This document shows, one piece after another, positions 1 through 64,000 of a stretch of 64,000 nt of DNA. The position numbers and the translations under genes were made by a program. The stretch is from a phage. The notes beneath the pieces are model-generated. The model was not told the DNA's origin. It searched no databases and saw only the letters and a program-made list of their open reading frames with translations. Numbering within the stretch: the first letter of the stretch is position 1; each line of letters opens with the position of its first letter. Where the stretch lies: sequence record PZ445432.1, one strand, 5' to 3'.

Positions 1-215
1 ATTACTAAACGTGGTATCCATACTGGAACATATTGTATGTCCAAACTAGGATCGTTTGTAAACTTGTATTCGGCATAATTTCGTAGACTTAAAATTCCTA
101 GATATTCTGCCAGTTGTCTATTAGACAATTTATTTGGATTATCAACTATTGTTGATTCGTTCAAAATGAATGAGGAACCGACCAATAATTGGTGAGCATC
201 AGGCTCTGTAAGCAT
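1..215 (-). CDS. hypothetical protein, N-terminal part only (gene runs off window start)
   Basis: Minus-strand ATG at 215 opens a frame with no stop before position 1; preceded by a promoter-leader cassette at about 300-345. Start codon uncertain. Confidence 0.3.
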   Translation of the reverse strand, partial: MLTEPDAHQLLVGSSFILNESTIVDNPNKLSNRQLAEYLGILSLRNYAEYKFTNDPSLDIQYVPVWIPRLV

Positions 216-303
216 TCTTTTGAATAGCTTAATAATTAGGTCGGAATTTCCTCTAGCTAGTAAGTATAGCTTTTCATAATCGAAGAATTTAATTTTTGTT
301 TTC

Positions 304-333
304 TCCTCGAATTTATGTATATATTATACTAGA
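304..333 (-). promoter_or_regulatory. sigma70-like early promoter (approximate)
   Basis: Reverse complement reads TTGCTA-like -35, about 17 nt spacer, TATAAT, then the ATAAATTCGAGGAG leader shared by other cassettes in the window. Confidence 0.4.
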
Positions 334-435
334 TTTCGAGAGAATTTAGCAACTAAAATTTTTATTTTTCTGCTTCGGACTTTCTTATCAATCCGAAACT
401 TTCTCTCTCAAATTTATGTGTATATTATACATCAT

Positions 436-1788
436 TTATAAGCTGTTGCCAAATGCAATTTTAGCTAATTGAACTGCTTTCTCCGGAGTCATAGTAATAG
501 TTTTCCACCCGTTGTTACGATATACTGCCATACGTCCAGAAGCCTGTCTTAGTCCAGTGCCACCTTTCATAATTAGATCTACAACAATAGGGTCGAGTTT
601 ACCATCGACAATACGTTGAACACGACCTGCAAGCTGTTCAATGAGAGATTCATTATTAATAAGACTCCCAGTTATTAAACAAGACAGCTCGTTAAGTGAA
701 ATACCTTCAGAGAAGATGCTTTGAGCTGCTGCAAGCACACACGGCCCGCCTTTTGCTATATCTTCCTGAATTTTTAATCGGTCATCTAAGTGGGTTGCTC
801 CTATAATTTCATATGTTGTAACACCACGCTGTGTAAGAGCTTCTAGTACTATTTGGATTAACTCTGTTCTATCACTTACAATGAGTACTTTATGCCCCAT
901 ATTCACATATAAATGCGCTAGGTTTATAATAGTCTCTCGATATTCGGGGTGATTATACACATCGTTAGCACGTAATGCCCACGGTACGTTTTGATTTCCT
1001 GATAGCTCAACAGGCACGGAGTACCTATGAATTGTAGGTGCAACAGTATTATTAACAGGCGGGCTAAAGATCTTATATCCAAAGAAATCTTTGAACATAA
1101 CTTGTAGACCATCTTTACGTTTTAATGTTCCAGATAGTCCAATTTTATAGCGCGCACAGGATATTTCTAGGAAATTAGTGAAAGTTGTAGCCACACAATG
1201 GTGAACTTCATCAACTATAACAGTGCCGAATACTTTAGAAAGATTATTCGCATGTTTATTCACTGTTTGAATATTACTAACTACAATTGGTGGATCAATA
1301 TTGTATTTCCCAGAACCTATGATGCCCGGTTCAAACCCAAACCATTTACGAACTTCTGCCGCCCACATCTCACGAATAGATGTGTTAGTACAAATTACCA
1401 GGGTTTTCTGGCCAAATTTATACGCAAGTGCGAGGGCTAGGATAGTTTTGCCAAATCCAGGCTTACCATTAATAATACAGGTATCATCACACTCTTCATA
1501 TATTGGGAGCTGGTCTTCTTCACGCAGCTTGAACTTAGGTTTTGGTATATCTACCGGAGCTAATGTGCGTTTATCGACTAATTCGTATTTTATTCCTTTA
1601 GCATCTAATAAGTCCAGACGCGTAATAGGAATCCACTTAATCTCTTTGGCAACAACACCACTATTCTTATACATAATAGGGTATTTACTGGTCATTGTCT
1701 CTATGTGATAAGTGGTTTGCTTACTACAATAATCCCAAAGTTCATCATCGGGCTTGAAATAGGCTTTATTAGATATAACAACCTTCAT
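436..1788 (-). CDS. SF2 DExH-box ATP-dependent DNA helicase (T5 D10-like)
   Basis: Walker A GKPGFGKT and DEVHH box in a 450-aa ORF, sitting directly downstream (as transcribed) of the DNA polymerase. Confidence 0.75.
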   Translation of the reverse strand: MKVVISNKAYFKPDDELWDYCSKQTTYHIETMTSKYPIMYKNSGVVAKEIKWIPITRLDLLDAKGIKYELVDKRTLAPVDIPKPKFKLREEDQLPIYEECDDTCIINGKPGFGKTILALALAYKFGQKTLVICTNTSIREMWAAEVRKWFGFEPGIIGSGKYNIDPPIVVSNIQTVNKHANNLSKVFGTVIVDEVHHCVATTFTNFLEISCARYKIGLSGTLKRKDGLQVMFKDFFGYKIFSPPVNNTVAPTIHRYSVPVELSGNQNVPWALRANDVYNHPEYRETIINLAHLYVNMGHKVLIVSDRTELIQIVLEALTQRGVTTYEIIGATHLDDRLKIQEDIAKGGPCVLAAAQSIFSEGISLNELSCLITGSLINNESLIEQLAGRVQRIVDGKLDPIVVDLIMKGGTGLRQASGRMAVYRNNGWKTITMTPEKAVQLAKIAFGNSL

Positions 1789-2282
1789 AATTTTATTCTA
1801 AGTCTAGGAATTTCAGGCTCCTCTTGATGGACTTGATAAATAACAGGGCTATTATTTACCAGAATATAGCTTATATAAGCTGGAACATAGGATAATACAA
1901 ATGGATAAGGGACTTTAGCCACATAGCATTGGTATTTTCCATTATAAATTCTAGCTGAATGCAAAACTTTAGAGGTGACAACATCATAAAACGTAGTTTT
2001 CTTCCAATTAATAAGATTTCCATCAGAATCTATAAACTGGTTACGCTTTGACCCAACTAATTGAGACAACATTGATATTCTACCCCTAATAGGATAGAGC
2101 TTGTATGGTAATTCTTTCCGTTTCTCAAATAGAATAAGCCTACGTTGAGAAAACGTGCCAGGCAACTTCCTGTTATCTAGCACATATTTATTATATCTTG
2201 TTGTAATTACGGAATAATCACCTTCTTGCTCAATTGATACAAACGCCCGTAACGCATAGACGGGCAATTTGAAATTAAGCAC
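1785..2282 (-). CDS. hypothetical protein
   Basis: 165-aa ORF whose start overlaps the polymerase stop and whose stop overlaps the helicase start; no recognisable motif. Confidence 0.5.
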   Translation of the reverse strand: MLNFKLPVYALRAFVSIEQEGDYSVITTRYNKYVLDNRKLPGTFSQRRLILFEKRKELPYKLYPIRGRISMLSQLVGSKRNQFIDSDGNLINWKKTTFYDVVTSKVLHSARIYNGKYQCYVAKVPYPFVLSYVPAYISYILVNNSPVIYQVHQEEPEIPRLRIKL

Positions 2283-4842
2283 CGAGAATCCTTTTCACGT
2301 TATCCAGATCTTTACATATAGCAATAAACTTATCGTCCTTGTACTTGCTATGATCTGGATGCTCTTTATCCATTGCAGCTAATTTCTTATACTCGAACTC
2401 TGCATCAAGTAATACACCCTTGACATAGCGAGTATATTCATCATCATCAATACAAGCGATTGATGGGTGCTGTTTCTTCATCTTACCACAAGAATAGTCA
2501 CGAGAACCTCCAGCTTCAGAATCTGAATCAATACCAATCGGACAGCCAGGAATACTGATACCACGGTCTTTCTGAATATTACGAATCAGGATTTCATTGT
2601 ATTGGTCGATTAAGTCTTCACGAACAATAGCAACTACGGAGTCATGAACCAGCATAACAATCTTCATCTCTTGCTCTAGGCCAAGAGAAATGATCTCATT
2701 ATCTGCATCTACAGCACCTAAAAGGAGACTATCAGAAGAAGCAGACTGAATGATTGCGTTAAATCCAGAACGAATTTCTTCCCCCTGAACGCCACGATCT
2801 TCAGAATGGATATTATGCAGACGACGTTTACGACCAAAGTGACTATAGATAAATCCATGATTCTTGATCTGATCGTGGCACTTATCGATCCAACGCTTAA
2901 GCTGTGGGAATTGACCAAAGTAAGTCTCAATGTACTCTTTAGCATCTGCAACAGTACACTCTACAAACGGTTCCCCAGTTTTAGCTGCTTGTTCGAGCAA
3001 TGCTTCGTTAACAGAATGTGCTACTTTAGCTGGGCCAGAACCATACAGAATACCAAAGGTGATTGCTTTAGCTGCTTGACGCAGAGCTGGGAATAACTTT
3101 TTAACATCACGAGGTTCGCATTGGAGCTTAAATACCATGTGTGCGATGTTAGAGTGGAAGTCAGGGTATTTATCAGGTTCATTTCTCATGTTGATAAATA
3201 CTTGTTGCATATTTCTATCACCAGATAGAGCAGCAGCATAATAAACTTCCGCAGTTGTTAAGTCCCACGCGATTACACGATACCCAGGAGGAGCTACTAC
3301 ACAACCCTTGATAATAGATTCATCACGAGGTAACTGTTGCAGGTTCAGTTTACCAGAAGAACTCAGACGACCAGAAGTGGTCATATGTTCATGGAAACCA
3401 GTACGAATGCACCCATCTGCATCAATACTCAGAAGAATCTTCTCAACATAAGTAGAGATTAGCTTAGTCAGCTTACGAATCTCTAGCAGAGTTTTAGCAA
3501 TTGGATGCTGCGTAGCCAGTTCATTCAGAGCTTCTGCATCCGTAGAATCTGCACCAGTATCTGTTAACTTACCAGTTGGAGTCAAACCAACATAATCGAA
3601 CAGAAGAACACGAAGTTGTTTAACAGAGTTCGGGTTAAATGCTTCATTCTGATCTTGTTCTAGCTGTTTAACTTCTGGATAAGTGTACAGTTTCTCACGG
3701 GCTTTATTCAGGTTATGGGTTAACTGATACTGAGCTTCTTTCAAACGATCAATAGAGATAGGTACGCCACGATCTTCGACACGTTGTAAGAATACGCAAC
3801 CAGGCATCAAAACATCGTAATACAGACTACAAAGTTTTTCATTCTTCTCAATCTTTGGTAAGAAGAAGTTGTGTAAACGTAGGGTAGCATCTGTATCTTT
3901 CGCAGCATATGGCCACATAATATCAAATGGAATTAAATCATAGGTGAAATCTTCTTTCTTGATTTTATGTGCTTTGCAGTAATCATCTTTGAACTTATCT
4001 AGTTCGAAGTCATAGTCACCCATATCGGTATACTTCATTGCTAGGGATTTCAAGCCATGAGTACCCCGACGTTCGTCTAGAACATAGTGCTGCAACATGG
4101 TATCATGGAGCCTGCGTTCTTTATGTGCTTTATCAAAAGTAAGCCCCAGATGGTACTTATAAAAGTGCATATCAAACTTTAAGTTGTGAAAAACAATAGT
4201 GTGGTTTTCACTATCTAGAATTTTCTGGAGATAATATACTGCAACCTCTGTGAGACAATCAGAATCGATATATACACCCTGATATTCTTGGTGAGATATA
4301 GAAACACCAAGCAGATAACCATCTCGACAGTATAGTGCTGAGGTTTCGGAGTCGAATGCGACGGGTCCGATAACCATATTATACACCATCTTGATATATT
4401 CTTCCGCCTCGTCAGGGTCAGTAATAGGACGGTAATCACCAGCTTTTGCAATCTTCTCACGACCATTGATAATATCGTGGATATTCTCTACTGTTGCATC
4501 AAAAACTGGTTTCATTTCAGGCTTAAAGTGTAACTGGGCTGGGCTGATACTCGCAATCCAGTTAGCATATCCATTATATTCTACACGTTTACCAGTATAG
4601 TCACCAATGCCTTTCTTACCTGCGAAATACAGGAAAGGTTCAGCACCTACTAGTATAACAAAATCATAATCATTCGGATCAAACGGGTTTTCTGGTGTTC
4701 CAATAGTAATGTGCTTTTTAAGCAAACGACCAGATAACTTCTCGTTACACATATGGAATACATCAACTTCCTCGCCGTATAGCTGGAAATGTTTATCGTA
4801 ACGAGTGTTACTTAGAGCTTTATCAACTACTGCGATTTTCAA
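2275..4842 (-). CDS. DNA polymerase, family A, with 3'-5' exonuclease domain
   Basis: 855-aa ORF with Pol A motif B (RQAAKAITFGILYGSG) and motif C (LVHDSVV); N-terminal exonuclease-like region. Confidence 0.95.
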   Translation of the reverse strand: MKIAVVDKALSNTRYDKHFQLYGEEVDVFHMCNEKLSGRLLKKHITIGTPENPFDPNDYDFVILVGAEPFLYFAGKKGIGDYTGKRVEYNGYANWIASISPAQLHFKPEMKPVFDATVENIHDIINGREKIAKAGDYRPITDPDEAEEYIKMVYNMVIGPVAFDSETSALYCRDGYLLGVSISHQEYQGVYIDSDCLTEVAVYYLQKILDSENHTIVFHNLKFDMHFYKYHLGLTFDKAHKERRLHDTMLQHYVLDERRGTHGLKSLAMKYTDMGDYDFELDKFKDDYCKAHKIKKEDFTYDLIPFDIMWPYAAKDTDATLRLHNFFLPKIEKNEKLCSLYYDVLMPGCVFLQRVEDRGVPISIDRLKEAQYQLTHNLNKAREKLYTYPEVKQLEQDQNEAFNPNSVKQLRVLLFDYVGLTPTGKLTDTGADSTDAEALNELATQHPIAKTLLEIRKLTKLISTYVEKILLSIDADGCIRTGFHEHMTTSGRLSSSGKLNLQQLPRDESIIKGCVVAPPGYRVIAWDLTTAEVYYAAALSGDRNMQQVFINMRNEPDKYPDFHSNIAHMVFKLQCEPRDVKKLFPALRQAAKAITFGILYGSGPAKVAHSVNEALLEQAAKTGEPFVECTVADAKEYIETYFGQFPQLKRWIDKCHDQIKNHGFIYSHFGRKRRLHNIHSEDRGVQGEEIRSGFNAIIQSASSDSLLLGAVDADNEIISLGLEQEMKIVMLVHDSVVAIVREDLIDQYNEILIRNIQKDRGISIPGCPIGIDSDSEAGGSRDYSCGKMKKQHPSIACIDDDEYTRYVKGVLLDAEFEYKKLAAMDKEHPDHSKYKDDKFIAICKDLDNVKRILGA

Positions 4843-4903
4843 ATTTAATCTCCTCTTGGTAAGTAAGTATAACTTCAGTGTTTCTTCTCTAACTTACCAA
4901 TAT

Positions 4904-4933
4904 ATTATACCAAATCTTTAAGCGATTCAGCAA
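4904..4933 (-). promoter_or_regulatory. sigma70-like promoter upstream of the DNA polymerase gene
   Basis: Reverse complement gives TTGCTG, 18 nt, TATAAT; lies inside the 3' end of the primase ORF. Confidence 0.45.
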
Positions 4934-5795
4934 CTAAAATTTCAATACGTTTTGCTAACATATCAATTTCATCTTTGTTTAAATCACCTGGATCCTTGCC
5001 TTCTGGCAGAAGAAAGTTAGCCACTACAGGTGTTAAACGCGTTTTTGTACGAATTAGCTTGGCCAATGCTTGTGCAGCTTTATTACCAGAAGCATCATTA
5101 TCTAGTAAGATAACAACAACTTTTACACCGGCAATAATATAAGGACTGAACTTATCTGCAATGTTATCCGAAGTAAACTGATGGGTACCAAAGCAGCAAG
5201 AAGCATAGTCTATACCATTATCCTCTAGGTTCAGCATATCAAAGATGCCTTCAACTAGAATAAGAACTGGAGTATTATATCGTACAGGAAAAATTGGCGG
5301 TGAAACTTGTTTTGGTTTTACTAAGTATTTAGGAGGGGCAGAACTGTTTATAGAACGACCCAAAAATAGGATATTGCGTCCAACAGCATCTGTGATTGGG
5401 AATACAATTCTGCCTTCCCAGCTCTCTTGGTGTTGGAAAGCAAAATATTTCTTCAAGGTCTTAGAACTGATACCTCGGAAATCACCTTCGAAAAGGCAGG
5501 CAGACTCAGGTATTGCAAGATTCATAGATCCATTTCTAATTTCTGAAATCTTTTTTCGTACCTGTGATAGTCTTGGGGACTGTCGGTACTGAGCCTCATT
5601 AAAATAATGGTAAATGCTCGGTATACCTTTACCGAAGCCACAACTCAAGCAGTGCATGACCCCTGACTCGGGGTCAATACGTAGACTTGGATGTTTATCA
5701 TCATGTTCAGGATTCAGGCAGCATATAAGAATATCCCCGCCTGTATCCTTGTACTCAATTCCTTTTAGATCAAGTAGTTCTGTTATTCTACTCAT
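4905..5795 (-). CDS. DNA primase (CHC2 zinc finger plus TOPRIM)
   Basis: CCLNPEHDDKHPSLRIDPESGVMHCLSCGFGKG zinc finger, then a TOPRIM-like acidic region (VEGIFD ... LLDNDASG). Confidence 0.85.
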   Translation of the reverse strand: MSRITELLDLKGIEYKDTGGDILICCLNPEHDDKHPSLRIDPESGVMHCLSCGFGKGIPSIYHYFNEAQYRQSPRLSQVRKKISEIRNGSMNLAIPESACLFEGDFRGISSKTLKKYFAFQHQESWEGRIVFPITDAVGRNILFLGRSINSSAPPKYLVKPKQVSPPIFPVRYNTPVLILVEGIFDMLNLEDNGIDYASCCFGTHQFTSDNIADKFSPYIIAGVKVVVILLDNDASGNKAAQALAKLIRTKTRLTPVVANFLLPEGKDPGDLNKDEIDMLAKRIEILVAESLKDLV

Positions 5796-7258
5796 ATATC
5801 GCTGGCCTGTTCACCTGTTGAATTTTCAGTTTTATCTTTCTTAGCACGTTTAGATTGAGCTGGCTTATCCTTTTCAATAGGGATAATGAACTCAGCTTCC
5901 ATTTGAGATATATCTTCCATTGCTAGGTTGGTAGTGTTATCCATCCGCAGAGTTTCCCAGTTCATCTTAGGCATAAACTTCACGCTACCAGAAGAACGGG
6001 TCTTAACGAAGTCAAACATAATAGCACCTTGACCATTATCAGCTTTTGCAGCATTAAGATTAGCAGCCATGTCTGCGGAATCAAGAATCCCCTTTGACAT
6101 ACGTGTTCTACCATCTTGATCGATCTGGTAAGGAGCTACGCCAGCCACGTTATGTTTCTGGCAGATAGATTTGAAAGACGAGCTAACAACCATCTGTTCT
6201 TTCCAGTCATACATATCAATGGTTTTAGAATCTGGAAGTCGGGTTTGGTTAATATAGTCAAGTAAAGCTACTGTAACCTTATCCCCATATCTAGCAACTA
6301 ATTTATTTAACTCTACGTCAACTGTTGTAATAGACAGCTCAGGGTCATAAACAATAATCATAGGAGTATGTAGCTCATATCCTTCTATTAGCTTACTTTC
6401 CATATCGTAGAAATCACTCATCTTAGCCATTGTGTACTGTTTAACGAAGTTATCGAAAAGCTCTTCACCACCATTAAACATTCTAGCTCTAGTTCTGGCT
6501 AATCTCAACAGAGCTGCACCTTCTAGAGTATTATTACGCATTGCTAATGCTGATACACCAGCTAACATGGCTAGATTACGTCTAAATACTTCATGTTCTT
6601 TCATCTCAATTGAGAAGTATGGAGCAATATCCCCATTCAAATATTGCTGAACCTGTATGTTTGAACAGATAATGGATTTACCAGTACCACGCCAACCACC
6701 AAGCAGTAACGTTTCTGTGCGAGCTAAACCAATTTGAGCGTCGAACTCATTACAAATACCAAGAGCGATTAAATTCAGTTTGGTATCTTCTTCTCTCTGG
6801 AAAATACGCATGTTATCTGCGTTGAATACTTTCCCAGTATTCGTTACTTTCTCTTCTAATTTTAAGTGAAGGGAGGCAACTCGGTTAAGAATTTCTCCCT
6901 GATCCAGCATTGTTAAATCTTGAAGCACGTCTGTTTCTAGAAGCTTCAGGAATAAATCCTGTGTATACTCGGCCTCTAGGACTTCAAGTGCCTGTTCCAT
7001 GCTAACTTCTGGAATTTGAGTGTTAGCTAAAACGACTAGAGCTTGAGAAAGGCGGGCGTTCCTATTAGCCTCAAGCATCAGTGCGTCAATGGACGGCATT
7101 GTGTTATATTTTTTATAATAATTCTGGACGGCTTGGTAAATTGAGGAGAAAGCGTCATTAAAATGATCTTTATGCAGTTTTGAGAATGTTTCCAATGCTA
7201 TTTGCTTCTGTTCGGAAGCTAGAAGCATCTTCAACACTACAGCTTGCACGTTAAACAT
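5792..7258 (-). CDS. DnaB-like replicative helicase / RecA-fold ATPase
   Basis: 488-aa ORF with Walker A GGWRGTGKS; translationally coupled to the primase ORF. Confidence 0.65.
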   Translation of the reverse strand: MFNVQAVVLKMLLASEQKQIALETFSKLHKDHFNDAFSSIYQAVQNYYKKYNTMPSIDALMLEANRNARLSQALVVLANTQIPEVSMEQALEVLEAEYTQDLFLKLLETDVLQDLTMLDQGEILNRVASLHLKLEEKVTNTGKVFNADNMRIFQREEDTKLNLIALGICNEFDAQIGLARTETLLLGGWRGTGKSIICSNIQVQQYLNGDIAPYFSIEMKEHEVFRRNLAMLAGVSALAMRNNTLEGAALLRLARTRARMFNGGEELFDNFVKQYTMAKMSDFYDMESKLIEGYELHTPMIIVYDPELSITTVDVELNKLVARYGDKVTVALLDYINQTRLPDSKTIDMYDWKEQMVVSSSFKSICQKHNVAGVAPYQIDQDGRTRMSKGILDSADMAANLNAAKADNGQGAIMFDFVKTRSSGSVKFMPKMNWETLRMDNTTNLAMEDISQMEAEFIIPIEKDKPAQSKRAKKDKTENSTGEQASDI

Positions 7259-7832
7259 TATTTAGCAACTCCTCTGTAAAGTTATCCGCTATATTCTGCG
7301 GTTTAACCCTCTCTATATCTAGAGCATCTAGGGCTGCGAAATCTCCGTACAAGGCTAAAAGCAGCTTATCTCTATACCACAGAGCTTCTCCTAGAGTTTT
7401 TAGGGTTTTTCTAAATACTTTGGAGTTTTTAGATATGGTTACTTTAAATGTGTTATTTTTTGTTACTTCTATGTTACGAATGCCTAGCTTGTTACCTATA
7501 AAGCTATTAGCGGAATTTTGAGAGGAAGTAACTTCACGTAAGTTATTCCAAGTATTATCAGTTTTAATTCTATTTTTATGATCAACCTTGTCAGGGATTT
7601 CTCCTTCCATATATAGAAAGGCCCACCTATGCGCTCCCATAGATTTTTGTATACCTGACTCTAAGGTTATCTTTATGTAAATATAGCCTGATGAATGCAT
7701 ATAGCCTGCAGGTTTGTTAGCGTGCTTAGCATTGAACGCAGGATTATTTTCTCTAGGTAGCCAGTAGAAATTTCCAGTATCAGGCTCATATCTTAATAAT
7801 GTTTTAAGATACTGCTGGGTAATCTCCCCCAT
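7251..7832 (-). CDS. HNH homing endonuclease
   Basis: VDHKNRIKTDNTWNNLREVTSSQNS HNH motif; one of four paralogs (also 26080, 33761, 54277). Confidence 0.8.
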   Translation of the reverse strand: MGEITQQYLKTLLRYEPDTGNFYWLPRENNPAFNAKHANKPAGYMHSSGYIYIKITLESGIQKSMGAHRWAFLYMEGEIPDKVDHKNRIKTDNTWNNLREVTSSQNSANSFIGNKLGIRNIEVTKNNTFKVTISKNSKVFRKTLKTLGEALWYRDKLLLALYGDFAALDALDIERVKPQNIADNFTEELLNNV

Positions 7833-7844
7833 TATGTAGCCTTC

Positions 7845-7878
7845 TAATATACAAGAAAGGAGAACCGAAGTTCTCCTT
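7845..7878 (-). terminator. rho-independent terminator (minus strand)
   Basis: GGAGAAC-CGAA-GTTCTCC hairpin followed by a T-run on the minus strand, downstream of the 7892-8659 ORF. Confidence 0.5.
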
Positions 7879-7891
7879 ATCTGCCTTCTAA

Positions 7892-8659
7892 TTATTCAGC
7901 AGCCGCAGCTTTTGCATCCAGTTTAGCACGCTTAGCGGCACCATCATAGTCCTTAGCAACCAGACCACGACGAGACAGCATAGATTTAACACCGCGCTCA
8001 GACTTACCAGTTTTCTCAGCGATCTCAGCAACAGTCATGTTAACCAGATCCAGACCTTCTAACAGATCTTCACGAGTTTTAGCACTTGAGGTTTCCTGTA
8101 CCGGCATAGCAGCGATACGACCTTCACGAAGCAGACTCAGAGCTTTACCACGGATCTGTTTGATATTACGACCGAAGTGAGCAGCGATAGCTTCAATAGT
8201 AGCCCCAGCAACAACCTGATTAACAAAGTCAGTTTCTTCATCCGGAGTGAAGGAACGAACAGCAGCAGTTTTTTCGGTTGGTTTAACAGAAGCGGTCATT
8301 TCCAGACTCAGGATCTTACCCTGTACCTGTTTAGCACCGAACTGACCACCAGCCACAGCAGCAGCGATTTCAGCATAAGTATACTGACCAGCATGAGCGT
8401 TCAGGAAATCAACCAGTTCAGCTTCCTGCTCAGGAGTCCACGGGGATTTCTGTACTTCGTTAGCTTTCTGTACTTCAAAACCTTCTTTACGCAGTTTAGA
8501 GCCAACAGAGCGAGCAGTAACATCTTTGCCAGTTTCAGCAGCCAGTTCAGCGGCGATAGCAGCTACTTGTTCTTGAGAGATTACATCAACACCCAGAGCA
8601 GTGGCTTTTGCTTTCAGAGACTCGGTTACACCTTCTACGTTCCAGTTCAGTTTAGACAT
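7892..8659 (-). CDS. putative abundant DNA-binding protein (T5 D5-like)
   Basis: 255-aa Ala/Lys/Glu-rich ORF with host-optimal codon bias; assignment is by position and composition only. Confidence 0.45.
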   Translation of the reverse strand: MSKLNWNVEGVTESLKAKATALGVDVISQEQVAAIAAELAAETGKDVTARSVGSKLRKEGFEVQKANEVQKSPWTPEQEAELVDFLNAHAGQYTYAEIAAAVAGGQFGAKQVQGKILSLEMTASVKPTEKTAAVRSFTPDEETDFVNQVVAGATIEAIAAHFGRNIKQIRGKALSLLREGRIAAMPVQETSSAKTREDLLEGLDLVNMTVAEIAEKTGKSERGVKSMLSRRGLVAKDYDGAAKRAKLDAKAAAAE

Positions 8660-9434
8660 TATTATTTTTCTCCAATAGTTCTTTAATCGACAGGATTTCT
8701 ATCCCATTCGTTTCGGCTTTCTTATAAGATGAGGAAGAACGCTTCGATTCATCCTCACAGATTAGGTATTTGACGTCTTTGGTAACGGATTTCTTAACCG
8801 TATATCCTAGACCTTCTAAATAGTTTGTTGCATCCGTTCTATTTGCAAAATCTTGCAAAGATCCGGTAATACATACCGCGATTCCATTTGGCTGGGCAGC
8901 TAATTCATCCGTAGTGATAATATTAGCTTTAGTGCCCTTAATACCAGTTGAGAATTTCCACGGTAGTTCGATAACATCCTTGCCTTGTGGGGAATTTAGC
9001 CAGGCTTTGTAATTTTCTCCAGCCTTGCCGTCAGCCTTCACATCATGGAAGCTAGTGCAATTTTGGGATAATTTCTTTGCTGCAACCTCTCCAATTAGAG
9101 GGATTCCTAAAGAACCGAGAACTGAACCAAAGTCAATGTCTCCGCGAACTTTAGTATTTAATTCGCTAGTTAACTTAGCGGCAACCTTGCTACCCACGGC
9201 TCTAACCAAATCTTCTTCGGTTAGGTAAAATAGTTCTGAAATCTTCGTCAGCTCCAGCTTCTCAATAGTTTTTGGGCCAAAGCCCTTTAACTTCATTTTT
9301 GAACAGAAGTTCTCAATTAACTTGCTTGATTGCGCTGGACAGTTGGACTTATTACGACAGAATAATTGTCCGTTGACAAGATCTAGCTTAGAACCACAAG
9401 AGGGACATTGTGTTGGAATTTCGATTTTCATCAA
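8652..9434 (-). CDS. ligB: NAD-dependent DNA ligase, C-terminal subunit (Zn finger, HhH, BRCT)
   Basis: CPSCGS ... C ... CPAQ zinc-finger pattern typical of LigA, HhH-like region, BRCT-like AVCITGSL. Confidence 0.8.
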   Translation of the reverse strand: MMKIEIPTQCPSCGSKLDLVNGQLFCRNKSNCPAQSSKLIENFCSKMKLKGFGPKTIEKLELTKISELFYLTEEDLVRAVGSKVAAKLTSELNTKVRGDIDFGSVLGSLGIPLIGEVAAKKLSQNCTSFHDVKADGKAGENYKAWLNSPQGKDVIELPWKFSTGIKGTKANIITTDELAAQPNGIAVCITGSLQDFANRTDATNYLEGLGYTVKKSVTKDVKYLICEDESKRSSSSYKKAETNGIEILSIKELLEKNNNV

Positions 9435-9461
9435 ATTTCTTCCTTATCAATTTATATAAAT

Positions 9462-9490
9462 ATTATAGCAAGTATTTAAGCATTTAGCAA
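9462..9490 (-). promoter_or_regulatory. sigma70-like promoter between the two ligase ORFs
   Basis: Reverse complement gives TTGCTA, 17 nt, TATAAT, followed by the leader cassette. Confidence 0.5.
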
Positions 9491-9633
9491 CTACAATTTT
9501 AATTAACTTTGCTTACCCTCGCCATAACTTTCTATCCCTCAACTGAATGATAATAGTATATACCTAAGCGGCGAAAATGTCAATAACCACTTTATAATTC
9601 CGATATGGTAGATGGGTAGCAAAGGGTTATGTA

Positions 9634-10605
9634 TTAATCGTATACTCGCTCTACTATGCACGGGATTACACCACCAGCACGAATCACTCGAATCTGGCAA
9701 CCGATCTCTAGATCGAGAGAGTTAATATAATCAACGTTATTAAGAGTTGCTTTAACAATTGTAGCATCATCAATAATTACCGGTTCAAAATAACCAACTG
9801 GAGTTACTTTACCCGAAGCCCCCACCTGCCATTCAACTTTAGTAAGAGTTGTAATCTCGCCTTCTTCATCCTCTTTAATAGCGAATGCTCCACGAGGGAA
9901 TTTATTAGTCCAGCCTTCACGGAAGAATTTGTTGTTATCATTAATACGAACAACTTTACCGTCCGTCGGAATCCATTTAAAGAAGGAACGCACATTAACA
10001 ACTGTTAAGAAGTTCTCATTCTCCAGCCAAAGCATATCTTTTAAGTATGATTCTGTAATACCTACAGATTCAGCAGAACACTGGATACCATATGCAACGA
10101 AGATTAAACCACCTTCCCCAATGCGTTGTACGAAATCATCACTATCTTTGAGGTTAATAGCACCAGAGGCAAAGTTACGTTTATTTTCTACTTCTTTTGT
10201 AATTAGAACTTCACCAGTTATTTGAGTAGGTACTTTTTGGGAAATCTTTTTAGGAATATTCAGCAATCTTACGTTGCTTGTGACATCATTCCCTAGAATA
10301 CCGTTACCACGAGTTAGTGCTTGAACAAATTCGCCGTTAATATACAGCAGAGAAATTGCACAACCATCTAACTTATCGGTTTCCACCTGACCTAAAGGAT
10401 TGAATGGTGGTTTATCACCACGGTTATAGTAAACTTTCTGTAAAGAATACATACGATATAGATGTGGAATATCACCCTTAGGCCCGATCTCTTCCTCTAA
10501 TGGGAAGCGTTTTACCAGACGATCATATTCTTCATCAGAGATTAAAGACATTCCCTGGTAATATGCTTCTTGGCAACGTTTAATAAAGTCTTTTACATTA
10601 GTCAT
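9634..10605 (-). CDS. ligA: NAD-dependent DNA ligase, N-terminal adenylation/OB subunit
   Basis: KLDG adenylation motif (KLDGCAISLLY) and an OB-fold-like C-terminus (IRVIRAGGVIP). Confidence 0.8.
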   Translation of the reverse strand: MTNVKDFIKRCQEAYYQGMSLISDEEYDRLVKRFPLEEEIGPKGDIPHLYRMYSLQKVYYNRGDKPPFNPLGQVETDKLDGCAISLLYINGEFVQALTRGNGILGNDVTSNVRLLNIPKKISQKVPTQITGEVLITKEVENKRNFASGAINLKDSDDFVQRIGEGGLIFVAYGIQCSAESVGITESYLKDMLWLENENFLTVVNVRSFFKWIPTDGKVVRINDNNKFFREGWTNKFPRGAFAIKEDEEGEITTLTKVEWQVGASGKVTPVGYFEPVIIDDATIVKATLNNVDYINSLDLEIGCQIRVIRAGGVIPCIVERVYD

Positions 10606-10878
10606 TTATTCTGCCTCATAGTACGTGGGTTGTCTGGTAGATCCGTGCCACGTATAATTTTTGCAAAGATGCAAATATGTAGTTTTTACTAGCCTATCCG
10701 ATAATGGAGAGTATATTTCAGCTATTAATACTTCTTTTTCGTAATAAAGTGAAATCAGTTTATACCCAGCTCTAGTTTTAGTATACTTTTCCCCATTAAT
10801 CTTTTCCTCCCACATGAGTATGAGAGGCTGTCCGATATATGGAAAAGGTTTAAGTGTACTTATATGTATCTTTTTCAC
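10606..10878 (-). CDS. hypothetical protein
   Basis: 90-aa ORF immediately upstream of, and co-directional with, the ligase adenylation ORF. Confidence 0.45.
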   Translation of the reverse strand: MKKIHISTLKPFPYIGQPLILMWEEKINGEKYTKTRAGYKLISLYYEKEVLIAEIYSPLSDRLVKTTYLHLCKNYTWHGSTRQPTYYEAE

Positions 10879-10908
10879 TTTGCAACCCTCTCATTAATTT
10901 ATATAAAT

Positions 10909-10937
10909 ATTATATAACAAAACTGAGTTGAAAGCAA
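10909..10937 (-). promoter_or_regulatory. sigma70-like promoter
   Basis: Reverse complement gives TTGCTT, 17 nt, TATAAT, then the ATAAATTAATGAGAGG leader. Confidence 0.5.
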
Positions 10938-10964
10938 ATACATTTATAAAGAAAAAGCCAAGAA

Positions 10965-11273
10965 CTAGGCATTCTTGGCTTTGAGTTCTTCAGCTCGTTT
11001 CTGTACTTCATGTAAAACCTCAGATTCGCTAAGAATCTGTGTAAACGCATAGAAAAGCTGTGATGTTGTTTCTAGGGTGTAAGGAAAAGAGAAGCCAGAT
11101 TTCGTTGGAAACCATTCATCATTAATATCAAGAAGCCAGTAACGAATACCCATGTATAGATTCCCACGAAATTCAGATACTGTTAATCTTACTTGTTCCC
11201 CCTCCCTCTCCCAAAGTATGATGGACTGGTCATCAACGTGTCCTTCATAGTTTTGATTTACCTGTTCGCTCAT
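10965..11273 (-). CDS. hypothetical protein
   Basis: 102-aa ORF; a terminator-like hairpin overlaps its 3' end. Confidence 0.45.
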   Translation of the reverse strand: MSEQVNQNYEGHVDDQSIILWEREGEQVRLTVSEFRGNLYMGIRYWLLDINDEWFPTKSGFSFPYTLETTSQLFYAFTQILSESEVLHEVQKRAEELKAKNA

Positions 11274-11289
11274 TTACATATCCCAAATA

Positions 11290-11315
11290 CACAAAAAGCC
11301 CCATATAGGGGCTAA
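11290..11315 (-). terminator. rho-independent terminator (minus strand)
   Basis: AGCCCC-TATAT-GGGGCT hairpin followed by a T-run on the minus strand. Confidence 0.5.
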
Positions 11316-11323
11316 TTGTTTTC

Positions 11324-11620
11324 TTATCGGCCTACTGGAGAAGCACGATCTAACTCTGATTGGAGGCTAGTCACACGACGAACTTTCTCAACAGGAATAA
11401 AACGGAAGCTATCATTAGTACGAGAGAAGACAAGGATTTCGTCATCTTTTGGTTGACGGATACGTTCGCGTTTAATACGCTCCGCCAGATATTTATCTTG
11501 GGCCGGATCAAATTCCATTGTACCCTGAAGATATGTGGTTCCTTTCTGACGAAGTTTCTCGTAATGAAGATAAAACTCACCAAATTTTTCACACTGTGCA
11601 ATAATTTCAGCTTTAGTCAT
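11324..11620 (-). CDS. hypothetical protein
   Basis: 98-aa ORF. Confidence 0.45.
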   Translation of the reverse strand: MTKAEIIAQCEKFGEFYLHYEKLRQKGTTYLQGTMEFDPAQDKYLAERIKRERIRQPKDDEILVFSRTNDSFRFIPVEKVRRVTSLQSELDRASPVGR

Positions 11621-11656
11621 AGCTATAGTTCCTTTTGTTGGTGGATTTATCTAAAA

Positions 11657-12067
11657 TTATTTAGTGATGGCTCGAATTGCTTCTGCCAGATGAGCAGCCG
11701 CTTTACCGGTCAGTTTGTCGATAATTGCATCATCCAGAAAATCTGGTGCTAAGCCAGCGTCAGAGAATGCTGAGCGAAGGTCAGCATGAGCTTGGGCTTT
11801 GGAGGTACGAGAACCACCAGAGGCTTTTTCTGCAGTAGATGCGCTAGATTTAGAAGCAGAGCCAGCAGCTTTCTTGATATACACACCTGCTTTAGTCAGC
11901 TTCATACGAAAACCGTTCGGAGTTACACCATTTTCCTGGGCAATTTCGCTAACAATTTCCATGCTAACATTCGGACGTTCATCCTCTGGGAATTGCTCCA
12001 TACGAGCAACGTATTCGGAAGACATTTTTTCGAACAGTTCATCAGTCCACTGAGTTGGAGTAGTCAT
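11657..12067 (-). CDS. hypothetical protein (Ala/Ser-rich C-terminus)
   Basis: 136-aa ORF downstream of the promoter at 12125-12153. Confidence 0.45.
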   Translation of the reverse strand: MTTPTQWTDELFEKMSSEYVARMEQFPEDERPNVSMEIVSEIAQENGVTPNGFRMKLTKAGVYIKKAAGSASKSSASTAEKASGGSRTSKAQAHADLRSAFSDAGLAPDFLDDAIIDKLTGKAAAHLAEAIRAITK

Positions 12068-12124
12068 ATTTTATATTTCCTTAATTAAGAATTAAACAGA
12101 ATAGTTCTTTCAAACTATGAGAAT

Positions 12125-12153
12125 ATTATATCAAGAATTATAGGATTAAGCAA
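12125..12153 (-). promoter_or_regulatory. sigma70-like promoter
   Basis: Reverse complement gives TTGCTT, 17 nt, TATAAT. Confidence 0.5.
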
Positions 12154-12170
12154 CTGAAATTTTTAAGTAG

Positions 12171-12446
12171 TTACTCCACCAGGCCAACAGCGAGCATATC
12201 ATCAATGCTGGCAACCTCCCAATCGTCCGCAATAGCTTCGCATACTGTTAATGAAACAACCTCGCTATATGGATAGTTACCGGCTACCCAGGTATGCTGA
12301 GTAGCTACATCTGAGTCAGCATCTAAAGTTAATAACACTAAGCCGTTATTATCGTTATCCCAGCTTCTACGATATAGCGTTTTTACTTCCCCATCTTTAA
12401 GTAAATCAGTTAGTCTACTCACTACGTTTTCCTTTTTCTTTATCAA
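12171..12446 (-). CDS. hypothetical protein
   Basis: 91-aa acidic ORF. Confidence 0.45.
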   Translation of the reverse strand: MIKKKENVVSRLTDLLKDGEVKTLYRRSWDNDNNGLVLLTLDADSDVATQHTWVAGNYPYSEVVSLTVCEAIADDWEVASIDDMLAVGLVE

Positions 12447-13119
12447 GTTTCAAGGCAGCCTTAACAGCTTCGTTAATCAGTGTGATAACTTCTTCCCGGG
12501 ACCATTTATACCCCAGAGATTTTACGTCTACCCCCAGCTTTTCCAGATGCTTTACAGAAGCCAATTCATAATTCATATAATGAACGTTCTGTTGTTTGCC
12601 TTCTGATAGAAGCCATACACGGTAGCAACCAACAGGATTATCCATTGCTTTTTTGATTTCACCGATACACTGGTATCCAGGAACCCAAACAAGCTCACCT
12701 ACCTCAAATTCTTCTGCTACAGCATCATCAGGAATAATTGGTGGATTCAATGGATCTACAATATCATTCAAACGAAGCAGAGCACCATATCGTTCCAGAA
12801 CAGATTTAACCATTGCTACAGAGCGGTAATTACGATCGGCAATCTCTTCAAAAGAATCGCCAGATAGATACTGTTCAATAACGTTGGCTAACTCAATACC
12901 TTCAATGAGTGTACCACGTTTCTTTTTCTTCATTTCGGCAACTTGAATCTGGCGGTCTTGCCACTCTTCAATCATCCTTTCCATAGTTGGATTGGATGAT
13001 ACACCGAGCATTTCACATGCTGCTTTCTTAGTACCACCGTTCTCCAGATGCTCTATAACTTTTTTAAAGACTTCATCCGGGATTTCATGGATGTGTTTCT
13101 TTCTGCGAGAACCAGCCAT
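12415..13119 (-). CDS. HTH-domain DNA-binding protein
   Basis: N-terminal helix-turn-helix-like segment (GGTKKAACEMLGVS); 234 aa. Confidence 0.5.
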   Translation of the reverse strand: MAGSRRKKHIHEIPDEVFKKVIEHLENGGTKKAACEMLGVSSNPTMERMIEEWQDRQIQVAEMKKKKRGTLIEGIELANVIEQYLSGDSFEEIADRNYRSVAMVKSVLERYGALLRLNDIVDPLNPPIIPDDAVAEEFEVGELVWVPGYQCIGEIKKAMDNPVGCYRVWLLSEGKQQNVHYMNYELASVKHLEKLGVDVKSLGYKWSREEVITLINEAVKAALKLDKEKGKRSE

Positions 13120-13150
13120 ATTTAAACTCCTCTCTCAAATTTATGAATCT

Positions 13151-13179
13151 ATTATACAGAAAAATTTTCCTGAAAGCAA
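13151..13179 (-). promoter_or_regulatory. sigma70-like promoter
   Basis: Reverse complement gives TTGCTT, 17 nt, TATAAT. Confidence 0.5.
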
Positions 13180-13188
13180 ATAAATTTT

Positions 13189-13431
13189 TTATGATTCTTT
13201 GAGCAAAGAAGAAAGTTCAGCATATACTTTATCTAACTCAAACCCTATGCGAAGAGATACGTTAGTCCTCCGTTGTTTAAGTAACCACTCGGATATGTTA
13301 GGGATGCCAGCTAGTCTAGCAGGAACCACCCTACATAGCTTCTCCGAAGTATCATAAACAGGGACTTTACGTTCTTTTACTGGAAACTTCCTTGTTTCCC
13401 ATTTTTTATTCTTCACTGTCATTTCTAGCAC
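13189..13431 (-). CDS. hypothetical protein
   Basis: 80-aa ORF overlapping the stop of the large ATPase gene. Confidence 0.4.
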   Translation of the reverse strand: MLEMTVKNKKWETRKFPVKERKVPVYDTSEKLCRVVPARLAGIPNISEWLLKQRRTNVSLRIGFELDKVYAELSSLLKES

Positions 13432-16195
13432 CTAGCTCTGACATTGCTTCTTCTGCCATAGCCTTCTCTTCCTCTGTCATGAATTTGAAAGGAATTGGCA
13501 TACACTCGATTTTACAATAGGTTCTGTACCAGTCTACGATATTCTCCGTGTTCATATCTTTACCAATACCCATCATACCAAGATACATTCTAGCATATTT
13601 TGGGTTAGCACTCTGGCCTGTTTTAAGGAAGAAATCCTTTTTCTTACCTTTTAGAGCTTCTATGAATGGTTTAATGGTTACATTTGAACACTTCTTAATG
13701 TCTTCCCAGAACATCTCGTGCATCTTATGAAAGAATGCAGCTCGATCATTTGGTTTATCTTTGATATATTGTTCAACATGCTCAACTGTTACATCTTTAA
13801 TAGACTCAAGATGATAATAGCGAACAATAAGTAGTTTAGCTTCATACGCATCAGCATGACGTGGAGCACAATAATCCGGAGTTGAATGTAGAATAGCTTT
13901 GATTCGCTCTTCTGTGTACTCTTTACCAGCACCTTCAATAGTTCCCCAGCTTTCACTGAAAATATCAATAGTTGCACCCTGATCAAGCAAGTAATAACGT
14001 AAAGTACTAGTATAGTTCCTAGATTCCAGCTCCCTGCGACGTGCGTATAATTGCTGTGCTAACTCCAGCCAACCCTCATCAATGTTATACTGTTCAGAAC
14101 CTGCGGAGAATCCACTCGTAGATTTATCAATAAAATAATAAATGTTCTGAGCGCCACGGTCGCGCCTGATTGCTTGGAAACGCATGTTTGGCGCTTGATT
14201 ACTGGTTCTAGTAATAACAAATACGTTATCAAAATAGTTGAAGTCAACTCCACTCGTTACGGATGGACTACATAATAAGCAATCAATTTGTTGATCAATT
14301 AGCTCATTAGTTGTGTAATCCAGAATACGTCTAATATCCACATCTGATGTGGAGTTTGAGTGGATTTCCTTAACTAACGCACCAGTATTACGACGTAGTG
14401 CCATGCCCTTCTCATTCAGCTCATCAGGGCCACAATCAGATACTAGAATAGATTTCTCACCCATCTCTAGAGAAGTCTGAAGTGCAACCCAAATACTGGA
14501 TTCATCGGGGAACTCATAAGCGTGAGCTTTTGACAGCATTTTACGGTGATGATTATAAAATGCTACTGGTTTATCGAACTCAATCAAAGAACCATATGCT
14601 TCAATTGTTTCAGCACTAATATCACCATCGGATAGTATAATGATTTTTGCAGTTGCAAGAATATCACGAAGAACCTGAATACACTCGCGACGTTGCTTAA
14701 CAACTGGGGCGAATAATAGGTCATTCATTACTGCATCACATTCATCGATAAAGATTGCATCAATTTGACCAATAAAACTCTTAAACTTATGTAAAGAGTG
14801 GATAGTTGTGGACATACGGTCAATAGCACCACGCTTAAAATTAAGCATATCTACAGACTTATCATATTGTCCTGCACTAAATTTCTTGGCATTTGAAGAC
14901 ACCAGTGCCCTAGTATTGGTAATTGCTAAGAAATTACCTTTAATAACTCCTGAATCTAACCAACGCACAACTGCCGTGGTTTTACCTGTACCTAGACTTG
15001 CTTTTACAAAAGTCATATAACCTTCTGGTGGTACAGTGTTTAATTTCAAGAAGTTATCAGTTTCTAGAGAATTAGTTTCTAATTTTTTAAGTGGAACACC
15101 TTTTAATACTTCTGGGATCTCACGCTTAGAGTTATTAACAAAGGCTTTTAATGCCTGTTTTCGACCGTTATTAAAATAATCTTGAATATTACGACTATTA
15201 TCTTTAGTTGCAATATACTCAGATAAAGCTGGGCGGATCTCCTTCTCTAGCCAACCAAAATCTACACCATCCTCTAACGCTCGGTGATATAGCTTTGGAA
15301 TAATACGTAGATATACACCATCCTCAGCCTCTTCTAACTCGCTAATGGTTTCTTCTACTTTATCAGAAGCAATCTTTTTGCCTTTAATTTGATCGAGTAA
15401 AGAGTAGAATTCCTCTTTAAACTCCCCTCTAGTTGTTTCATAGTCAACCAGATTATTAGGTAAATTTACTTTAGAACCCTTAACAAATACCAGACGTGAA
15501 GCACCCTCCGCTTTAAACGGATCAACTATACCATCAGTAAATAAAGGATCTGCAAAGTAATGGAGCTGTACGGAAGAGTAATAAGCTAAGTCGGCAATAT
15601 CAAAGCCATACTTTTGTCTACTACTTTCATTGATAGATGTAAATAAGAACTTGATCTGACCCTGTGTAACTTTAACATTAGATTCTAGTATTAAGTGCAT
15701 TCGGATACCTGGTTTTAGTCCAGCCGAAGACGATGCATGAGCAATAAACCCTGCATCAAGAGGAAACATATCCTCACTAATACTATTCAACATTCTAATA
15801 ATATGACGCGCCATGCCAACAAGATCAAACTTGTTACAACCTCCTGTATCTACAATACCATCCACGTCCATTGCAATTATATGACTTGGGTTAGATACAT
15901 TAAAGTTGTCCTTCTTACGCCGCACATTATTTTTAGGTGCAAGACATCGACCTCGTACCGCAACGATATGGGGGTCAGACGTTAAACGTCTCATAAGAGG
16001 GAGCATTTCTACTAGGGTTTGAGGATCAACTTCATCAATTACATCAAACTTGAAGGGCATTGAAGCTGGTTTACCTTCAGGATGCTTTGAGGAAAATCTT
16101 TTAGCAAAAAGATAATCTTCTGCTTTAACTTCTCGCCAATTGCCCGTGGCTAAATCGCGATGAAATCCTGCATGACCTTGTAGGATTGAGAACAC
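13406..16195 (-). CDS. large P-loop ATPase, putative replication-initiation/helicase-like protein
   Basis: Walker A ASLGTGKTT and Walker B FIDECD. Start set at a GTG preceded by AGGAG; the track ORF extends to 16393 and an internal ATG lies at 16060. Confidence 0.6.
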   Translation of the reverse strand: MFSILQGHAGFHRDLATGNWREVKAEDYLFAKRFSSKHPEGKPASMPFKFDVIDEVDPQTLVEMLPLMRRLTSDPHIVAVRGRCLAPKNNVRRKKDNFNVSNPSHIIAMDVDGIVDTGGCNKFDLVGMARHIIRMLNSISEDMFPLDAGFIAHASSSAGLKPGIRMHLILESNVKVTQGQIKFLFTSINESSRQKYGFDIADLAYYSSVQLHYFADPLFTDGIVDPFKAEGASRLVFVKGSKVNLPNNLVDYETTRGEFKEEFYSLLDQIKGKKIASDKVEETISELEEAEDGVYLRIIPKLYHRALEDGVDFGWLEKEIRPALSEYIATKDNSRNIQDYFNNGRKQALKAFVNNSKREIPEVLKGVPLKKLETNSLETDNFLKLNTVPPEGYMTFVKASLGTGKTTAVVRWLDSGVIKGNFLAITNTRALVSSNAKKFSAGQYDKSVDMLNFKRGAIDRMSTTIHSLHKFKSFIGQIDAIFIDECDAVMNDLLFAPVVKQRRECIQVLRDILATAKIIILSDGDISAETIEAYGSLIEFDKPVAFYNHHRKMLSKAHAYEFPDESSIWVALQTSLEMGEKSILVSDCGPDELNEKGMALRRNTGALVKEIHSNSTSDVDIRRILDYTTNELIDQQIDCLLCSPSVTSGVDFNYFDNVFVITRTSNQAPNMRFQAIRRDRGAQNIYYFIDKSTSGFSAGSEQYNIDEGWLELAQQLYARRRELESRNYTSTLRYYLLDQGATIDIFSESWGTIEGAGKEYTEERIKAILHSTPDYCAPRHADAYEAKLLIVRYYHLESIKDVTVEHVEQYIKDKPNDRAAFFHKMHEMFWEDIKKCSNVTIKPFIEALKGKKKDFFLKTGQSANPKYARMYLGMMGIGKDMNTENIVDWYRTYCKIECMPIPFKFMTEEEKAMAEEAMSELGARNDSEE

Positions 16196-16791
16196 AACAA
16201 TACTCCTGTGTTGGAAATGAAATAAGTTTTCTTTAGGACTATTCAGAAAGAATAGAACAACTGTTACTGTCAATTTCTCAACAATTAATCGCAAATACTG
16301 AAGTGGGGTGGCAACTTCCACTTTCACGCTGCGCTGCTGCCTCATTATACCGCACAAATCCTTGAGGATGGCCGCTAAGCCGGATTTGCTCACCTAATGC
16401 TTCATATACTAGCTCATACTAGATGCAATATAACTTACAGAATCACGTCTCGGTAGTTTTTCACTCCTCCCATCTCACTTCACAACCACCTCATACTAGG
16501 TTGCTTCGAGGCCTTACCAGGGTTCCTATGGGACGCAGATCGCTAAGTATTCTATTAACTATTTGTTTAAAAACTAACACGTAACAGTTAAAACAACCCT
16601 TAATGGGGCAGCCTAACTGTTCCGTATCGCGGATTGTAAACAAGAAAAAACTTTTTCGTAAAGCTCTAGCAACGTACCTTATGCAGCTATTTACGGGTCA
16701 TCGATTCCTCTCGCCGTAAATCCATTGTCAGCTTCACTAAGAAAAATTAGCAAAATCAATTTTTACTAATGTCTCTCAATTCAATATAAAT

Positions 16792-16820
16792 ATTATAGCA
16801 AGATTTTGAGCATCATGCAA
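16792..16820 (-). promoter_or_regulatory. sigma70-like promoter
   Basis: Reverse complement gives TTGCAT, 17 nt, TATAAT; would give a leader of roughly 400-600 nt before the large ATPase gene. Confidence 0.45.
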
Positions 16821-16896
16821 GTAAATTTTTAAGGAGAATGCTATCAGTGTCTTTGAGCACAGTGAAAACCGAGCCAAAATGACTCGGTTATGTGGA

Positions 16897-17091
16897 TTAG
16901 ACACTTAAAATACTTCTAATCTCTTCTATATACTTATCTACTTTTTTAGCATCTATTTTACTTAGTTTTCCTATATCAAAATCAGGATCAGTCAAATATC
17001 TTGCCATAAATTTTACTTGTTTAGCTGAAAGTTGACCCTTATTCCACTTTTTAATTTTACCATAACATACCCAATATTCTTTATTCATCAT
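16897..17091 (-). CDS. hypothetical protein
   Basis: 64-aa basic ORF. Confidence 0.4.
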   Translation of the reverse strand: MMNKEYWVCYGKIKKWNKGQLSAKQVKFMARYLTDPDFDIGKLSKIDAKKVDKYIEEIRSILSV

Positions 17092-17473
17092 TTAGTCCCG
17101 AAACATAAATCCCAACACGGTTTAATTGTTCTTTGGCTTCTTTGAGAATATCTGGAGTGTACTCCCAAATATCATCTTCCACCTGTAAAAGATGGGGCGA
17201 ACAACCGTCATCGGGCACACGACATATGGCCAAACCACGTGGATGGAACAAAGAGAAATTTAGTGCAACAATTAAACCCATAGCAGACAACTCATTCCAA
17301 TCCAATTCCCATTCCCTAGCGTAGCCTGATAGGAAAACACCAATACAGGGATCGTCTATTTGCTGCTCCGGAAAAGTAAAGGAGGCTTGTCTTACCCCCA
17401 ACCAACGTTGTAGCAGCTTCTCCGCACGCTTCACCAAACTAGGATCAATCTGACGCCAATATACTTGTTCCAT
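17081..17473 (-). CDS. hypothetical protein, paralog A of a tandem pair
   Basis: Shares PCIG ... W.ELD.MGL..ALN..LF.P with the adjacent 17483-17911 ORF. Confidence 0.5.
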   Translation of the reverse strand: MEQVYWRQIDPSLVKRAEKLLQRWLGVRQASFTFPEQQIDDPCIGVFLSGYAREWELDWNELSAMGLIVALNFSLFHPRGLAICRVPDDGCSPHLLQVEDDIWEYTPDILKEAKEQLNRVGIYVSGLNDE

Positions 17474-17482
17474 TGTGCCACC

Positions 17483-17911
17483 TTAGGCAGTTAAACCAGG
17501 AATTTGATAACCAAAACGACGAAGTTTCTGGATACCATCATTTACTTCTTCCGGTGAGTAAGACCAACCGTAATGTTCATCAACTTGAAAGCCAGGAGAT
17601 TCACTGGTTTTATAGTTAACAACAATACGGTGTTTATTGGGCATAAATAGCTTATAGTTTAATGCAAAAACCAACCCCATTTCATCCAGCTCTTTCCAGC
17701 CGACAATCTCTTCCAGACCATCCTCTACCTGCACAACTAGACCAATACACGGGGCCTCATCAATATCATCTTTAAAAGCAAAGGAGATTTCATTATTTTC
17801 ACACCATATTTTCAAGGAGTTAATAGTCTCATTATACAGGCTAGCTGGGAGAGTACGCCAGAAGTTAACCAAAATTGGATTAGCTTCTTTAGAGAATACA
17901 TTATTGAACAT
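17483..17911 (-). CDS. hypothetical protein, paralog B of a tandem pair
   Basis: Same conserved blocks as the 17081-17473 ORF. Confidence 0.5.
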   Translation of the reverse strand: MFNNVFSKEANPILVNFWRTLPASLYNETINSLKIWCENNEISFAFKDDIDEAPCIGLVVQVEDGLEEIVGWKELDEMGLVFALNYKLFMPNKHRIVVNYKTSESPGFQVDEHYGWSYSPEEVNDGIQKLRRFGYQIPGLTA

Positions 17912-17913
17912 AT

Positions 17914-18420
17914 TTACACCTTAAGTTGTTGTAGGGCTTTACACATTTCAAGATCTGGACTAAATTCTAGCATATAGCTAACAGCCATTAAATCTTGAAG
18001 GTTTATTCCAGTTCTACCGTTGACTATAACCGTTGGATACTGGTACATCATAGCACCAGCGTCATCCAGCACACACCAATGTTTGAGCTTATGCTTTTCA
18101 ACGAAGCGAAGAACAGAATTACCCCTAGATAGCCCACCACCAGTAAAATCCGTTGTACCAAGAAAACGATCAATAAGATCTAATCTGGTCATAATCTGAA
18201 CGTTCTCCATCTCATTCCTGACAGAGAACCATGAAGATACCCCAACAATCATTATTGGAGAAGGACGAATAAAGTCCTGAAAAGCCTTGAGAAGCGGCTT
18301 AAAAACCCAGTCACTTCCAAAGAAAATCTTTTCATCATCAGGTGCATGATGGTGGGAGATGCTCGAATTAAGCACCCCATCGATGTCTAGAAAAATAATT
18401 GGAGTATTACTTATTTCCAT
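17914..18420 (-). CDS. HAD-superfamily phosphatase-like protein
   Basis: N-terminal FLDIDGVL (HAD motif I, DxDx[TV]) and a later LDDAG segment. Confidence 0.55.
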   Translation of the reverse strand: MEISNTPIIFLDIDGVLNSSISHHHAPDDEKIFFGSDWVFKPLLKAFQDFIRPSPIMIVGVSSWFSVRNEMENVQIMTRLDLIDRFLGTTDFTGGGLSRGNSVLRFVEKHKLKHWCVLDDAGAMMYQYPTVIVNGRTGINLQDLMAVSYMLEFSPDLEMCKALQQLKV

Positions 18421-18589
18421 TTCTGTTCCTTTCTAAGAACGTATCATACTCAACCGTATCAACATATATGACACCATAGTCATCGGATTTATAGTCCATT
18501 TCCCATAGCTCACATCGATAGCACCAACTACCATCCGCCCATACAAATATATCATCGGGATGTGTATACACAGATTTAACTATGGACAT
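18407..18589 (-). CDS. hypothetical protein
   Basis: 60-aa ORF overlapping both neighbours. Confidence 0.35.
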   Translation of the reverse strand: MSIVKSVYTHPDDIFVWADGSWCYRCELWEMDYKSDDYGVIYVDTVEYDTFLERNRNGNK

Positions 18590-19404
18590 ATTTGTTTTCC
18601 CGGCATATAAGGTCTACCCTCTAGATGAGCTTCTACACGAGCAATAAAACCAGGATCACTGAAAGCATCTACTGCACCTTTACTCCAGTAAGGAATACCA
18701 CGATCTTCCAGTTGGTACATATCACTACGAGTCATACCTTGATAGCCTGGTTTCGACGCTAGGGCACTATCATAGTAGTTAACTACCATAAGTTTCGCAG
18801 CAGTCCGATTAAGAACAGGGAATAGTTCCCAGTAGAAGTTAATTACTTGGTTAGAGCAACCAACTACAACGATCATATCTTGACTGGTAATACCATCAAA
18901 AATATTGTACATTTCTGCGTACGCTGGAGCATGCTCACCAAAAAAGATTACATTAGGTTTAACCCATTTATAATCATCTGGGTCAATAGAGTTATACCCA
19001 ACATCAATAACCCGTTTATTACTACTATTGTAGCTATCAGCTACAACAACCTCTTTTAAATATCCGTGAATGTGCAGAATATCACTATGTGGAACGCCAG
19101 CACGCTCAATAAGGTCATCAACGTTGGTAGTCAAGTTTACTACTTGACCCGGATATTTCTTATACCATTCACCAATACGCAAGTGTGCAAGATTAGGTTC
19201 AACAGTTTCTAACTCTTCACGCCGCTTGTTGTAAAACATATGGGTTTTATGATAAAAGTTACCACGAAAGGCGTGAATATTACATACTTCTTCTAGATCA
19301 TAATCATCCCACAGTGCTTTACCACTAGCAGTATCGGTACGAAAAGCTCGTACACCACTTTCAACGCTCAAACCTGCACCGCTAATAATAATTAATCTAC
19401 GCAC
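18580..19404 (-). CDS. Sir2 (sirtuin)-family NAD-dependent enzyme
   Basis: SGAGLSVESGVRAFR, TTNVDDL, HG and PNVIFFGE sirtuin motifs; no zinc-ribbon CxxC pairs seen. Confidence 0.7.
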   Translation of the reverse strand: MRRLIIISGAGLSVESGVRAFRTDTASGKALWDDYDLEEVCNIHAFRGNFYHKTHMFYNKRREELETVEPNLAHLRIGEWYKKYPGQVVNLTTNVDDLIERAGVPHSDILHIHGYLKEVVVADSYNSSNKRVIDVGYNSIDPDDYKWVKPNVIFFGEHAPAYAEMYNIFDGITSQDMIVVVGCSNQVINFYWELFPVLNRTAAKLMVVNYYDSALASKPGYQGMTRSDMYQLEDRGIPYWSKGAVDAFSDPGFIARVEAHLEGRPYMPGKQICP

Positions 19405-19598
19405 TATACGATTCCTCGCTTAAATCCTTCGATAATATTTCGGAGTAAAATTGCTTCCTCCGGGCGTACCTTCTCTTGCTTAATAAGCATATCCAATCCA
19501 GCAATACAACTAGTTACACCAGCATTATAACCAGAGTTCCATTGCTCAATGAGCATGTTTTCTAGATTACTTTTTAGATTCTGATTCAAGAAGTCCAT
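19404..19598 (-). CDS. hypothetical protein
   Basis: 64-aa ORF. Confidence 0.4.
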   Translation of the reverse strand: MDFLNQNLKSNLENMLIEQWNSGYNAGVTSCIAGLDMLIKQEKVRPEEAILLRNIIEGFKRGIV

Positions 19599-19791
19599 AA
19601 AGTTTCTCCTCTAGTCCCATAATACGATTTTCATAAGAAGCACGCAACTTTTCAATTGCCAGCGCACGCACTGTAACCTCATTAGAATTAATAGCTAACT
19701 GGGCCAGATCTTCTGTTTCCATACGTCCGTTGTAAATTAAGCGATATTTAAGGTGTTTCACATTCTTGGTCATTATTAAACTCCACTGCAA
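19567..19791 (-). CDS. hypothetical protein
   Basis: 74-aa ORF. Confidence 0.4.
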   Translation of the reverse strand: MQWSLIMTKNVKHLKYRLIYNGRMETEDLAQLAINSNEVTVRALAIEKLRASYENRIMGLEEKLYGLLESESKK

Positions 19792-20146
19792 CTGTTTCTA
19801 GGTCTTCGTCAAAAAAACTAGAGTATGTATCTTTAAGATACTGTTTAATACTCCAAGTAATATCTTCGTATCCATCTGGACTACGTTGGTATACTTTTAA
19901 CACTCTATTATACACAAATTCAAGATTACATTTTACTTCATCTCTGTCTTCATCAAACAAGCAATATGGGTTATATGGCGATACATCTAGATTTGTTTCC
20001 ACCCAATCACCAATAACGGTGGGGTATCCAGCACCATCTATATGAGAGTAATCACCTGTGGCAGCAAAGACAGCCTCAGCAATATCATCCACGCCCAGAT
20101 GGAAATCACCACATGTAGATTCAACTATATAGGGCTTTAATTCCAT
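19748..20146 (-). CDS. hypothetical protein
   Basis: 132-aa acidic ORF downstream of the promoter at 20175-20203. Confidence 0.45.
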   Translation of the reverse strand: MELKPYIVESTCGDFHLGVDDIAEAVFAATGDYSHIDGAGYPTVIGDWVETNLDVSPYNPYCLFDEDRDEVKCNLEFVYNRVLKVYQRSPDGYEDITWSIKQYLKDTYSSFFDEDLETVAVEFNNDQECETP

Positions 20147-20174
20147 ATCTTTCTCCTCTCAAATTTATAAATCT

Positions 20175-20203
20175 ATTATACATAAATTTTTAGCTGAAAG
20201 CAA
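20175..20203 (-). promoter_or_regulatory. sigma70-like promoter
   Basis: Reverse complement gives TTGCTT, 17 nt, TATAAT. Confidence 0.5.
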
Positions 20204-20211
20204 ATAAAATA

Positions 20212-20242
20212 AAAGCCAGGTCGACTAGCAACCCGGCTGATT
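20212..20242 (-). terminator. rho-independent terminator downstream of nrdD
   Basis: GCCGGG ... CCTGGC hairpin followed by TTTTATTTT on the minus strand. Confidence 0.5.
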
Positions 20243-20245
20243 AGC

Positions 20246-22072
20246 TTACTTAAGATTTAAGTGTTTTACTCTACCAAGAACTTCTTTTTGTTTCCCAGAA
20301 TTGAAAGGCCTACTGCTAGGGGATCCCAAGTACCCGCAAACCCTACGTGTAACCTCTATTTCTTCAGACCCACAACTCGGACATACAAACCCACGTTCAG
20401 AGGCAACAGATTCACCCATATACCCACAGTTGAAGCACTCATCAATTGGTATATTAACACCAATATAATGGCTACATTCTAGCCCCTTATCCACCACATA
20501 CTCAAGAGCTTTGTGGAACTTTTTCATTTGAGGTAGTTCCACAAATGATATATTACCACCATTAGCTATTTTGGTAAAATGAGCCTCGTACTCAAATTTA
20601 GTATCTGGGGCTACCTTCTCTCTTACGTCCAAATGGTGACTATTAGTGAGATAGCCTTTATCTGTTAGCCAAGAATACTCTGGGAATCTACGTTCTAGTA
20701 ATTTATTAAAACGATTACATAGAGACTCACTAGGAGTAGCGTATAAGCTAAATCCAAGATTAGTCTCATTAGCTTTAACTTCGCAACGATTTTTTAGGTG
20801 AGTAAGAACTTCTTCTGTAAATTCAATACAATCCCTATGGGTTTGTGGTAGACCAAACATTATTTGGCACATCTCATAGACCCCAATGTATCCAAGAGAT
20901 ACAGAAGATCTACCCTCAAAAATAGGCCATACATACTCTTCCCCATCTAAACGCACACCAAAACCACCGTGCATATAAAGAATAGGGGCTTGTTTAGCCT
21001 TAACTTTCTTCAGTCTGTTTAAGAAGAAGTCATGCGCTTCAAAAGCCTCATCCACATATTTGTCTAGAATATCCCAGAAATCTTCAAAAACCCCATCTGC
21101 CTCAGCAGCAACCATAGGTAGATTAATAGACACTACACCTAAATTATTGCGCCCTGCAATTTCTCCGGAGGGGATAGCAGATAAAAAGCTACGACAACCC
21201 ATAGGTGCTTTAAAATCACCAGTAACAGCTACAACTTTCTCATAGCTTAAATAGTCCGGGTACATACGGGTAGCAGAACACTCAAGTGCTAGCTGTTTTA
21301 TATCGTAGTTAGGATCGCCTGGATTTTTATTTAACCCTTCTTTAACTGAGAATACTAGTTTAGGGAAGATAGGGGTTGACTCAGCAGCACCTAAACCTTT
21401 AATACGGTTTTGGAGGATGGCTTTCTGAATCATCCTTTCCTCCCACTCCTGTCCTAGCCCAAAGCCAAGCGTAACAAAAGGAGTCTGTCCATTAGAGTTA
21501 AATAATGAATTAGTTTCATACTCTAGGGCTTGGAATGCGTCATAACACTCTTTTTCAGTGAGTTCAGTAGCATATACAGCAGCTTTCCTTTCATCCTTGA
21601 GCCAACGTAGACCACGACCCAGGTGCTTATCATAAGACTTTCTGACATAAGGGGCTAAAACCTCATCGATACGATCAATAGAAGTGCCACCATACTGAGC
21701 ACCAGATACTTGGGCAATAATCTGAGCAGTGATTGCACATGCAGTAGTTATGGATTTAGGAGTTTCAATATTTGCATTACCAATTTTAGTACCATTCTTC
21801 AGCATGCCACCAAGGTCTACTAAACAACAGTTAGTGTATCCCTGTGCCCTGTAATCCATATCATGGATGTGTATTTTACCTAGATTATGGGAGTCTAATA
21901 GATGTTTAGGTAATTCTTGTGCTACTAAATACTTGTTGATTTCTCCAGCTAATAAGTCTCTTTGGGTATGGAACATCTCACTAGGCTTATTAGCATTATT
22001 ATGTTGTAAGTCCTTATCAGCAGTTAGAGTGAGCAGGCCTTTGCAATTCTCAATTAATTCATTCTCTGTCAT
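20246..22072 (-). CDS. nrdD: anaerobic ribonucleoside-triphosphate reductase
   Basis: 608-aa ORF with a C-terminal glycyl-radical motif (RVCGYLG) and C-terminal CxxC zinc site. Confidence 0.85.
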   Translation of the reverse strand: MTENELIENCKGLLTLTADKDLQHNNANKPSEMFHTQRDLLAGEINKYLVAQELPKHLLDSHNLGKIHIHDMDYRAQGYTNCCLVDLGGMLKNGTKIGNANIETPKSITTACAITAQIIAQVSGAQYGGTSIDRIDEVLAPYVRKSYDKHLGRGLRWLKDERKAAVYATELTEKECYDAFQALEYETNSLFNSNGQTPFVTLGFGLGQEWEERMIQKAILQNRIKGLGAAESTPIFPKLVFSVKEGLNKNPGDPNYDIKQLALECSATRMYPDYLSYEKVVAVTGDFKAPMGCRSFLSAIPSGEIAGRNNLGVVSINLPMVAAEADGVFEDFWDILDKYVDEAFEAHDFFLNRLKKVKAKQAPILYMHGGFGVRLDGEEYVWPIFEGRSSVSLGYIGVYEMCQIMFGLPQTHRDCIEFTEEVLTHLKNRCEVKANETNLGFSLYATPSESLCNRFNKLLERRFPEYSWLTDKGYLTNSHHLDVREKVAPDTKFEYEAHFTKIANGGNISFVELPQMKKFHKALEYVVDKGLECSHYIGVNIPIDECFNCGYMGESVASERGFVCPSCGSEEIEVTRRVCGYLGSPSSRPFNSGKQKEVLGRVKHLNLK

Positions 22073-22262
22073 TGATTATTTCCTCAATAAACTTTATAGC
22101 TACTTTTGGTTCAATATTGAAGAATTCCGTAGCGCCGTCAAAATCTTTGTACTGGCAATTCTGCTCTTTAAAGTAGTTATGGGCTAATTTTTCTATTCGA
22201 ACTGCACTACTATATTCTCCAATTTCAAATACTTTAATTTTTTCGGCATTACTCTTCTCCAC
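22059..22262 (-). CDS. hypothetical protein
   Basis: 67-aa ORF overlapping the nrdD start. Confidence 0.4.
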   Translation of the reverse strand: MEKSNAEKIKVFEIGEYSSAVRIEKLAHNYFKEQNCQYKDFDGATEFFNIEPKVAIKFIEEIINDRE

Positions 22263-22443
22263 AGAATTTTCACACCTATTATACTAAACATTATCCACTA
22301 TGTCAATTAAAATTTTCTTTCGCCACCTAATACTGTAATATTCCGCGTATAAATAAATGATTATCTAATACCATACATTTCCCGTTAAAAGCAAGCAAAT
22401 TTTTTATTTAAATGCAATATCATAGGCTTATTTAAAATTGTAG

Positions 22444-22472
22444 TTGCTTTTTACTGCATATACTGGTATAAT
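22444..22472 (+). promoter_or_regulatory. sigma70-like promoter upstream of phoH
   Basis: TTGCTT, 17 nt, TATAAT. Confidence 0.5.
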
Positions 22473-22548
22473 ATATTTGTAAGTTGATAAACAAGATCTC
22501 TTTGTTGATCCTCTGTTAGAAGCGAAGTACACTATAGGAGTGTTATGT

Positions 22549-23301
22549 ATGGGAAAAGCACGTCAAAAAAGAGAGAACCGCAATGGTTCAAGAAAGCGTG
22601 GCAACAAATATGAGAATAACGTAATTCAGGCTGATTTTTCTAATGATTACGCTAACCCAGTTGCTAAATCCCTAGTAGGTAAAAACCGAGAGCAAAAATC
22701 ATATATCAATATGATCAAGAACAACACAGTGACTGTGGGTATCGGTGAGCCAGGTACAGGTAAAACCTTTATCCCGTCTGTTCTTGCAGCTCAGGAACTC
22801 GTAGACATTCACTCAGATATTGAGCAAGTGATCCTCGTACGTCCTAATGAACCTCTAGGTAAGTCTCTTGGTATGCTTCCTGGTGATCTAGCAGAAAAGC
22901 TAGAGCCTTGGTTGGAGCCAATAGCTGATGGTATGAAATGGGCCATCGGTGATCATGCCTATAGGGGATACGTCGAACGTCAGAAAATTAAATTTTTGGC
23001 TATCGAACATGCTCGTGGCAGAACTTTCAACAACTCCTATGTAATTGTCGATGAAGCTCAGAATATTTCCGTTGAGGCAATGATTTGTCTCCTAACTCGT
23101 GTAGGACAAGACTGCCGTTTAATTATCTGCGGAGATATAGCTCAGAAAGACATTAAAGGTGACTCAGGTCTAGCACTCCTTATGGAAGTCTATGAGAAAT
23201 ACGAAAATGCCCCCTTCTCAATGATCGAATTGATTGATAACGTTCGTTCTGCTGAGTCTAAAGCATTCTACGATATTTTTAAAGACATGGGGAAGGTGTA
23301 A
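22549..23301 (+). CDS. phoH: PhoH-like ATPase
   Basis: Walker A GEPGTGKTF; ATG at 22549 preceded by AGGAG (the track ORF starts at a GTG at 22540). Confidence 0.8.
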   Translation: MGKARQKRENRNGSRKRGNKYENNVIQADFSNDYANPVAKSLVGKNREQKSYINMIKNNTVTVGIGEPGTGKTFIPSVLAAQELVDIHSDIEQVILVRPNEPLGKSLGMLPGDLAEKLEPWLEPIADGMKWAIGDHAYRGYVERQKIKFLAIEHARGRTFNNSYVIVDEAQNISVEAMICLLTRVGQDCRLIICGDIAQKDIKGDSGLALLMEVYEKYENAPFSMIELIDNVRSAESKAFYDIFKDMGKV

Positions 23302-23302
23302 T

Positions 23303-23500
23303 ATGGGAGACGTTGTACATCTACACCGAAAAACTAAAATACATCGTACTTCACTGAGTGCTGCTAATATGATTACACGTAAGGAAGGGGAAGAAAGTCC
23401 TAAGACTACCCTAGCGTGGAAAATTGTAACCTCAAATCCAAATCGGCCCTTCAATTATAACGAACTAAGTACCTCAATAGATATTCTGCTGAGAACTTAA
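23303..23500 (+). CDS. hypothetical protein
   Basis: ATG preceded by GGAAGGTG, directly after the phoH stop. Confidence 0.4.
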   Translation: MGDVVHLHRKTKIHRTSLSAANMITRKEGEESPKTTLAWKIVTSNPNRPFNYNELSTSIDILLRT

Positions 23501-23644
23501 GTGGCCAAAAACTAGACTGACAACACAGAAGGCCTGGGTATGAAAGTACTCGGGCCTTTTCTATCAGAAAATTTTATTTGCCAAATGACTGAGAATAAAG
23601 TAAACTATTTCCTAAATCCTGATAACTATAAAAAGGAAAGCCAA

Positions 23645-25978
23645 ATGAGCCATCGCATTGAAAAGGTAATTAAACGTGACGGTACTGTAGAAGACTTTGC
23701 TCCTGAAAAACTCAATGGTTGGGCAGAGTATGGTTGCAAAACAGTTGATGTAAGTTGGTCTGCCATTACTATGGCTGCTCAAAAAACTCTGCCTAAAGGG
23801 GTTGTAGATTCCGACACTCTGATGGATGCGTTAATTAAAGCTGCTGAAAGTCTTATCAAAGATAATCCAGCATACGACGTGCCAGCAAAGGAATTACGTC
23901 TTGCGCAGATGCGTAAACGCCTTTATGATTCCTTTGAACCACCTTCTCTACGCTTCTTCCACGATCATATGGTTAGTGTAGGTGCATGGGAAGACATGAG
24001 TGCATGGATTACCGATGAGCAATTTGAAGCTCTGAATCAGGTTATCGACCATGATCGTGACCGTCTTTTCACTAGTGGAGGACTGAAACAATTCTTTGAT
24101 AAGTATTCCCGTCGTAACATAGCCACCGGTGAAATTTATGAAACCCCGCAGTTTGCCTACATGGGTATGGCAATGGCGATGCTATCTCAACCTAACTGGA
24201 CAATTCTCGATGCAATCGACCTATACAACGCAATGTCACTCCACAAAATCAACGTTCCTACGCCGCCACTGGTTGGTCTGCGCTCTAGTGATCGTGGATT
24301 TGCTAGTTGTTGCCTCGTTGATTCCACTGACACATTGGATTCAATCGACACAGCCGAGCACATCGTTTTTAAAATGGTCGCAGCCAGAGCGGGAATCGGG
24401 TATCATCTTGAAAGCAGATCAATTGCTGATCCGGTGCGAAATGGGGCATTCCCGCATTCCGGAAAACTGCCATATTATCGACACATTGACCGCTCAGTAA
24501 AGGCCAACACTCAGCAAACTCGTGGTGGTTCTGCTACAGTGTCTTATCCATACTTTGATCCTGAAATCATTCAGTTGATGCAGGTTAAGCAACAACGTGC
24601 TACAGACGAGAATAAAATCGATAAGATGGATTATTCTCTGAGCTTCAACAATCTTTTGTTAAAACGTTATCTTAAAAATGAAGATATTACGCTAATGTCA
24701 TACTTCTATGCTCCGGAAGTTCATGAAGCGTTTTATAGTGATGACGAGGCTAAATTTGAAGAAATCTATGTGGCAGCGGAGAAACGTGTGGCATCTCTTA
24801 CAAAGATCGACCACGAAGGAAAAACAGTTCCAGCAGCTCCTAAAGTCTCTGCAAAAGAAATCCTAGATACTTGGCTGCGTATCCGAATGGAAACAGGACG
24901 TATGTATGCCCACCACATTGGGGAATCTAATCGTCACGGTAACTTCCTTGATCCGATCCGTATGACAAACCTTTGTGTTGAAATTACTCAGCCTACACGC
25001 CCGTTCCATCATATCACGGAACTGTATAAAACGAAAGAGCAGCTTGACCAAATGAAGCCGGAGGATATTGGGGAAGTATCTCTATGTAACTTAGGTGGTG
25101 TTGTACTAGGACGCATGGAATCTCTAGCTGAGTGGGAAAAAACTTGCTACATCCTCCTGAAATTCGTTGATACAATTATTGAAATTCAGGATTATCCGTT
25201 CCCAACTATGGAATATACGGCTAAGAAACGTCGTAATGTTGGTATTGGCCTGATGAACGCAGCAGGTGCAATGGCAGCAGAAGGTCTGGCTTATGAAGGT
25301 ATTGAAGCCCGTAACTGGATTCACCGTGAGGCTGAAAAACTGTCTTACTTCCTGCATAAAGCCTCTGTACGCCTAGCTAAAGAACAGGGTGCATGTGAGT
25401 GGTTTGATCGTACTAAACCATCTAAAGGAATTCTGGTAATCGACACATACAAGAAAACTGTTGATGAGCTGGTATCCGTAGGTCTAGAAATGGATTGGGA
25501 ATCTCTGCGTGCAGATATTCTGAAATACGGTATGCGTAACTCTGTTCTGACTGCGCAGATGCCTGGAGAAAGTTCCTCTGTACTATTGGGTGTTACCAAC
25601 TCAATTGAGCCACCTCGTAGGATTGTATCTATCAAGGGTAGTGCAGTGAATAAAGTAATTGCAATTGCTCCGGGTGCAACTGATTGGGATACTCTCATGA
25701 GCTATAAACTGGCCTATGATATTGATCGCACTGAGTGGATCAAATGGAACGCCGTTTACCAAAAATTCTTGAGCCAGTCATCAAGTTTCCAGATGTATTA
25801 TGATTACTCTAAATTCGAGAATGAAATCATTCCTGGCCCAGTAGTAGTTCGTGACTTTATGACTGCGGTTAAGTATGGTATAAAGACCTGGTATTATGCT
25901 AACTTTAACACTGCGAATGGTGGAGGAGCTGGTGAAGAGGCGGCAACAGGTTGTGCATCAGGCGGTTGTCAGTTATAA
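23645..25978 (+). CDS. nrdA: ribonucleoside-diphosphate reductase, large subunit
   Basis: ATP-cone N-terminus (KVIKRDGTVEDF) and class I RNR core; start at an internal ATG with RBS (track ORF starts at 23540). Confidence 0.85.
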   Translation: MSHRIEKVIKRDGTVEDFAPEKLNGWAEYGCKTVDVSWSAITMAAQKTLPKGVVDSDTLMDALIKAAESLIKDNPAYDVPAKELRLAQMRKRLYDSFEPPSLRFFHDHMVSVGAWEDMSAWITDEQFEALNQVIDHDRDRLFTSGGLKQFFDKYSRRNIATGEIYETPQFAYMGMAMAMLSQPNWTILDAIDLYNAMSLHKINVPTPPLVGLRSSDRGFASCCLVDSTDTLDSIDTAEHIVFKMVAARAGIGYHLESRSIADPVRNGAFPHSGKLPYYRHIDRSVKANTQQTRGGSATVSYPYFDPEIIQLMQVKQQRATDENKIDKMDYSLSFNNLLLKRYLKNEDITLMSYFYAPEVHEAFYSDDEAKFEEIYVAAEKRVASLTKIDHEGKTVPAAPKVSAKEILDTWLRIRMETGRMYAHHIGESNRHGNFLDPIRMTNLCVEITQPTRPFHHITELYKTKEQLDQMKPEDIGEVSLCNLGGVVLGRMESLAEWEKTCYILLKFVDTIIEIQDYPFPTMEYTAKKRRNVGIGLMNAAGAMAAEGLAYEGIEARNWIHREAEKLSYFLHKASVRLAKEQGACEWFDRTKPSKGILVIDTYKKTVDELVSVGLEMDWESLRADILKYGMRNSVLTAQMPGESSSVLLGVTNSIEPPRRIVSIKGSAVNKVIAIAPGATDWDTLMSYKLAYDIDRTEWIKWNAVYQKFLSQSSSFQMYYDYSKFENEIIPGPVVVRDFMTAVKYGIKTWYYANFNTANGGGAGEEAATGCASGGCQL

Positions 25979-25987
25979 TAAAAACAA

Positions 25988-26010
25988 GGAGATCTTCGGG
26001 TCTCCTTTTT
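25988..26010 (+). terminator. rho-independent terminator after nrdA
   Basis: GGAGATC-TTCG-GGTCTCC hairpin followed by TTTTT. Confidence 0.6.
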
Positions 26011-26024
26011 CTTTGAAATTTTAC

Positions 26025-26053
26025 TTGCTAATCGCTACCAGATTTGCTATAAT
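26025..26053 (+). promoter_or_regulatory. sigma70-like promoter
   Basis: TTGCTA, 17 nt, TATAAT. Confidence 0.5.
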
Positions 26054-26079
26054 ATCTCCATTAGTTAAGGAGATTAGTT

Positions 26080-26595
26080 TTGATAACACAAGATGAATTA
26101 AAAAGGATTCTGGAGTATAATCCAGATGAAGGAACATTTACTTGGTTAAATAACCAGGAAGTACACAATAAAGTAAGGGGACTACCTGCTGGCTGTTTAA
26201 AACCCCACTCAGTAGATCCTAACCGAAAAGACTTAGTAATACAAATCAAGGGTAAGAAGTATCCCGCACAAAATATTGCTTTCCTGTACATGACAGGAAA
26301 CTTACCTAAAGTTATGGTTGACCATATAGATGGAGATTCACTAAACTATAAGTGGGCTAATCTAAGAGAAGCAGACTGGCAGTTAAATAGTCAAAATAGA
26401 AAAACTAGTAAAAACAATATATTGGGTACTAAGAATATTCGGAAGAAAGGGTCTGGATTTCAAGTTAGAAAATCCATTAACGGAAAAGAATATGTGAAAA
26501 CTCTCCCAACTCTAGAAGAGGCGATAGAGTATCGAGATTCTTTAATCCTCTCTATAACCAAAGATCCAACACTACTTAGAAACACAGATAAATAG
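26080..26595 (+). CDS. HNH homing endonuclease (between nrdA and nrdB)
   Basis: VDHIDGDSLNYKWANLREADWQLNSQN HNH motif; TTG start preceded by AAGGAG. Confidence 0.75.
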   Translation: MITQDELKRILEYNPDEGTFTWLNNQEVHNKVRGLPAGCLKPHSVDPNRKDLVIQIKGKKYPAQNIAFLYMTGNLPKVMVDHIDGDSLNYKWANLREADWQLNSQNRKTSKNNILGTKNIRKKGSGFQVRKSINGKEYVKTLPTLEEAIEYRDSLILSITKDPTLLRNTDK

Positions 26596-26603
26596 GAGAA
26601 CTA

Positions 26604-27749
26604 ATGACAACTTTACTTAACTTAAACTGGGATCATACCAATAAAGATCTATTTCTCGGTGATTCTCTTGGTATTGCAGATTATGTACGAGTAGCCCATC
26701 CAGAGCTGGAAAGGCTGGCGTTATTAGCTCGCTCTCAATTCTGGACTGAAACTGAAATCAGTCTGGAAGCAGATAAGAAACAATGGCCTAATCTCCCACG
26801 AGAAATTCAGGAAATTACCCTCCTGAATTTAGCATGGCAGACTCAAACTGATTCCTTTATCAGTCGAGCGCCTGAAGCAGCTATTATGCCACTTGTAAGT
26901 CGTCCAGAATTGGAAGGTATGCTAAAGCAGTGGAGCTACTTCGAAGACCTGCATAGTCGCGCCTATAGCAATATTATTCGTAATGTGCTGACTGATCCAG
27001 CAGAATTTATTGATTCTGTAACCAAAAACCAGGAAGCATTCGCACGCATCGCTGATTCTGTTGAACTGTTCGATGAACTGTATCAGTTAGGTCAGTATTT
27101 CCTCGCAGTACGCGATCATCGTGGTGACAATACATATCCAGAAACTGAGTTCCCTGAAGTTAAACGTGAAACTCAGGCTAAACTATTAGACGCTTACTTT
27201 GCGATCTATGGTCTGGAAGCAATGCAGTTTTACGCATCCTTTGCATGTACTTTTGCTCTAGCAGAGAACGATATTCTGCAAGGTATTGCTAAGAACCTGC
27301 AATTAATCGCTAAAGATGAGGCTCTGCACACCCAGATGTCTAAAGCAATCATCCAGATTATGTTCCAGCAGTTTGACAAAGATCTGGTAGATGAAGCAGT
27401 GGCTAAAGCACCAGCACAGCTCCTGAAAACTCTGAAAACTGAAATTGAATGGGGTCATTTCATTTTCAAAGGTCGTAGTCTGATTGGCTTGAATGCAGAA
27501 CTTCTAGAAGAATATCTGTACTTTGTGGGGCGTAATGCATTTATGCACATCGGTGTAGAATGGCCTAGTCATTTACCAGTAATCACTAAGAACCCCATTC
27601 CGTGGATCATGAACTGGCTGGATACCACTTCTTTACAGCCTGCTCCACAAGAAATCCAGATTGGTGCAGCCTACCGTGTAGGTCAGGTAACTGAGACCTC
27701 TACTGATACTCTGAAAGATCTGGGTAATGAATTTGGAGATTTCTTATGA
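26604..27749 (+). CDS. nrdB: ribonucleoside-diphosphate reductase, small subunit
   Basis: 381-aa ORF with ferritin-like E..H segments, immediately following nrdA and the HNH ORF. Confidence 0.8.
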   Translation: MTTLLNLNWDHTNKDLFLGDSLGIADYVRVAHPELERLALLARSQFWTETEISLEADKKQWPNLPREIQEITLLNLAWQTQTDSFISRAPEAAIMPLVSRPELEGMLKQWSYFEDLHSRAYSNIIRNVLTDPAEFIDSVTKNQEAFARIADSVELFDELYQLGQYFLAVRDHRGDNTYPETEFPEVKRETQAKLLDAYFAIYGLEAMQFYASFACTFALAENDILQGIAKNLQLIAKDEALHTQMSKAIIQIMFQQFDKDLVDEAVAKAPAQLLKTLKTEIEWGHFIFKGRSLIGLNAELLEEYLYFVGRNAFMHIGVEWPSHLPVITKNPIPWIMNWLDTTSLQPAPQEIQIGAAYRVGQVTETSTDTLKDLGNEFGDFL

Positions 27750-28276
27750 TTACAGCAATGTATGCAGTTGGGCCGAATGGAGAGTTCGGCCTCCGAGGTA
27801 AACTTCCCTGGGGTTCCTTCAAAGAAGAGTTAGATGCTTTCTATTCTCAACTGGACGTGTTGAATCCAGATAACATCATCATTGGTGCGGGTACTTATTT
27901 AGCACTTCCAGAAGTTGTTAGGCAACGTATGATTGGAGAATCCGACCTCTTTATTCGTGCTGACCGACCTCTGGCTGATAGCATCAAAGAAACTTACACT
28001 GCCATATCAAGGATAGGTGATACACTACCTACTTTCCTAAAAGATCAGCAAACAGTAGTTCTAGGCGGAGCTAATCTTCTCCTAGAAATGTATCAGCATG
28101 GGCATATAGAAAGTGCTTTTGTATCTACAATCTTTAGTGAGCAGAAGCTAGAGGCAGATACATACCTAGATAGTATGATACTGGATTATAACTATGAATC
28201 CACTCGATTAGTCTATGCAGTTGGCGCAAACAGTGATAACAGCCTGCGATTTGTACAGGAATTGGTTACTTATTAA
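27746..28276 (+). CDS. dihydrofolate reductase
   Basis: N-terminal MYAVGPNGEFG..GKLPW DHFR-like motif; overlaps nrdB stop and thyA start. Confidence 0.7.
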   Translation: MITAMYAVGPNGEFGLRGKLPWGSFKEELDAFYSQLDVLNPDNIIIGAGTYLALPEVVRQRMIGESDLFIRADRPLADSIKETYTAISRIGDTLPTFLKDQQTVVLGGANLLLEMYQHGHIESAFVSTIFSEQKLEADTYLDSMILDYNYESTRLVYAVGANSDNSLRFVQELVTY

Positions 28277-29115
28277 TGCAACAATACTTAAAAATTTTGA
28301 CAGATGTAATTTTACTAGGTGAACCCCGTAATGACCGTACAGGAACAGGCACAGTTTCAATTTTTGATTCCTATGCTAAGTTCGATCTACGTGAGGGATT
28401 CCCTGCCGTAACCACTAAACGTCTAGCCTGGAAATCAGTAGTAGGAGAACTTTTATGGTTCTTGTCTGGTTCCACAAATCTTCATGATCTACGTGTATTC
28501 ACATTTGGGCGTGACGAAGGACAGTGGACCATCTGGACTCCAAATTATGAAGACCAAGCTATAAGTATGGGGTATGATAAGGGTAATCTAGGACCGGTAT
28601 ATGGTAAACAGTGGCGTAACTTTGGTGGGCGAGATCAGATTCTAGAACTTATTGAAGGACTCAAGAATAATCCTCATGGCCGCAGACATCTAGTTTCTGC
28701 ATGGAACGTAGCTGAACTTGATAAAATGGCATTACCGCCCTGCCACTACGGCTTCCAGTGCTATGTAAGTAACGATGGATACCTAGATCTTAAATGGACA
28801 CAACGTTCTGTAGATTGTTTCCTCGGTTTACCCTTCAATATTGCTAGTTATGCTTTATTAACGCATATATTAGCAAAACTGACAGGATTAAAACCTCGTT
28901 ATCTCATCTTTAGTGGTGGAGATACTCATATCTATAATGACCACATGGAACAGGTAGAAGAACAGGTAAAACGCAAGCCACGCCCTCTACCAACTCTAGT
29001 AATGCCAGAGTTTGTAGATCTTTACGATTTATTAGAAAATAATACGGCAGCTTGGTCCTTCCAGCTTGAAGGATATGATCCGCATCCGGCTCTTAAAGCT
29101 AAAATGTCTTCCTAA
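28276..29115 (+). CDS. thyA: thymidylate synthase
   Basis: Active-site PPCHYGFQCYV and a DRTGTGT-type N-terminal motif. Confidence 0.9.
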   Translation: MQQYLKILTDVILLGEPRNDRTGTGTVSIFDSYAKFDLREGFPAVTTKRLAWKSVVGELLWFLSGSTNLHDLRVFTFGRDEGQWTIWTPNYEDQAISMGYDKGNLGPVYGKQWRNFGGRDQILELIEGLKNNPHGRRHLVSAWNVAELDKMALPPCHYGFQCYVSNDGYLDLKWTQRSVDCFLGLPFNIASYALLTHILAKLTGLKPRYLIFSGGDTHIYNDHMEQVEEQVKRKPRPLPTLVMPEFVDLYDLLENNTAAWSFQLEGYDPHPALKAKMSS

Positions 29116-29121
29116 CTCAAA

Positions 29122-29145
29122 TAGCCCTTCGGGGCTATTATATTT
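29122..29145 (+). terminator. rho-independent terminator after thyA
   Basis: TAGCCC-TTCG-GGGCTA hairpin followed by a T-rich tract. Confidence 0.6.
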
Positions 29146-29154
29146 AAATTTCAT

Positions 29155-29183
29155 TTGCTTATTTAGTGAAATTTAAATATAAT
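29155..29183 (+). promoter_or_regulatory. sigma70-like promoter
   Basis: TTGCTT, 17 nt, TATAAT. Confidence 0.5.
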
Positions 29184-29208
29184 ATATTTTATAAATTGGA
29201 GGTATATA

Positions 29209-29490
29209 ATGATTTCAGCCAAAGAAGCTCAAGAACTTGCAGGATTAACAGAAGTACCCGCATTCCTAAAGTTTATAGAAGAAAAGATTGTAGAAGCTGC
29301 TAAGTCTGGAAATACAGAAGTAATTATTCGAGATAATCCTTACGCTAGGTGGCTATATAATCCTAGAGAAATGCCAGGAGCAGCTAAATCGGTACTAAAA
29401 ACCTTATCGGATAAGGGGTATCACCTCTCACAATACTACCGAGAAGCCGCCTTTGTAGACATGGGTCTTAAAATTAGTTGGGAGGTATAA
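29209..29490 (+). CDS. hypothetical protein
   Basis: 93-aa ORF with RBS GGAGG upstream. Confidence 0.5.
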   Translation: MISAKEAQELAGLTEVPAFLKFIEEKIVEAAKSGNTEVIIRDNPYARWLYNPREMPGAAKSVLKTLSDKGYHLSQYYREAAFVDMGLKISWEV

Positions 29491-29966
29491 TGTCGGTTTT
29501 CCACATTTACACAGATGGTGCTTGTAAGTCTAACCCAGGTCCAGGTGCTTGGGGTTTTATTGTCTATAATGATAACGACGATCGTTTAGGTTCTAAATCT
29601 GGTTATAATCCTAAAACTACAAATAATGAGATGGAACTCACAGCTATTGTAGAAGCTCTACGTTGGTCTGTTAAAAAAGATAATAGACCAATTGCTATCT
29701 ATACTGATTCTGCTTATTGCAAAAATGGCATGGAAAGTTGGATGTTTTCTTGGCAAAGGAAAGGCTGGAAGAAAGCAGATGGTGAAGTTCCCCTTAATCT
29801 AGAACTTTGGCAGGAAGCATTTAAATTAACACAGCAGTATATCAACTTTCATAATATTAACCCTACTTTTATTAAGGTTAAAGGACATTCTGGTATTAGT
29901 GGTAATGAAGCTGTAGACGCCTTATGTAACACAGTTATTACTGAGCAAGAACTTGCCGAGATGTGA
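29490..29966 (+). CDS. rnhA: ribonuclease H
   Basis: HIYTDGAC ... E ... IYTDS ... GHSG..GNE..D RNase HI pattern; ATG overlaps the upstream stop (TAATG). Confidence 0.8.
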   Translation: MSVFHIYTDGACKSNPGPGAWGFIVYNDNDDRLGSKSGYNPKTTNNEMELTAIVEALRWSVKKDNRPIAIYTDSAYCKNGMESWMFSWQRKGWKKADGEVPLNLELWQEAFKLTQQYINFHNINPTFIKVKGHSGISGNEAVDALCNTVITEQELAEM

Positions 29967-29986
29967 TAAGTAAATTAAAAATTCAA

Positions 29987-30015
29987 TTGCTTAAAGCCCT
30001 CTAATTTAGTATAAT
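29987..30015 (+). promoter_or_regulatory. sigma70-like promoter
   Basis: TTGCTT, 17 nt, TATAAT. Confidence 0.5.
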
Positions 30016-30042
30016 ATTCGTATTGAAAGTGAGGAGGGCTTT

Positions 30043-30327
30043 ATGAGAATTTATAACTCAAATTCATTAGGATTTAAACCATTGAGAAAACGTGCACAAT
30101 CACCTCGTCAAATAAGAAAGGCTAATATTGGTGAACCAGAAACACGTCTTCCACCTCCTCCAGAACAACGTTTAGTTTATCTGGACGAAGAATTAGCGGA
30201 ACGCGAAAGAAAAGCTCAAGAAGAGATTAAGCATAAGAAAATGTGTACTGCTCCAGCCTACTCCAAAGGGGCTTATCAATATATCTATACAGCCGAGGAG
30301 GCTAAAGATGCGGGGCGTAAAAAATGA
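30043..30327 (+). CDS. hypothetical protein
   Basis: 94-aa basic ORF with RBS GAGGAGGG. Confidence 0.5.
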   Translation: MRIYNSNSLGFKPLRKRAQSPRQIRKANIGEPETRLPPPPEQRLVYLDEELAERERKAQEEIKHKKMCTAPAYSKGAYQYIYTAEEAKDAGRKK

Positions 30328-30773
30328 AGATTACTGAATTTAAAGGTACTTATAGTTTTTTATCTAACTTTTATTTATCACCAATTACTTTCGAATATCT
30401 AAATGAGATATGGCATGCTGATACTGTAGAACATGCTTTTCAGGCTATGAAATCCGACCAAAAAGATGATGTAGCTCATGTGCTGCGCTCCCTAAATGCA
30501 GGAGTTGCCAAACGTAGAGGACGTAAATTAACTCTGCGCTCTGACTGGGATAAGGTAAAAGATGATGTAATGTTAGAGCTTTTACGGTTAAAGTTTGCAA
30601 TCCCTGATTTGAGGGACAAACTGTTAGCAACAAAAAATGCAACTTTGATCGAAGGAAATACCTGGGGAGATACATACTGGGGTGTTTGCCGAGGCATCGG
30701 GGATAATACTTTAGGAGTTCTTTTGATGCAGGTAAGGTCTGAAATTAAAAGAAGTTTACAGTTAATAAATTAA
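30324..30773 (+). CDS. NADAR-domain (YbiA/DUF1768-like) protein
   Basis: FLSNFY, HAFQAMK, GN.WGD..WG and LG..LM..R blocks as in YbiA/NADAR proteins. Confidence 0.65.
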   Translation: MKITEFKGTYSFLSNFYLSPITFEYLNEIWHADTVEHAFQAMKSDQKDDVAHVLRSLNAGVAKRRGRKLTLRSDWDKVKDDVMLELLRLKFAIPDLRDKLLATKNATLIEGNTWGDTYWGVCRGIGDNTLGVLLMQVRSEIKRSLQLIN

Positions 30774-30781
30774 AAATTCAT

Positions 30782-30810
30782 TTGCTAAACGCTTCAAATT
30801 CTAGTATAAT
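30782..30810 (+). promoter_or_regulatory. sigma70-like promoter
   Basis: TTGCTA, 17 nt, TATAAT. Confidence 0.5.
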
Positions 30811-30848
30811 ATACTTCATAAATTGATAAACAAAAAGGAAAATAAATA

Positions 30849-31364
30849 ATGGCTAAGCAGAAAAACGCAAAAACTCAAGCAGCAACTACAGTTAAAACTT
30901 TCCCTCAGACTGAGGCTAACCGCAAAGCTCGTCTGGAACGCCACCTGCGCAAGCATCCTACTGATGCTCAAGCTGCACAGGCACTGAATCGTCCGGCTCC
31001 GATTCGTCAAAAGCCGAAGGCTAAGAATGCTACTCGTTCTGTAACCCGCCTTGTGACCTATGTACAGGGTTATGGCCACAAATCTGTTCCAGTAACACTG
31101 AGTTTCAATGCTGGAGCTGAATTGTTCCCTCGTAATGGCATGGCCATGAAAGATTACGAGAAAGCAGTTAACCAGAAACGCAAGCCAACGGCAGATGTGC
31201 TTCGTGACACTCATGGACAGTTTGGCTCTGTTAAGCCAAATATCTTTGGCGTAGAGTATAGTAAAGATAGTGTTCGTGCTCTGTGTTACGGTGTAGGCAT
31301 TAAGTTCACTGGTGATTCTGCTCGTAAATCTGCTAAACCAGCTCGTAAACGTAAAGCGAAGTAA
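30849..31364 (+). CDS. hypothetical basic protein
   Basis: 171-aa Lys/Arg/Ala-rich ORF with host-optimal codon usage (CGT, CTG). Confidence 0.5.
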   Translation: MAKQKNAKTQAATTVKTFPQTEANRKARLERHLRKHPTDAQAAQALNRPAPIRQKPKAKNATRSVTRLVTYVQGYGHKSVPVTLSFNAGAELFPRNGMAMKDYEKAVNQKRKPTADVLRDTHGQFGSVKPNIFGVEYSKDSVRALCYGVGIKFTGDSARKSAKPARKRKAK

Positions 31365-31405
31365 TAGATAGGAGGGGCGAAAGCCCCTCATATTTTGGAG
31401 AAACT

Positions 31406-31642
31406 ATGCGTAATTTTGTAGTAAAGAATGATTTTAACCGTGCTAGCACCCATAAGTCCGCTAGAGATTATACACGACTTTCTAGTCATGAGGTAATGGA
31501 TACCTGTTATGAAGAGCTGGAAGATAACTGGAATGAATGGCCAGACTTTTCTATGGAAGAAAACTGGGATGTTAGTGAAGATATGCTTCCTGGTTTTAAA
31601 GACCCCAAGAAGTGGGAGTCTATTAAAGAGACAGCTCTTTAA
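31406..31642 (+). CDS. hypothetical acidic protein
   Basis: 78-aa ORF. Confidence 0.45.
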   Translation: MRNFVVKNDFNRASTHKSARDYTRLSSHEVMDTCYEELEDNWNEWPDFSMEENWDVSEDMLPGFKDPKKWESIKETAL

Positions 31643-31670
31643 TAGTTTTCTACACAATAAAGGATAAGTT

Positions 31671-32372
31671 ATGAAAGTAAAACCATTTGGTATGCTAGAT
31701 ATTGAATCTCTAGGAACTCCGGGGGATTGTGGTACTACTCATATCGCAATGCCTTCTTTCGCTTTTGTGGCTATGCATGGGATTGATAAAGACCCTGACT
31801 TAGTATTTGCTACTTTGGATGTGCAGGATCAGCTTAATTCTGGTGCCAAAGTTACAGCATCTACTCTAGCATTCTGGATGGATCAAGCTAAAAATAGCCC
31901 GTCTGCTATTCACATTATGGAAGCTATGAAGGAACGTAATCCAAAACTGATTGCCTTCCAAAATGGTAAACATCATTGCACTACTAAATTAGGCTCAAAC
32001 TATGCTGCCTTCTCTATGGCTCAAAATATTATGGAGTTGGCTCTAGGCGAAAATGCTTTGTATTATGGCAATGGCCCAGAGTTTGATATGACTATCTACT
32101 CTGCAAACACGTTCCATGCTGGAACCAATGAAGAGGTAGTTCCGTGGAAATTCTGGAATTTAGGCAATGTTCGATCTCTTCGTAATCTCTGGATGCAAGC
32201 GGGTTATAGTTACAAAGATCTAGAGGCTGAAGGTATTAGCTGGGCAAAAGCTAAAATGGAGAAGATGGACACCATTCGTTATGGGATCTATCCGGTTAAG
32301 CACGACCCAGCATTCGATGCCCTAGTTGAGGGCTATTGTGTTGCAGCTATGATCGAAAAAATGAAAATTTGA
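31671..32372 (+). CDS. hypothetical protein
   Basis: 233-aa ORF; an N-terminal LDIES segment resembles a DEDD exonuclease motif but this is unsupported. Confidence 0.45.
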   Translation: MKVKPFGMLDIESLGTPGDCGTTHIAMPSFAFVAMHGIDKDPDLVFATLDVQDQLNSGAKVTASTLAFWMDQAKNSPSAIHIMEAMKERNPKLIAFQNGKHHCTTKLGSNYAAFSMAQNIMELALGENALYYGNGPEFDMTIYSANTFHAGTNEEVVPWKFWNLGNVRSLRNLWMQAGYSYKDLEAEGISWAKAKMEKMDTIRYGIYPVKHDPAFDALVEGYCVAAMIEKMKI

Positions 32373-32443
32373 TTTGCTTCCGGCTCCAAAATTCTGTATA
32401 ATATATTTATAAATTTGAGAAAACAATAAAAGGAAAAACAAAT

Positions 32444-32626
32444 ATGCCAGTATCTAAAAATGTTCGTAAAAATGGTAAGAAAGCTACTCGTAATCTGGGT
32501 ATCCGTCGTATGGCCGAACGTCAATCAGGTGTCCAGAAAATCTTTGATCTGTTAAATCGTGCTAATCCTAAAATTGATAACAGTAATGATACTGTTCTGC
32601 GCACTCTGCTGGCAATTGGTCTGTAA
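32444..32626 (+). CDS. hypothetical small basic protein
   Basis: 60-aa ORF downstream of a promoter-leader cassette. Confidence 0.45.
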   Translation: MPVSKNVRKNGKKATRNLGIRRMAERQSGVQKIFDLLNRANPKIDNSNDTVLRTLLAIGL

Positions 32627-32679
32627 TAGATCAAATTTAAACAAATTCAAATCTCAAACTTCATATAAGGAAGCAAATA

Positions 32680-33318
32680 ATGACTACTCGTATTTCTAAA
32701 ACTCGCGCTCTGGCAACTATCAAATCTCTGGAAGCTAAAATCCGTAAAGCTGCTGAACAGCAGGTTCTGATCGCTGTTGGTGAAGGTAAGGATAAAAATA
32801 AGGTTGTAGTTGGCGCTGCAATCGAAGTAGACGATCTGTCCGCCCGTATTAAGGCAGATTTCCAATCTCTCCTGGATATGATGTCCCAGCGTGATCGTAT
32901 CAAAGCTGCTCTGATTAAGAGCAATGCGGAAACAATCGTTGAGATTGGCTCTCGTAAGATGACTGTTGCGGAAGCAATTGAAGCTAAGCGTTCTATGGAA
33001 CTTAAAGCCCAACTGCTGGCTAACATGCGTAAGCAGTTCCAAGCCGCTACGGCTAAGTTTAATACGCAGAAAGCACAGTTTGATGCTAAATATGAGCGTT
33101 TGCAGGATAGCATGGCTACCCGCGATAAGAAAACTTCCGAAGATGAAGTTAAAATGCAGCTCAACCTGCTGGAACTCAAGAATACTCCATTCTTGATTGA
33201 TCCGCTGGAACTGGAGAAGCTGATTAAGCAGCATGACGAGGAATACCAGGACTTTGCAACAAATGTTGACTTTGTTCTGTCCGAGTCTAACGCCTCTACC
33301 TTCATTGAAGTAGAGTAA
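32680..33318 (+). CDS. hypothetical coiled-coil protein
   Basis: 212-aa ORF with host-optimal codon usage and heptad-like Ala/Lys/Glu/Gln-rich sequence. Confidence 0.5.
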   Translation: MTTRISKTRALATIKSLEAKIRKAAEQQVLIAVGEGKDKNKVVVGAAIEVDDLSARIKADFQSLLDMMSQRDRIKAALIKSNAETIVEIGSRKMTVAEAIEAKRSMELKAQLLANMRKQFQAATAKFNTQKAQFDAKYERLQDSMATRDKKTSEDEVKMQLNLLELKNTPFLIDPLELEKLIKQHDEEYQDFATNVDFVLSESNASTFIEVE

Positions 33319-33760
33319 TAATTTAAAAGCTAGTAAATCGGTAGACGAAAGCCCAAGCATCTTACCTCGCAGCAGCGGTTGAAATACGAGGTTAAATAAG
33401 ACCGCTGACCATACTATAAAGTATAATCTATTGGAGATTATGTTTATTACATCAGACATTTAATCTGACACGTAAAAACAAAGCGTCGTTGATATTACCG
33501 ACACAACTTCAAAGATCAACATTTAAGTATGAAAGCTGAAAAGTTTAAAGAACTCAAACTTCTAAACTTCTAAAGCTAAAAGATGCAAAGTATTCGTTGA
33601 TGATTCAAACCCTAGATCAAAGGTACATGGCTCATAAGATATGGCCTGTGGCGCCTCTAGGCTGTTTATCGGTTTACTAGTTTCACAATTTAAAAATGTA
33701 TTTGCTAATTTATTAAGTTATCTGTATAATATATTTTTAAATTGATGAAACGAGGCTATT

Positions 33761-34582
33761 ATGGGTAAATTACAAAAACAAATACTACCATATATAGATT
33801 ATATCCGAGAAATTATAGAGTATAATCCCTATACTGGTAAATTATTCTATAAGCCTAATAAATATAAGAATAAAACTTGGCATACTTTATATGCTGGGAG
33901 AGAAATATGTAGTAAGAACTCTGATGGGTACATCAGAGTTAGTTTGCTCTTAGATAATAAACCCACAATTATTTATGGACACCGAATAGCGTGGCTCCTT
34001 CACTATGGGGAGGAACCACCTGCTATGATTGATCATATAAATACTATACCGTGGGATAATAGAATTATTAACCTAAGAGAGACAAATTTTAAGTTAAACA
34101 GACTTAATACTAACAAAACGGTAGGTGTAGAGCTGCTGCCAGAAGGATTTGTGTACAGCATTACATTAGGTGAAAAGTTTTTTGTATCCCCCGGCTTCCC
34201 CACTTTCGAACAAGCTAAAGTGGAAAGAGAAAAACTAGTAAATGGTTTATGTAATGCAGAAATTGGGAAGCAGACCAATATTCTAATAGACGATGTTAGA
34301 GATTTACCTGAAATGTCCATTATTTGTCGTACAGTTATAGGTGCGCTGGAACTATCAGATGTGTTTAGTTTCACAGGATCCTATTTATTTATGGACTCAG
34401 ATTTAGGAGATTCAGAGGTACAAGGAAAAGATTTATTAGATCATATACTATTATTAGGTCAAAGACCCCTAAAAGTGATTCTAGTAACATCTAATCCTGT
34501 TGACGCAGAGTACATGAGAGGTACTCTTACGTCTTATGGATACCGAGAAAATCCCAATAGATTAGAATATGATCTATTTTAA
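33761..34582 (+). CDS. HNH homing endonuclease
   Basis: GHRIAWLLHYGEEPPAMIDHINTIPWDNRIINLRETN HNH motif. Confidence 0.7.
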   Translation: MGKLQKQILPYIDYIREIIEYNPYTGKLFYKPNKYKNKTWHTLYAGREICSKNSDGYIRVSLLLDNKPTIIYGHRIAWLLHYGEEPPAMIDHINTIPWDNRIINLRETNFKLNRLNTNKTVGVELLPEGFVYSITLGEKFFVSPGFPTFEQAKVEREKLVNGLCNAEIGKQTNILIDDVRDLPEMSIICRTVIGALELSDVFSFTGSYLFMDSDLGDSEVQGKDLLDHILLLGQRPLKVILVTSNPVDAEYMRGTLTSYGYRENPNRLEYDLF

Positions 34583-34594
34583 GGAGTAAAAAGA

Positions 34595-35044
34595 ATGAAG
34601 GCAGCTTTGCTTTTAGTAGCTGCCCTTACCTTCAGCTTCAATAGTCATGCGACCTACGACTCAAAGCAGATTGATTGCATTGCAAAAAATATCTACTTCG
34701 AAGCACGAGGTGAGGGCATAAAGGGAATGACGGCGATTGCACACGTTACTAAAAACCGTGTTAACTCTGGTACTTTTCCTGATTCTTACTGTAAAGTAGT
34801 ATATCAGTCTAACCAGTTCTCTTGGGTATCTAAGAGACCAAAAGTTGATAAAACTGATGAGGCTTGGAAAACCGCCAAGAATTTAGCTAGAGTGATATAC
34901 TACGTTGATTCACCACAAGATCCTACACATGGAGCGTTATACTTCCATAGTGGTAAAGATAAACCGCGCTGGACAAAGAAGTTTAAGAAAACAACTAAGA
35001 TTGAGGGACATACATTTTATAAGCCTGTTGTCACTAAAACTTAA
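34595..35044 (+). CDS. secreted cell-wall hydrolase (SleB/Hydrolase_2-like)
   Basis: Signal peptide MKAALLLVAALTFSFNSHA, then NIYFEARGEG ... AHVTKNR ... YCKVVYQ.NQFSW blocks. Confidence 0.55.
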   Translation: MKAALLLVAALTFSFNSHATYDSKQIDCIAKNIYFEARGEGIKGMTAIAHVTKNRVNSGTFPDSYCKVVYQSNQFSWVSKRPKVDKTDEAWKTAKNLARVIYYVDSPQDPTHGALYFHSGKDKPRWTKKFKKTTKIEGHTFYKPVVTKT

Positions 35045-35052
35045 AAATTTAT

Positions 35053-35081
35053 TTGCTTAAATACTTAAACTTCTGTATAAT
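35053..35081 (+). promoter_or_regulatory. sigma70-like promoter
   Basis: TTGCTT, 17 nt, TATAAT. Confidence 0.5.
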
Positions 35082-35112
35082 ACTTTCATAAATTAATGAG
35101 AGGAAGCGAAAT

Positions 35113-35283
35113 ATGAAAAACTTGATCGTCATTGGTGTTAACACTCGCGGTATTCGTACTACGAAAACTGTTAAAACTTCTAACGTTGCTGAGATCACTA
35201 CGAACCCTAAAAAGTTTGATTTCGCCAAAGTCTCAGCAGTTATGACAGAACAATCTTTTAACCAAGCGTTAGGAATGAAATAA
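35113..35283 (+). CDS. hypothetical small protein (56 aa)
   Basis: ATG preceded by GAGAGGAAG; stop overlaps the next start (TAATG). Below the track's size cut-off. Confidence 0.4.
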   Translation: MKNLIVIGVNTRGIRTTKTVKTSNVAEITTNPKKFDFAKVSAVMTEQSFNQALGMK

Positions 35284-35726
35284 TGGGAGAGAATATTTTA
35301 GATGTTTTGCGTAGAGCTTTGCAGGATTCTAAGTTTAATGGTTCTGATAAAGAAGTCGCTAAAAGCTATCAGACCATAATCGGGGATCTTCAGCGTATTG
35401 ATAAAGATTTCATCACTTCTGAACAATTTGTGTCTTATCTCAAAGCTCAACTAAAAAGCATTAACCAGATGAAAGCTAAACTTCATGGTCAAGATCTTGA
35501 TAGTTATAGCTTGCAGTCCGCTCAGTATGAATACATTCTAAATAAGTGGTTGCAGGAGTATCTGCCTCCTCAGTTATCTGATACTGAGATTCGTAAATAC
35601 TTTGCAGAATTAGTTAAGCTAAACCCTGGAATTACAAAAGGTATGCTGATGAAAGCGATTAAGGAAGAATTTCCTGGGCGTTATGATGGTGGTACTGCTG
35701 CTCAGATTGCTGGCGAATTTAATTAA
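35283..35726 (+). CDS. GatB/YqeY-domain protein
   Basis: 147-aa ORF with the YqeY-like pattern (YLP..LS..E ... G..KG..M ... DG..A) next to the tRNA cluster. Confidence 0.55.
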   Translation: MGENILDVLRRALQDSKFNGSDKEVAKSYQTIIGDLQRIDKDFITSEQFVSYLKAQLKSINQMKAKLHGQDLDSYSLQSAQYEYILNKWLQEYLPPQLSDTEIRKYFAELVKLNPGITKGMLMKAIKEEFPGRYDGGTAAQIAGEFN

Positions 35727-35734
35727 AAATTTAT

Positions 35735-35763
35735 TTGCTAAATGCCTATAAATTCTGTATAAT
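35735..35763 (+). promoter_or_regulatory. sigma70-like promoter facing an ORF-free RNA region
   Basis: TTGCTA, 17 nt, TATAAT. Confidence 0.5.
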
Positions 35764-35769
35764 ATATTA

Positions 35770-36559
35770 ATAAATTAGAGAACAGCGGGCCGATTACGCT
35801 GAGTGCAGAATCCAAACCGGAGTGCATTGAATAGAGTCGGTGGGTTAGTTGTAAAACTAGTACACAGTGGGCGGCAATCCCGGTTAGTGGCTAGAACGTG
35901 TAAAATGGGGCGTCTGAAACCTCTCCCCTAAACTCTTCTCTAGTTTATAAATAGTGGGGTGTGGAAATCACTTATGTAGTAACACTGCCGATCTAGTATA
36001 AACGGTATTATCAAGCCGTAACTGGTGGAAGATGTAGGTTCGAATCCTACGATCGGTAAGAACTGGATAACTGGTGCTTTTAACGTAAAAGCTTCCGAGG
36101 TTAGTTGCGCACTGCCTAAACCACGCGGTAGTTGGTTCCAGACTAACCAACCAGTCTGCTGAATAGTTTTATTACGATTTAACTATGTCCAGGCTAAAGA
36201 AGAACTTTAGAAGGTATTCTAGGTGGTGAAGTTTTTCCTCCATATCGGAGTAGTTTTTCAAGCTACCAACAAAGTGGGAAATGCTGACATGAGAGATGTC
36301 ACTAATGGTGCACAATAGCACAGGTAATTCGCGATAACTCCTGTTGAGTAGCAGCAAAAGGCGGGAAGTCATGACCCCAAGCCTAACCGAGTCCTCAATA
36401 TACCGCAGGACATAACCACTAAGTCACCCTGACTTAAACTGGAAAATAATAGACGTTACTGTATTTTGTCTTGAAATACTTAATGAGTGAGACTTATGAC
36501 TCTCCCGGTATCGTCTGTATTTTTAAGAGTTTTTACGAGAGTTCTTAAAAATACTTAAA
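35770..36559 (+). ncRNA. ORF-free transcribed region, possible stable small RNAs
   Basis: About 800 nt with no plus-strand ORF, downstream of a consensus promoter; contains several hairpins and tRNA-like fragments. Confidence 0.3.
35987..36058 (+). tRNA. tRNA-like element (possible pseudo-tRNA)
   Basis: Acceptor stem GCCGATC/GATCGGT and T-arm GTAGG-TTCGAAT-CCTAC are intact, but no canonical D or anticodon stem could be folded by hand. Confidence 0.3.
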
Positions 36560-36634
36560 CGGGGTGTAGTCTAAGGGAGAGGCAGGAGTCTTCTAAATTC
36601 CTTTATGCAGGTTCGAATCCTGTCACCTCGGCCA
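36560..36634 (+). tRNA. tRNA-Arg (anticodon TCT)
   Basis: Acceptor CGGGGTG/CACCTCG, anticodon stem GGAGT/ATTCC with loop CTTCTAA, T-arm GCAGG-TTCGAAT-CCTGT, encoded CCA. Confidence 0.6.
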
Positions 36635-36668
36635 ATTTTATTAACTGTAACTAAAACAAAGGAAATAT

Positions 36669-37616
36669 ATGTTTAATACTAAAAATATGAAAGAACTGAC
36701 TTCTGAGCAAAAAGTAATTCGCACTATTAAACGTTGGGGTATTGGTTCTGTAGTTGGTTTAGCAGGTTTAATCCTAGCTTTTAATTCATATACTATTGTT
36801 TCTGATGGTACAGTTAAAACCCAAACATTTCTGGGTAAAGTAGATCCTAACCCAGTATTACCTGGTTTCCATCTTGTAAACCCATTTGCATCTTTCGATA
36901 CTTTTAGTACAAAAGATATTGCTGTAAAATTAGATAAACTTCAGGTTCCTAGCCAGGATAAGTTTAAATCCACTGTTGACCTGACTGTTATGTTGCAGTT
37001 TGATGGTTCTAAGGCACCGATCAACCGTATTAATGCAGGTACTCAGGATCAGGCGTTAGACAAATATGTTACTGAAAAATTACTGTCTACCATCCGTGAG
37101 TTTGGTAAGTCTGTACCTAAAGCACAAGATTTGTTTGATGCTAAAATTCAAGCACAATTACAAACTGCAATTCAACAGGAAGTTGAAGAGTATGCACGCC
37201 CTTATGGTTACACAGTTAAGCAAGTGTTCCTTCAGGATATTACATTGCCACCGGTAATTATGGAACAGGTACAGAATACCAAAGTTCGTGAAGAACAAGT
37301 TAATGCTGCGAAAGCTGAATTGGCTCGTGTTGAACAAGAAGCACAGCAGAAGGTTAAACAAGCAGAAGCAGATCGTGAAGCTCGTAACAACCAAGCTATT
37401 GCAAACGAACGTGATGCAGATGCTAAACTGTATGCAGCTAAGAAAGAAGCCGAAGCTAACGCCGCTCTGCAACGTACTATTACTCCTGAGATGATTCGCT
37501 GGAAACAACTAGAAGTTGAAATGACTCGTGCTCAGAAGTATCAAGGTGGTGTGCCTCAGACTGTAGTAGGTACTGGTTACGATGGTCAAATGATCATGGA
37601 TATGCGTAACAAGTAA
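36669..37616 (+). CDS. SPFH/band-7 (prohibitin/HflC-like) membrane protein
   Basis: N-terminal transmembrane segment, then a long Ala/Glu/Gln-rich coiled coil typical of SPFH proteins. Confidence 0.5.
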   Translation: MFNTKNMKELTSEQKVIRTIKRWGIGSVVGLAGLILAFNSYTIVSDGTVKTQTFLGKVDPNPVLPGFHLVNPFASFDTFSTKDIAVKLDKLQVPSQDKFKSTVDLTVMLQFDGSKAPINRINAGTQDQALDKYVTEKLLSTIREFGKSVPKAQDLFDAKIQAQLQTAIQQEVEEYARPYGYTVKQVFLQDITLPPVIMEQVQNTKVREEQVNAAKAELARVEQEAQQKVKQAEADREARNNQAIANERDADAKLYAAKKEAEANAALQRTITPEMIRWKQLEVEMTRAQKYQGGVPQTVVGTGYDGQMIMDMRNK

Positions 37617-37639
37617 TAGTTACACGTAATCTTCGAAGT

Positions 37640-37680
37640 AAGCCCTGTGTTCCCTGGAGAGCGCAGGGCTTTTCTGTTTT
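37640..37680 (+). terminator. rho-independent terminator
   Basis: AGCCCTG ... CAGGGCT hairpin followed by TTTTCTGTTTT. Confidence 0.55.
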
Positions 37681-37842
37681 AAGGTAGAGGATAAGTGTGT
37701 CTCTTTGGTCACTCAGCTATGACAAATACTTTACACTATATCACATTGAAAATCAAGTGGGGATAACAATTTTGGGGTCTATCCACTTACCTGCTACCCT
37801 TAAGCATCCTGTTATTTTCCTCTAAAAAGTTAAAAAATTCAA

Positions 37843-37871
37843 TTGCTTGAATGCTAAATTCTCTGTATAAT
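37843..37871 (+). promoter_or_regulatory. sigma70-like promoter
   Basis: TTGCTT, 17 nt, TATAAT. Confidence 0.5.
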
Positions 37872-37903
37872 ATACTTATAAATTTGAGAGAGAGGAATCT
37901 AGT

Positions 37904-38422
37904 ATGACTGTTGATGAACTAACAGAACATCTCTTATCTAGAGGGTTTGATACAGATAAGTATCATTGCTGGTTAAGTCCGGAAGGATGGCTAACAGTCC
38001 CGTTGTATGACTTCTCTGGGATGTTGAGAGGCTATCAGACTTATAATCCTTCTGCTCCAAAAGGTCATGGTAAGTGCCCCTTTGAAGCTAAATATTTTAC
38101 TTATTCAACTACACAGTGTGTATGGGGATTAGAAACTCTCAATGGAGATGAAAAAGTAGTATTGATTGCTGAATCTGTATTTAAGGCAGTTGCGTTACAT
38201 AACGCTGGTTATCCAGCCCTGGCAATGTTGGGTTCTTCCCCCGGAAAAGCATTGTTAAAGCAATTGAAATTATTACCTTTTAAATTGGTAGCTGTCGGAG
38301 ATAATGATCCTGCGGGTGAAAAATTTGCTAGAAAATTAAACGGCTTTGTTTCTCCTGTAGATGTAGATGAGATGTCTACCGAAAACTTGAAAAATTTTCT
38401 TGCTATGAAGCTAAATTTCTAA
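37904..38422 (+). CDS. Toprim-like domain protein
   Basis: VVLIAESVFKAVALHNAGYPALAMLG ... VAVGDNDPAGEKFARKL resembles a TOPRIM fold. Confidence 0.45.
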   Translation: MTVDELTEHLLSRGFDTDKYHCWLSPEGWLTVPLYDFSGMLRGYQTYNPSAPKGHGKCPFEAKYFTYSTTQCVWGLETLNGDEKVVLIAESVFKAVALHNAGYPALAMLGSSPGKALLKQLKLLPFKLVAVGDNDPAGEKFARKLNGFVSPVDVDEMSTENLKNFLAMKLNF

Positions 38423-38442
38423 TATAATATATTTATAAATTC

Positions 38443-38531
38443 GGAAGAATAGCATAACGGTATTGCAGCAGATTGCTAATCTGTCGGTTTGAAATATAGC
38501 CTTGTGGGTTCGATTCCCACTTCTTCCGCCA
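38443..38531 (+). tRNA. tRNA-Ser (anticodon GCT), type II
   Basis: Acceptor GGAAGAA/TTCTTCC, 3-bp D stem, anticodon loop TTGCTAA, long variable arm, T-arm GTGGG-TTCGATT-CCCAC, encoded CCA. Confidence 0.7.
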
Positions 38532-38537
38532 AATTCT

Positions 38538-38615
38538 GGTTCTCAAGCTCATATGGTATGAGCACCCAGCTCATAACTGGAAGGTACGTAGGTTCGAATC
38601 CTCGGGGAGCCACCA
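38538..38615 (+). tRNA. tRNA-Met/Ile2 (anticodon CAT)
   Basis: Acceptor GGTTCTC/GGGAGCC with G-U pairs, D stem GCTC/GAGC, anticodon loop CTCATAA, TTCGAAT T-loop, encoded CCA; T stem has mismatches. Confidence 0.5.
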
Positions 38616-38634
38616 AATTAAATAAGGACAACTA

Positions 38635-38823
38635 ATGGAATTATTCATAGTTTCTGTTAAATTTGCACAAGATAGAGAACGTTCGGATGAGTTTAAACAA
38701 GGGTACAGACTAGTAAAGGCTACATCTGAACTCCATGCTATGGACAAAGTAGTAGACTATATGTATAATGTAGAAGATGTTTACTACGTCAATGCTTTAG
38801 AAGCCTCAAAAGTAATTGACTAA
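38635..38823 (+). CDS. hypothetical protein
   Basis: 62-aa ORF with RBS AAGGA. Confidence 0.45.
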   Translation: MELFIVSVKFAQDRERSDEFKQGYRLVKATSELHAMDKVVDYMYNVEDVYYVNALEASKVID

Positions 38824-38832
38824 GGAGACTAT

Positions 38833-39018
38833 ATGTCTAAGTTTCAAGAACTCAAGCAAGAGCTAGAAGAATGTGCCTGCCCTGAGTGTAGAGGAATTGG
38901 TGAAAGTTCTGATGCAGAAGCAGTGGATACTTTTTGCAATATCTGGGTTTGCCCAAATTGCAAGGGTACAGGTATTAATCCTAACTGTGGTATTTCTCTA
39001 GATATTGAAAGAGGATAA
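38833..39018 (+). CDS. hypothetical zinc-ribbon protein
   Basis: CPECRG ... CPNCKG double CxxC; RBS AAGGAG. Confidence 0.45.
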   Translation: MSKFQELKQELEECACPECRGIGESSDAEAVDTFCNIWVCPNCKGTGINPNCGISLDIERG

Positions 39019-39120
39019 TACCTGTGAAACTAAAAGATTATTATATTGGTTGGTTTGTGGGACTAGTAGTAGGATTTTCACTAGGCTATAATATGTATCA
39101 ACTAATAAACTGATTACATG

Positions 39121-39193
39121 GGGGTGTAATCGAATTGGCATAGGTACTGTACTTAAAATTCAGGTTTTGTGGGTTCGAATCCCAGCGAGGCGT
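39121..39193 (+). tRNA. tRNA-like element (anticodon-like loop TAA; acceptor stem does not pair)
   Basis: Good T-arm (GTGGG-TTCGAAT-CCCAG) and anticodon-like hairpin CTGTA-CTTAAAA-TTCAG, but no 5'/3' acceptor pairing found; a -10 TATAAT lies upstream. Confidence 0.25.
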
Positions 39194-39241
39194 AACTGCC
39201 TGGTGTGATAGAGGCATCATTCCACTAATATTGGAAAACTA

Positions 39242-39472
39242 ATGAAACGAAAATTAAAAAAATCTTATATAATTAAGATAAATAAGCTAAGAAGTAGGGC
39301 AAAAGGATGGCCACTTCGGATATTAATTGCGGATAACCATATTAGATACCATGCGGAACAACGTCATTATAAACAGTGGGAGTCATACTGCCGCTCAAAA
39401 GCAGGTCGTTTAGATGGATCTTATGAGTTTCTATTTGGTAAGAAGCCTACTAGAGTAGCTTTAGGTAATTAA
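39242..39472 (+). CDS. hypothetical basic protein
   Basis: 76-aa ORF. Confidence 0.4.
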   Translation: MKRKLKKSYIIKINKLRSRAKGWPLRILIADNHIRYHAEQRHYKQWESYCRSKAGRLDGSYEFLFGKKPTRVALGN

Positions 39473-39477
39473 TACTT

Positions 39478-39568
39478 GGAAGAGCAAATCGAATTGGCGA
39501 CGAAAACCGCTTGGAAAGTGGCTGACCGGTAAAACGGCTTGAGAGTTCAAATCTCTCCTCTTCCGCCA
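39478..39568 (+). tRNA. tRNA-Ser (anticodon GGA), type II
   Basis: Acceptor GGAAGAG/CTCTTCC, anticodon loop TTGGAAA, long variable arm, T-arm GAGAG-TTCAAAT-CTCTC, encoded CCA. Confidence 0.6.
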
Positions 39569-39580
39569 AACAATTTATAT

Positions 39581-39675
39581 GGTAGGTCAATCCAACGGCT
39601 GGCGCTGGACTCCGACTTGAAATCGGTTGATCGTAGTGATACGGTGTAAGGGTTCGATCCCCTTACCTACCTCCA
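39581..39675 (+). tRNA. tRNA-Ser (anticodon TGA), type II
   Basis: Perfect acceptor GGTAGGT/ACCTACC, anticodon loop CTTGAAA, variable-arm hairpin CGTA-GTGA-TACG, T-arm AAGGG-TTCGATC-CCCTT, encoded CCA; D-loop unusually long. Confidence 0.5.
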
Positions 39676-39812
39676 AATCTTGAAGTATGCCGGAATCGGT
39701 AGACGGGGCTGCCTAAAAGGTTTATAGGGAACATCCACTCCCTGCAACATACCTCATAAAGCGGCTGAGATAAATGGTCTATCTCGTGAAGGTTCAAGTC
39801 CTTCTGCTTCTT
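39676..39812 (+). other. tRNA-like or structured RNA region, unresolved
   Basis: Contains a T-arm-like hairpin GAAGG-TTCAAGT-CCTTC and D-loop-like AATCGGTAGA, but no acceptor pairing could be found. Confidence 0.2.
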
Positions 39813-39927
39813 GATACATCTATGGCTCAAAGTGTAACGGTGCTATTTGATGCTCTTGGTAAGACTTCCCCGACATGCGTTCGGGAGTAAGCTGCTAAGA
39901 CTAGAGTAGAAGAGTTTCTGAGAGCCG

Positions 39928-40046
39928 CCACAATTGAAAATTCGTACTCGTCTTGAGCTGCGTGCAATAGGAGATAACTTGATTAGTATTCTAGAACATG
40001 CTAATTGAGGATGGTTTCGCTAACCCTGCGAGTTTTCAATTGTGGC
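39928..40046 (+). repeat. 13-bp perfect inverted repeat bracketing a 93-nt spacer
   Basis: CCACAATTGAAAA at 39928-39940 and TTTTCAATTGTGG at 40034-40046; the right arm overlaps the tRNA-His 5' end. Confidence 0.6.
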
Positions 40047-40117
40047 TATATCATAATTGGTTAATGATCCTGATTGTGAATCAGGCCTATGTGGATTCGA
40101 ATTCCACTAGCCACCCC
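40042..40117 (+). tRNA. tRNA-His (anticodon GTG)
   Basis: Acceptor GTGGCTA/TAGCCAC, D stem TCAT/ATGA, anticodon stem CCTGA/TCAGG with loop TTGTGAA, T-arm GTGGA-TTCGAAT-TCCAC, encoded CCA. Confidence 0.7.
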
Positions 40118-40143
40118 AAATTAACTTAAATAGGAAATAAAAT

Positions 40144-40341
40144 ATGGCTGATTTCTGCAAACAATGCTCCATTGATATGTGGGGCAGAGATACTGGTGAT
40201 CTTTCTGGTTTGATTACAGAAGCCGAAGTCAAAGAAGGTTATGGTGCAGTTGTGGTTTGCGAAGGATGCGGAGTTATTCGAGTAGATCATGAAGGCAAAC
40301 GTTTAGAAGAACCGGAAAATTTAGGAGAAACAAATGAGTAA
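40144..40341 (+). CDS. hypothetical zinc-ribbon protein
   Basis: CKQC ... CEGCG motif; RBS AGGAAA. Confidence 0.45.
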   Translation: MADFCKQCSIDMWGRDTGDLSGLITEAEVKEGYGAVVVCEGCGVIRVDHEGKRLEEPENLGETNE

Positions 40342-40570
40342 TGCTTTAATTAGTGAAATTATGTTAACACGTCTTGCAGAACTGCAAACTCTTCGAGATG
40401 AATCTCAGAATAACTTATCCTACCATAAACAGATGGTAGATACTCTTACTACTCGTATTGAAACTTACGAGCGTGATATTGCAGCATTACAAGCTCTTTT
40501 CTCCGTATCAGCACCAGATACGTTAGAACAGCCTGCTGTATCTCAGCCAGTAGAGACAGCATCTAGTTAA
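40334..40570 (+). CDS. hypothetical protein
   Basis: 78-aa ORF with RBS AGGAGA. Confidence 0.45.
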   Translation: MSNALISEIMLTRLAELQTLRDESQNNLSYHKQMVDTLTTRIETYERDIAALQALFSVSAPDTLEQPAVSQPVETASS

Positions 40571-40579
40571 TAGCATTTT

Positions 40580-40655
40580 TGGAGTGTAGATCAATTGGCA
40601 GATCGTCGGCCTCTGACTCCGAAGGTTCCTGGTTCGATCCCAGGCACTCCAGCCA
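40580..40655 (+). tRNA. tRNA-Gln (anticodon CTG)
   Basis: Acceptor TGGAGTG/CACTCCA, D stem GATC/GATC, anticodon loop CTCTGAC, T-arm CCTGG-TTCGATC-CCAGG, encoded CCA. Confidence 0.6.
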
Positions 40656-40661
40656 AATAAT

Positions 40662-40737
40662 TGGAGAGTAGTGTAACGGTTAGCACAACGGCCTTTGACT
40701 CCGTTAATGGTAGGTTCGATTCCTCCTTCTCCAGCCA
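40662..40737 (+). tRNA. tRNA-Gln (anticodon TTG)
   Basis: Acceptor TGGAGAG/TTCTCCA, anticodon loop CTTTGAC, T-arm GTAGG-TTCGATT-CCTCC, encoded CCA. Confidence 0.6.
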
Positions 40738-40744
40738 AAATAAT

Positions 40745-40819
40745 GCGTGATTAGTTCAGTGGCTAGAACAACTGGCTTCCAACCAGTAGACACGAGTTCG
40801 ACTCTCGTATCCCGCACCA
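40745..40819 (+). tRNA. tRNA-Gly (anticodon TCC)
   Basis: Acceptor GCGTGAT/ATCCCGC (one mismatch), D stem GTTC/GAAC, anticodon stem ACTGG/CCAGT with loop CTTCCAA, T-arm ACGAG-TTCGACT-CTCGT, encoded CCA. Confidence 0.65.
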
Positions 40820-40833
40820 AATAAGGAATCTCT

Positions 40834-41085
40834 ATGCACGTTTTTGAGTTTCGTAATAAAAGTACCAATAAACGAGTTATTGTTATTGGGGAAACATATC
40901 GAGCATATGAACAAACTGACGGCTCTGTTATCTTGAATGATGAGAAAGGGGGTTTTAGCTTTTATCCAGAAGAACCTTATGAAGAGTTTCGAAAACAATT
41001 TAACCTAGACTGGAGAAAGCATTTAAACACTGTTGCTTCATCTGTAGTACTGCCAACTACCAGTACTGTACTATCTAATGGCTGA
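40834..41085 (+). CDS. hypothetical protein
   Basis: 83-aa ORF with RBS AAGGAA. Confidence 0.45.
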   Translation: MHVFEFRNKSTNKRVIVIGETYRAYEQTDGSVILNDEKGGFSFYPEEPYEEFRKQFNLDWRKHLNTVASSVVLPTTSTVLSNG

Positions 41086-41242
41086 TAACCTAAAAGTCAA
41101 GATCGACAAACAAAAGAAACGTGTAGAAGTAGAGATTGGTGAAGAACGTGTAGCCTTCACCTTTGAATTTCTACAACAAATGGCAATGACAGTTATGACT
41201 GATAAGTCTCCTGTTATTGAAAAAGAAATCCCGTTGAAATAA
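41078..41242 (+). CDS. hypothetical small protein (54 aa)
   Basis: ATG overlapping the upstream stop; below the track's size cut-off. Confidence 0.3.
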   Translation: MADNLKVKIDKQKKRVEVEIGEERVAFTFEFLQQMAMTVMTDKSPVIEKEIPLK

Positions 41243-41250
41243 CGGGTTCT

Positions 41251-41337
41251 GCTGGGTTGGCAGAATGGTTGAATGCACCTGATTTGTAATCAGGAGGAGT
41301 AATCCCGTTGCAGGTTCGAATCCTGTGCCCAGCACCA
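41251..41337 (+). tRNA. type II (long variable arm) tRNA, anticodon reads TGT (Thr?)
   Basis: Acceptor GCTGGGT/GCCCAGC, 3-bp D stem, perfect anticodon stem CCTGA/TCAGG with loop TTTGTAA, variable-arm hairpin GGA-GTAA-TCC, TTCGAAT T-loop, encoded CCA. Confidence 0.5.
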
Positions 41338-41351
41338 ATTTAAGGACTATT

Positions 41352-41519
41352 ATGTTTAAACTGTTAGTAGTTATCTGGTATAGTCAATCAAATAGAGCGA
41401 ATACCTCCCACGTTATAGACTTTACTACTAAAAATGAAGCTGAAAAAGCATATGCTAATTTAATAGAACGCAATAAAGAATCTCGTAGTATAGTTTATGA
41501 AGTGACTAAACTTTATTAA
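41352..41519 (+). CDS. hypothetical protein
   Basis: ATG with RBS AAGGAC just after the tRNA; the track ORF begins earlier, inside the tRNA. Confidence 0.4.
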   Translation: MFKLLVVIWYSQSNRANTSHVIDFTTKNEAEKAYANLIERNKESRSIVYEVTKLY

Positions 41520-41527
41520 AAATTCAT

Positions 41528-41556
41528 TTGCTTTCCCTCTTATTTATTGTTATAAT
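41528..41556 (+). promoter_or_regulatory. sigma70-like promoter
   Basis: TTGCTT, 17 nt, TATAAT. Confidence 0.5.
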
Positions 41557-41586
41557 ATTTATATAAATTAATGAGAGGGAAACCAA

Positions 41587-41877
41587 ATGAAACGTTATCT
41601 TTCTGTTATGTTCCAAACCGGCGGCCAAAGATACACCTATGAATTTCCACCTTCCTGGAAAATCAGGGAAGGTGATCAAATAGTTGTGTTGACACCGCGT
41701 GAAGAATATAAAGTAGTGACGGTTAAACAAGTATTTCCAAAAGATCATGAACCAGCTATAGGCATCCGATATAAGATGATTCATGGCGTGGTTCGTCAAG
41801 TACCACGAACTGAGGTAGAAGTAGATAATACTGGAGAAACTAAATTCCATTATACTTCTTACTTAGACAGTGTGTGA
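41587..41877 (+). CDS. hypothetical protein
   Basis: 96-aa ORF directly after a promoter-leader cassette. Confidence 0.5.
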   Translation: MKRYLSVMFQTGGQRYTYEFPPSWKIREGDQIVVLTPREEYKVVTVKQVFPKDHEPAIGIRYKMIHGVVRQVPRTEVEVDNTGETKFHYTSYLDSV

Positions 41878-41892
41878 TGTAAATATTTTAAT

Positions 41893-41969
41893 GCTTCGGT
41901 AGCTTAGCGATCTAAAGCACTCGGCTGATAACCGAGAGATCAGGGGTTTAAATCCCTCCCGGAGTACCA
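41893..41969 (+). tRNA. tRNA-Ile (anticodon GAT)
   Basis: Acceptor GCTTCGG/CCGGAGT, D stem GCTT/AAGC, anticodon stem CTCGG/CCGAG with loop CTGATAA, T-loop TTTAAAT, encoded CCA. Confidence 0.65.
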
Positions 41970-42065
41970 AATCTAGGAATTAAGACTATGCGTCCAGGAA
42001 AGTTTAAAAAAGCTAGTTGGTCTAAAGAGTACAAAGAATACTTACTTAGCCTAGTAAAACGTAAT

Positions 42066-42141
42066 AGTTAGTTGGCAGAGTGGTTATGCGCCTCCTTCAT
42101 ACGGAGCGACTACAGTGGTTCAAATCCACTACTAACTACCA
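42066..42141 (+). tRNA. tRNA-Met/Ile2 (anticodon CAT)
   Basis: Acceptor AGTTAGT/ACTAACT, anticodon loop TTCATAC, T-arm AGTGG-TTCAAAT-CCACT, encoded CCA. Confidence 0.6.
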
Positions 42142-42154
42142 AACAGGAGATCTA

Positions 42155-42523
42155 ATGAAAGCGTATCAAAATCTTAAATCTGGCGTAATTAATATTGTTC
42201 ATAATAATCAGATTATTCAACTGTACTCTAAAGATGGTGAACTTAAACAAAAGGTTCTAGTTGAAGATCTAGATGGTATCACACCTCATTTTGACCCAGA
42301 ATCCTTTCGTGAAGTCAAAGTGGAAGTCGCCCCTCAAATTGAAGGTGGTCAACACCTAAATGTCAATGTGTTAAGTCGTGATCAGCTTTTGGATGCGCAG
42401 AAACATCCTGAAAAATACCCTCAATTAACTATCCGTGTTTCAGGGTACGCTGTGCGTTTTAACGCACTGACGCGTGAACAGCAGAACGACGTTATTAGTC
42501 GTACATTTACTCAGGCGATGTAA
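42155..42523 (+). CDS. grcA: autonomous glycyl-radical cofactor (GrcA/YfiD-like)
   Basis: C-terminus [12 protein letters not shown] ... [37 protein letters not shown] closely matches the GrcA/pyruvate formate-lyase glycyl-radical domain; RBS AGGAGA. Confidence 0.8.
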
Positions 42524-42604
42524 TGGGGCTTGGATACGGTTTCTACGAACTACGTAAGGTAGTCGAGCAAACTCCATTTATCTCCCAAGTTTTAGGAGAA
42601 ATGT

Positions 42605-42919
42605 GTGGATCGAGCATTAAGACGTCATCACCGGCAACGTGTAAAGAACAACCGCAAGAAGTATTGGACAGTCTTCCCACATGAAGAAAGCCCTAAACGG
42701 TTAGGTATTATCACTACTACTCCTTGTATCTGTTCTTGTTGGATGTGCGGGAACCCTCGCAAACACTTTAAGAATAGTAAAGCAGGGATGAAAACCTCGG
42801 AGATTAGGAAAATGGAAGCAATGATTACGGATATTTCAAATGATGAATTTGATGGCTTCGTAGGATTCGGGGAAGATATTAGCTCGGACTGTTTCGAAGA
42901 TGAGCTCCCAGGTCTATGA
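42605..42919 (+). CDS. hypothetical protein
   Basis: GTG start 6 nt after AGGAG; basic N-terminus and a CxCxC segment. Confidence 0.4.
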   Translation: MDRALRRHHRQRVKNNRKKYWTVFPHEESPKRLGIITTTPCICSCWMCGNPRKHFKNSKAGMKTSEIRKMEAMITDISNDEFDGFVGFGEDISSDCFEDELPGL

Positions 42920-42928
42920 TTAATAACA

Positions 42929-42966
42929 AACCCCAGCTATTGAATAAGTAGTCTGGGGTTTTTCTG
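42929..42966 (+). terminator. rho-independent terminator
   Basis: ACCCCAG ... CTGGGGT hairpin followed by TTTTTCTG. Confidence 0.55.
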
Positions 42967-43040
42967 TATACAGGTAGATAATTTATGTATAATAAAATTC
43001 ATCCACATTAGGTTAATTCAAAAGACTTAATGGAGGTAAT

Positions 43041-43388
43041 ATGAGCCGTACTTATCGTAGACAAACTGGTGATCAGTGGTGGAAGTCTAAAGCTAATTAC
43101 ACCCAGGGATATACTTTCCTCAAAGCAAGTGACTACTACATTCGTGTTACTTATGCTAAATCCTGGGATGAGGTAGAACAGGAAATGGAAGAAGCAACCA
43201 TTCGTAATGAGAAAAAGGATGGTTATAGCTGGAATTCTGTTAGTAAGAATGTTAAGTGGCATTCTAATAAAATGGTTCGTCAAGGAAATCGTCAAGAACT
43301 CCACCGCGTGATGAAAGACCCAGAAAATTACGACTATAATCGCGATCATGACATGCGTAAGCGTGGGTTACGGTGGTGCTATGACTAA
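43041..43388 (+). CDS. hypothetical protein
   Basis: 115-aa ORF with RBS GGAGG. Confidence 0.45.
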   Translation: MSRTYRRQTGDQWWKSKANYTQGYTFLKASDYYIRVTYAKSWDEVEQEMEEATIRNEKKDGYSWNSVSKNVKWHSNKMVRQGNRQELHRVMKDPENYDYNRDHDMRKRGLRWCYD

Positions 43389-43405
43389 ATTCTGAAATAA
43401 TTCAT

Positions 43406-43434
43406 TTGCTAAACCTCTCTTTTCTTGCTATAAT
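43406..43434 (+). promoter_or_regulatory. sigma70-like promoter
   Basis: TTGCTA, 17 nt, TATAAT. Confidence 0.5.
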
Positions 43435-43464
43435 ATATTTATAAATTGATGAGAGAGGTTTGAA

Positions 43465-43746
43465 ATGAAAACTCGTCTAGACTGTGCTGTTCATGTTCTT
43501 GAACATGATGTTGTGGGAACCTGTATGTCTTATCACGAAGCAGGTCGTTTAATTAAAGAACGTGTGGCAGATGTATGTGGGTTGAAGATTACTGCTGAGG
43601 AAGCTGATGATCTTCTAGACCAGGCACTGGGGAAAACAGAAATATTCCTCTGCGATTCCTGCTCCTGGTGGTGTGAAGCTCACGAACATTCCTTCAACGA
43701 TTATGATGTATGCCGTGACTGTAATGAGGGGGACCATGATGAATAA
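43465..43746 (+). CDS. hypothetical Cys-rich protein
   Basis: 93-aa ORF with CDSCSWWCEAH and CRDCNEGDH segments. Confidence 0.45.
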   Translation: MKTRLDCAVHVLEHDVVGTCMSYHEAGRLIKERVADVCGLKITAEEADDLLDQALGKTEIFLCDSCSWWCEAHEHSFNDYDVCRDCNEGDHDE

Positions 43747-44038
43747 GTTTATTGTTGCACTGATGGTTTCAGCAGTTAGTTTCGGTTCTCTAGCATCTAC
43801 CAAAGTTTTTATGAAAAACGGTAATGTTAGGGTACAACAGAATGGTATTATTACCGAGTATGGTAAAGTGCGTGATATTAAAGAACGTAATGGCAAAGTA
43901 GAAATATATACTAATAAAAACTTCTCTACTCCAGCCGTTACTGTTAGCAAACGCGGTGAAATAACCACTCAACGTACTAATAGCTCTAGTTCTTTTACTT
44001 GTCGTTATGATTGCGACTTTGAAGGTGAAGATGAATAA
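43736..44038 (+). CDS. hypothetical secreted protein
   Basis: Internal ATG after GAGGGGGA followed by a signal peptide (MMNKFIVALMVSAVSFGSLAS); the track ORF starts earlier. Confidence 0.45.
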   Translation: MMNKFIVALMVSAVSFGSLASTKVFMKNGNVRVQQNGIITEYGKVRDIKERNGKVEIYTNKNFSTPAVTVSKRGEITTQRTNSSSSFTCRYDCDFEGEDE

Positions 44039-44381
44039 TTTAGATCCTAGAATTAAATTTGCAATTACAGAAATCCAAGATCAAATTGATGAAGACTTCA
44101 CTGTTTGGTCAAGGTCCGGTAACGGGGAATACTGCCAGCTTTATAGCATGAAAATGGGTATCTCAATTGAGCTTAATATCAACTCTGAAGGTAGAGTAGA
44201 AGCCCAACCCATGTTCAGTGTTCCAGGCTTCTCTGGATTTGTTGCAGGTATGAAATTGTGTCTACCAAATAACCATCTTCATCGAGTTATTTGTCAACTA
44301 GAGACTATTAAACACTTCTTGCCAGAAGGTAATATTAATGACTACTACCATGAAGTTGTAGCAGCTCATATGATGAAATAA
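44031..44381 (+). CDS. hypothetical protein
   Basis: ATG preceded by GAAGGTGAAG and overlapping the upstream stop. Confidence 0.4.
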   Translation: MNNLDPRIKFAITEIQDQIDEDFTVWSRSGNGEYCQLYSMKMGISIELNINSEGRVEAQPMFSVPGFSGFVAGMKLCLPNNHLHRVICQLETIKHFLPEGNINDYYHEVVAAHMMK

Positions 44382-44403
44382 TGCAAACGTCGGAGAGAAG
44401 AAC

Positions 44404-44700
44404 GTGAAAAGACTAAACATCAACAGCACAGTGCAGATTCCAGCAACTAAGGATATTTTAACCTTCCTACGGAGTGAAAACGCTCAGTTTTGGCATGATC
44501 ATGTTGTAAAGAACGGTAGTACTCCAGATGTAGTTGCCTTTGCTAAAAAACGTATCGAGGAGTACAAAGATCCAGAGATTAAAGATGGTATGATTACTAT
44601 GCAGTTGTGGGTAGCTATGCAAACCTTTGGCCCCACCATGTGTTTAGGAAATACTCCATTATTTACAAATATTTTAATTAATGAAAAGGATTTGAAATGA
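44404..44700 (+). CDS. hypothetical protein
   Basis: GTG start preceded by GGAGAGAAG. Confidence 0.4.
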   Translation: MKRLNINSTVQIPATKDILTFLRSENAQFWHDHVVKNGSTPDVVAFAKKRIEEYKDPEIKDGMITMQLWVAMQTFGPTMCLGNTPLFTNILINEKDLK

Positions 44701-44981
44701 TTGTTTCTCCATTTGCTCTTTGGTTCGTCATTGGGTCTATAGTTGCTATTTATAGTCTAATAGATGATTTATTCATCTCCAAGAATAAAGATGTGTTCTT
44801 ATATGTTGCACACAAAACACGCCCATCAGACCTAGCACCTCTTGATGATAAAACGCTACTAAGATGTGCTAGAGCTGCAATATTTATTATGGATATTCTG
44901 CTAGGACCAGCATCTGTATTTTTCTATTACCGAAAAACTCGTAATATGAAAAAATTTAAAGCAGAAATGCAGAATAACTAA
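44697..44981 (+). CDS. hypothetical membrane protein
   Basis: 94-aa ORF with two hydrophobic segments. Confidence 0.4.
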   Translation: MIVSPFALWFVIGSIVAIYSLIDDLFISKNKDVFLYVAHKTRPSDLAPLDDKTLLRCARAAIFIMDILLGPASVFFYYRKTRNMKKFKAEMQNN

Positions 44982-45091
44982 AGAACTCGCGTAGGACCGA
45001 GTTGCGTCACCTGCAACTGTTACGGATAAGGGAGTCGTGCCCCTTAGTGCGGTAAGTGGTGAGTTGGTCGCTGACCCTAACTGGAGATGAT

Positions 45092-45436
45092 ATGACTATA
45101 TTACTAATTCTTGTTACTACCTGGTTTTTAATCGGTGCTGGATATGCAATAGCTATTATTAGACATTTGGATGAACATTCTGCTGAATGGTTTGTTAAAT
45201 ATCTACGTATAGACAACAAGGATCACGAGTTTAAAGATGAAAAGCAGAAAAAAGCAGTTGAAGAAATGACAGGCGAAGAATGTTTATTCTATATGCGTGC
45301 AATAGGATTCTTAGGATTATTTAGTGCTGGCCCACTAGGTTTTACCATAGCTCCTTATAAAGAAACAGTAGACGATATTAAGTTATGGAGAAATGCAGGG
45401 GTACTACGCAAAGCTAGAGAAACTAATATTACATAA
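45092..45436 (+). CDS. hypothetical membrane protein
   Basis: ATG after GGAGATGA; N-terminal transmembrane helix (ILLILVTTWFLIGAGYAIAII). Confidence 0.4.
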   Translation: MTILLILVTTWFLIGAGYAIAIIRHLDEHSAEWFVKYLRIDNKDHEFKDEKQKKAVEEMTGEECLFYMRAIGFLGLFSAGPLGFTIAPYKETVDDIKLWRNAGVLRKARETNIT

Positions 45437-45480
45437 GATTGACACTAAGTCAGCTTACTAGCAAAAGCAAATAATGACAA

Positions 45481-45516
45481 AGCCCAGCCTGCACTTTTGC
45501 AACTGGGCTATTTTTA
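45481..45516 (+). terminator. rho-independent terminator
   Basis: AGCCCAG ... CTGGGCT hairpin followed by ATTTTT. Confidence 0.55.
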
Positions 45517-45590
45517 TAATAAAATTTTAGTTGCTTAGATGCCCAAACTTTTGTATAATATGTTTATAGATTGAGGCAAGAGGATTAAAT

Positions 45591-46271
45591 ATGAGGATTA
45601 TTTCTAAGTTCGCCGATGTGTATGATCTGCAGAACAGTTTGTTTGACCCAGATCGTGTGTGGGAACGTAAAACTGAAGAGCTAACAATAAAAGCCCCAGA
45701 TGATGACAACTATACGATCATGCAAGAACGTAGGATTGCTCGTATTGAGGGAAAGATTGGTTACTTTAAAATTTTGCCTTTCTTCCTAGCTGGGGAGATT
45801 TACTGGTTATACCACATTGATGTACTGGATACCCAAGTAAAAACCTTCAGTTTGGACGAGGCGTTAGAAATTTTGGAGGAGAAGGGATGGTCAACAGGGT
45901 TTTCTTTGCTAGACATAAATAGGGGGAAGCCAAAAGAGTCTATCTTAGCATGGCAAGAAGAAGTTACCCCCAAAGCTAAAGAAGCCTTAACTGAGTTAAG
46001 AGTACCCTTAGCAATTCTAGACTCAGTAGTTCCAAATGATAAAGATAACAATAAATACTTCAAGGTTATAACTAATCCACGCCTACACCTATCAGGAATA
46101 CCGTGGCAGAGTGTGGAACCTAACTTATATCGACTGCACCAAAGAATCGAGCAGTATATTTGGGGTGTACTAGGAACTGGTGAGCCTGATATGATTACTG
46201 TGTCAGATAAAGACCGCCTAGCAGCACATGGATTTGATACGGTTACGTCATTCAGGAATATGAAAAGATGA
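45591..46271 (+). CDS. hypothetical protein
   Basis: 226-aa ORF downstream of a promoter-leader cassette. Confidence 0.5.
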   Translation: MRIISKFADVYDLQNSLFDPDRVWERKTEELTIKAPDDDNYTIMQERRIARIEGKIGYFKILPFFLAGEIYWLYHIDVLDTQVKTFSLDEALEILEEKGWSTGFSLLDINRGKPKESILAWQEEVTPKAKEALTELRVPLAILDSVVPNDKDNNKYFKVITNPRLHLSGIPWQSVEPNLYRLHQRIEQYIWGVLGTGEPDMITVSDKDRLAAHGFDTVTSFRNMKR

Positions 46272-46711
46272 TAAAAAACTTTATTAGTTCTCTATGGCAA
46301 GGTAAATGGTATATCCTGGGAGCAGGTCTAGCGATAGGCATCGGATTCGGTGCTTATCACTTAGTAGATAAAGTGGAGACTTTAGCAGGAGATCTTGCGG
46401 TAGCTACTAAAAAGATTTCTTCCCTAGAAACTTCCCTCAATAAGGTGAAAGCTGAAAGCGAACTTCGTGAGACTAGAATGAATCAGTATTTCACAATGAA
46501 TAATATTTCGCAAGCAGATCTAGACAAAAAGATTAAGCAGTTAGATAAAGCTCTTAGTCGCCAAGATATTATAGCTGCAAAGCCTGGATTGGTAACATTA
46601 ATTGCTAAAAAGCAGAGTAAAGAATTTGAGGAGAGATTAGCATGTCTTTCTGGAAGTGTGGAATACTGCTCGCAGCCGCAATCACAATCACAGGCTGTGC
46701 ACAAGAAATAA
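46268..46711 (+). CDS. putative i-spanin
   Basis: N-terminal transmembrane helix then a coiled-coil periplasmic domain; the next ORF is embedded in its 3' end in another frame. Confidence 0.45.
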   Translation: MIKNFISSLWQGKWYILGAGLAIGIGFGAYHLVDKVETLAGDLAVATKKISSLETSLNKVKAESELRETRMNQYFTMNNISQADLDKKIKQLDKALSRQDIIAAKPGLVTLIAKKQSKEFEERLACLSGSVEYCSQPQSQSQAVHKK

Positions 46712-46995
46712 AGCCAGAGCCCTCTCATGAGCTACCAACAGCTCACGTAGATTGGCCTAAAGGACTTCAACCTTGTAGCTTTGACTTTAAGTTTGAAAAG
46801 AAAGTAGCTACAAATGGAGAAGAGGGCGTAGTAGTTGTTGTACCATATAAAGATTGGAATATGTTGGCAAAATGCCGTGAGGCAGAATATTCCTTTATTT
46901 CACGACTGACTAGTATGGTTTGCTTCTATCGCCAAGATTTACAAGAAAAACGTTGCTTAATTTACTATCCACCCATTAACAGTAGGAAAGATTAA
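46642..46995 (+). CDS. putative o-spanin (lipoprotein)
   Basis: Signal peptide with lipobox ITGC (MSFWKCGILLAAAITITGCAQE); overlaps the preceding ORF. Confidence 0.45.
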   Translation: MSFWKCGILLAAAITITGCAQEIKPEPSHELPTAHVDWPKGLQPCSFDFKFEKKVATNGEEGVVVVVPYKDWNMLAKCREAEYSFISRLTSMVCFYRQDLQEKRCLIYYPPINSRKD

Positions 46996-47747
46996 TGTCA
47001 GTATTAGTAGGTTTACATGGCGAGGCAGGTGCAGGAAAAGATACCGTTGCAAAATTAATTATCGATTGGTGTAATGACACGTATCCAACGTGTTTACCAC
47101 GTCGTTACAGTTTTGCTAAACCAGTTTATGAGCTTGCATCCGTAATCCTCGGGGTAACTCCAGAGTTTCTAGGAGAGCGCAGGGGAAAAGAAATTGACCA
47201 ATGGTTTACGGTCACACAATCTCAATTGGAGCGAGCTAGAGACGTATGGTTTAAATATGGTATCGATAAGTTTGAAGACTTCTCGTACGTTTGGCCGATT
47301 TTTGAGGAAAAATATCTTAATCCTCAACAACTTATCTCAGAGAATAAAGAAGACGGACTTTATAGTTTATTTATTTCTCCGAGAAAAATGTTACAGCTCG
47401 TAGGAACAGAGCTAGGAAGGCAGCTGGTACATGAACGCATTTGGCTCATAATTCTGGAGCAATCCATCGCTAAAGACGACCCAGATGTCGCCGTAATAAC
47501 AGATGTGAGATTCCCCAATGAAGGAGAGTTACTCAGAGAAACGAACCATTTAGATATGGATTCTTTACTAATAAATGTAGTGCCCGCTGAGCAGAAGTTC
47601 ACTATTAAATCAGATCATCCATCTGAAAGTGGTATTCCTACAAAATATATCACTCACGAATTAGTTAATAAATTCGATGGTATCAATAACCTTAAACTAG
47701 AAGTGTATAACTTCTGTGACTTAGAGCTAGAACCACTAGTTGGATAA
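46995..47747 (+). CDS. dnk: deoxynucleoside monophosphate kinase
   Basis: N-terminal P-loop GLHGEAGAGKDT in a 250-aa ORF; family assignment is an inference. Confidence 0.6.
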   Translation: MSVLVGLHGEAGAGKDTVAKLIIDWCNDTYPTCLPRRYSFAKPVYELASVILGVTPEFLGERRGKEIDQWFTVTQSQLERARDVWFKYGIDKFEDFSYVWPIFEEKYLNPQQLISENKEDGLYSLFISPRKMLQLVGTELGRQLVHERIWLIILEQSIAKDDPDVAVITDVRFPNEGELLRETNHLDMDSLLINVVPAEQKFTIKSDHPSESGIPTKYITHELVNKFDGINNLKLEVYNFCDLELEPLVG

Positions 47748-47759
47748 TCAAGGATTGCT

Positions 47760-48353
47760 ATGGCTAATAAAAAAGAAGAAAAGACTAACCTGTTTCACTC
47801 CATTCGCCAATCTAACGAGTATACCTTTTTCTTTGATGAAGAACTTGGTCCGCCTGATGAATACCGTGATTTATCAATGGTACTTATGCAGGCAAATGAG
47901 GACGACGAAATTAATCTGATGATTAATGGCCCTGGTGGCTATGTTGATACCGCTGCACAGTTATCTAACTTAATTGCCAATTGCCGTGGAACAGTTATAG
48001 GACATCTGATTGGTCCTAGTGCTTCTGCTTATTGCACAATTTTCCTATCCTGTCATAGATGGGTAGTACATCCACATGCTACGCTAATGGGACACACGTT
48101 CTCTGGCGGATTCTGTGAGAAAGGTCAAGAAATCAAGAAAGCCTATGAATCTTACAACAAGTTTGTAGAAGATATGATGCTAGATGTCTACTATCCGTTC
48201 TTCTCAATAGATGAAATCGACGAGATGGTAAAAGACAACAAAAATATCTATCTAGATAGCAAGGAAATTCATAAGCGTATTGAAATCTTGGCAAAATATC
48301 GATCTGAGCAATATAATAAAGCCCAGTTACCTCAATCCTGGGGGCACAACTAA
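47760..48353 (+). CDS. ClpP-like serine peptidase
   Basis: LMINGPGGYVDTAAQL resembles the ClpP INSPGG segment; catalytic triad not confirmed. Confidence 0.45.
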   Translation: MANKKEEKTNLFHSIRQSNEYTFFFDEELGPPDEYRDLSMVLMQANEDDEINLMINGPGGYVDTAAQLSNLIANCRGTVIGHLIGPSASAYCTIFLSCHRWVVHPHATLMGHTFSGGFCEKGQEIKKAYESYNKFVEDMMLDVYYPFFSIDEIDEMVKDNKNIYLDSKEIHKRIEILAKYRSEQYNKAQLPQSWGHN

Positions 48354-48369
48354 GAGTAAGTAGTTTTAA

Positions 48370-48400
48370 GCCAGGGTTTAACGACCCTGGCCTTTCTTTT
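48370..48400 (+). terminator. rho-independent terminator
   Basis: GCCAGGGT-TTAACGA-CCCTGGC hairpin followed by CTTTCTTTT. Confidence 0.6.
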
Positions 48401-48516
48401 ATCTAAAATTCTTCTTGACAACGACATAATTTTGTGCTCCAAGTGTAACGTTTAAAAACCAATTGAAATTTTCCTCCAAAATTAGTATAATGGTACTGGT
48501 TAGAGGAGGTTACAAA

Positions 48517-49173
48517 TTGGAAAAGTTCTTACAATTATTAACAGTACTGCTCCAAGAAGCGAAAGACCCAGCATCGCTTCTTAAACGTCTGCTAACTATC
48601 TTAGTTGCTGTCATTATTTTCTTATTTGTTAGTAATACTAGTGAGGTGATGTCATTCTTAAAGACTTTCTCCACGTCTGCGGTTCTACAGGATGTTCAAA
48701 CTCAAAGGATAAGTAATTTTCCTAACGTAGCTAGAGAAAAGAGCATGGTGCTTTTTTCCCAAACGGGTGCGGATGCTGTTTTTGTAGTCAAGTATAAACC
48801 CGATGCCATTAATGATTATTCTAACATTATTGCATGGGAAAGCAATGCGCAATTAGATAGGGCTGACTTGGCTGATAAAGCGGTAAATAAGACGTCTGAG
48901 CTATATAGACGTCACTTAGACGGCTTTAACTACGCATCGGATTTAAGTGTAAAAGTAAATAAATACATGGGGTTAAATATACCTGCGTTTAAGAACGTTA
49001 CTTTTAATTACATATACACTTGTCCGTATTTCAATCTAAACAATATCTATGCTGGATATATTGGTATTGCTTGGAAAGATAATCCTGTAGATACAGCTGA
49101 TTCTGAACAGTTCAAGGAATATTTAGCAAAGCTCTGTTCCCCACAACAGAGATCTTTAGGTAGGTCAATATGA
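48517..49173 (+). CDS. putative holin
   Basis: TTG start 7 nt after GAGGAGG (the track's ATG at 48463 lies upstream of the -10 at 48486-48491); one transmembrane segment; immediately precedes the endolysin. Confidence 0.55.
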   Translation: MEKFLQLLTVLLQEAKDPASLLKRLLTILVAVIIFLFVSNTSEVMSFLKTFSTSAVLQDVQTQRISNFPNVAREKSMVLFSQTGADAVFVVKYKPDAINDYSNIIAWESNAQLDRADLADKAVNKTSELYRRHLDGFNYASDLSVKVNKYMGLNIPAFKNVTFNYIYTCPYFNLNNIYAGYIGIAWKDNPVDTADSEQFKEYLAKLCSPQQRSLGRSI

Positions 49174-49583
49174 GTTTTAAATTTAGTAAAAGAAGTTTAG
49201 ATAGATTAAAGGGTGTTCATCCAGATTTAGTAAAAGTAACTCATAGAGCTTTAGAATTAAGCCCATATGATTTTACTATTACAGAAGGATTACGTTCCTT
49301 AGAACAAAGCGCCCAAAATATTAAGAATGGAACCTCGTTTTTAAAAGACCCGAGCAAGTCAAAACACGTACAAGGGCTGGCTGTTGACTTTGCTCCTCTT
49401 AAAAATGGGGAGATTGATTGGAATGATTTAGAATCATTCAAATTAGTGGCAGATGCCTTCTTTAAGGCAGCAGAAGAGCTAGGAGTAAAGATTAGATGGG
49501 GTGGTGATTGGAACCAGAACGGAAGTTATAAGGATGAAATCCAACGTGGTACTTTTGATGGCCCACATATAGAATTGATTTAA
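49170..49583 (+). CDS. endolysin, L-alanyl-D-glutamate peptidase (M15-like)
   Basis: 137-aa ORF with H ... D ... H zinc-peptidase-like residues (KHVQGLAVDF ... GPHIEL); assignment by resemblance to T5-type endolysin. Confidence 0.75.
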   Translation: MSFKFSKRSLDRLKGVHPDLVKVTHRALELSPYDFTITEGLRSLEQSAQNIKNGTSFLKDPSKSKHVQGLAVDFAPLKNGEIDWNDLESFKLVADAFFKAAEELGVKIRWGGDWNQNGSYKDEIQRGTFDGPHIELI

Positions 49584-49592
49584 GTAAAATAC

Positions 49593-49615
49593 GGCGGGAA
49601 TACTCCCGCCTTTTT
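49593..49615 (+). terminator. rho-independent terminator after the endolysin
   Basis: GGCGGGA-ATACT-CCCGCC hairpin followed by TTTTT. Confidence 0.65.
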
Positions 49616-49658
49616 AGGCAAAGGGGGCTTTAATAACTTTTGAAGATAGGAGAAAGCC

Positions 49659-50075
49659 ATGTTTGCAGAACTATTCACTACGATGCTGCTAGGTATCTGG
49701 AAAATAAGTCTAGTAGTATTCGTTTTAATAATAGTCTTTACTATCCTTGCACTAACTACCAGAAATATCTTATTAATAAAGATTACTCATGGACTAGAGT
49801 ATATAATTATGGGTTCATTCGGCGTTTGTAAATGCAATTGCCATAGAGATACGAAATATTGTTGGTTATGGATGGAACTAGAGAATCCTATATCCATAGC
49901 TTTGGCTGTTTCATTCGGTATGATTCTTATGGCCCTTACTCTAGCATTAATACCTTTGATGTTAGCTGGGGGAGTTACAGCGTATTTCACCCTTTTATCC
50001 CCGATACTTATGTACTCAATTTACCCAATAACTATGTATCTAGTTAGGAAAAGATTTATACATGCAGTAGATTAA
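49659..50075 (+). CDS. hypothetical multi-pass membrane protein
   Basis: 138-aa ORF with three or four hydrophobic helices; RBS AGGAGA. Confidence 0.5.
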   Translation: MFAELFTTMLLGIWKISLVVFVLIIVFTILALTTRNILLIKITHGLEYIIMGSFGVCKCNCHRDTKYCWLWMELENPISIALAVSFGMILMALTLALIPLMLAGGVTAYFTLLSPILMYSIYPITMYLVRKRFIHAVD

Positions 50076-50088
50076 GATAAAAAAGTAG

Positions 50089-50117
50089 TTGACTTTTAGC
50101 CCTAGTTATTATATAAT
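50089..50117 (+). promoter_or_regulatory. sigma70-like promoter (TTGACT -35)
   Basis: TTGACT, 17 nt, TATAAT. Confidence 0.5.
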
Positions 50118-50150
50118 ATATACATAAATTAGTTAAGAGAGGTATATATT

Positions 50151-50558
50151 ATGTCTGATCGTTTCTATACTCAAATGGCGGAACATTATAACATGGCTCC
50201 ATATGAGTTGAACATCGCATTACGTGACCTCGATTCACCAGAGCGTAAAAAACTTGAGAAGAAGGCAGGAACTACTATGTCTAAAGGCAAAAAGTTAACT
50301 CGTCTTGATCTTAATAAAATTTTAACTGAACTTTTGGGTACTGATATTGAAGGTGCTAAATTACCGCTTCTTGTACTAGAGACTATGATTAAAAAGGTCA
50401 AAAATAAAGAATATAAGAAGGTAGAAGTCCCAGAAGGCAGATTAAAGGCTCCTTATCAGGAAGCATTAACCGAGTGTTTGGGTGTAAATCTTGATCTGAG
50501 CACCGCAACCGTAAAAACTATGAAAAACTTCTTAGAGGCCATTAATAACTATGAGTAA
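50151..50558 (+). CDS. hypothetical protein
   Basis: 135-aa ORF after a promoter-leader cassette. Confidence 0.5.
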   Translation: MSDRFYTQMAEHYNMAPYELNIALRDLDSPERKKLEKKAGTTMSKGKKLTRLDLNKILTELLGTDIEGAKLPLLVLETMIKKVKNKEYKKVEVPEGRLKAPYQEALTECLGVNLDLSTATVKTMKNFLEAINNYE

Positions 50559-50841
50559 ATTAGTATATCTATTAAAAGGTTCCACGTGTCGTCCTTGTGC
50601 TCTTTTCGAGCCAGTATTTGATAAAGTAGTCAATGAGTATAATTTGGAAGTCCATAAAGAGACTGATAATACAGAATTAATGCAGAAATTTGGCGTACGC
50701 CAAGTTCCTGTAGTAGTTCTGGCGGATCGCTTACCTAATGGTCGAGTAGAAGCTAATCATATTTTGATTGGACGTCAGCTTCGTAAAGAAACTATGCACG
50801 AAGCTATTAAAAATTTCCTGGATGATAATCCAGAAGGTTAA
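50551..50841 (+). CDS. thioredoxin/glutaredoxin-like protein
   Basis: CRPC (CxxC) motif near the N-terminus of a 96-aa ORF. Confidence 0.45.
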   Translation: MSKLVYLLKGSTCRPCALFEPVFDKVVNEYNLEVHKETDNTELMQKFGVRQVPVVVLADRLPNGRVEANHILIGRQLRKETMHEAIKNFLDDNPEG

Positions 50842-50846
50842 TAAAC

Positions 50847-50880
50847 CAAGCCTGATCTTAGCGGATCAGGCTTTTATTTT
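50847..50880 (+). terminator. rho-independent terminator
   Basis: AAGCCTGATC-TTAGCG-GATCAGGCTT hairpin followed by TTATTTT. Confidence 0.6.
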
Positions 50881-50968
50881 ACTTGCTTTTTGCTAAAAAT
50901 TTTGGTATAATACTTATATAAATTGATAAGAAGGCTATCTACGCACTACAAAAAATAGGAGTATTCCA

Positions 50969-51346
50969 ATGAACTATGCATATCTAATTATTAATAATAA
51001 CGTAGTTTGTGGTACTCGCGCTGTTGAGATGGGTATTACAGAAGAAGAGTATAAGTCACTTCCAGAAAAGGAACAACAATATTATGTTGAAGAAGCTGCT
51101 TGGGAGTATGCTGAGGTTTATCCCGAACAACGTGAAGATCGCGTTACTATTGTTGTTTCTTTGGGGCTGGTTGGCTGTGATACCGAAGTTGATACAGACC
51201 TAGAGACTTTAGAGGAGTGGGAAGAGTTAGATATTTCAGCTAAAAACTCCTTAATCCGTGAAGCCTTTTGGGAAGCTGTAGATTGCCACGTAGTATTTGA
51301 GCCTAATGATGAAGAGGCTGAAAAACATACTAACCATTGGAGATAA
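50969..51346 (+). CDS. hypothetical acidic protein
   Basis: 125-aa ORF with RBS AGGAG. Confidence 0.45.
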   Translation: MNYAYLIINNNVVCGTRAVEMGITEEEYKSLPEKEQQYYVEEAAWEYAEVYPEQREDRVTIVVSLGLVGCDTEVDTDLETLEEWEELDISAKNSLIREAFWEAVDCHVVFEPNDEEAEKHTNHWR

Positions 51347-51350
51347 TTAA

Positions 51351-51596
51351 ATGTTAGCAGAGCGAGCAAAACGTTTAGCTAGGGTTAATAGAGCTGCTCT
51401 TCTCAAGAGCAGGAAGAAATCATATAAGTATGTTAAAAGACGGATTATAGCTTCTGTAGAGGCTGGAGGTTCTTATGTGCAGTTTAACCGTGACGAAATT
51501 AGTTATGAAGCTATAAAAGCCCTCAATAAAGATGGTTATACTCTCAAACTATCTAATGAGTATGGCACAACTATTTTAACTGTTATTTGGGAATAA
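51351..51596 (+). CDS. hypothetical protein
   Basis: 81-aa ORF with RBS GGAGA. Confidence 0.45.
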   Translation: MLAERAKRLARVNRAALLKSRKKSYKYVKRRIIASVEAGGSYVQFNRDEISYEAIKALNKDGYTLKLSNEYGTTILTVIWE

Positions 51597-51598
51597 TT

Positions 51599-52450
51599 AT
51601 GAAAAAAGAATTTAATGTACATAAAACTCTAGTAGTGCCAGATGATGCCAACTTGTTTTTCGTTGGTGATATTCATGGGTGCAACGATTTGCTAGAAGAT
51701 GCACTACAATTAGCTGGCTATAACGGCAAGAAAGATTGCGTTGTATGCGTAGGGGATTTAATTGACCGAGGCACGCAGAACCTACAAGTTTTAGCCAAAT
51801 TCCTGTATAATCCACGCTTTATCAGTGTCCGTGGTAATCATGACCAATTTATGATTGTGGGAGATTGGGCTAACTGGATGTATAACGGTGGTATGTGGGC
51901 TATGAATGAACTAGATGCAGATACCATTAAAAATATTGCCGAAGACATGGCTGAAAAAATGCCAGTATTCCTAACTGTTAAACATCGTGGCAAGAAGTAT
52001 GGTGTTGTTCACGGTGCGGTTCCCTACAGGCATAAAGGGGATAATAACATATCTAAAATCCCAAATTGGGACACTCTTATTCTGGAGGCAGAGCAGGCCA
52101 AAGGGCTTGATTTAGCAGATATTATAGACGATGCTCTATGGGATAGGGATGTGATCCAAGATGTATTTTCCCATATGTCTGAGGATGCTGACCACCCGTA
52201 TTTTCAAAGATATGCTGGACTTCCAGAAAACTTAATTAATCACATTCCTAAGGTAGAAGGAGTAGAATTCGTATTTCACGGGCATACTGGAGTTCCTTAC
52301 CCAATATTATATAAGAACCGTGTCTATCTTGATACTGGCGGTGTTTTCAACGGGCAGTTGACGGTTGCGCAGGTTAATGATGAAACTGGCAAAATCACCA
52401 CATTTACCACAGACAAAAATGATAGCTGCGGTGTACAGAGGGTTCTTTAA
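51599..52450 (+). CDS. PPP-family Ser/Thr protein phosphatase (lambda-PPase-like)
   Basis: GDIHG, GDLIDRG and GNHD metallophosphatase motifs; ATG directly after the upstream stop. Confidence 0.75.
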   Translation: MKKEFNVHKTLVVPDDANLFFVGDIHGCNDLLEDALQLAGYNGKKDCVVCVGDLIDRGTQNLQVLAKFLYNPRFISVRGNHDQFMIVGDWANWMYNGGMWAMNELDADTIKNIAEDMAEKMPVFLTVKHRGKKYGVVHGAVPYRHKGDNNISKIPNWDTLILEAEQAKGLDLADIIDDALWDRDVIQDVFSHMSEDADHPYFQRYAGLPENLINHIPKVEGVEFVFHGHTGVPYPILYKNRVYLDTGGVFNGQLTVAQVNDETGKITTFTTDKNDSCGVQRVL

Positions 52451-52737
52451 TGAATGATAGAATGAAAGAAGTACAAGAAGAGTTACGAGCAATGCGTATT
52501 GATGCCCTTCGTTGGAGGGCATTAGTTAATGCTTTCGTAAAAGGAGATACCGGAGTAATATATTCTGGAATAGCAGTCAATTTTTGTTTTAATTCTCCTG
52601 CTGAAATAGAGATAGAAACAAGGCTTACTACCTTCCTTAATGAGGTAGACCTTAAGGAAGGAGAGACTCCCGAGGAGTTTAAAACTAGAGTATTAACTAC
52701 CTGGGTTGATAATTTAATACAAAAAAGGAGTAAGTGA
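52450..52737 (+). CDS. hypothetical protein
   Basis: 95-aa ORF. Confidence 0.4.
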   Translation: MNDRMKEVQEELRAMRIDALRWRALVNAFVKGDTGVIYSGIAVNFCFNSPAEIEIETRLTTFLNEVDLKEGETPEEFKTRVLTTWVDNLIQKRSK

Positions 52738-53327
52738 TGAGGGTTAAATTCTGGTCAGACTTGCACTTAGACCACCCTGGAGCACTACGTTTCCGTCCGT
52801 GGTTTAAGAACATGAAAGAGCACGATGAGTATATTCTAGATACTTTGTCCAAGCATATTGGTAAACGAACAAAACTTATTTTGCTAGGAGATATTGCAGT
52901 AGGTCGTGAAGGTCTGGCCAAATTAAAGTCGGTTATCCACAATGTCCCTAATCAACTCATTATGGGTAATCATGATGCGGAGCGTCAAGGACTGAGTATT
53001 AGGGACTTAGCGGAAGTTTATGACGATATTCAAGCTCTAGGCAAACAGACTGGAGGTGGCAAAAAGTTTTGGCTATCTCATTGCCCTTTGCACCCCAATG
53101 AGCTTCGGGGCAAATTAAATATTCACGGACACGTACATGCTACTTCTATACGTGACCCTCGTTACATCAATGTCTCATTTGAAATGAGCAAAACTCCTAT
53201 TCCTCTAGAAGATATTGTATCAGGTAAGTTTACTAGCTATGATAGAGTAGTTAATTGTACTACTGGCGAAGTATTACAAATAGGGGAAGATGTAGCTGCT
53301 GTATTACGTGGCGATATAAATGTCTAA
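52737..53327 (+). CDS. calcineurin-like metallophosphoesterase
   Basis: SDLHLD, GD, GNHD and HGHVH motifs; ATG 6 nt after AAGGAG. Confidence 0.6.
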   Translation: MRVKFWSDLHLDHPGALRFRPWFKNMKEHDEYILDTLSKHIGKRTKLILLGDIAVGREGLAKLKSVIHNVPNQLIMGNHDAERQGLSIRDLAEVYDDIQALGKQTGGGKKFWLSHCPLHPNELRGKLNIHGHVHATSIRDPRYINVSFEMSKTPIPLEDIVSGKFTSYDRVVNCTTGEVLQIGEDVAAVLRGDINV

Positions 53328-53435
53328 GTATATAGCTGGGGCTATAATTAAACGAGTCATACAAGCAGTAGCAATACTTATAATCATTTGTATTGCTATT
53401 GGTACAGGACTAGGCATTTTAATTAAAAGTTTTAT

Positions 53436-53464
53436 TTGCTAAAATGCCTAAGTTTCTGTATAAT
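53436..53464 (+). promoter_or_regulatory. sigma70-like promoter
   Basis: TTGCTA, 17 nt, TATAAT. Confidence 0.5.
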
Positions 53465-53494
53465 TACTTTATAAATTGATGAGAGGGAAACAAA

Positions 53495-53926
53495 ATGAAC
53501 AAAGTAGATAAAGCTCTAGTTTTTGCAGCAGCAGATAAGTTTGAACAAGTTAAAGCTACTTTCCGAACCCTGTTCCAGTCTTACGTTCAGGATAAGTCTA
53601 ATCCTATTTCTGAACGCTTGATGGTTTGGGAGTGTCATGCTTGCAATGCCTTGCTAATTGCTGATTACCGTAGTGATATAGATAAAGATCTTTGTGAAAT
53701 CCTTATCCCCGAGGAAGCAGAACGTTATCAGTTAATCTCTTTTCAAGATTTAGCAGAACAGATCATCCCTGATGATCTTTGGGACAAGTATTATGGTGAT
53801 CCTGAAGACGAAGGAATGACTCCAGAAGCATGTATTGAACTGATCTGCAAAGATCATCCTGAAATTGCAGAAAAATTTGAGAAAGTTTTTGTTTCTGAGT
53901 TCTCCGGTGTTGTTAACGATTGGTAA
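53495..53926 (+). CDS. hypothetical protein
   Basis: 143-aa ORF after a promoter-leader cassette. Confidence 0.5.
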   Translation: MNKVDKALVFAAADKFEQVKATFRTLFQSYVQDKSNPISERLMVWECHACNALLIADYRSDIDKDLCEILIPEEAERYQLISFQDLAEQIIPDDLWDKYYGDPEDEGMTPEACIELICKDHPEIAEKFEKVFVSEFSGVVNDW

Positions 53927-54004
53927 GTAATTAAAAAATTCAGTTGCTTCAAGCCTTAAAATTCTGTATAATAAGTTCATAAATTAATGAGAGAGGAAAT
54001 TCTA

Positions 54005-54283
54005 ATGGAAAACATGACTAAAGACTTCGACGCCTCTAACCTTACCAAGACTGAAATGGCCAATGTATTAGCAATTCTCCTCGACATGCAAGGATTTGAG
54101 GGGCAACTGATGAAAATGTCTATTCCGGCGATGAAGAAGATGTATGATTCTCTTAACAAGAACGCCATGGCCTTTAACTTAGCAAAACAAGAGGCACGCT
54201 TTGCTAAGGAGCACCAAGCAGTGGCAGAACGCCGAGCAGCTAGCTTTGAGCGTGAAGTTAAGCAATTAAAGAAAAAATGCTAA
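54005..54283 (+). CDS. hypothetical protein
   Basis: Start moved to the ATG after the GAGAGG leader; the track's ATG at 53987 lies inside the conserved leader. Confidence 0.45.
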   Translation: MENMTKDFDASNLTKTEMANVLAILLDMQGFEGQLMKMSIPAMKKMYDSLNKNAMAFNLAKQEARFAKEHQAVAERRAASFEREVKQLKKKC

Positions 54284-54813
54284 CACAAGAAAGATTAAAA
54301 GAGCTATTTGAATACCGCCCGGAAACGGGCGAGTTTATTAGATTAGTAAGTATAGGTAATCAAAAAGCTGGTAGTACTGCTGGCTGTCTAAGAAAGACTG
54401 GGTATATAGAAATAAGAGTAGATAAAGTAGGCTACAAAGCACATCGACTAGCCTTCCTCTATATGGAAGGTTATATTCCCGAAGTAATAGACCACGTAAA
54501 TCGTATACGGAGTGATAATAGGTGGGCTAACCTTAGAGAATCTAATAACCAAGAAAATTCTAGAAATAGAACAGCAAGGAGCAAATCATGGTATTTGGGA
54601 ATCTTTTGGCATAAACAAAAGCAAAAATGGGAAGTAAGGGTTGTAGATTCGTACAAAAAGTTAGTGCATGGTGGGTATTTTGATTTTCTAGATCTAGAAT
54701 TAGCGGTTCAAAGAGCTAATGAACTACGTTTAGAACTACATGGGCCTAACGCTGTTATAGAAACTTTTGATCATACAAAACCCTTACCTACTTTAGAGGA
54801 ATTAAATAAATGA
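54277..54813 (+). CDS. HNH homing endonuclease
   Basis: IDHVNRIRSDNRWANLRESNNQENS HNH motif. Confidence 0.75.
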   Translation: MLTQERLKELFEYRPETGEFIRLVSIGNQKAGSTAGCLRKTGYIEIRVDKVGYKAHRLAFLYMEGYIPEVIDHVNRIRSDNRWANLRESNNQENSRNRTARSKSWYLGIFWHKQKQKWEVRVVDSYKKLVHGGYFDFLDLELAVQRANELRLELHGPNAVIETFDHTKPLPTLEELNK

Positions 54814-55091
54814 TTACAGAAATTCTTATTGGGTTACTAGTTCTTACTACACTAGTAGCGATTGGCGGAGTTATTGGGATTGTGAATGCACGAAAAAACA
54901 TGGAAAATATGCTCATTACTAATGATGGGCTACACCACCGCTTGCTAGAGCAAGAGCAGGATATTGAACTAGCACAGAGACGCTCAGATATTCTTAAAGA
55001 AAAATTAAATAATATAGAAGCAATAGTTGGGAATAATAAATTACCTGCTAAAGTAATGCGTACACAGATAATTACGGAGATTAAAAAATGA
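54810..55091 (+). CDS. hypothetical membrane protein
   Basis: 93-aa ORF with an N-terminal transmembrane helix. Confidence 0.4.
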   Translation: MITEILIGLLVLTTLVAIGGVIGIVNARKNMENMLITNDGLHHRLLEQEQDIELAQRRSDILKEKLNNIEAIVGNNKLPAKVMRTQIITEIKK

Positions 55092-55330
55092 TGTTTATTC
55101 TAGCGTTTTATTTGATTGTGGTAGGAGTTCTGGTTACTAAGTACCATACATGGGCACCAAAGAATGTAGCTAAGGTAGCACTATTTGTTATCCCAGTTCC
55201 ACTTATTATACTTTCTATGTTACTGGTGATGTTAATCGGTAAAGTGACGAAGACCGATATTAAGCGCATTGCTGACGAATTGCAACAGTCCTGTGATATG
55301 ATTGAGGATATTATTAAAGATGAAACTTAA
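55088..55330 (+). CDS. hypothetical membrane protein
   Basis: 80-aa ORF with two hydrophobic helices. Confidence 0.4.
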   Translation: MMFILAFYLIVVGVLVTKYHTWAPKNVAKVALFVIPVPLIILSMLLVMLIGKVTKTDIKRIADELQQSCDMIEDIIKDET

Positions 55331-55646
55331 TTTCAATGAGTTAAATACCTTGCATGAGCTGTTACAGTTTGTAAATAATAATATTAGTATTCCAGCTGAC
55401 ACACTAGAAGTTCTCACGGTAATCGAGAAAAAGGTAGGAATTGAAATTGAGGACTCTTGGAAACCACTTTCTGTATTAACGCCACTCAATATGAAAGTGA
55501 TTGTTAAAAATATCAATACCGGAGAAGAACGTGAGATGGTTCGTACAGAACTGGCTGATAGTTACTCTCCAACGTCTGTAGTGATGCAACATGATGGTGT
55601 TTCTGAAGTTCTACAGACAGCTAATTACGTATGGCGTCTCCCATGA
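55302..55646 (+). CDS. hypothetical protein
   Basis: 114-aa ORF with a non-ATG start. Confidence 0.35.
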   Translation: MRILLKMKLNFNELNTLHELLQFVNNNISIPADTLEVLTVIEKKVGIEIEDSWKPLSVLTPLNMKVIVKNINTGEEREMVRTELADSYSPTSVVMQHDGVSEVLQTANYVWRLP

Positions 55647-55745
55647 TTGATCTAGTACCAATTACTGCGGGACTAATAGCACTATTAGTGCTCGCAGTTT
55701 TCATTATTGTGGAGCAGGCCAAAGTAATAAGGAGACTTAAAAACA

Positions 55746-55946
55746 ATGATAAAACGTCTTGTTTATCAGACACCAAAGATTGTAACTGAGTATTTTGTAT
55801 TACTGCCTCAAATTGTATTTCTAACAGCATTATTTAATATACTTTTTCGACATCTAGGAATAACAGAAAATATATTCTATACTTCTGGGTTACTTCCTTT
55901 TATGTACGAAGGCATCATTATGGCGATTAACGGGGTTCGTAAATGA
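55746..55946 (+). CDS. hypothetical membrane protein
   Basis: 66-aa ORF with RBS AGGAGA. Confidence 0.4.
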   Translation: MIKRLVYQTPKIVTEYFVLLPQIVFLTALFNILFRHLGITENIFYTSGLLPFMYEGIIMAINGVRK

Positions 55947-56410
55947 CAGCGCTACAACAACTACAGAATTACTGGTTTGATAACCAATTTAACGATCTTT
56001 TCATCCAGTTGTTTGTCGAAACGAACGGACGCTTCAACTACCGATTCTTTAATAAGTTTCATGAAACAAAATTCTCACATACAGAAATTAATGCAGCGAT
56101 CCAAGACCTAACTGGTTCTAAAGTAATTCAATATCGCGAAGTAGACTTTACACCAGATTGTTTTGGGTTTGAATTGTTTAAGAAAGCATATAAGTTTGGT
56201 AAGTTTGAAGATGCTCGTCAATGGGTTCACGATTTTTGGTATAACACCGATATTGTTCCTAGTCGCGTGCTGATTCTTAACTGGATTGCTAAGCAACATC
56301 CACCTAAAATGCAATCATCCTTCTTACCGACTGCCACAGGAAACCTCTACCATGACAGAAAAGAAGAATCCATTATTGGAGCAGATGAAGGAGTGGGAGA
56401 GCAATATTGA
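55943..56410 (+). CDS. hypothetical protein
   Basis: 155-aa ORF. Confidence 0.45.
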   Translation: MTALQQLQNYWFDNQFNDLFIQLFVETNGRFNYRFFNKFHETKFSHTEINAAIQDLTGSKVIQYREVDFTPDCFGFELFKKAYKFGKFEDARQWVHDFWYNTDIVPSRVLILNWIAKQHPPKMQSSFLPTATGNLYHDRKEESIIGADEGVGEQY

Positions 56411-56723
56411 ATCTGGTCTAATAGACGGTGAAGATATTGTTAATTCCATGTTAGAAGTAACAGTAGATAATATTAATCCTATTTTGGAGGGAGAAACCTC
56501 AGATCTTATAGGACTCTCTAGCACATTTGATTCTTTGGCTAAATTAGCTTTAGACGATGAAGAGATAACCAAAGAAGATCTCGCTACAGCTATGAATATG
56601 GCTATTAATGCTTACATCGGTAAACGTACTGATGAACTTGGTAAACAGATCAAAAAGCGTGATGCTACGCTAGGTCTTATGGAAACGGCCACTATGTTAC
56701 GAAGTGGTAAACAACTTCATTAA
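56352..56723 (+). CDS. hypothetical acidic protein
   Basis: Internal ATG with RBS AGGAAA; the track ORF starts at 56286 and overlaps its upstream neighbour. Confidence 0.4.
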   Translation: MTEKKNPLLEQMKEWESNIESGLIDGEDIVNSMLEVTVDNINPILEGETSDLIGLSSTFDSLAKLALDDEEITKEDLATAMNMAINAYIGKRTDELGKQIKKRDATLGLMETATMLRSGKQLH

Positions 56724-56731
56724 TTTTAGGG

Positions 56732-56765
56732 GGCCAGGGCTTAACTGTTCTGGCCTTTTATGTTT
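56732..56765 (+). terminator. rho-independent terminator
   Basis: GGCCAG ... CTGGCC hairpin followed by TTTTATGTTTT. Confidence 0.5.
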
Positions 56766-56779
56766 TCAAGGAAATTCAA

Positions 56780-56983
56780 ATGCAAGTATATGTCCTTACT
56801 AGAGATATAAATGAGTATAATCAGGATGGTGAGTATTTTGTAAAAGTATTCGCTGAAAAGCCAAGTAAACAACAATTATTAGATGTTGGAGTACCGGAAG
56901 ACCAGGCTAAGTGTTTATTACAGGATAAAGAGTTTACTGGAGATGCTTACGAATGTTTCCACCTTAGCTGTGAGACTATTTAG
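56780..56983 (+). CDS. hypothetical protein
   Basis: 67-aa ORF. Confidence 0.4.
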   Translation: MQVYVLTRDINEYNQDGEYFVKVFAEKPSKQQLLDVGVPEDQAKCLLQDKEFTGDAYECFHLSCETI

Positions 56984-56984
56984 T

Positions 56985-57431
56985 ATGAGAGAAAAAGTAA
57001 ATGAATTATTAATCGAGGAAGCTAACAACTTTCCAATAAATAGGTTCGTCAAATCAGATGGGTCTATTAATAGAACTAAGATTAAGCAGCTACACCCCGA
57101 CTTCCAGCAAGAAGCGCTAAACCTTATCTTTATCAAGAAAGCCATTGCAGCTCACGGGGCTTTCTTTGGGTATGAGCGTGTAAATTATAAAACAATGCAG
57201 CAGCAAGTCGAGATCTATTGTCCAGACCATGATGGTTATTACTGGCAAACTGCTAGATCTCATTTAGAAGGGCATGGATGTCGACTGTGCGCACACAAGG
57301 TTGTGCAGCGTGTCACGGATTATGGAACTTATACCGTACCAGCATGTTACCATAAATTTGTAATTGACGATAATCACATAGTTTGGTATAATAAGTTTTC
57401 AAAGTTAAGAATGGAGATAAGTAGTGAGTAG
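56985..57431 (+). CDS. hypothetical protein
   Basis: ATG directly after the upstream stop; the track ORF starts at 56883 in overlap. Confidence 0.4.
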   Translation: MREKVNELLIEEANNFPINRFVKSDGSINRTKIKQLHPDFQQEALNLIFIKKAIAAHGAFFGYERVNYKTMQQQVEIYCPDHDGYYWQTARSHLEGHGCRLCAHKVVQRVTDYGTYTVPACYHKFVIDDNHIVWYNKFSKLRMEISSE

Positions 57432-57714
57432 CTATATTGTATGGTCAAACCCACTAGCAGCACTTAGTAACAAACTATTTAAAACAACGTGGGGGTATAA
57501 TGAAATAGACTTAGGTAGTCACCCAATACCAAACAAACATCCCTTAGTTCCAGAGCTGTATAGGGTAGTGATAAATGGCGCGGAGTATTTGGTTGATAAA
57601 TTTGACAGAAAACGTTTACTAGAGGGTATCTACGATAATTCTACATCAATAAATGAATTAGTAGAACATGCCCAAATATATGATAAAAGCTGGATGTTAA
57701 TATGGAGATCATAG
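57424..57714 (+). CDS. hypothetical protein
   Basis: 96-aa ORF. Confidence 0.4.
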   Translation: MSSYIVWSNPLAALSNKLFKTTWGYNEIDLGSHPIPNKHPLVPELYRVVINGAEYLVDKFDRKRLLEGIYDNSTSINELVEHAQIYDKSWMLIWRS

Positions 57715-57926
57715 TAATTATTTTAGCAGTTATGTTGTTTATTGTAACATTTGTATCATTTGCTATTATGCGCAGAGCTAGAGAACTAGCGGAAGATATA
57801 ACAAAATTACGTGGTGAGTTGGCTGCCCTTAAACTACAGCGCGAGGCTTTAAAGTTATTTGTGGTTCAAGTAGCGTGGAGCATACAACAGAAGACTTCAT
57901 CACGTATCTCAAACATTACATGGTAA
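57702..57926 (+). CDS. hypothetical membrane protein
   Basis: 74-aa ORF with an N-terminal transmembrane helix. Confidence 0.4.
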   Translation: MEIIVIILAVMLFIVTFVSFAIMRRARELAEDITKLRGELAALKLQREALKLFVVQVAWSIQQKTSSRISNITW

Positions 57927-57933
57927 TTAAATA

Positions 57934-58119
57934 ATGGAAACTCTTTTTCTTTTAATGCTTGTAGGTTCCCTGCTAGTCATATTAGCACTTCTACTAATCT
58001 GCAATATTCTTAATAATAAGAATTTAGAGTTAAAGTGTGAGAACCAAATCCTTAATCGTGAACTTAAACAATATAATCTAGCAGCTCATAAACTGCTAGA
58101 CAAACTGGAGAATAAATAA
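57934..58119 (+). CDS. hypothetical membrane protein
   Basis: 61-aa ORF with an N-terminal transmembrane helix. Confidence 0.4.
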   Translation: METLFLLMLVGSLLVILALLLICNILNNKNLELKCENQILNRELKQYNLAAHKLLDKLENK

Positions 58120-58727
58120 TGTTTACACAACAACCTATTCAAGTAGTACCAGATCATGAACTGAATACATGGGATTATAGCTTTAAAGATTTAACTGCTA
58201 CTGTACAATTCAAATCTATGAAGCTAACCTTTGCACACACTAATATTAAAGCATGTAAAGATTTTGAAGGTAGGCTCAACAACGCTCGTAAGATTTTTGG
58301 TACGGCTCGGATTCCAGCTGATAACCTTATTAACGCATTAATAGATGCGGGCTATAAACTCGTGAAGGCTGAGGTGAACCGCCCTAGTACTCCAGTAACT
58401 GTTAGTGATCCGTGGCAGTCAGGGCCAATTATAAGGTGGAACAGTCCTAAAATAACGTCGGATTTGCACAATGTTCCATGCGGTGGTGCGCTGTCGTCTA
58501 ATCAGTCCTATCGAGTTGGGGAAGATTATGGGCCTTCTGCACAGTTGAAACATACTCAAGAAGCTTTTGAATCTGACATGAAAAGCGTAGCACCTGCAGA
58601 TGCTGGAGTTTCTAGGAGTTCTGTTTGTACTATTCATTTTAATAATCCTAGTAAACATGGAAGTCTAGAAGATGCTATTATGGGGGCGTTGGGAGCTGCT
58701 CTTAATGAAGATAAGAGAGGTAATTAA
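58119..58727 (+). CDS. hypothetical protein
   Basis: 202-aa ORF. Confidence 0.45.
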   Translation: MFTQQPIQVVPDHELNTWDYSFKDLTATVQFKSMKLTFAHTNIKACKDFEGRLNNARKIFGTARIPADNLINALIDAGYKLVKAEVNRPSTPVTVSDPWQSGPIIRWNSPKITSDLHNVPCGGALSSNQSYRVGEDYGPSAQLKHTQEAFESDMKSVAPADAGVSRSSVCTIHFNNPSKHGSLEDAIMGALGAALNEDKRGN

Positions 58728-59452
58728 TGAGTATTAAAAAGAATTTAGCAGAGATTATTAAATTAGCTAGAGCTTGTAATGGAAAATGTGTTTCTCAACT
58801 TAATGAACTAGAGGCACATGCAGTAGCGTTTTGTGCAGAGTTTTATCCTGCATATATTAACGCTAGTGGACAGCCGAAATATAATAAAGATGCAGAAGAA
58901 GTTACGTTAGCTCCTTCGTATATTAGTATACGTCGTCTGATTCAAACTGTTGACCCTAATATTAAAGGATTTTCAGCAGATTCATTCCATGTTTTTGCGG
59001 ATAAAGAACTCCCACATTTTAAAGAAGGAAGTGCAAAGACAGCCCTAGAATGTTATCCTAATATTTTGATGATTCCACCTAAGCAATGTAAGTATGATCA
59101 TCTTCCTAGACTTACAAAGAAAGTAGAACCACCTTATTCTTCTCTATCTGAATTAAAGCTAGGAATTGTATCTACACTTGCGCAGGTTCATCTAAGTATA
59201 GTTGACGACTCAACAACATCTAATCCAGTCTTAGATGCTGCACATTATGAAATTTTACGTGACCCTGAACAGGCTAGAAAAGTTGCGAAGTCTGTTAAGT
59301 TTGACATCTCAACAATTCTTGATACGATGCAAGATACGAGACCTAGAGGAAGTGTAGATTATTCTGCGCTAAATTCCGAGTCATCTTACCTAGCAACATT
59401 CCTTTTCATGGCATCGAAGGGAATCATACTCAAAGTCAATCACGATGTATAA
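58727..59452 (+). CDS. hypothetical protein
   Basis: 241-aa ORF; last plus-strand gene before the repeat-rich region. Confidence 0.45.
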   Translation: MSIKKNLAEIIKLARACNGKCVSQLNELEAHAVAFCAEFYPAYINASGQPKYNKDAEEVTLAPSYISIRRLIQTVDPNIKGFSADSFHVFADKELPHFKEGSAKTALECYPNILMIPPKQCKYDHLPRLTKKVEPPYSSLSELKLGIVSTLAQVHLSIVDDSTTSNPVLDAAHYEILRDPEQARKVAKSVKFDISTILDTMQDTRPRGSVDYSALNSESSYLATFLFMASKGIILKVNHDV

Positions 59453-59468
59453 ACGTTAACAAAATCTT

Positions 59469-59497
59469 CTTGACATTATTTGAGCTGTATGTTATAA
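59469..59497 (+). promoter_or_regulatory. consensus sigma70 promoter (TTGACA-17-TATAAT) facing the ORF-free repeat region
   Basis: Exact TTGACA at 59469-59474 and TATAAT at 59492-59497 with a 17-nt spacer. Confidence 0.6.
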
Positions 59498-59852
59498 TAA
59501 TCTCATAGATTAAAAACATCAACTTGTTTTTACCTCTAGGCCGTAGATTTACATCATTCCTCGTAGGAAAACACTTGATGACGGTTCTGTTCGCAGGTTC
59601 TCGTCAATTGTTCTTCCTCCCCGAGACTCAGGAGGATGTATCAAATCGCACGCGCCTAGAGGGGCTAACTCTCATGAAATGGGGGTATATTAACTTTTAA
59701 ATAACTGATAAATATTTAAAGGCAATATCTGTGTTCAAGATGATACACCTGTTGCCGCTCATCTGCTAGGATGGCACAACACTTTCTTCTAGACTCCTAA
59801 GTTTCTAGGAAATTGATAAGCACAAATTCTAGAGATCGCACAAAAATATTCA

Positions 59853-60631
59853 TCGGATTTGCACATATTCTAGGAAATTGATAAGTACAAAAATATTCAT
59901 CGGATTTGCACATATTCTAGGGCAGTTTCTCTCAAACGTTACACATACTAGGCGGTTAATATAGGGCGGTTATAGGGAGGGCGGTTATTTCTAGGAGACA
60001 TTTTTTGAAAACACATTTCTGGATTTTACTGTCGGATTTGCACACTGCATTTCTAGAAATTTATGGTCGGATTTGCACAAACGCCTAAGTTTTTAGGAAC
60101 ATATAATCTCTTGAAAATGGCAGCATTATTTCGGGCCGAAGGCCCATGATTGCCTGAGTTTTTAGAGCCACAGGAATTTTCACTTGTCAAGCTATTTTGC
60201 CCCATTTTGCTAATAAAATTTTACTTTTTCTGCACCTATCTCAAATTTCCCCAAATTATCTCAACTCTTCCCCAAAACCCCGCAAATCAGGTGCTCCGCA
60301 CCAATCCTGCGCCCACACCATTCTAGCCTCCCAAATTTCTCTCGCTCTCTCATCTTCTCCTCAAACCTATACAATCACACACCCTCTCATCGAAGTCACA
60401 AAAATTTCATCGGATTCGCACAAATAAACCCATGTCGGATTTGCACATATTCTAGCTAATTCCACAGGATTGATGCGCAGCATCGGATTGCTGGAGTTTT
60501 TGGGAAAATTCGTCGTCGGATTCGCACATCACAAAAGTTTTTAGGGTCGGATTTGCACACTACCAAAAATTGTCGGATTCGCACATACACGCCCGCACGT
60601 AACACCCGTGGAGCAATGTCGGATTTGCACA
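59853..60631. repeat. dispersed array of about 10 copies of TCGGATT(T/C)GCACA
   Basis: Copies start near 59853, 59900, 60032, 60067, 60410, 60435, 60516, 60547, 60573 and 60619, all in the same orientation, often followed by ATATTCTAG. Confidence 0.7.
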
Positions 60632-60636
60632 AAAGC

Positions 60637-60654
60637 GCAGGGCAATTGCCCTGC
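60637..60654. repeat. 18-bp perfect palindrome GCAGGGCAATTGCCCTGC
   Basis: Read directly; could act as an operator or form a hairpin. Confidence 0.6.
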
Positions 60655-60661
60655 GACTTTG

Positions 60662-60680
60662 AATGAGAATCATTATCATT
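60662..60680. repeat. 19-bp near-palindrome AATGAGAATCATTATCATT (left boundary element)
   Basis: Near-identical palindrome recurs at 61216-61234, so the pair brackets the iteron/DnaA/LexA block. Confidence 0.55.
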
Positions 60681-60891
60681 TAAGAAGTGGAATGCAAATG
60701 ATAATTATTCTCATTTAAGAAGTGGAATGATTCTCATTTAATAAGTGGAATGCAAATGATAATTATTCTCATTTAAGAAGTGGAATGAGAACTATTCAAG
60801 AAGTGAAACGATTCTCATTAAAGAAGCGAAACGATTCTCATCCTAGAAAGGGAATGCAAATGATAATGATTCTCATTTAAAAACGGAAGTG
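60676..60891. repeat. iteron-like direct repeats (about 8 copies of a 21-bp unit TCTCATTTAAGAAGTGGAATG)
   Basis: Copies start near 60676, 60709, 60732, 60767, 60792, 60813, 60836 and 60871; some are separated by CAAATGATAATTAT spacers. Confidence 0.7.
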
Positions 60892-60910
60892 AGAAACACT
60901 GTTATTTAAG

Positions 60911-60992
60911 TTATCCACAGACTTATTAACAGCACGATTTGACTTGACAGAATCCTAGCCATTTTGAGGCGTTATCCACAGACTTATCCACA
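60911..60992. promoter_or_regulatory. three consensus DnaA boxes (TTATCCACA)
   Basis: Exact TTATCCACA at 60911-60919, 60972-60980 and 60984-60992, all in the same orientation. Confidence 0.65.
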
Positions 60993-61000
60993 GCTTATTC

Positions 61001-61020
61001 TACTGTATAAATATACAGTA
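61001..61020. promoter_or_regulatory. LexA/SOS-box-like palindrome TACTGTATAAATATACAGTA
   Basis: Matches CTGT-N8-ACAG with flanking TA; 20-bp palindrome immediately after the DnaA boxes. Confidence 0.55.
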
Positions 61021-61215
61021 TTCCTACGCAGTGAATAATTCTAATATAGGCCTAAAACGTCCTGAATCGCATTCTAGCGCGTTTTATTTTGGCGGGGATA
61101 CTAAAACAAGGGCAAAACTGGAGGAGGCTTAGAAATTAGTTAGCTCGCTAACGATCACACAAGGCGACACGTAACACCCTAATCATTAGCAGGCTAACCA
61201 TCGCGGGCGCGGTCA

Positions 61216-61234
61216 AATGAGAATCATTCTCATT
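61216..61234. repeat. 19-bp perfect palindrome AATGAGAATCATTCTCATT (right boundary element)
   Basis: Partner of the 60662-60680 element. Confidence 0.55.
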
Positions 61235-61275
61235 TGAGGATTGGGGGCACTTCCTGATAATTGCCCCCGTGATTA

Positions 61276-61470
61276 TTAGTCCGGTAATTGATGCGTGATC
61301 TTCTCCTCTTCCCCGTAGGAATCGACTAAATGCTGATAATAACCATCATGATCATAAATGACTTTATCATATTCGCCCAGCTCGACCGCTTGCCGGTTTT
61401 CCGGAGTATCGGGCACATAAAAAACGTCAACCATTGTGGTAGTTTTGGTCACAATAATTTTATCGCTCAT
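61276..61470 (-). CDS. hypothetical protein
   Basis: 64-aa acidic ORF; first of a minus-strand block with a shared upstream motif. Confidence 0.4.
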   Translation of the reverse strand: MSDKIIVTKTTTMVDVFYVPDTPENRQAVELGEYDKVIYDHDGYYQHLVDSYGEEEKITHQLPD

Positions 61471-61485
61471 AATAACGCCCCGTTA

Positions 61486-61767
61486 TTAGTTGACTATCTC
61501 AAAGATAGCGTTCTCAAGTGTCGCCCTTAGGATCCCATCGCGCCCTACTACGGAATACTTGAGATCAGGTATTTTGTAACGCTCAATTGCTTTGAGTAAT
61601 TGATCTTTTTGGGCTTTATATTTTTGCCCTTCTCGCGCTATCGTGTCGCCTTCGGCTTTAATGCAAATCAGTGTAACCATAATAATCCCCCTAGTAAATA
61701 TATTTTTGCCAATAGCGGCGAACGTTATCGCCACCAGCGGAATCATTAGCTGCCTTACTATTACCAA
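61486..61767 (-). CDS. hypothetical protein
   Basis: 93-aa ORF. Confidence 0.4.
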   Translation of the reverse strand: MVIVRQLMIPLVAITFAAIGKNIFTRGIIMVTLICIKAEGDTIAREGQKYKAQKDQLLKAIERYKIPDLKYSVVGRDGILRATLENAIFEIVN

Positions 61768-61962
61768 CGAAAATATATAATCTCATTAGTATTATTTTCC
61801 CCGCATTAATTTATACATAACTAACATCCCGCAAAACTGACCTAAGATAGTGCAGACAACAAGGGATAACACAATATTGCCTATGGTGTTATAAGTAACC
61901 ACACCAACAATAAGGGATAATGCATACCCTAGCAGGGCAATATAAACAGCCATATTATTTAC

Positions 61963-62313
61963 CTATTTTCGAAACGCTGTTTCAATACTATCAGCCGTGG
62001 ATTGAATATACGCGCCTTTCATTATCAGGCGCTCGGTGCATACTTTGCGAAAAATATTAATAAAATCATCTTCATTTTCTGCGATTAACGCCTCCCCCAT
62101 GACCTGAATATCACACGATGCAAAGGTCAAAAATTGAAACGCTAGTTCACGGGCGACGACCGCATTAATTTTATAATGCGCCTTTCCATCGTAAATATTA
62201 ACAACGCCCTTATATTCAGGCGAAAGCTGATTTAAGTAGTTTGCTAATAATCCCGGGCGGCAATTAGTAACAAAGCGATTCCCTTCATAAATTACCATTT
62301 TATAACCTCCCAA
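61963..62313 (-). CDS. hypothetical protein
   Basis: 116-aa ORF. Confidence 0.4.
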   Translation of the reverse strand: MGGYKMVIYEGNRFVTNCRPGLLANYLNQLSPEYKGVVNIYDGKAHYKINAVVARELAFQFLTFASCDIQVMGEALIAENEDDFINIFRKVCTERLIMKGAYIQSTADSIETAFRK

Positions 62314-62421
62314 TCAGATAGCCAGATAAAAGCATAAAAATCCCCAGCGAACTAGGGTCATTCTTAAACAAGGTGGCGGTAAAACCGCCAACCATTGCAA
62401 GGATAACAACAATAACGCTTT

Positions 62422-62634
62422 TCATAGTACCCCACGAAACGCAGCGTAAAAGGTGGCAAAGTGTCTAACCGTTTCAGCTATCACGTTGCCGCGCTTATCG
62501 AATTTTTTCTCGGTAACACGAAAGGCGTTTTTATTCCGTGCTACATATTCGATTTTACAATCTTCCCGCTCGAACGTGTTAACGTCCACCAGCTTAAAGC
62601 CTTTGGAACGAGCAAGGGAAACATTACGAATCAT
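62422..62634 (-). CDS. hypothetical protein
   Basis: 70-aa ORF. Confidence 0.4.
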   Translation of the reverse strand: MIRNVSLARSKGFKLVDVNTFEREDCKIEYVARNKNAFRVTEKKFDKRGNVIAETVRHFATFYAAFRGVL

Positions 62635-62636
62635 TT

Positions 62637-62825
62637 TTATTCTCCTTTACTATTCATGCAGCCCAGCAGATAAGAAAATACAGCGACACCCGCGCCAATA
62701 ATAACCATAGGTTTAGTATTTGCTAAACTGCAATAAGAATCCTGAATACCATAAGCGGTGGCGAAAAGAGTCAAAATAGCGCCCAAGATACCTGCTAAAA
62801 AAGCCCGAAAAATAACCATTTTCAT
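62637..62825 (-). CDS. hypothetical small membrane protein
   Basis: 62-aa ORF with two hydrophobic helices; RBS AGGAGA. Confidence 0.4.
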   Translation of the reverse strand: MKMVIFRAFLAGILGAILTLFATAYGIQDSYCSLANTKPMVIIGAGVAVFSYLLGCMNSKGE

Positions 62826-62865
62826 TCTCCTAGTTAGTGGGGCGAAAGTAGCGCCCCGTTATTAC

Positions 62866-63096
62866 TTACATTAAAACGATTTTGGCGGCTTGTTTTTTGG
62901 TGCAATGTTCTGCTTTCAGGGTATCCAGCAAAAAGCCCGCCGTTTGCTGATCGATTTGATCATTATCATAAAGCGCCTGAATGGTAGTGTAAGTTTTAGC
63001 AATGCCGTATTCTTGCACCATTTCTTGAATGATCCAGCGATTTGATACCCAGCCTTTTCCAGTGAAAAGATGACTAGCAGAAGAATAAGCAACCAT
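62866..63096 (-). CDS. hypothetical protein
   Basis: 76-aa ORF. Confidence 0.4.
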   Translation of the reverse strand: MVAYSSASHLFTGKGWVSNRWIIQEMVQEYGIAKTYTTIQALYDNDQIDQQTAGFLLDTLKAEHCTKKQAAKIVLM

Positions 63097-63214
63097 TATA
63101 AGCCTCCAAAATTTTTTGGGAAATTTTCAACCGTCCTCAAACGGTGTAAGGGCATTATAACAAAAAGGCCGCCATAATCGGCGACCTTTACAAAACTTTA
63201 CATTAGATTATTTA

Positions 63215-63769
63215 TTACTCGTTTTCGGTGTTAGTGGTAAAAGTAGAAATATCGATACCTTTTACCATTTCATCAATCATCTCAGCGATGTTAAAACTTT
63301 GCACCATTTCCAACATTGCCGCTTCCATAGCCGCTCCTGCTACCGCTTTCGCTTTCTGGTTATTCGGGGCGTACTGGTCAACCGCTACACTCAGCAGGTT
63401 AGCGATCACTACTCGACCGATCGGCGTATCAATATAGCCTTTAATCATAAATGGCGCTTTTTTAGCCGCTACTTTCGTGATTTGAGTTAGTGCAATTTTA
63501 CCCGCTTCCAGTTTTGCAGCATTTACAACAGCGGATTTATTAGCGGCAACGATGTTAGCGATCTTAGTCATGGTATTTTTTCCTTTGTTTTCAGTGGTTT
63601 GAGTGTTAACGCTTTGAGTGTTAGAATTTACAGCATGTTTTTCTATATTGTCAATAGGCTGATCTTCATCTTTCCAGAAAGAAAAGCCCGCGCTTTCTAT
63701 ATCCCCATCGTATACGTATGGGTATACTTCCGACGGTAGCAAAAAATTGCCATCATCATCAAAGGCCAT
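63215..63769 (-). CDS. hypothetical protein
   Basis: 184-aa ORF, acidic N-terminus and Ala-rich C-terminus. Confidence 0.45.
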   Translation of the reverse strand: MAFDDDGNFLLPSEVYPYVYDGDIESAGFSFWKDEDQPIDNIEKHAVNSNTQSVNTQTTENKGKNTMTKIANIVAANKSAVVNAAKLEAGKIALTQITKVAAKKAPFMIKGYIDTPIGRVVIANLLSVAVDQYAPNNQKAKAVAGAAMEAAMLEMVQSFNIAEMIDEMVKGIDISTFTTNTENE

Positions 63770-64000
63770 TACAGCCGCCAGACGATACCCGTCACCGATT
63801 GACCGATTCCAGCCAACTGATAAATAACGCCAAAATGAATCAAGAAAGTTTTCAACGTCATAAAGATCCTTATCATAAGGCTCATAATTTTCTATTGAAA
63901 AAACTTCTAAGCCCGCCCCAGCATCATAGGCTTTTACTGTGCTACCTTTTACGATTATGAAATCAGTGTCCGGCCCCCTACTAGTAAGCAGGTGATTATC

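Follow-up and report, generated by a model that had tools for sequence, protein, structure and literature searches.

GOLLD and ROOL are RNAs of phages and prophages that are non-essential and whose function is unsettled, and in GOLLD tRNAs are sometimes embedded (PMC12286853). RNAX, the RNA described here, is like them large, highly structured and phage-encoded, lies in or beside a tRNA island and combines conserved cores with variable linkers. By this context RNAX appears to resemble GOLLD and ROOL, but its motifs and architecture differ, and it is found in Demerecviridae phages of Enterobacteria hosts. The role of GOLLD/ROOL-type RNAs near tRNA islands is an open question, and a T5 analogue would allow genetic tests; these are feasible because T5 is tractable and infects E. 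coli K-12, its st0 deletion is viable, and relatives exist in a curated collection (Bas33).

The 'species 1 and 2' of T4 (RNA C / RNA D) and the small T5 stable RNAs (RNAI, RNAIII, RNA1, RNA2H, RNAIV, rna2 and RNA3), of which the T5 ones are annotated in AY692264 and NC_047749, are stable RNAs without an assigned function amid phage tRNA genes, released by tRNA-processing enzymes. The T4 and the small T5 RNAs measure 70-170 nt, whereas RNAX is multi-domain and exceeds them 5-10 times in length. tRNA-shaped elements within longer RNAs, with acceptor stem, T-arm and elbow but no part in decoding, are known from MALAT1/mascRNA, the bacterial Y-RNA-like YrlA and tmRNA, and could recruit RNase P or tRNA-binding factors. 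The tRNA-like module of RNAX is joined via an acceptor-side (leader-trailer) helix, whereas that of YrlA is joined via the anticodon side; Rfam gave no match to YrlA, and neither a Ro/Rsr gene nor a tag ORF accompanies RNAX.

The window analysed here is a stretch of 64,000 nucleotides (PZ445432.1) from Escherichia phage HildyBeyeler (Bas33), a T5-like phage, with 100% identity to MZ501074. A sequence-only reading had singled out a promoter-driven region of 900 nt at 35727-36660 as a candidate locus for small stable RNAs beside tRNAs. The feature is already known as T5 rnaX and is not new: the T5 sequencing group annotated the orthologous stretch of T5 (AY543070) as misc_RNA rnaX, a "stable RNA with unknown functions" of 719 nt that runs from promoter P16-17 to the last base ahead of tRNA-Arg. 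The same RNAX annotation is present in DT571/2 (NC_047749; rnaX 636 nt) and Salmonella phage 5 (AJ604531). Together with the covariation of its structure described below, these annotated orthologues support the proposal of a stable RNA beside tRNAs, with the qualification that "stable" is the wording of a GenBank note and that a single long RNA is annotated rather than several small ones. The ORF-free RNA stretch is likewise real, at about 790 nt (35770/35777 to 36559) instead of 900; the end at 36660 lies too far downstream because it takes in tRNA-Arg and the spacer to the next gene.

Alignment of the window with the annotated RNAX of T5 and DT571/2 reveals 93-97% identity in blocks spanning 35931-36660 and 95% over 35727-35781, and at least 80% of the query is covered in 230 phage records (blastn). 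The neighbours of the RNA are those seen in T5, namely the T5.081 (YqeY-like) gene with its promoter P16-17 on one side and tRNA-Arg(UCU) on the other, and the strand is the same. Locus and 3' end are shared with T5 RNAX, whereas the 5' domain of the window RNAX is longer by an insert of about 150 nt (35782-35930), and the 83-nt insertion that T5 RNAX carries after CCACUA is missing from it. In the HildyBeyeler record (MZ501074) RNAX is unannotated, and three small CDS stand in its place. T5 RNAX is mentioned nowhere in the searchable open-access literature, papers on the anti-defence island and the CRISPRi-ART T5 screen are silent on it, and there is no Rfam family for it. From these comparisons and the fold, we are highly confident that the region is a selected, structured non-coding RNA and the orthologue of RNAX. 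The transcription unit comprises the following features.

35725-35763, + strand: T5 early-type sigma-70 promoter (A/T-rich upstream block, -35 TTGCTA, 17-nt spacer, -10 TATAAT)
35770-36559, + strand: RNAX non-coding structured RNA, about 790 nt, orthologue of T5 and DT571/2 rnaX
36560-36634, + strand: tRNA-Arg(UCU) with encoded CCA (ARAGORN, Rfam), whose 5' end sets the RNAX 3' end
36669-37616, + strand: SPFH/Band-7 membrane protein gene (downstream context)
37640-37671, + strand: terminator-like hairpin 3' of the SPFH gene

The promoter noticed in the sequence-only reading (TTGCTA-N17-TATAAT at 35735-35763) is the top sigma-70 match within 35000-38500, its family (TTGCT-N18-TATAAT) has 22 copies in the window against 0.08 expected, and the orthologous T5 site is annotated 'promoter P 16-17', all of which agrees with the canonical cassette promoter proposed there. 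Transcription is predicted to start at about 35770; the 5' end given for rnaX in the T5 record falls at about 35777 here. At the other end, the tRNA-Arg that had been recognised was recovered at 36560-36634. The T5 record places an 'efficient bidirectional rho-independent transcription terminator' where the hairpin 37640-37671 stands, and a + strand scan returned no terminator-like site between RNAX and 37640; the SPFH gene and this hairpin probably close the RNAX transcription unit.

The three hypothetical CDS that MZ501074 lists over the RNAX stretch raise the alternative that the region codes for small proteins (bas33_0080, bas33_0081 and bas33_0082), and 18 of 19 close relatives do keep one frame, ORF 36025-36162, unbroken. 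Its start, however, falls within the tRNA-like element, its variable sites number 4, 6 and 5 at the three codon positions and so display no third-position bias, and in more distant relatives 1-nt indels inside its span would shift the frame. All ORFs overlapping 35770-36559 are short (25-66 aa). Among the 19 close relatives, ORF 36172-36372 (- strand) is broken in 17, ORF 36223-36318 (+) in 18 and ORF 35803-35931 (+), whose segment is wholly missing in T5, in 7. Of the three CDS in the record, two are accordingly broken (in 7/19 and 17/19), T5 being without the segment of the first; in most close relatives the breaks in the annotated small ORFs are 1-2-nt indels. Third-codon-position bias was absent from every ORF tested across these relatives, and none of bas33_0080 to bas33_0082 combines it with a conserved frame. 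The ORFs are spurious, as had been supposed, and we give the coding explanation almost no credence. Labelling the region with three 'hypothetical protein' CDS, as MZ501074 and similar records do, is almost certainly an annotation error.

Folding of the 791 nt yields an MFE z-score of -2.96, and the multiple hairpins noted in the sequence-only reading are matched by a fold beyond chance as well as by covariation. The RNAX fold is modular and 'ornate', with six parts (5' domain, Domain I, linker, Domain II, small hairpin/ACUGGAA motif and terminal hairpin), with the elements listed below.

35770-35949, + strand: 5' expansion domain, with helix P1 (35770-35782 with 35936-35948)
35784-35802, + strand: conserved hairpin CAGCG..CGCUG, enclosed by P1
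about 35806-35930, + strand: variable insert inside P1, which T5 and DT571/2 are without
35954-36125, + strand: Domain I, with GUGG 35954-35957 pairing CCAC 36122-36125 (RNAalifold consensus)
35967-35980 with 36062-36075, + strand: leader-trailer helix, 14 bp, clamping the tRNA-like module
35987-36058, + strand: non-decoding tRNA-like module (7-bp acceptor stem, D-arm with conserved GG, T-arm GUAGG-UUCGAAU-CCUAC)
36076-36092, + strand: hairpin H1, GCUUUU-AACGU-AAAAGC
36129-36268, + strand: variable central linker with lineage-specific hairpins, unalignable across genera
36273-36420, + strand: Domain II, with AGUGG 36273-36277 pairing CCACU 36416-36420
36285-36301; 36306-36309 with 36386-36389; 36320-36344; 36360-36383; 36391-36411, + strand: Domain II internal helices
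36360-36383, + strand: stem-loop with covarying stem and 8-nt apical loop AGUCAUGA (36367-36374) inside the palindrome GUCAUGAC
36422-36448, + strand: near-invariant hairpin AGUCA-CCY-UGACU, then the UAAACUGGAARAUA motif (from covariation/conservation)
36517-36554, + strand: terminal hairpin, 38 nt (17-bp stem with G.U pairs, UACG loop), ending 5 nt ahead of tRNA-Arg

We collected 45 distinct RNAX variants of 644-1296 nt from Tequintavirus, Epseptimavirus, Sugarlandvirus, phage Eos and metagenomes; the variants compared represent three Demerecviridae groups, that is, T5 relatives. An all-against-all naive covariation scan is too noisy for this set, and helix-by-helix tests were used instead. 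In Domain I, 94.2% of the cells of 37 pairs are paired; 14 pairs changed on both sides, whereas shuffles gave 7.9 +/- 1.5 (0/500 reaching the observed value) and slid controls 1-3. Domain II with the terminal hairpin (56 pairs, 93.6% paired) has 24 pairs with both-side changes, the corresponding figures being 13.1 +/- 2.0 for shuffles (0/500) and 5-13 for slid controls. The variants share ancestry, and several covariations in either part represent only a small number of independent events. A count of 'further pair types' was not significant for either part (94/500 for Domain I, 126/500 for Domain II with the terminal hairpin). As judged from aligned sequences, covariation shows the predicted RNAX structure to be under selection.

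Single elements behave in the same way. The leader-trailer helix has 6 of 12 pairs changed on both sides, with 99.2% of cells paired; H1 is 95.5% paired, with 2 compensatory pairs (UA/CG/AU); and the terminal hairpin is 98.5% paired, with UA and CG seen at one pair. P1 covaries as well, UUAGAGA/UCUCUAA being replaced by UUAGAUG/CAUCUAA in variant L047. In some Epseptimavirus phages an HNH endonuclease ORF stands instead of the whole 5' expansion domain, which is a dispensable part of RNAX. A Domain II model (R2) scored 161.9 bits on T5 and 44.4 bits on the sequence ende, both outside its training set.

A Domain I covariance model finds Pectobacterium phage DU_PP_V with 88.5 bits (E = 3e-20), a phage of another subfamily that was outside the training set; its Domain II was detected weakly (10.2 bits, filters off). 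The layout in DU_PP_V is the same, with promoter, about 985 nt of non-coding sequence, pseudo-tRNA, 38-nt hairpin and tRNA-Arg, and both subfamilies carry a YqeY-like gene upstream of RNAX. The domain-closing helices GUGG/CCAC, of which that of Domain I is invariant in T5-like phages, have both become ACGG/CCGU in DU_PP_V, a compensatory change (CACGG/CCGUG for Domain II), and the leader-trailer helix is kept through further changes. The terminal hairpin is conserved across subfamilies (92.9% in DU_PP_V).

An Rfam scan, suggested in the sequence-only reading as a check, returned only tRNAs, both over the whole window at gathering thresholds and over the region and ten relatives by E-value. These include the tRNA-like fragment that had been noted, which ARAGORN places at 35986-36059 and Rfam at 35987-36058 with 39 bits (gathering threshold 29). 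In relatives the element scores 25-35.5 bits, in some cases under the gathering threshold, and their records call it pseudo-tRNA, tRNA-OTHER or tRNA-Sec. Other known RNA families gave weak matches (SpF41, mir-3167 and others) far under their thresholds and overlapping the tRNA-like element or an A/U-rich hairpin. ARAGORN found no tmRNA in the window, and Rfam was also without a match.

The module is without encoded CCA, and its -1 base is U. A decoding tRNA has a 5-bp anticodon stem and a 7-nt loop with U33, anticodon and purine 37; the arm at this place in 35987-36058 is instead short and irregular, and GUAACU forms its 6-nt loop. Rfam aligns the arm as an 18-nt insert state, the 6-nt loop reads GUAACU or UUCACC, and the arm is replaced by a long hairpin in Sugarlandvirus and variant L069 and by a short-looped stem in DU_PP_V; ARAGORN anticodon calls conflict among relatives (Ser(act), SeC(tca), Leu(tag)). 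Nor does 35987-36058 combine a complete acceptor stem with a free 3' end: pair 1-72 is unpaired in 10 of 22 variants and pair 5-68 in 16 of 22, G1.A72 and U5.U68 mismatches occur in most variants, and both flanks of the module are locked into the leader-trailer helix, which may hinder RNase P. We also considered whether the module is a recent copy of a phage tRNA, and no tRNA of the window stands out (identity at 45-54 of 73 positions).

A degenerate tRNA, named pseudo-tRNA by annotators, in a dispensable RNA and a mosaic region with insertions, deletions and homing-endonuclease ORFs could suggest evolutionary debris: remnants of tRNA genes and spacer DNA that owe their transcription only to a position upstream of tRNA-Arg. 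Against this, compensatory changes keep helices outside the tRNA-like element, both the invariant motifs and the general layout are retained from one subfamily to another, and the region scan gave one tRNA-like match only besides tRNA-Arg, even at E <= 10. We disfavour debris as highly improbable.

The terminal hairpin bears on a further alternative, in which RNAX is a cis-acting leader whose 5' structure controls processing, stability or expression of tRNA-Arg and the SPFH gene, for example by a terminal-hairpin switch. RNAX, tRNA-Arg and the SPFH gene are co-transcribed, with no + strand terminator-like site before 37640. The hairpin, which adjoins tRNA-Arg in the window and in T5, always sits directly ahead of whatever gene comes next, be it tRNA-Arg or an inserted ORF that has its own ribosome-binding site. 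Positions 36442-36448 can pair with the 5' strand of the hairpin; 100% of 224 cells allow this, with one variable pair (AU:17, GC:14, GU:1), but that alternative pairing amounts to essentially one substitution event along clade boundaries. Moreover, the downstream gene depends on the lineage (tRNA-Arg, a 169-aa ORF or other ORFs) while RNAX is conserved regardless, and 650-1300 nt of covarying structure with a tRNA-like module exceeds the need of any known leader. A cis-acting role is very unlikely in our judgement. The hairpin does not have the character of an intrinsic terminator: the scan was silent at 36517-36554, the stem is A/U-rich and UUAAAC follows it. Nor is it a repeated DNA site or terminator, being single-copy in the window and not terminator-like. 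Its G.U pairs make it strand-specific, so that it would act at the RNA level.

The stem-loop of Domain II raises the question of multimers. RNAX might be a self-assembling RNA-only particle like GOLLD or ROOL, held together by kissing loops of the palindrome GUCAUGAC and by GUGG/CCAC domain swapping, with tRNA-like modules displayed or enclosed. Its size (644-1296 nt), ornate fold, place in a tRNA island, variable linker and embedded tRNA-like element fit such a particle, and so does the parallel change of both closing helices in DU_PP_V. The block AGTCATGACC (36367-36376) is unchanged in 32 of 32 variants; DU_PP_V carries GGAGTCATGACC, and the window itself reads GAAGTCATGACC. An invariant loop, however, is without covariation, and intramolecular pairing, for example with the AGUCA..UGACU hairpin, fits equally well. 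Neither the GOLLD nor the ROOL model of Rfam matched 35650-36720 at E <= 10 or any of ten relatives at E <= 1. We hold a particle of this kind to be quite unlikely.

As a whole, the region is in our view likely to be the HildyBeyeler rnaX orthologue and a probable trans-acting accessory RNA of the tRNA/anti-defence island. What covariation supports is a multi-domain RNA across Demerecviridae, inside a deletable tRNA-rich / anti-defence island: the viable st0 deletion of T5 removes rnaX, which is thus dispensable in laboratory hosts. The region of about 8 kb that holds RNAX has been described as an 'anti-defence island' or tRNA-rich region (Azam et al., bioRxiv 10.1101/2023.03.15.532788; PMC11555353), and an anti-AVAST-2 determinant, itself not yet pinned down, has been reported from the T5 island (Azam et al., bioRxiv 10.1101/2023.03.15.532788). 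In the mechanism we propose, the strong T5 early promoter would drive transcription of about 790 nt of non-coding RNA and, behind it, of tRNA-Arg(UCU) and the SPFH gene. RNase P would make the RNAX 3' end by cutting at the 5' end of tRNA-Arg, and possibly also cuts at 35986/35987, ahead of the tRNA-like module (-1 U, +1 G). The released RNAX may then serve the island as a trans-acting accessory RNA. Its tRNA-shaped module, with elbow, T-arm and acceptor stem kept, would engage a tRNA-recognising factor, for which a host tRNA-targeting defence or processing enzyme and the phage YqeY-like protein encoded just upstream are candidates.

That tRNA mimicry or decoy action is how RNAX works we put forward tentatively, with more doubt than conviction. 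It is unlikely, on present evidence, that RNAX, carried by the E. coli model phage T5 and its relatives, forms a third class of large 'ornate' phage RNA, unrelated to GOLLD and ROOL, and is an RNA machine or decoy that would act as a palindrome-loop multimer or as a non-cleavable tRNA mimic neutralising tRNA-directed defence; under that reading the anti-AVAST-2 determinant of the T5 island is one candidate role. An antisense action of RNAX on tRNA-Arg was examined as well. Inverted repeats link 35920-35934 with 36568-36582 (D-arm) and 36200-36213 with 36590-36603 (anticodon loop). The energy of the best RNAX:tRNA-Arg duplex, -48.1, does not improve on dinucleotide shuffles (-49.7 +/- 3.4), the complementary segments are unconserved in other genera, and we attribute the repeats to chance.

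Searches beyond the collected variants returned T5-like phages for the most part. The leader/tRNA-like pattern occurs in 9 metagenome contigs and 28 IMG/VR contigs, most or all of the latter being T5-like phages, and a degenerate pattern scan of IMG/VR for the terminal hairpin returned T5-like contigs and two tRNA-less contigs that are probably chance matches. The blastn matches outside Demerecviridae, to phages named after Listeria and Campylobacter, are near-identical T5-like sequences, and these records are probably mislabelled.

The window is 100% identical to Escherichia phage HildyBeyeler (Bas33, MZ501074), of the genus Tequintavirus in the family Demerecviridae. A sequence-only reading had proposed that the promoter-driven stretch upstream of tRNA-Arg encodes phage stable RNAs. 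We confirmed the observation: the claimed sigma-70 promoter, the tRNA-like fragment and the terminal tRNA-Arg are all present, and the region holds short ORFs only. RNAX, a ~790-nt non-coding RNA (35770/35777-36559, + strand), has a strong early promoter on its 5' side and tRNA-Arg on its 3' side. The features of the locus are as follows.

35283-35726: YqeY-like gene (Pfam YqeY), upstream edge of the RNAX gap
35735-35763: sigma-70 promoter, TTGCTA-N17-TATAAT
35770-35782 with 35936-35948: helix P1, enclosing a conserved hairpin and a variable insert
35954-35957/36122-36125 and 36274-36277/36416-36419: domain-closing helices of identical sequence, GUGG/CCAC
35967-35980 with 36062-36075: leader-trailer helix, 35-nt leader and trailer of the tRNA-like element
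35987-36058: tRNA-like element, 39 bits with the Rfam tRNA model
36129-36268: variable central linker
36273-36420: Domain II, five covarying helices and a stem-loop
36560-36634: tRNA-Arg(UCU)
36669-37616: SPFH/Band-7 gene, downstream edge of the RNAX gap
37904-38422: TOPRIM-domain protein, 172 aa, T5.076 homologue

The RNAX promoter is one of 22 members of the TTGCT-N18-TATAAT family found in the window, where 0.08 would be expected. These early-promoter sites are spread over 9462-53972, and several share the initial transcribed sequence of the RNAX promoter, which is 'repeat c' in AY587007. The site at 13151-13179 (- strand) matches the core of the classic T5 PN25 promoter. G+C content is 0.41-0.43 across the RNAX region versus 0.32-0.38 in the flanks, and the 791-nt stretch folds better than 20 of 20 shuffled sequences (z = -2.96).

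The stable-RNA interpretation is supported by existing records. In T5 (AY543070) a misc_RNA feature, rnaX, covers the orthologous stretch; its product is given as RNAX, described as a 'stable RNA with unknown functions'. The feature measures 719 nt, starts inside 'promoter P 16-17' and ends at the base before tRNA-Arg. The same annotation appears in DT571/2 (636 nt) and Salmonella phage 5, so the feature is already known and is no discovery, and we found no mention of RNAX in the open-access literature searched. AY587007, another T5 record, has a pseudo-tRNA as its sole annotation at this site. MZ501074 lacks both RNAX and the tRNA-like element and instead places three 'hypothetical protein' CDSs over RNAX (bas33_0080, bas33_0081 and bas33_0082; 35803-35931, 36025-36162 and 36172-36372). 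A protein-coding reading was rejected, as the ORFs are not conserved among 19 close relatives: 36172-36372 (- strand) is broken in 17, 36223-36318 in 18, and 35803-35931 in 7, with T5 lacking the segment that carries it. ORF 36025-36162 starts within the tRNA-like element and owes its intactness solely to overlap with the best-conserved part of the RNA; by codon position, this ORF has 4, 6 and 5 variable sites.

The comparison drew on 45 distinct variants, taken from IMG/VR, metagenomes and phage records. Measured from the transcription start through the terminal hairpin, the unit ranges from 644 to 1296 nt and is a mosaic of conserved blocks with variable slots between them. In Domain I (35954-36125), 94.2% of cells are paired and 14 pairs changed on both sides, versus 7.9 +/- 1.5 in shuffles (0/500) and 1-3 with slid partners. 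For Domain II plus the terminal hairpin, 93.6% are paired and 24 pairs changed on both sides, versus 13.1 +/- 2.0 shuffled (0/500) and 5-13 slid. These results show that the structure is under selection; for the 'further pair types' measure neither test reached significance, and these are related sequences, hence the number of independent events is modest. In the 5' domain, P1 covaries as UUAGAGA/UCUCUAA versus UUAGAUG/CAUCUAA, and T5 and DT571/2 have the bare P1 hairpin only.

Within Domain I, compensatory changes occur in 6 of the 12 pairs of the leader-trailer helix, and 99.2% of its cells are paired. The tRNA-like module has a covarying T-stem and an invariant GG in the D-loop. An anticodon loop is lacking: a 6-nt loop caps the arm, which is swapped for a long hairpin in Sugarlandvirus and one metagenomic variant and for a short-looped stem in DU_PP_V. 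CCA is not encoded, and acceptor pairs 1-72 and 5-68 are mismatched in most variants. On these sequence features, we therefore regard the module as a structural mimic of tRNA and not a decoding tRNA.

Pectobacterium phage DU_PP_V, a distant relative from another subfamily (Mccorquodalevirinae), served as an independent check and has the same layout: an early-type promoter, ~985 nt of non-coding sequence, a pseudo-tRNA, the 38-nt hairpin and tRNA-Arg; here too a YqeY-like homologue, 40% identical as a protein, is encoded upstream of RNAX. A Domain I covariance model built without this phage gave a hit in it with E = 3e-20 (88.5 bits). New compensatory changes preserve the leader-trailer helix there, and GGAGUCAUGACC is kept. 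The two domain-closing helices never depart from GUGG/CCAC in T5-like phages; in DU_PP_V both are ACGG/CCGU, a covariation that fits within-domain and crosswise pairing alike. The Domain II model recovered T5 (161.9 bits) and phage ende (44.4 bits), both outside its training set, and matched DU_PP_V weakly at the expected place (10.2 bits with filters off).

In 32 of 32 variants the Domain II stem-loop has the unchanged apical sequence AGUCAUGACC, which includes the palindrome GUCAUGAC; homo-oligomerisation through this loop is a testable idea. A nearly invariant AGUCA-CCY-UGACU hairpin is followed by the motif UAAACUGGAARAUA, and the terminal hairpin is constantly 38 nt wherever found, with tRNA-Arg or an inserted ORF downstream. 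Positions 36442-36448, in the invariant ACUGGAARAUA motif, can also pair with 36518-36524 in the 5' strand of the terminal hairpin (100% of cells paired). At the one variable pair, this alternative gives AU:17, GC:14 and GU:1 versus UA:18, CG:6 and 8 mismatched for the hairpin, which hints at a mutually exclusive structure or conformational switch with essentially one event behind it.

Several slots carry insertions. Among Epseptimavirus relatives (L026, L028, L032, L034 and L025), HNH_3 homing-endonuclease-type ORFs replace the 5' domain in several phages, and an inserted 169-aa ORF without Pfam match separates the terminal hairpin from tRNA-Arg. On this basis, RNAX appears to be an insertion hotspot for mobile ORFs. 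T5 (L004:1769-2143) and the metagenomic variant L068 carry an ~83-nt insertion at window 36420/36421, bordered by a ~23-nt direct duplication (AGTCACCTTGACTTAAACTGGAA) that resembles a target-site duplication. In Sugarlandvirus phages an unrelated ~100-nt insert occupies this slot.

RNase P cleavage at tRNA-Arg +1 would generate the RNAX 3' end, and the end so predicted is the one annotated in T5. A second RNase P site may lie at the internal tRNA-like module (-1 = U, +1 = G). RNAX may act in trans, its conserved tRNA elbow and acceptor mimic engaging a tRNA-recognising factor. Complementarities to tRNA-Arg, namely 35920-35934 with the D-arm (36568-36582) and 36200-36213 with the whole anticodon loop (36590-36603; UUAGAAG against CUUCUAA), were no better than shuffled controls, and the complementary segments are not conserved in other genera. 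By context, RNAX comes closest to GOLLD and ROOL: these large, ornate RNAs of phages lie near tRNA islands, sometimes contain embedded tRNAs and assemble through kissing loops (PMC12286853). RNAX matched neither Rfam model and is thus a member of neither family; the Rfam scan suggested by the sequence-only reading recovered the tRNA-like element, while RNAX itself is absent from Rfam. It is unstudied and, for a phage RNA, unusually elaborate, and it occurs in a model phage amenable to genetics.

In the T5 st0 record, a viable deletion fuses a point beside tRNA-Asp with the midpoint region of the YqeY-like gene, so that rnaX is lost together with tRNA-Arg and the SPFH and TOPRIM genes; in laboratory hosts, therefore, RNAX is dispensable. 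The 'anti-defence island', or tRNA-rich region, is defined by a similar ~8-kb deletion and encodes tRNA-Tyr, countering retron Ec78, and the TOPRIM protein Rad; its loss also renders T5 sensitive to AVAST 2 through some determinant (Azam et al., bioRxiv 10.1101/2023.03.15.532788; PMC11555353). The TOPRIM protein at 37904-38422 probably corresponds to Rad ('retron anti-defence' in the terms of Azam et al.), and its whole neighbourhood falls within the deletable island (T5 st0, T5n).

Elsewhere in the window, a 273-aa ORF (33761-34582) labelled 'intein-containing' in GenBank combines cREC_REC ('cyclic-phosphate processing receiver') and HNH_3 endonuclease domains; the DT571/2 version at this position is 105 aa long and lacks the insert. 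A tRNA at 38538-38612, found by Rfam (38.2 bits) and missed by ARAGORN, is labelled tRNA-Met in GenBank and tRNA-Ile(CAU) in the T5 and DT571/2 records. Among the tRNA genes, T5 records (T5 st0, L074:3288-6087) annotate the small stable RNAs RNAI, RNAIII, RNA1, RNA2H, RNAIV, rna2 and RNA3 (70-170 nt each, annotated function unknown), whose orthologues are probably located in the window's tRNA cluster at ~38600-43000.

Follow-up and report, generated by a model that had tools for sequence, protein, structure and literature searches.

A conserved tRNA-shaped element appears to cap a covarying helix in RNAX, a large ORF-free RNA of T5-like phages

The window, by which we mean the whole stretch of phage DNA analysed here (64,000 nucleotides; PZ445432.1), carries a tRNA gene cluster at 35986-42141, in which ARAGORN finds 10 tRNAs and Rfam 11, on the + strand throughout. 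A tRNA-like element (35987..36058, + strand) stands at the head of this cluster. It begins 217 nt inside an ORF-free region of about 790 nt that specifies a modular non-coding RNA, RNAX (35770..36559, + strand). RNAX runs from an inferred start to the 5' end of tRNA-Arg(UCU) (36560..36634, + strand; ARAGORN; Rfam, 49.3 bits), the gene of which encodes its CCA. The sigma-70 promoter of RNAX, TTGCTA-17-TATAAT, is located at 35735..35763 on the + strand and has 10 of 12 matches in a consensus scan. RNAX appears to be transcribed from this near-consensus promoter, which we take to bear a close likeness to the very strong PN25 promoter of T5. The promoter site is kept in all lineages and is equivalent to 'promoter P 16-17', annotated at the homologous place in T5. 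No + strand terminator was found between the RNAX promoter and tRNA-Arg, and tRNA-Arg is apparently co-transcribed with RNAX. We infer that the 3' end of RNAX is defined by RNase P cleavage at the 5' end of tRNA-Arg. The initial annotation had placed the element inside an ORF-free transcribed region, and this region is RNAX, extending from the promoter at 35735-35763 to tRNA-Arg at 36560.

The RNAX locus is already known. The T5 record AY543070, from the Ksenzenko laboratory, names the whole stretch from 'promoter P 16-17' to tRNA-Arg 'rnaX, stable RNA with unknown functions' (misc_RNA, 40848..41566), the name recurs in the records of DT57C and BF23, and a pseudo-tRNA is flagged at the locus by annotation pipelines. 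The window region is homologous to rnaX of T5 and DT57C. The T5 counterpart of the element lies at complement(41432..41503) in AY543070, where it is not marked as tRNA-like. Over a 1-kb stretch round the element, the window is 100% identical to the Escherichia phage HildyBeyeler (Tequintavirus, Demerecviridae) and 97-98% identical to many other T5-like phages.

RNAX is matched by blastn in 529 phage records (about 530 Demerecviridae genomes), and its length rises from 642-806 nt in Tequintavirus through 832-1011 nt in Epseptimavirus to 1268-1329 nt in Sugarlandvirus; the My1 version measures about 930 nt. Its GC content is 0.42 against about 0.39 for the genome, and no conserved ORF was found in it. 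Rfam 15 contains no RNAX family; at E<=10 it returns tRNA matches only. RNAX is a mosaic: short junction motifs are invariant, and between them entire modules are found, missing or exchanged at the tips of helices. RNAalifold analysis of 13 representatives reveals a covarying helix at 36316-24/36340-46 with five compensatory pairs and another at 36306-12/36350-56 with three. In an 18-bp terminal hairpin just 5' of tRNA-Arg (36516..36555, + strand; 96% paired by RNAalifold), one pair has changed compensatorily, U-A to C-G, between Tequintavirus and the remaining genera; the hairpin is also present in My1. A short hairpin at 36364..36378 (+ strand) exposes the invariant loop AGUCAUGA (36367-36374), which includes the palindrome UCAUGA. 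This loop occurs exactly once in each of 52 RNAX sequences, whereas its outer closing pair is G-C, A-U, G.U or U.G. Such a palindromic loop might have a role in self-association, and it is the one hint of a homo-oligomeric assembly of RNAX.

Two other candidate readings of the region were set aside. Protein coding by RNAX was rejected, because the small 'hypothetical proteins' annotated there overlap covarying helices and because indels between lineages break their frames. A link to the upstream YqeY-like gene is no more than an idea: its Pfam match is below threshold (25.2 vs 27 bits), it lies apart from RNAX in Sugarlandvirus and it is present in phages without the element. The YqeY-like domain binds tRNA elbows in GatB.

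The element consists of an acceptor stem, a D-arm, a mini-hairpin, a T-arm and A73 at 36058, with no CCA. The 7-bp acceptor stem (35987-35993/36051-36057, + strand) is formed by G.U, C-G, C-G, G-C, A-U, U-A and C-G, and the T-arm GUAGG-UUCGAAU-CCUAC (36034-36050, + strand) by 5 of 5 pairs; the initial annotation had recognised both. The T-arm agrees with the tRNA consensus GUUCRANYC. Its tRNA-like character is borne out by the Rfam tRNA model RF00005, which gives it 39.0 bits (gathering score, 29; E=1.1e-4 over the whole window), with the 18-nt anticodon-arm region skipped as a local end. Consistently, the element is conserved in 509 phage records.

A D-arm, which had been described as not foldable, is aligned by Rfam at 35996-36011 (+ strand), with G35996.U36011, U35997-A36010, A35998-U36009 and U35999.U36008. 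All universal tertiary nucleotides are present: the D-loop AAACGGUA contains A14, R15, G18, G19 and A21, and the elbow is completed by U8, U48 (Y48), U54, U55, C56 and A58. Relatives show little or no variation at these positions. The D stem is weak, with three pairs and U.U. In relatives, U.U is replaced by U-A and G.U by A-U; two pairs are compensatory in a lineage whose stem reads AGUU/GACU. The covariation statistics of this AU-rich stem are modest (80.8% paired, vs 84.6% when the partner is slid by -3). An alternative hairpin, ACGGU (36002-06)/GCCGU (36015-19), replaces the D-arm in the minimum-free-energy fold; it was rejected because the D-loop variants AAUUGG and AAUGGGC weaken or break its pairing, as judged by eye. 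The initial annotation overlooked both the D-arm and the larger RNA that encloses the element.

The initial annotation also saw no foldable anticodon arm. This holds for the canonical register, in which 1 of 5 pairs forms, but not for a register shifted by one, in which a mini-hairpin occupies the place of the anticodon arm (36015-36026, + strand). Its three pairs, G36015.U36026, C36016-G36025 and C36017-G36024, close a conserved hexaloop, GUAACU, and its stem covaries, being GCC/GGU in the window, ACC/GGU in phage H8 and GGC/GCC in Klebsiella phage pzk-kv7. A software cloverleaf, which the initial annotation had regarded as contrary to its view, is formally returned by ARAGORN, which forces a tRNA-Ser(ACU) call at 35986-36059; inspection by eye shows that this cloverleaf would need both an A at 33 and two mismatches in a stem, and it was rejected. 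Global alignment to all T5 tRNAs gave nothing above the usual ~70% that would indicate an isotype of origin.

The element is enclosed by a flank helix, the 5' strand of which (35967..35980, + strand) pairs with a 3' strand at 36062..36075 (+ strand). Among 24 distinct sequences, its 12 pairs are 100% paired and 5 of them have changed on both sides, whereas controls slid by one to three columns are 32-47% paired with zero double changes. The flank helix is recovered independently by RNAalifold and by the single-sequence minimum-free-energy fold, and it contains invariant C.C and G.G mismatches. My1, which belongs to a different subfamily, retains the helix with 12 of 14 positions paired and with G.G at the same place. 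C-2 and U-1 (35985..35986, + strand) can pair with G75 (G36060) and A74 (A36059) in the RNAalifold consensus; because these pairs are invariant in 24 of 24 sequences, they are without covariation support. An internal loop, AACA opposite A, separates the flank helix from the helix made of C-2/U-1 and the acceptor stem. Directly 3' of the flank helix, a further hairpin, GCUUUU-AACGU-AAAAGC (36076..36092, + strand), has 6 pairs, is 96.5% paired and shows 2 double-sided changes. Because the flank helix covaries, the tRNA shape is the tip of a long irregular arm and not a free-ended molecule. The sequence UAACUGGUG occurs both in the element loop and in the 3' flank strand, so that the 5' flank strand has two possible partners. 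A conformational switch on this basis was rejected because the loop shows no counterpart to the flank change C-G to G-C of the relatives L055 and L058 and because other arm types lack the repeat, as judged by eye.

The element is retained in about 94% of roughly 529 genomes, which span two subfamilies plus Sugarlandvirus, and its fold is kept by compensatory changes in Tequintavirus, Epseptimavirus, Sugarlandvirus and Myunavirus. Covariation was assessed by shuffles and slid controls on 13-24 distinct sequences. Across 13 distinct variants including My1, the acceptor and T stems together are 91% paired and 6 of their 12 pairs are double-changed, a result equalled in none of 500 shuffles. All variants have a fully paired (100%) T stem, in which UA is exchanged for CG and AU for GC; in the acceptor, 4 pairs have changed on both sides. 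The acceptor stem also carries mismatches: U5.U68 is found in 14 of 19 variants and G1.A72 in 7 of 19, G1 standing otherwise opposite U. My1 keeps both mismatches, while its pairs 4:69 and 7:66 have changed compensatorily. The window and L055 share 86% identity in the element and 70% in the adjacent protein gene.

The arm in the anticodon position is exchangeable. Type A is the mini-hairpin of the window; its sequence CAAGCCGUAACUGGUGGAAGAU is nearly constant in lineages whose stems have covaried, which argues against neutral decay. Type B, in Epseptimavirus, is near-canonical, with U33 and UCA, but has C37 and a G.G closing pair. Type C, found in Kenya-K44 and some Klebsiella phages, is long and bipartite, CUGCA-CGC-[5-6 bp hairpin]-AGA-UGCGG, and its inner hairpin covaries. 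Type E (AmPh_EK80) has 6 bp and a 5-nt loop, and type F (Pectobacterium phage My1) has 5-6 bp and a 3-5-nt loop. Kenya-K44 has a T5-type RNAX with the Klebsiella-type (C) arm, and chimeric copies are present in metagenomes. In type D (STG2-like, 32 records), the tRNA shape is absent and an unrelated, non-tRNA hairpin caps the same flank helix. Such cap behaviour is shared by other RNAX modules, which likewise sit at helix tips. Damaged copies also occur, with the D-arm deleted in one (L078) and T-stem mismatches in two others (L064, L075). Because about 6% of RNAX genes are without the domain, it is dispensable at least in some backgrounds.

The preferred reading starts from what is observed: how the element sits in its transcription unit, how it folds and how far this fold is conserved, in what it departs from a tRNA, and how its modules are exchanged. 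On sequence grounds, we hold with about even confidence that the element is a tRNA-derived, tRNA-shaped domain that remains attached to RNAX, as opposed to a tRNA gene or a decaying pseudogene. RNAX would be transcribed from its near-consensus promoter and would fold into a multi-arm structure, one arm of which would be built of the flank helix, then C-2/U-1 with G75/A74, and then the 'acceptor' stem. The tip of this arm would be a four-way junction bearing the D-arm, the T-arm and the short variable hairpin. Because all elbow tertiary nucleotides are kept, the tip should fold into an L-shape. Because both ends are sequestered in a helix and there is no CCA, the domain would be unreleased, non-aminoacylated and non-decoding. 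It may then act as a peripheral docking or recognition module, composed of a tRNA-like elbow and an exchangeable hairpin, that tethers a tRNA-recognising partner to RNAX or makes a tertiary or quaternary contact. A docking or recognition role is likely; that the domain stays uncut, and what it binds, are what we infer.

A genuine decoding tRNA with an odd anticodon arm is called at this locus by ARAGORN and tRNAscan-type programs in several records, the call being Ser(ACU) for the window, SeC/opal-suppressor(UCA) for Epseptimavirus, intron-containing Pro(CGG) for Kenya-K44 and Leu for My1, and the near-canonical Epseptimavirus arm with its U33 and UCA would suit such a tRNA. However, a 3' CCA is encoded in 12 of the 12 other tRNA or tRNA-like genes of the cluster, where the element instead has A-AGAACU, and all six lineage types deviate from the canonical anticodon arm. 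None of these types combines a 5-bp stem and a 7-nt loop with U33 and a purine at position 37, this position being a pyrimidine or the loop not being 7 nt long. The inferred anticodon is different in every lineage; accordingly, public records give the locus conflicting labels, namely tRNA-OTHER or pseudo, Ser, Sec(UCA), Pro(CGG) with 'intron', Leu and small hypothetical proteins. Given also the acceptor mismatches and the pairing of both ends into a helix, a decoding tRNA is very improbable. The initial annotation was right that the element cannot decode, since it has no CCA and its arm is non-canonical in every lineage: it is a conserved tRNA-shaped fold and no working tRNA. The tRNA-OTHER and pseudo labels of NCBI-style pipelines would rather fit a tRNA pseudogene that decays in an intergenic spacer with no function of its own, as would the broken anticodon arm, the occasional copies with deletions or mismatches, and the tolerance of the T5 tRNA region to deletions (PMC11464382). 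Such a relic is hard to reconcile with retention in about 94% of roughly 529 genomes, compensatory changes in three stems, invariance at all tertiary positions, an almost constant type A arm and a conservation exceeding that of the neighbouring gene, and we regard it as improbable. The 'decayed tRNA' of the initial annotation, if taken as neutral decay, is not supported, given the compensatory changes across four genera and the comparison with the adjacent gene.

The main rival of the attached-domain reading is that the element serves as processing punctuation, which we consider possible but doubtful. RNase P would cut between U35986 and G35987 and a 3' nuclease after A36058, perhaps after RNase III had first cut the ~21-bp stalk of flank helix plus acceptor stem. 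A small tRNA-like RNA would thereby be freed and RNAX split into 5' and 3' products, in the manner of mascRNA/MALAT1, plant mitochondrial t-elements and T4 stable RNAs. The acceptor/T-arm stack and the elbow are intact, making the element in principle an RNase P substrate with U at -1, as in most tRNAs of the cluster. Furthermore, flank helix and acceptor stem are parted by a small internal loop (AACA opposite A), RNase P presumably already generates the 3' end of RNAX at tRNA-Arg, and the T5 record has several small 'tRNA-like stable RNAs' (RNA1, RNA2, RNA3) in the region. However, leader and trailer are locked in a covarying helix, -1 and -2 can pair with 74 and 75, and CCA is not encoded. 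In work on the T4 tRNA-Pro/Ser precursor, E. coli RNase P reportedly acts on CCA-less precursors only once their 3' end has been trimmed and CCA added; here the flank helix would block such trimming. The acceptor mismatches U.U and G.A are present in most lineages, and 32 genomes keep the helix while the tRNA shape is swapped for an unrelated hairpin. The RNase P/RNase E processing mimic proposed in the initial annotation is a possibility, though one weakened by the paired leader and trailer, the missing CCA and the replacement by a non-tRNA hairpin. A more specific version of the docking-module idea is a decoy or sponge: the domain would titrate a host nuclease of tRNA-targeting defence, or some other factor that binds tRNA, and an arms race would drive the diversity of its anticodon-arm hairpin. 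The appeal of this idea is that hypervariability is confined to the anticodon-side arm, the one read by anticodon nucleases; recombination swaps this arm between near-identical RNAX genes, the promoter is near-consensus, and T5 tRNAs are known to counter the tRNA-cleaving PARIS system (PMC11464382). On the other hand, a 7-nt anticodon-like loop is found in 0 of the 6 arm types, peripheral domains of large RNAs vary anyway, there is no tie to any particular defence system, and the domain is absent from about 6% of phages. We therefore rate the decoy as unlikely, below the punctuation reading.

In the searchable literature, the coverage of which omits most older subscription-journal papers on T5 RNAs, a description of RNAX or of the element was not found, and the origin of the GenBank 'stable RNA' label was not traced. 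Three things appear to be new: selection maintains the element as a tRNA-shaped cap, unable to decode, of a covarying helix; the arm of this cap is modular; and RNAX represents a large structured RNA family present in at least two Demerecviridae subfamilies and absent from Rfam. For annotation, the conflicting public calls at the locus of the element are corrected.

Several known RNAs resemble the element in part. mascRNA/MALAT1 and plant mitochondrial t-elements present, as RNAX does, a tRNA-like cloverleaf with a degenerate anticodon arm within a long non-coding RNA. However, they are defined by RNase P/Z cleavage and their flanks are free, whereas the flanks of the RNAX element are paired, its CCA is not encoded and its cleavage is hypothetical. 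RNA1, RNA2 and RNA3 of T5 are also non-decoding RNAs with tRNA-like parts among phage tRNA genes, and lie in the same region, but they are separate small RNAs of 73-144 nt, whereas the element is internal to an RNA of 640-1330 nt. The stable species 1 and 2 RNAs of T4 are likewise non-decoding, with tRNA-like parts, among phage tRNA genes. tmRNA and YrlA, a bacterial Y RNA, share with RNAX the mimicry of the elbow (T-arm plus D-loop) as a module of a larger RNA. The tRNA-like domain of tmRNA, of which ARAGORN found none here, is built from the two ends (5' and 3') of that RNA, bears CCA and a G3.U70 pair and becomes charged, whereas pair 3:70 of the RNAX element is an invariant C-G. YrlA has the opposite topology, with a loop closing its acceptor and the Ro-binding stem extending its anticodon side.

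The nearest precedent for an embedded tRNA-shaped unit, which the element resembles by analogy, is GOLLD. GOLLD RNAs are large phage RNAs near tRNA islands, with a linker that sometimes carries phage-encoded tRNAs, and cryoEM structures of GOLLD and ROOL exist although their function is not known (PMC12286853). RNAX is like them in kind only: it is phage-encoded and hundreds of nucleotides long, has covarying helices, lies at a tRNA cluster and carries a tRNA-shaped unit in a variable part. It matches neither covariance model, at E<=10 for RNAX of the window, L055 and L063 or at E<=1 for My1. Moreover, the inserts of GOLLD are described simply as tRNAs, whereas the unit in RNAX is non-decoding and has paired ends. 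By this analogy, it is tentatively suggested that RNAX forms a family, not described before, of giant modular ('ornate') phage RNAs with a role like that of GOLLD and ROOL, in which the element would be a tethered, exchangeable tRNA mimic and the palindromic AGUCAUGA loop would mediate self-association. RNAX shares the hallmarks of ornate RNAs, being large and modular, with covarying helices, a tRNA cluster site and a tRNA-shaped unit. E. coli K-12 offers phage engineering, RNase mutants (rnpA, rnc, rne) and defence-system strains on hand. Unlike GOLLD and ROOL, RNAX occurs in T5-like phages of this host, and if the reading is true, the role of ornate RNAs and of their tethered tRNAs would be directly testable.

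RNAX, the ORF-free non-coding RNA, carries a short hairpin at 36364-36378 of the window, whose loop, AGUCAUGA (36367-36374), is present in one copy per RNAX and is unchanged in all 52 examined sequences. The outer closing pair of this hairpin varies among RNAX sequences, being G-C, A-U, G.U or U.G. The loop contains the self-complementary UCAUGA, which together with its flanking nucleotides reads GUCAUGAC, and AGUCAUG of the loop is retained in the Pectobacterium phage My1. We infer that the UCAUGA loop is the signature of a putative kissing-loop self-association site.

The 22-nt motif AGTCACCYTGACTWWAACTGGA at 36422-36443, consisting of the hairpin AGUCA-CCY-UGACU together with UAAACUGGA, is also invariant across RNAX. 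Two copies of this motif exist in phage T5 and in another compared sequence, L069, and the T5 duplicates bracket an 87-nt insert with inverted ends. The motif also matches five metagenome contigs that are otherwise unlike RNAX (L065, L068, L073, L074 and L077), where a rough estimate gives about one match by chance. One of these matches is located immediately upstream of apparent tRNA genes, and another matching contig is GC-rich and, by eye, seemingly ORF-poor.

A 91-nt element on the plus strand at 39581-39671, followed by UCCA, scores 38.3 bits against the tRNA-Sec model, whose gathering score is 47. This element may belong with RNA1, RNA2 and RNA3, which the T5 record lists as "tRNA-like stable RNAs". 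Rfam detects a tRNA with an encoded CCA at 38538-38612 on the plus strand (38.2 bits), for which ARAGORN makes no call; it is annotated as tRNA-Met(CAT) in the record of Escherichia phage HildyBeyeler, and its positional counterpart in T5 is tRNA-Ile2(CAU). About 5 kb of the HildyBeyeler record (71646-76685, by arithmetic), carrying tRNAs Tyr, Glu, Trp, Phe, Cys, Asn, Asp and Lys, is absent from the window at about 39164. Because tRNA-Leu(UAA) is interrupted by the left junction of this gap, the weak, partial match to tRNA at 39125-39187 (23 bits) is a chimera.

The gene immediately upstream of RNAX (35283-35726, plus strand) shows a weak match to the YqeY/GatB-tail domain (25.2 bits, below the cut-off of 27), and is labelled "tRNA amidotransferase" or "recombination-related exonuclease" in records. 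This domain binds the D-loop/elbow of tRNA in GatCAB. In Sugarlandvirus the gene is not adjacent to RNAX.

Three small "hypothetical proteins" of the HildyBeyeler record, bas33_0080 to 0082, fall inside RNAX at 36172-36372 (minus strand), 35804-35932 (plus) and 36026-36163 (plus). Their frames overlap with covarying RNAX helices and are not kept between lineages, and therefore they are probably over-calls. Some phages have ORFs within or next to RNAX. An HNH-endonuclease-like ORF, its translation judged by eye, takes the place of the RNAX 5' module in phage H8 (L050, 2990-3470), and ORFs of 480 nt and 510 nt flank RNAX in Epseptimavirus (L059 and L060, 728-1207 and 1794-2303). Homing-endonuclease traffic is known in the T5 tRNA region, and the RNAX-associated ORFs of H8 and Epseptimavirus fit this pattern.

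Follow-up and report, generated by a model that had tools for sequence, protein, structure and literature searches.

A chimeric tRNA-Leu(UAA) sequence, very probably a pseudogene, at the junction of a 5,041-bp deletion in a variant of Escherichia phage HildyBeyeler (Bas33)

We analyzed a 64,000-nucleotide stretch of phage DNA (the window), in which an element with a leucine-type anticodon hairpin had been noticed whose two ends do not pair. The element region lies within the tRNA cluster of a T5-like phage. The element is very likely a nonfunctional chimeric tRNA-Leu(UAA) pseudogene that marks a 5,041-bp deletion in a variant of HildyBeyeler (Bas33). The allele is new, but the kind of event is well known; tRNA-region deletions are familiar in T5-like phages. 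Among the explanations offered by the initial annotation, that of a pseudogene was borne out, as the element is the junction of a deletion between 15-bp repeats.

The window was compared with public phage genomes. It matches Escherichia phage HildyBeyeler (BASEL Bas33, MZ501074.1, Tequintavirus) at 100.0% except for one missing block, while the next-best phages are only 90-98% identical. The aligned blocks are listed in Table 1; the two that flank the junction were also recovered by local BLAST. The missing block of 5,041 bp corresponds to record positions 71,667-76,707 (equivalently 71,652-76,692), and the sequence TGGGTTCGAATCCCA stands in the reference at both deletion endpoints, at 71652-71666 and 76693-76707. 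The left breakpoint falls within the T arm of the intact tRNA-Leu(UAA), and the right breakpoint is 46 nt downstream of tRNA-Leu(UAG), where a conserved intergenic element carries a T-arm-like hairpin (UGGG-UUCGAAU-CCCA). When direct repeats were listed for the reference tRNA region, the closest repeats to the Leu(UAA) T arm were the right-endpoint copy and the Leu(UAG) T arm, each 90% identical over 20 nt. Reading of the copies themselves gave an exact shared run of 15 nt for the right-endpoint copy versus 13 nt for the Leu(UAG) T arm. The 5' part of the element is thus that of an intact gene, its 3' flank is contiguous with a distal locus, and the breakpoints lie in a direct repeat, as in a deletion scar.

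Table 1. Coordinates of the junction, its parent sequences, and adjacent reading frames
Feature	Window	Strand	MZ501074.1	Basis or remark
Aligned block	1-14300		32483-46782	100.0%
Aligned block	14200-39184		46682-71666	100.0%
Aligned block	39170-64000		76693-101523	100.0%
5' 65 nt of tRNA-Leu(UAA) gene	39120-39184	+	71602-71666	100% identity; Rfam local match
Crossover microhomology TGGGTTCGAATCCCA, 15 bp	39170-39184	+		100%-identity BLAST blocks overlap here
3' part of intergenic element, GCG-AGGC(GUAACU)GCCU hairpin ... GAGGCAUCA	39185-39219	+	76708-76742	100% identity
Intact tRNA-Leu(UAA), bas33_0091, 77 nt			71602-71678	Annotated in reference
29-aa ORF, bas33_0090 homologue	39024-39113	+		Immediately upstream of the element, contains TATAAT; ORF list and reference annotation
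76-aa ORF, bas33_0111 homologue	39242-39472	+		First gene past the junction
Spurious 40-aa antisense ORF across the junction	39098-39220	-		ORF list

The exact 15-bp repeat at the breakpoints suggests short-homology recombination, single-strand annealing, or replication slippage. Such an event would have fused the 65-nt 5' portion of tRNA-Leu(UAA) with the intergenic element's 3' half. The opposite direction, in which the window is ancestral and an insertion added 5 kb to HildyBeyeler, is a formal possibility and nothing more. We consider it exceedingly improbable, as the intact 3' end of tRNA-Leu(UAA), the tRNA block, and the complete downstream element are common to hundreds of T5-like phages, and an insertion would need one chimera to yield two complete functional elements.

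We then compared the element with the structure expected of a tRNA. From position 39120, the window reads, as RNA, GGGGGUG-UA-AUC(GAAUUGGCAUA)GGU-A-CUGUA(CUUAAAA)UUCAG-GUUUU-GUGGG(UUCGAAU)CCCAG, followed by CGAGGCGUAAC. The 65-nt remnant holds the acceptor 5' strand GGGGGUG, a D arm with a 3-bp stem, an anticodon arm, a 5-nt variable loop, and the T arm as far as CCCA. The anticodon hairpin (CUGUA-CUUAAAA-UUCAG) presents the anticodon UAA and contains one U.U mismatch; the T arm is GUGGG-UUCGAAU-CCCAG. In the Rfam local alignment, the D arm, the anticodon arm (7-nt loop), and the T arm (UUCGAAU loop) are all present, as in a canonical tRNA. The description of a tRNA-like element with a leucine-type anticodon hairpin and a T arm therefore stands: the bases at 39121-39193 are as it gave them, and all three internal arms align. 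On the sequence comparison, the resemblance to a tRNA is not a matter of chance, because every base of 39120-39184 matches the initial 65 nt of the intact tRNA-Leu(UAA) gene. An alignment with the tRNA-Leu genes of related phages, which the initial annotation had proposed, gives this same correspondence.

The boundaries of the element require correction. It had been placed at 39121-39193; the true 5' end is 39120 (GGGGGTG), and the tRNA part stops at 39184. Positions 39185-39193 are foreign and contain no mutated acceptor strand, and the bases that had been taken for the 3' strand, CGAGGCG, derive from the intergenic element downstream of tRNA-Leu(UAG). That the acceptor ends cannot pair was correctly seen. 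Against the 3' bases (G)CGAGGCG, 1 to 4 of 7 positions of the 5' strand pair in the four registers tried (2 of 7 in the GGGGTGT/CGAGGCG register), short of a seven-bp acceptor stem. The G49-C65 pair of the parent becomes G.G in the chimera. Where the parent ends in ...CACCCCU-A-CCA, the window has GCGAGGCGUAAC, so that the discriminator and the 3' CCA are missing. The A73 discriminator is a major LeuRS identity element; it is present in the parent and went with the 3' end. The long variable arm of bacterial class II tRNA-Leu is absent as well, the variable region being 5 nt (GUUUU), and this is likewise so in the intact parent.

The tRNA prediction programs agree with this picture. ARAGORN called ten tRNAs in the window and Rfam, at its gathering threshold (29 bits for RF00005), called eleven, none of them at the element. 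At a relaxed threshold, Rfam matched 39125-39187 to model positions 6-65 of 71 with 23.3 bits (E-value of 0.25 in a 7.1-kb search and 0.0056 in one of 161 nt). The alignment omits model positions 1-5 and 66-71, which form the acceptor stem. As a control, the same tools applied to the reference recover the intact gene, which ARAGORN calls as tRNA-Leu(taa) and Rfam matches over model positions 1-71 with 54.6 bits. Single-sequence minimum free energy folding gave no cloverleaf for either the element or the intact parent, with z-scores of -0.8 and -1.0, respectively; the covariance model was used in its place. The initial annotation had also left room for a canonical tRNA with other boundaries, and neither ARAGORN nor Rfam found one in the window. 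The chimeric structure explains the disagreement between the tRNA finders and the eye.

The parent gene clarifies what was lost. The window is identical to it as far as ...GGGTTCGAATCCCA and then switches to distal sequence. The 3' end of the parent reads ...GUGGGUUCGAAUCCCAC-CACCCCU-A-CCA and closes an acceptor stem of G1.U72 followed by six Watson-Crick pairs, then A73 and CCA. The last 12 nt (CCACCCCU-A-CCA), which supply the acceptor 3' strand, A73, and CCA, are missing from the window. The parent gene type is functional, because the depositors of AJ604531 note that altering the anticodon turns the 77-nt tRNAL2 (UUA) of Salmonella phage 5 into an effective amber suppressor.

Several observations concern the leucine tRNAs of these phages more generally. 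At window position 39149 (tRNA position 30), the Leu(UAA) of HildyBeyeler and the window has a U30.U40 mismatch versus G30.U40 in tRNAL2. Both phage leucine tRNAs (UAA, and UAG at MZ501074.1, excerpt L003, 11063-11139) are 77 nt long with a 5-nt variable loop and lack the class II long arm, and both are recorded by depositors as efficient amber suppressors after an anticodon swap. The phiR201 record labels its Leu(UAG) gene "tRNA-Pseudo-TAG," and in some relatives this position is taken by a long-arm Leu(UAG) gene.

RNase P and LeuRS both require the acceptor/T minihelix, and LeuRS also requires A73. Because the chimera lacks the acceptor helix, the A73 discriminator, and CCA, it would give no mature or charged tRNA product, with neither an RNase P cut nor LeuRS charging, and would persist as an inert scar. 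The intact D, anticodon, and T arms could instead belong to a functional noncanonical tRNA or tRNA-like RNA in which unusual processing, a distant 3' half, or pairing in trans makes up the acceptor stem; in its favor, "tRNA-like RNAs with unknown functions" (RNA1-3, AJ604530) are encoded in T5-like tRNA regions. We looked downstream for a strand that would complete the acceptor stem, and found only chance-level sites or sites within other tRNA or RNA1 structures. Within 650 nt, about 30 7-mers pair with GGGGGUG at 6 or 7 of 7 positions, a number expected by chance. Two sites pair at all seven: the one at 39736, about 600 nt downstream, is inside the separately folded RNA1 element, and the one at 39668 is inside tRNA-Ser(UGA). 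Furthermore, the arrangement is not conserved, being confined to this variant, and the otherwise identical reference has the intact parent with acceptor stem, A73, and CCA. A functional RNA of this kind is thus very unlikely. The unusual processing event suggested in the initial annotation is unsupported, and the unpaired 3' end belongs to a different genetic element. The annotation's suggestion of bases misread by hand was mistaken; the sequence letters are as given.

Promoter-like sites occur at 38400-38428 and 38741-38769, the former coinciding with a repeated early-promoter family, and early transcripts probably start at these two sites. The chimera would still be transcribed within early polycistronic transcripts of the tRNA region. 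The promoter-like -10 reported upstream of the element does exist, as TATAAT at 39087-39092, but it is uninformative: no -35 partner accompanies it, and the hexamer is about as frequent as chance predicts (106 copies in the window versus about 90 expected). We rejected a promoter at 39087 on both counts.

The junction also creates a reading frame on the opposite strand (Table 1), which has no entry in the protein collection searched. A gene caller might annotate an antisense ORF of this kind, and an analogous one is annotated in phage SelmaRatti. Neither "tRNA" nor "unusual tRNA" nor "antisense ORF" is an appropriate annotation for the locus.

We confirmed that the junction is genuine. It is present in two separate run assemblies from Logan, each 100% identical to the window: a 3,273-bp contig from ERR15816151 (window 37899-41171) and a 2,387-bp contig from ERR15816150 (window 39018-41392), both found through lookup of the 76-aa ORF at 39242-39472. 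Because the junction is in both assemblies, a one-off misassembly or edited sequence is ruled out. The two adjacent accessions, for which no citing paper was found, may represent the same phage stock. An artifact in the wider sense, whether repeat assembly collapse, a chimeric contig, or an edited sequence, might be suspected from flanks that are 100% identical to a public record and from a junction missing from all curated collections searched. Collapse is not expected at a 15-bp repeat, however, which is far shorter than reads or assembler k-mers, and in the two assemblies the junction is flanked by 1.3 kb and 0.15 kb on the left and by about 2 kb on the right. Breakpoints in exact microhomology are also the signature of real recombination, and an analogous deletion in Bas33 stocks has been published (bioRxiv 10.64898/2026.01.13.699316). 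An artifact is therefore highly improbable.

The allele itself appears to be scarce. None of 50,697 phage records has the exact junction, and only phiAPCEc03 among them joins both halves, though differently; it was likewise not found in IMG/VR, JGI metagenomes, or GTDB genomes, nor in complete E. coli genomes or PLSDB plasmids. Neither the literature nor the curated databases that were searched gave a match to the deletion allele. Given that no curated collection searched has the junction, the allele is rare and probably that of a laboratory stock.

The deletion removed a substantial part of the tRNA complement. The missing block carries tRNAs for Tyr, Glu, Trp, Phe, Cys, Asn, Asp, Lys(CUU), Pro(UGG), Ala, and Leu(UAG), together with nine small ORFs, one of them HNH-like. 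With the truncated tRNA-Leu(UAA), the variant is without 12 of about 24 tRNAs, and ARAGORN found no other copy of the lost tRNAs in the window. In the long ORFs of the window, TTA (26%) and CTA (21%) are the two commonest leucine codons. The variant thus misses both leucine tRNAs that read the phage's two commonest leucine codons, in addition to those for Tyr, Asn, and Lys. It is viable because the tRNA region is dispensable in the laboratory, as in classical T5 deletion mutants. Within the deleted block, the tRNA-Pro(UGG) at about 75662-75739 of MZ501074.1 is an ARAGORN call that is unannotated in the record; it abuts the end of the HNH-like CDS bas33_0107.

We also examined the right-hand partner of the junction. 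The intergenic element is about 105 nt long, from AAUUUGAUGG to GAGGCAUCA, and lies between tRNA-Leu(UAG) and tRNA-Ser(GGA); it is complete at MZ501074.1 76641-76746, and the window keeps only its 3' half, at 39170-39219. We found it in 240 phage records, of which 172 match at 99% identity or better; Klebsiella Sugarlandvirus phages carry it at about 74% identity. It sits after whichever type of Leu(UAG) gene a phage carries. Its ends are complementary (UGAUG...CAUCA), and an RNAalifold consensus of three lineages predicts, besides the T-arm-like hairpin, a closing helix and a third hairpin, and has 4 covarying pairs. Compensatory changes occur in Klebsiella and Pectobacterium-type relatives. 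No Rfam family matches the element, and it is unannotated in the BF23 and phage 5 records, though other stable or tRNA-like RNAs nearby are annotated there. The element may be a conserved structured RNA, which we treat as a lead and not as a finding.

Other features of the tRNA region were noted during the analysis. ARAGORN misses three tRNAs that are annotated in the reference: tRNA-Met (CAU) at 38538-38612, tRNA-Ser(GGA) at 39479-39569, and tRNA-Ser(UGA) at 39582-39676. Rfam scores the tRNA-Met (CAU) at 38.2 bits and gives the tRNA-Ser(UGA) only a subthreshold match to its tRNA-Sec model (38.3 bits). Between tRNA-Ser and tRNA-His is an unannotated gap of 365 nt (39677-40041). Part of it, at 39682-39812, has a cloverleaf-like fold (-42 kcal/mol, z = -2.3) in which the anticodon arm is enlarged and the variable arm long, and matches the BF23 "RNA1, tRNA-like RNA with unknown functions." BF23 and phage 5 have two stable RNAs, RNAI and RNAIII, between RNA1 and tRNA-His, and by analogy the rest of the gap probably corresponds to them. 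At 35986-36059, ARAGORN calls a tRNA-Ser with the odd anticodon ACU, which Rfam scores at 39 bits; the reference has an overlapping CDS and no tRNA here. The site is about 500 nt upstream of tRNA-Arg, where BF23 annotates a stable "RNAX."

We compared the deletion with known variants of T5-like phages. T5Mos lacks 30661-38625 and T5-123 lacks 29191-32442 (PMC11464382); the same paper also describes T5 variants with tRNA-region deletions in the Glukhov collection. A laboratory variant of Bas33 with a deletion of 69,093-78,836 has also been published (bioRxiv 10.64898/2026.01.13.699316). Like the window, T5Mos, T5-123, the collection of Glukhov et al. (2018), and the Bas33 variant have lost several kilobases from this early region, consisting of dispensable tRNA genes and small ORFs. 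In contrast to T5Mos, T5-123, and the published Bas33 deletion, the endpoints and size in the window are different (5,041 bp, from the Leu(UAA) T arm to the intergenic element). An identical 18-bp T-arm repeat, TGCAGGTTCGAATCCTGT, occurs in tRNA-Arg(UCU) (window 36606-36623) and tRNA-Thr(UGU) (41309-41326). Its spacing in the reference is 9,744 bp, the exact length of the published Bas33 deletion, which implies that this deletion was also a T-arm to T-arm event. The T5 record annotates direct repeats within the 3' parts of tRNA genes.

Laboratories working with Bas33 should be aware that at least two different tRNA-region deletion variants now exist. Phage tRNAs act as counterdefenses against tRNA-cleaving immune systems such as PARIS (PMC11464382, PMC12409363), and heterogeneity among Bas33 stocks could thus alter defense phenotypes.

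Two further phages carry chimeric tRNA-like sequences at the same locus that, like the one in the window, recombined tRNA-derived repeats, and neither of these is called as a tRNA. In phiAPCEc03 (KR422353.1, excerpt L002, 1293-1369), a Leu(UAA)/Leu(UAG) mosaic of the pattern TAA-type/TAG-type/TAA-type/TAG-type occupies the same place, with both the acceptor and the anticodon stem broken. The pattern looks like the outcome of recombination between paralogues with patchy repair and deletion of the same block of about 5 kb. Unlike in the window, the crossover was between the bodies of Leu(UAA) and Leu(UAG), leaving a patchwork. In SelmaRatti (Bas34, MZ501103.1, 73834-73947), the 5' part of tRNA-Leu(UAG) is joined to the T arm of the same downstream element with the loss of about 90 bp, and the chimera is annotated as a minus-strand hypothetical protein, bas34_0094. 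Here it is Leu(UAG) that was fused to the element, and both phages represent independent events in diverged genomes.

Four independent junctions of the T-arm-core recombination type were seen, and the present case adds sequence-level evidence for conserved T-arm cores as deletion substrates. A broader proposal is that the T-arm cores of clustered tRNAs are recurrent substrates for the shedding and reshuffling of tRNA blocks, and that the right-hand element of about 105 nt is a conserved structured RNA with a T-arm mimic. We offer this combined proposal tentatively, as a possibility that we would not yet favor.

Finally, we considered how the element relates to RNAs already described in this group. 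Salmonella phage 5 tRNAL2 (AJ604531) is one base off the 65 nt of the remnant, and the genomic left flank is the same for T5-like tRNA-Leu(UAA) genes; compared with these genes (tRNAL2, bas33_0091), the window element is without the last 12 nt. RNA1, RNA2, and RNA3 of BF23 (AJ604530) and phage 5 (AJ604531) resemble the window element in having partial tRNA architecture within the tRNA region. They are annotated in both phages, and RNA1 is present at high coverage in 493 phage records. The window element, in contrast, is not a conserved syntenic stable RNA of the T5 group, as its junction is absent from the collections and only phiAPCEc03 joins both halves, in another way; it is unique to one variant and arose via truncation.
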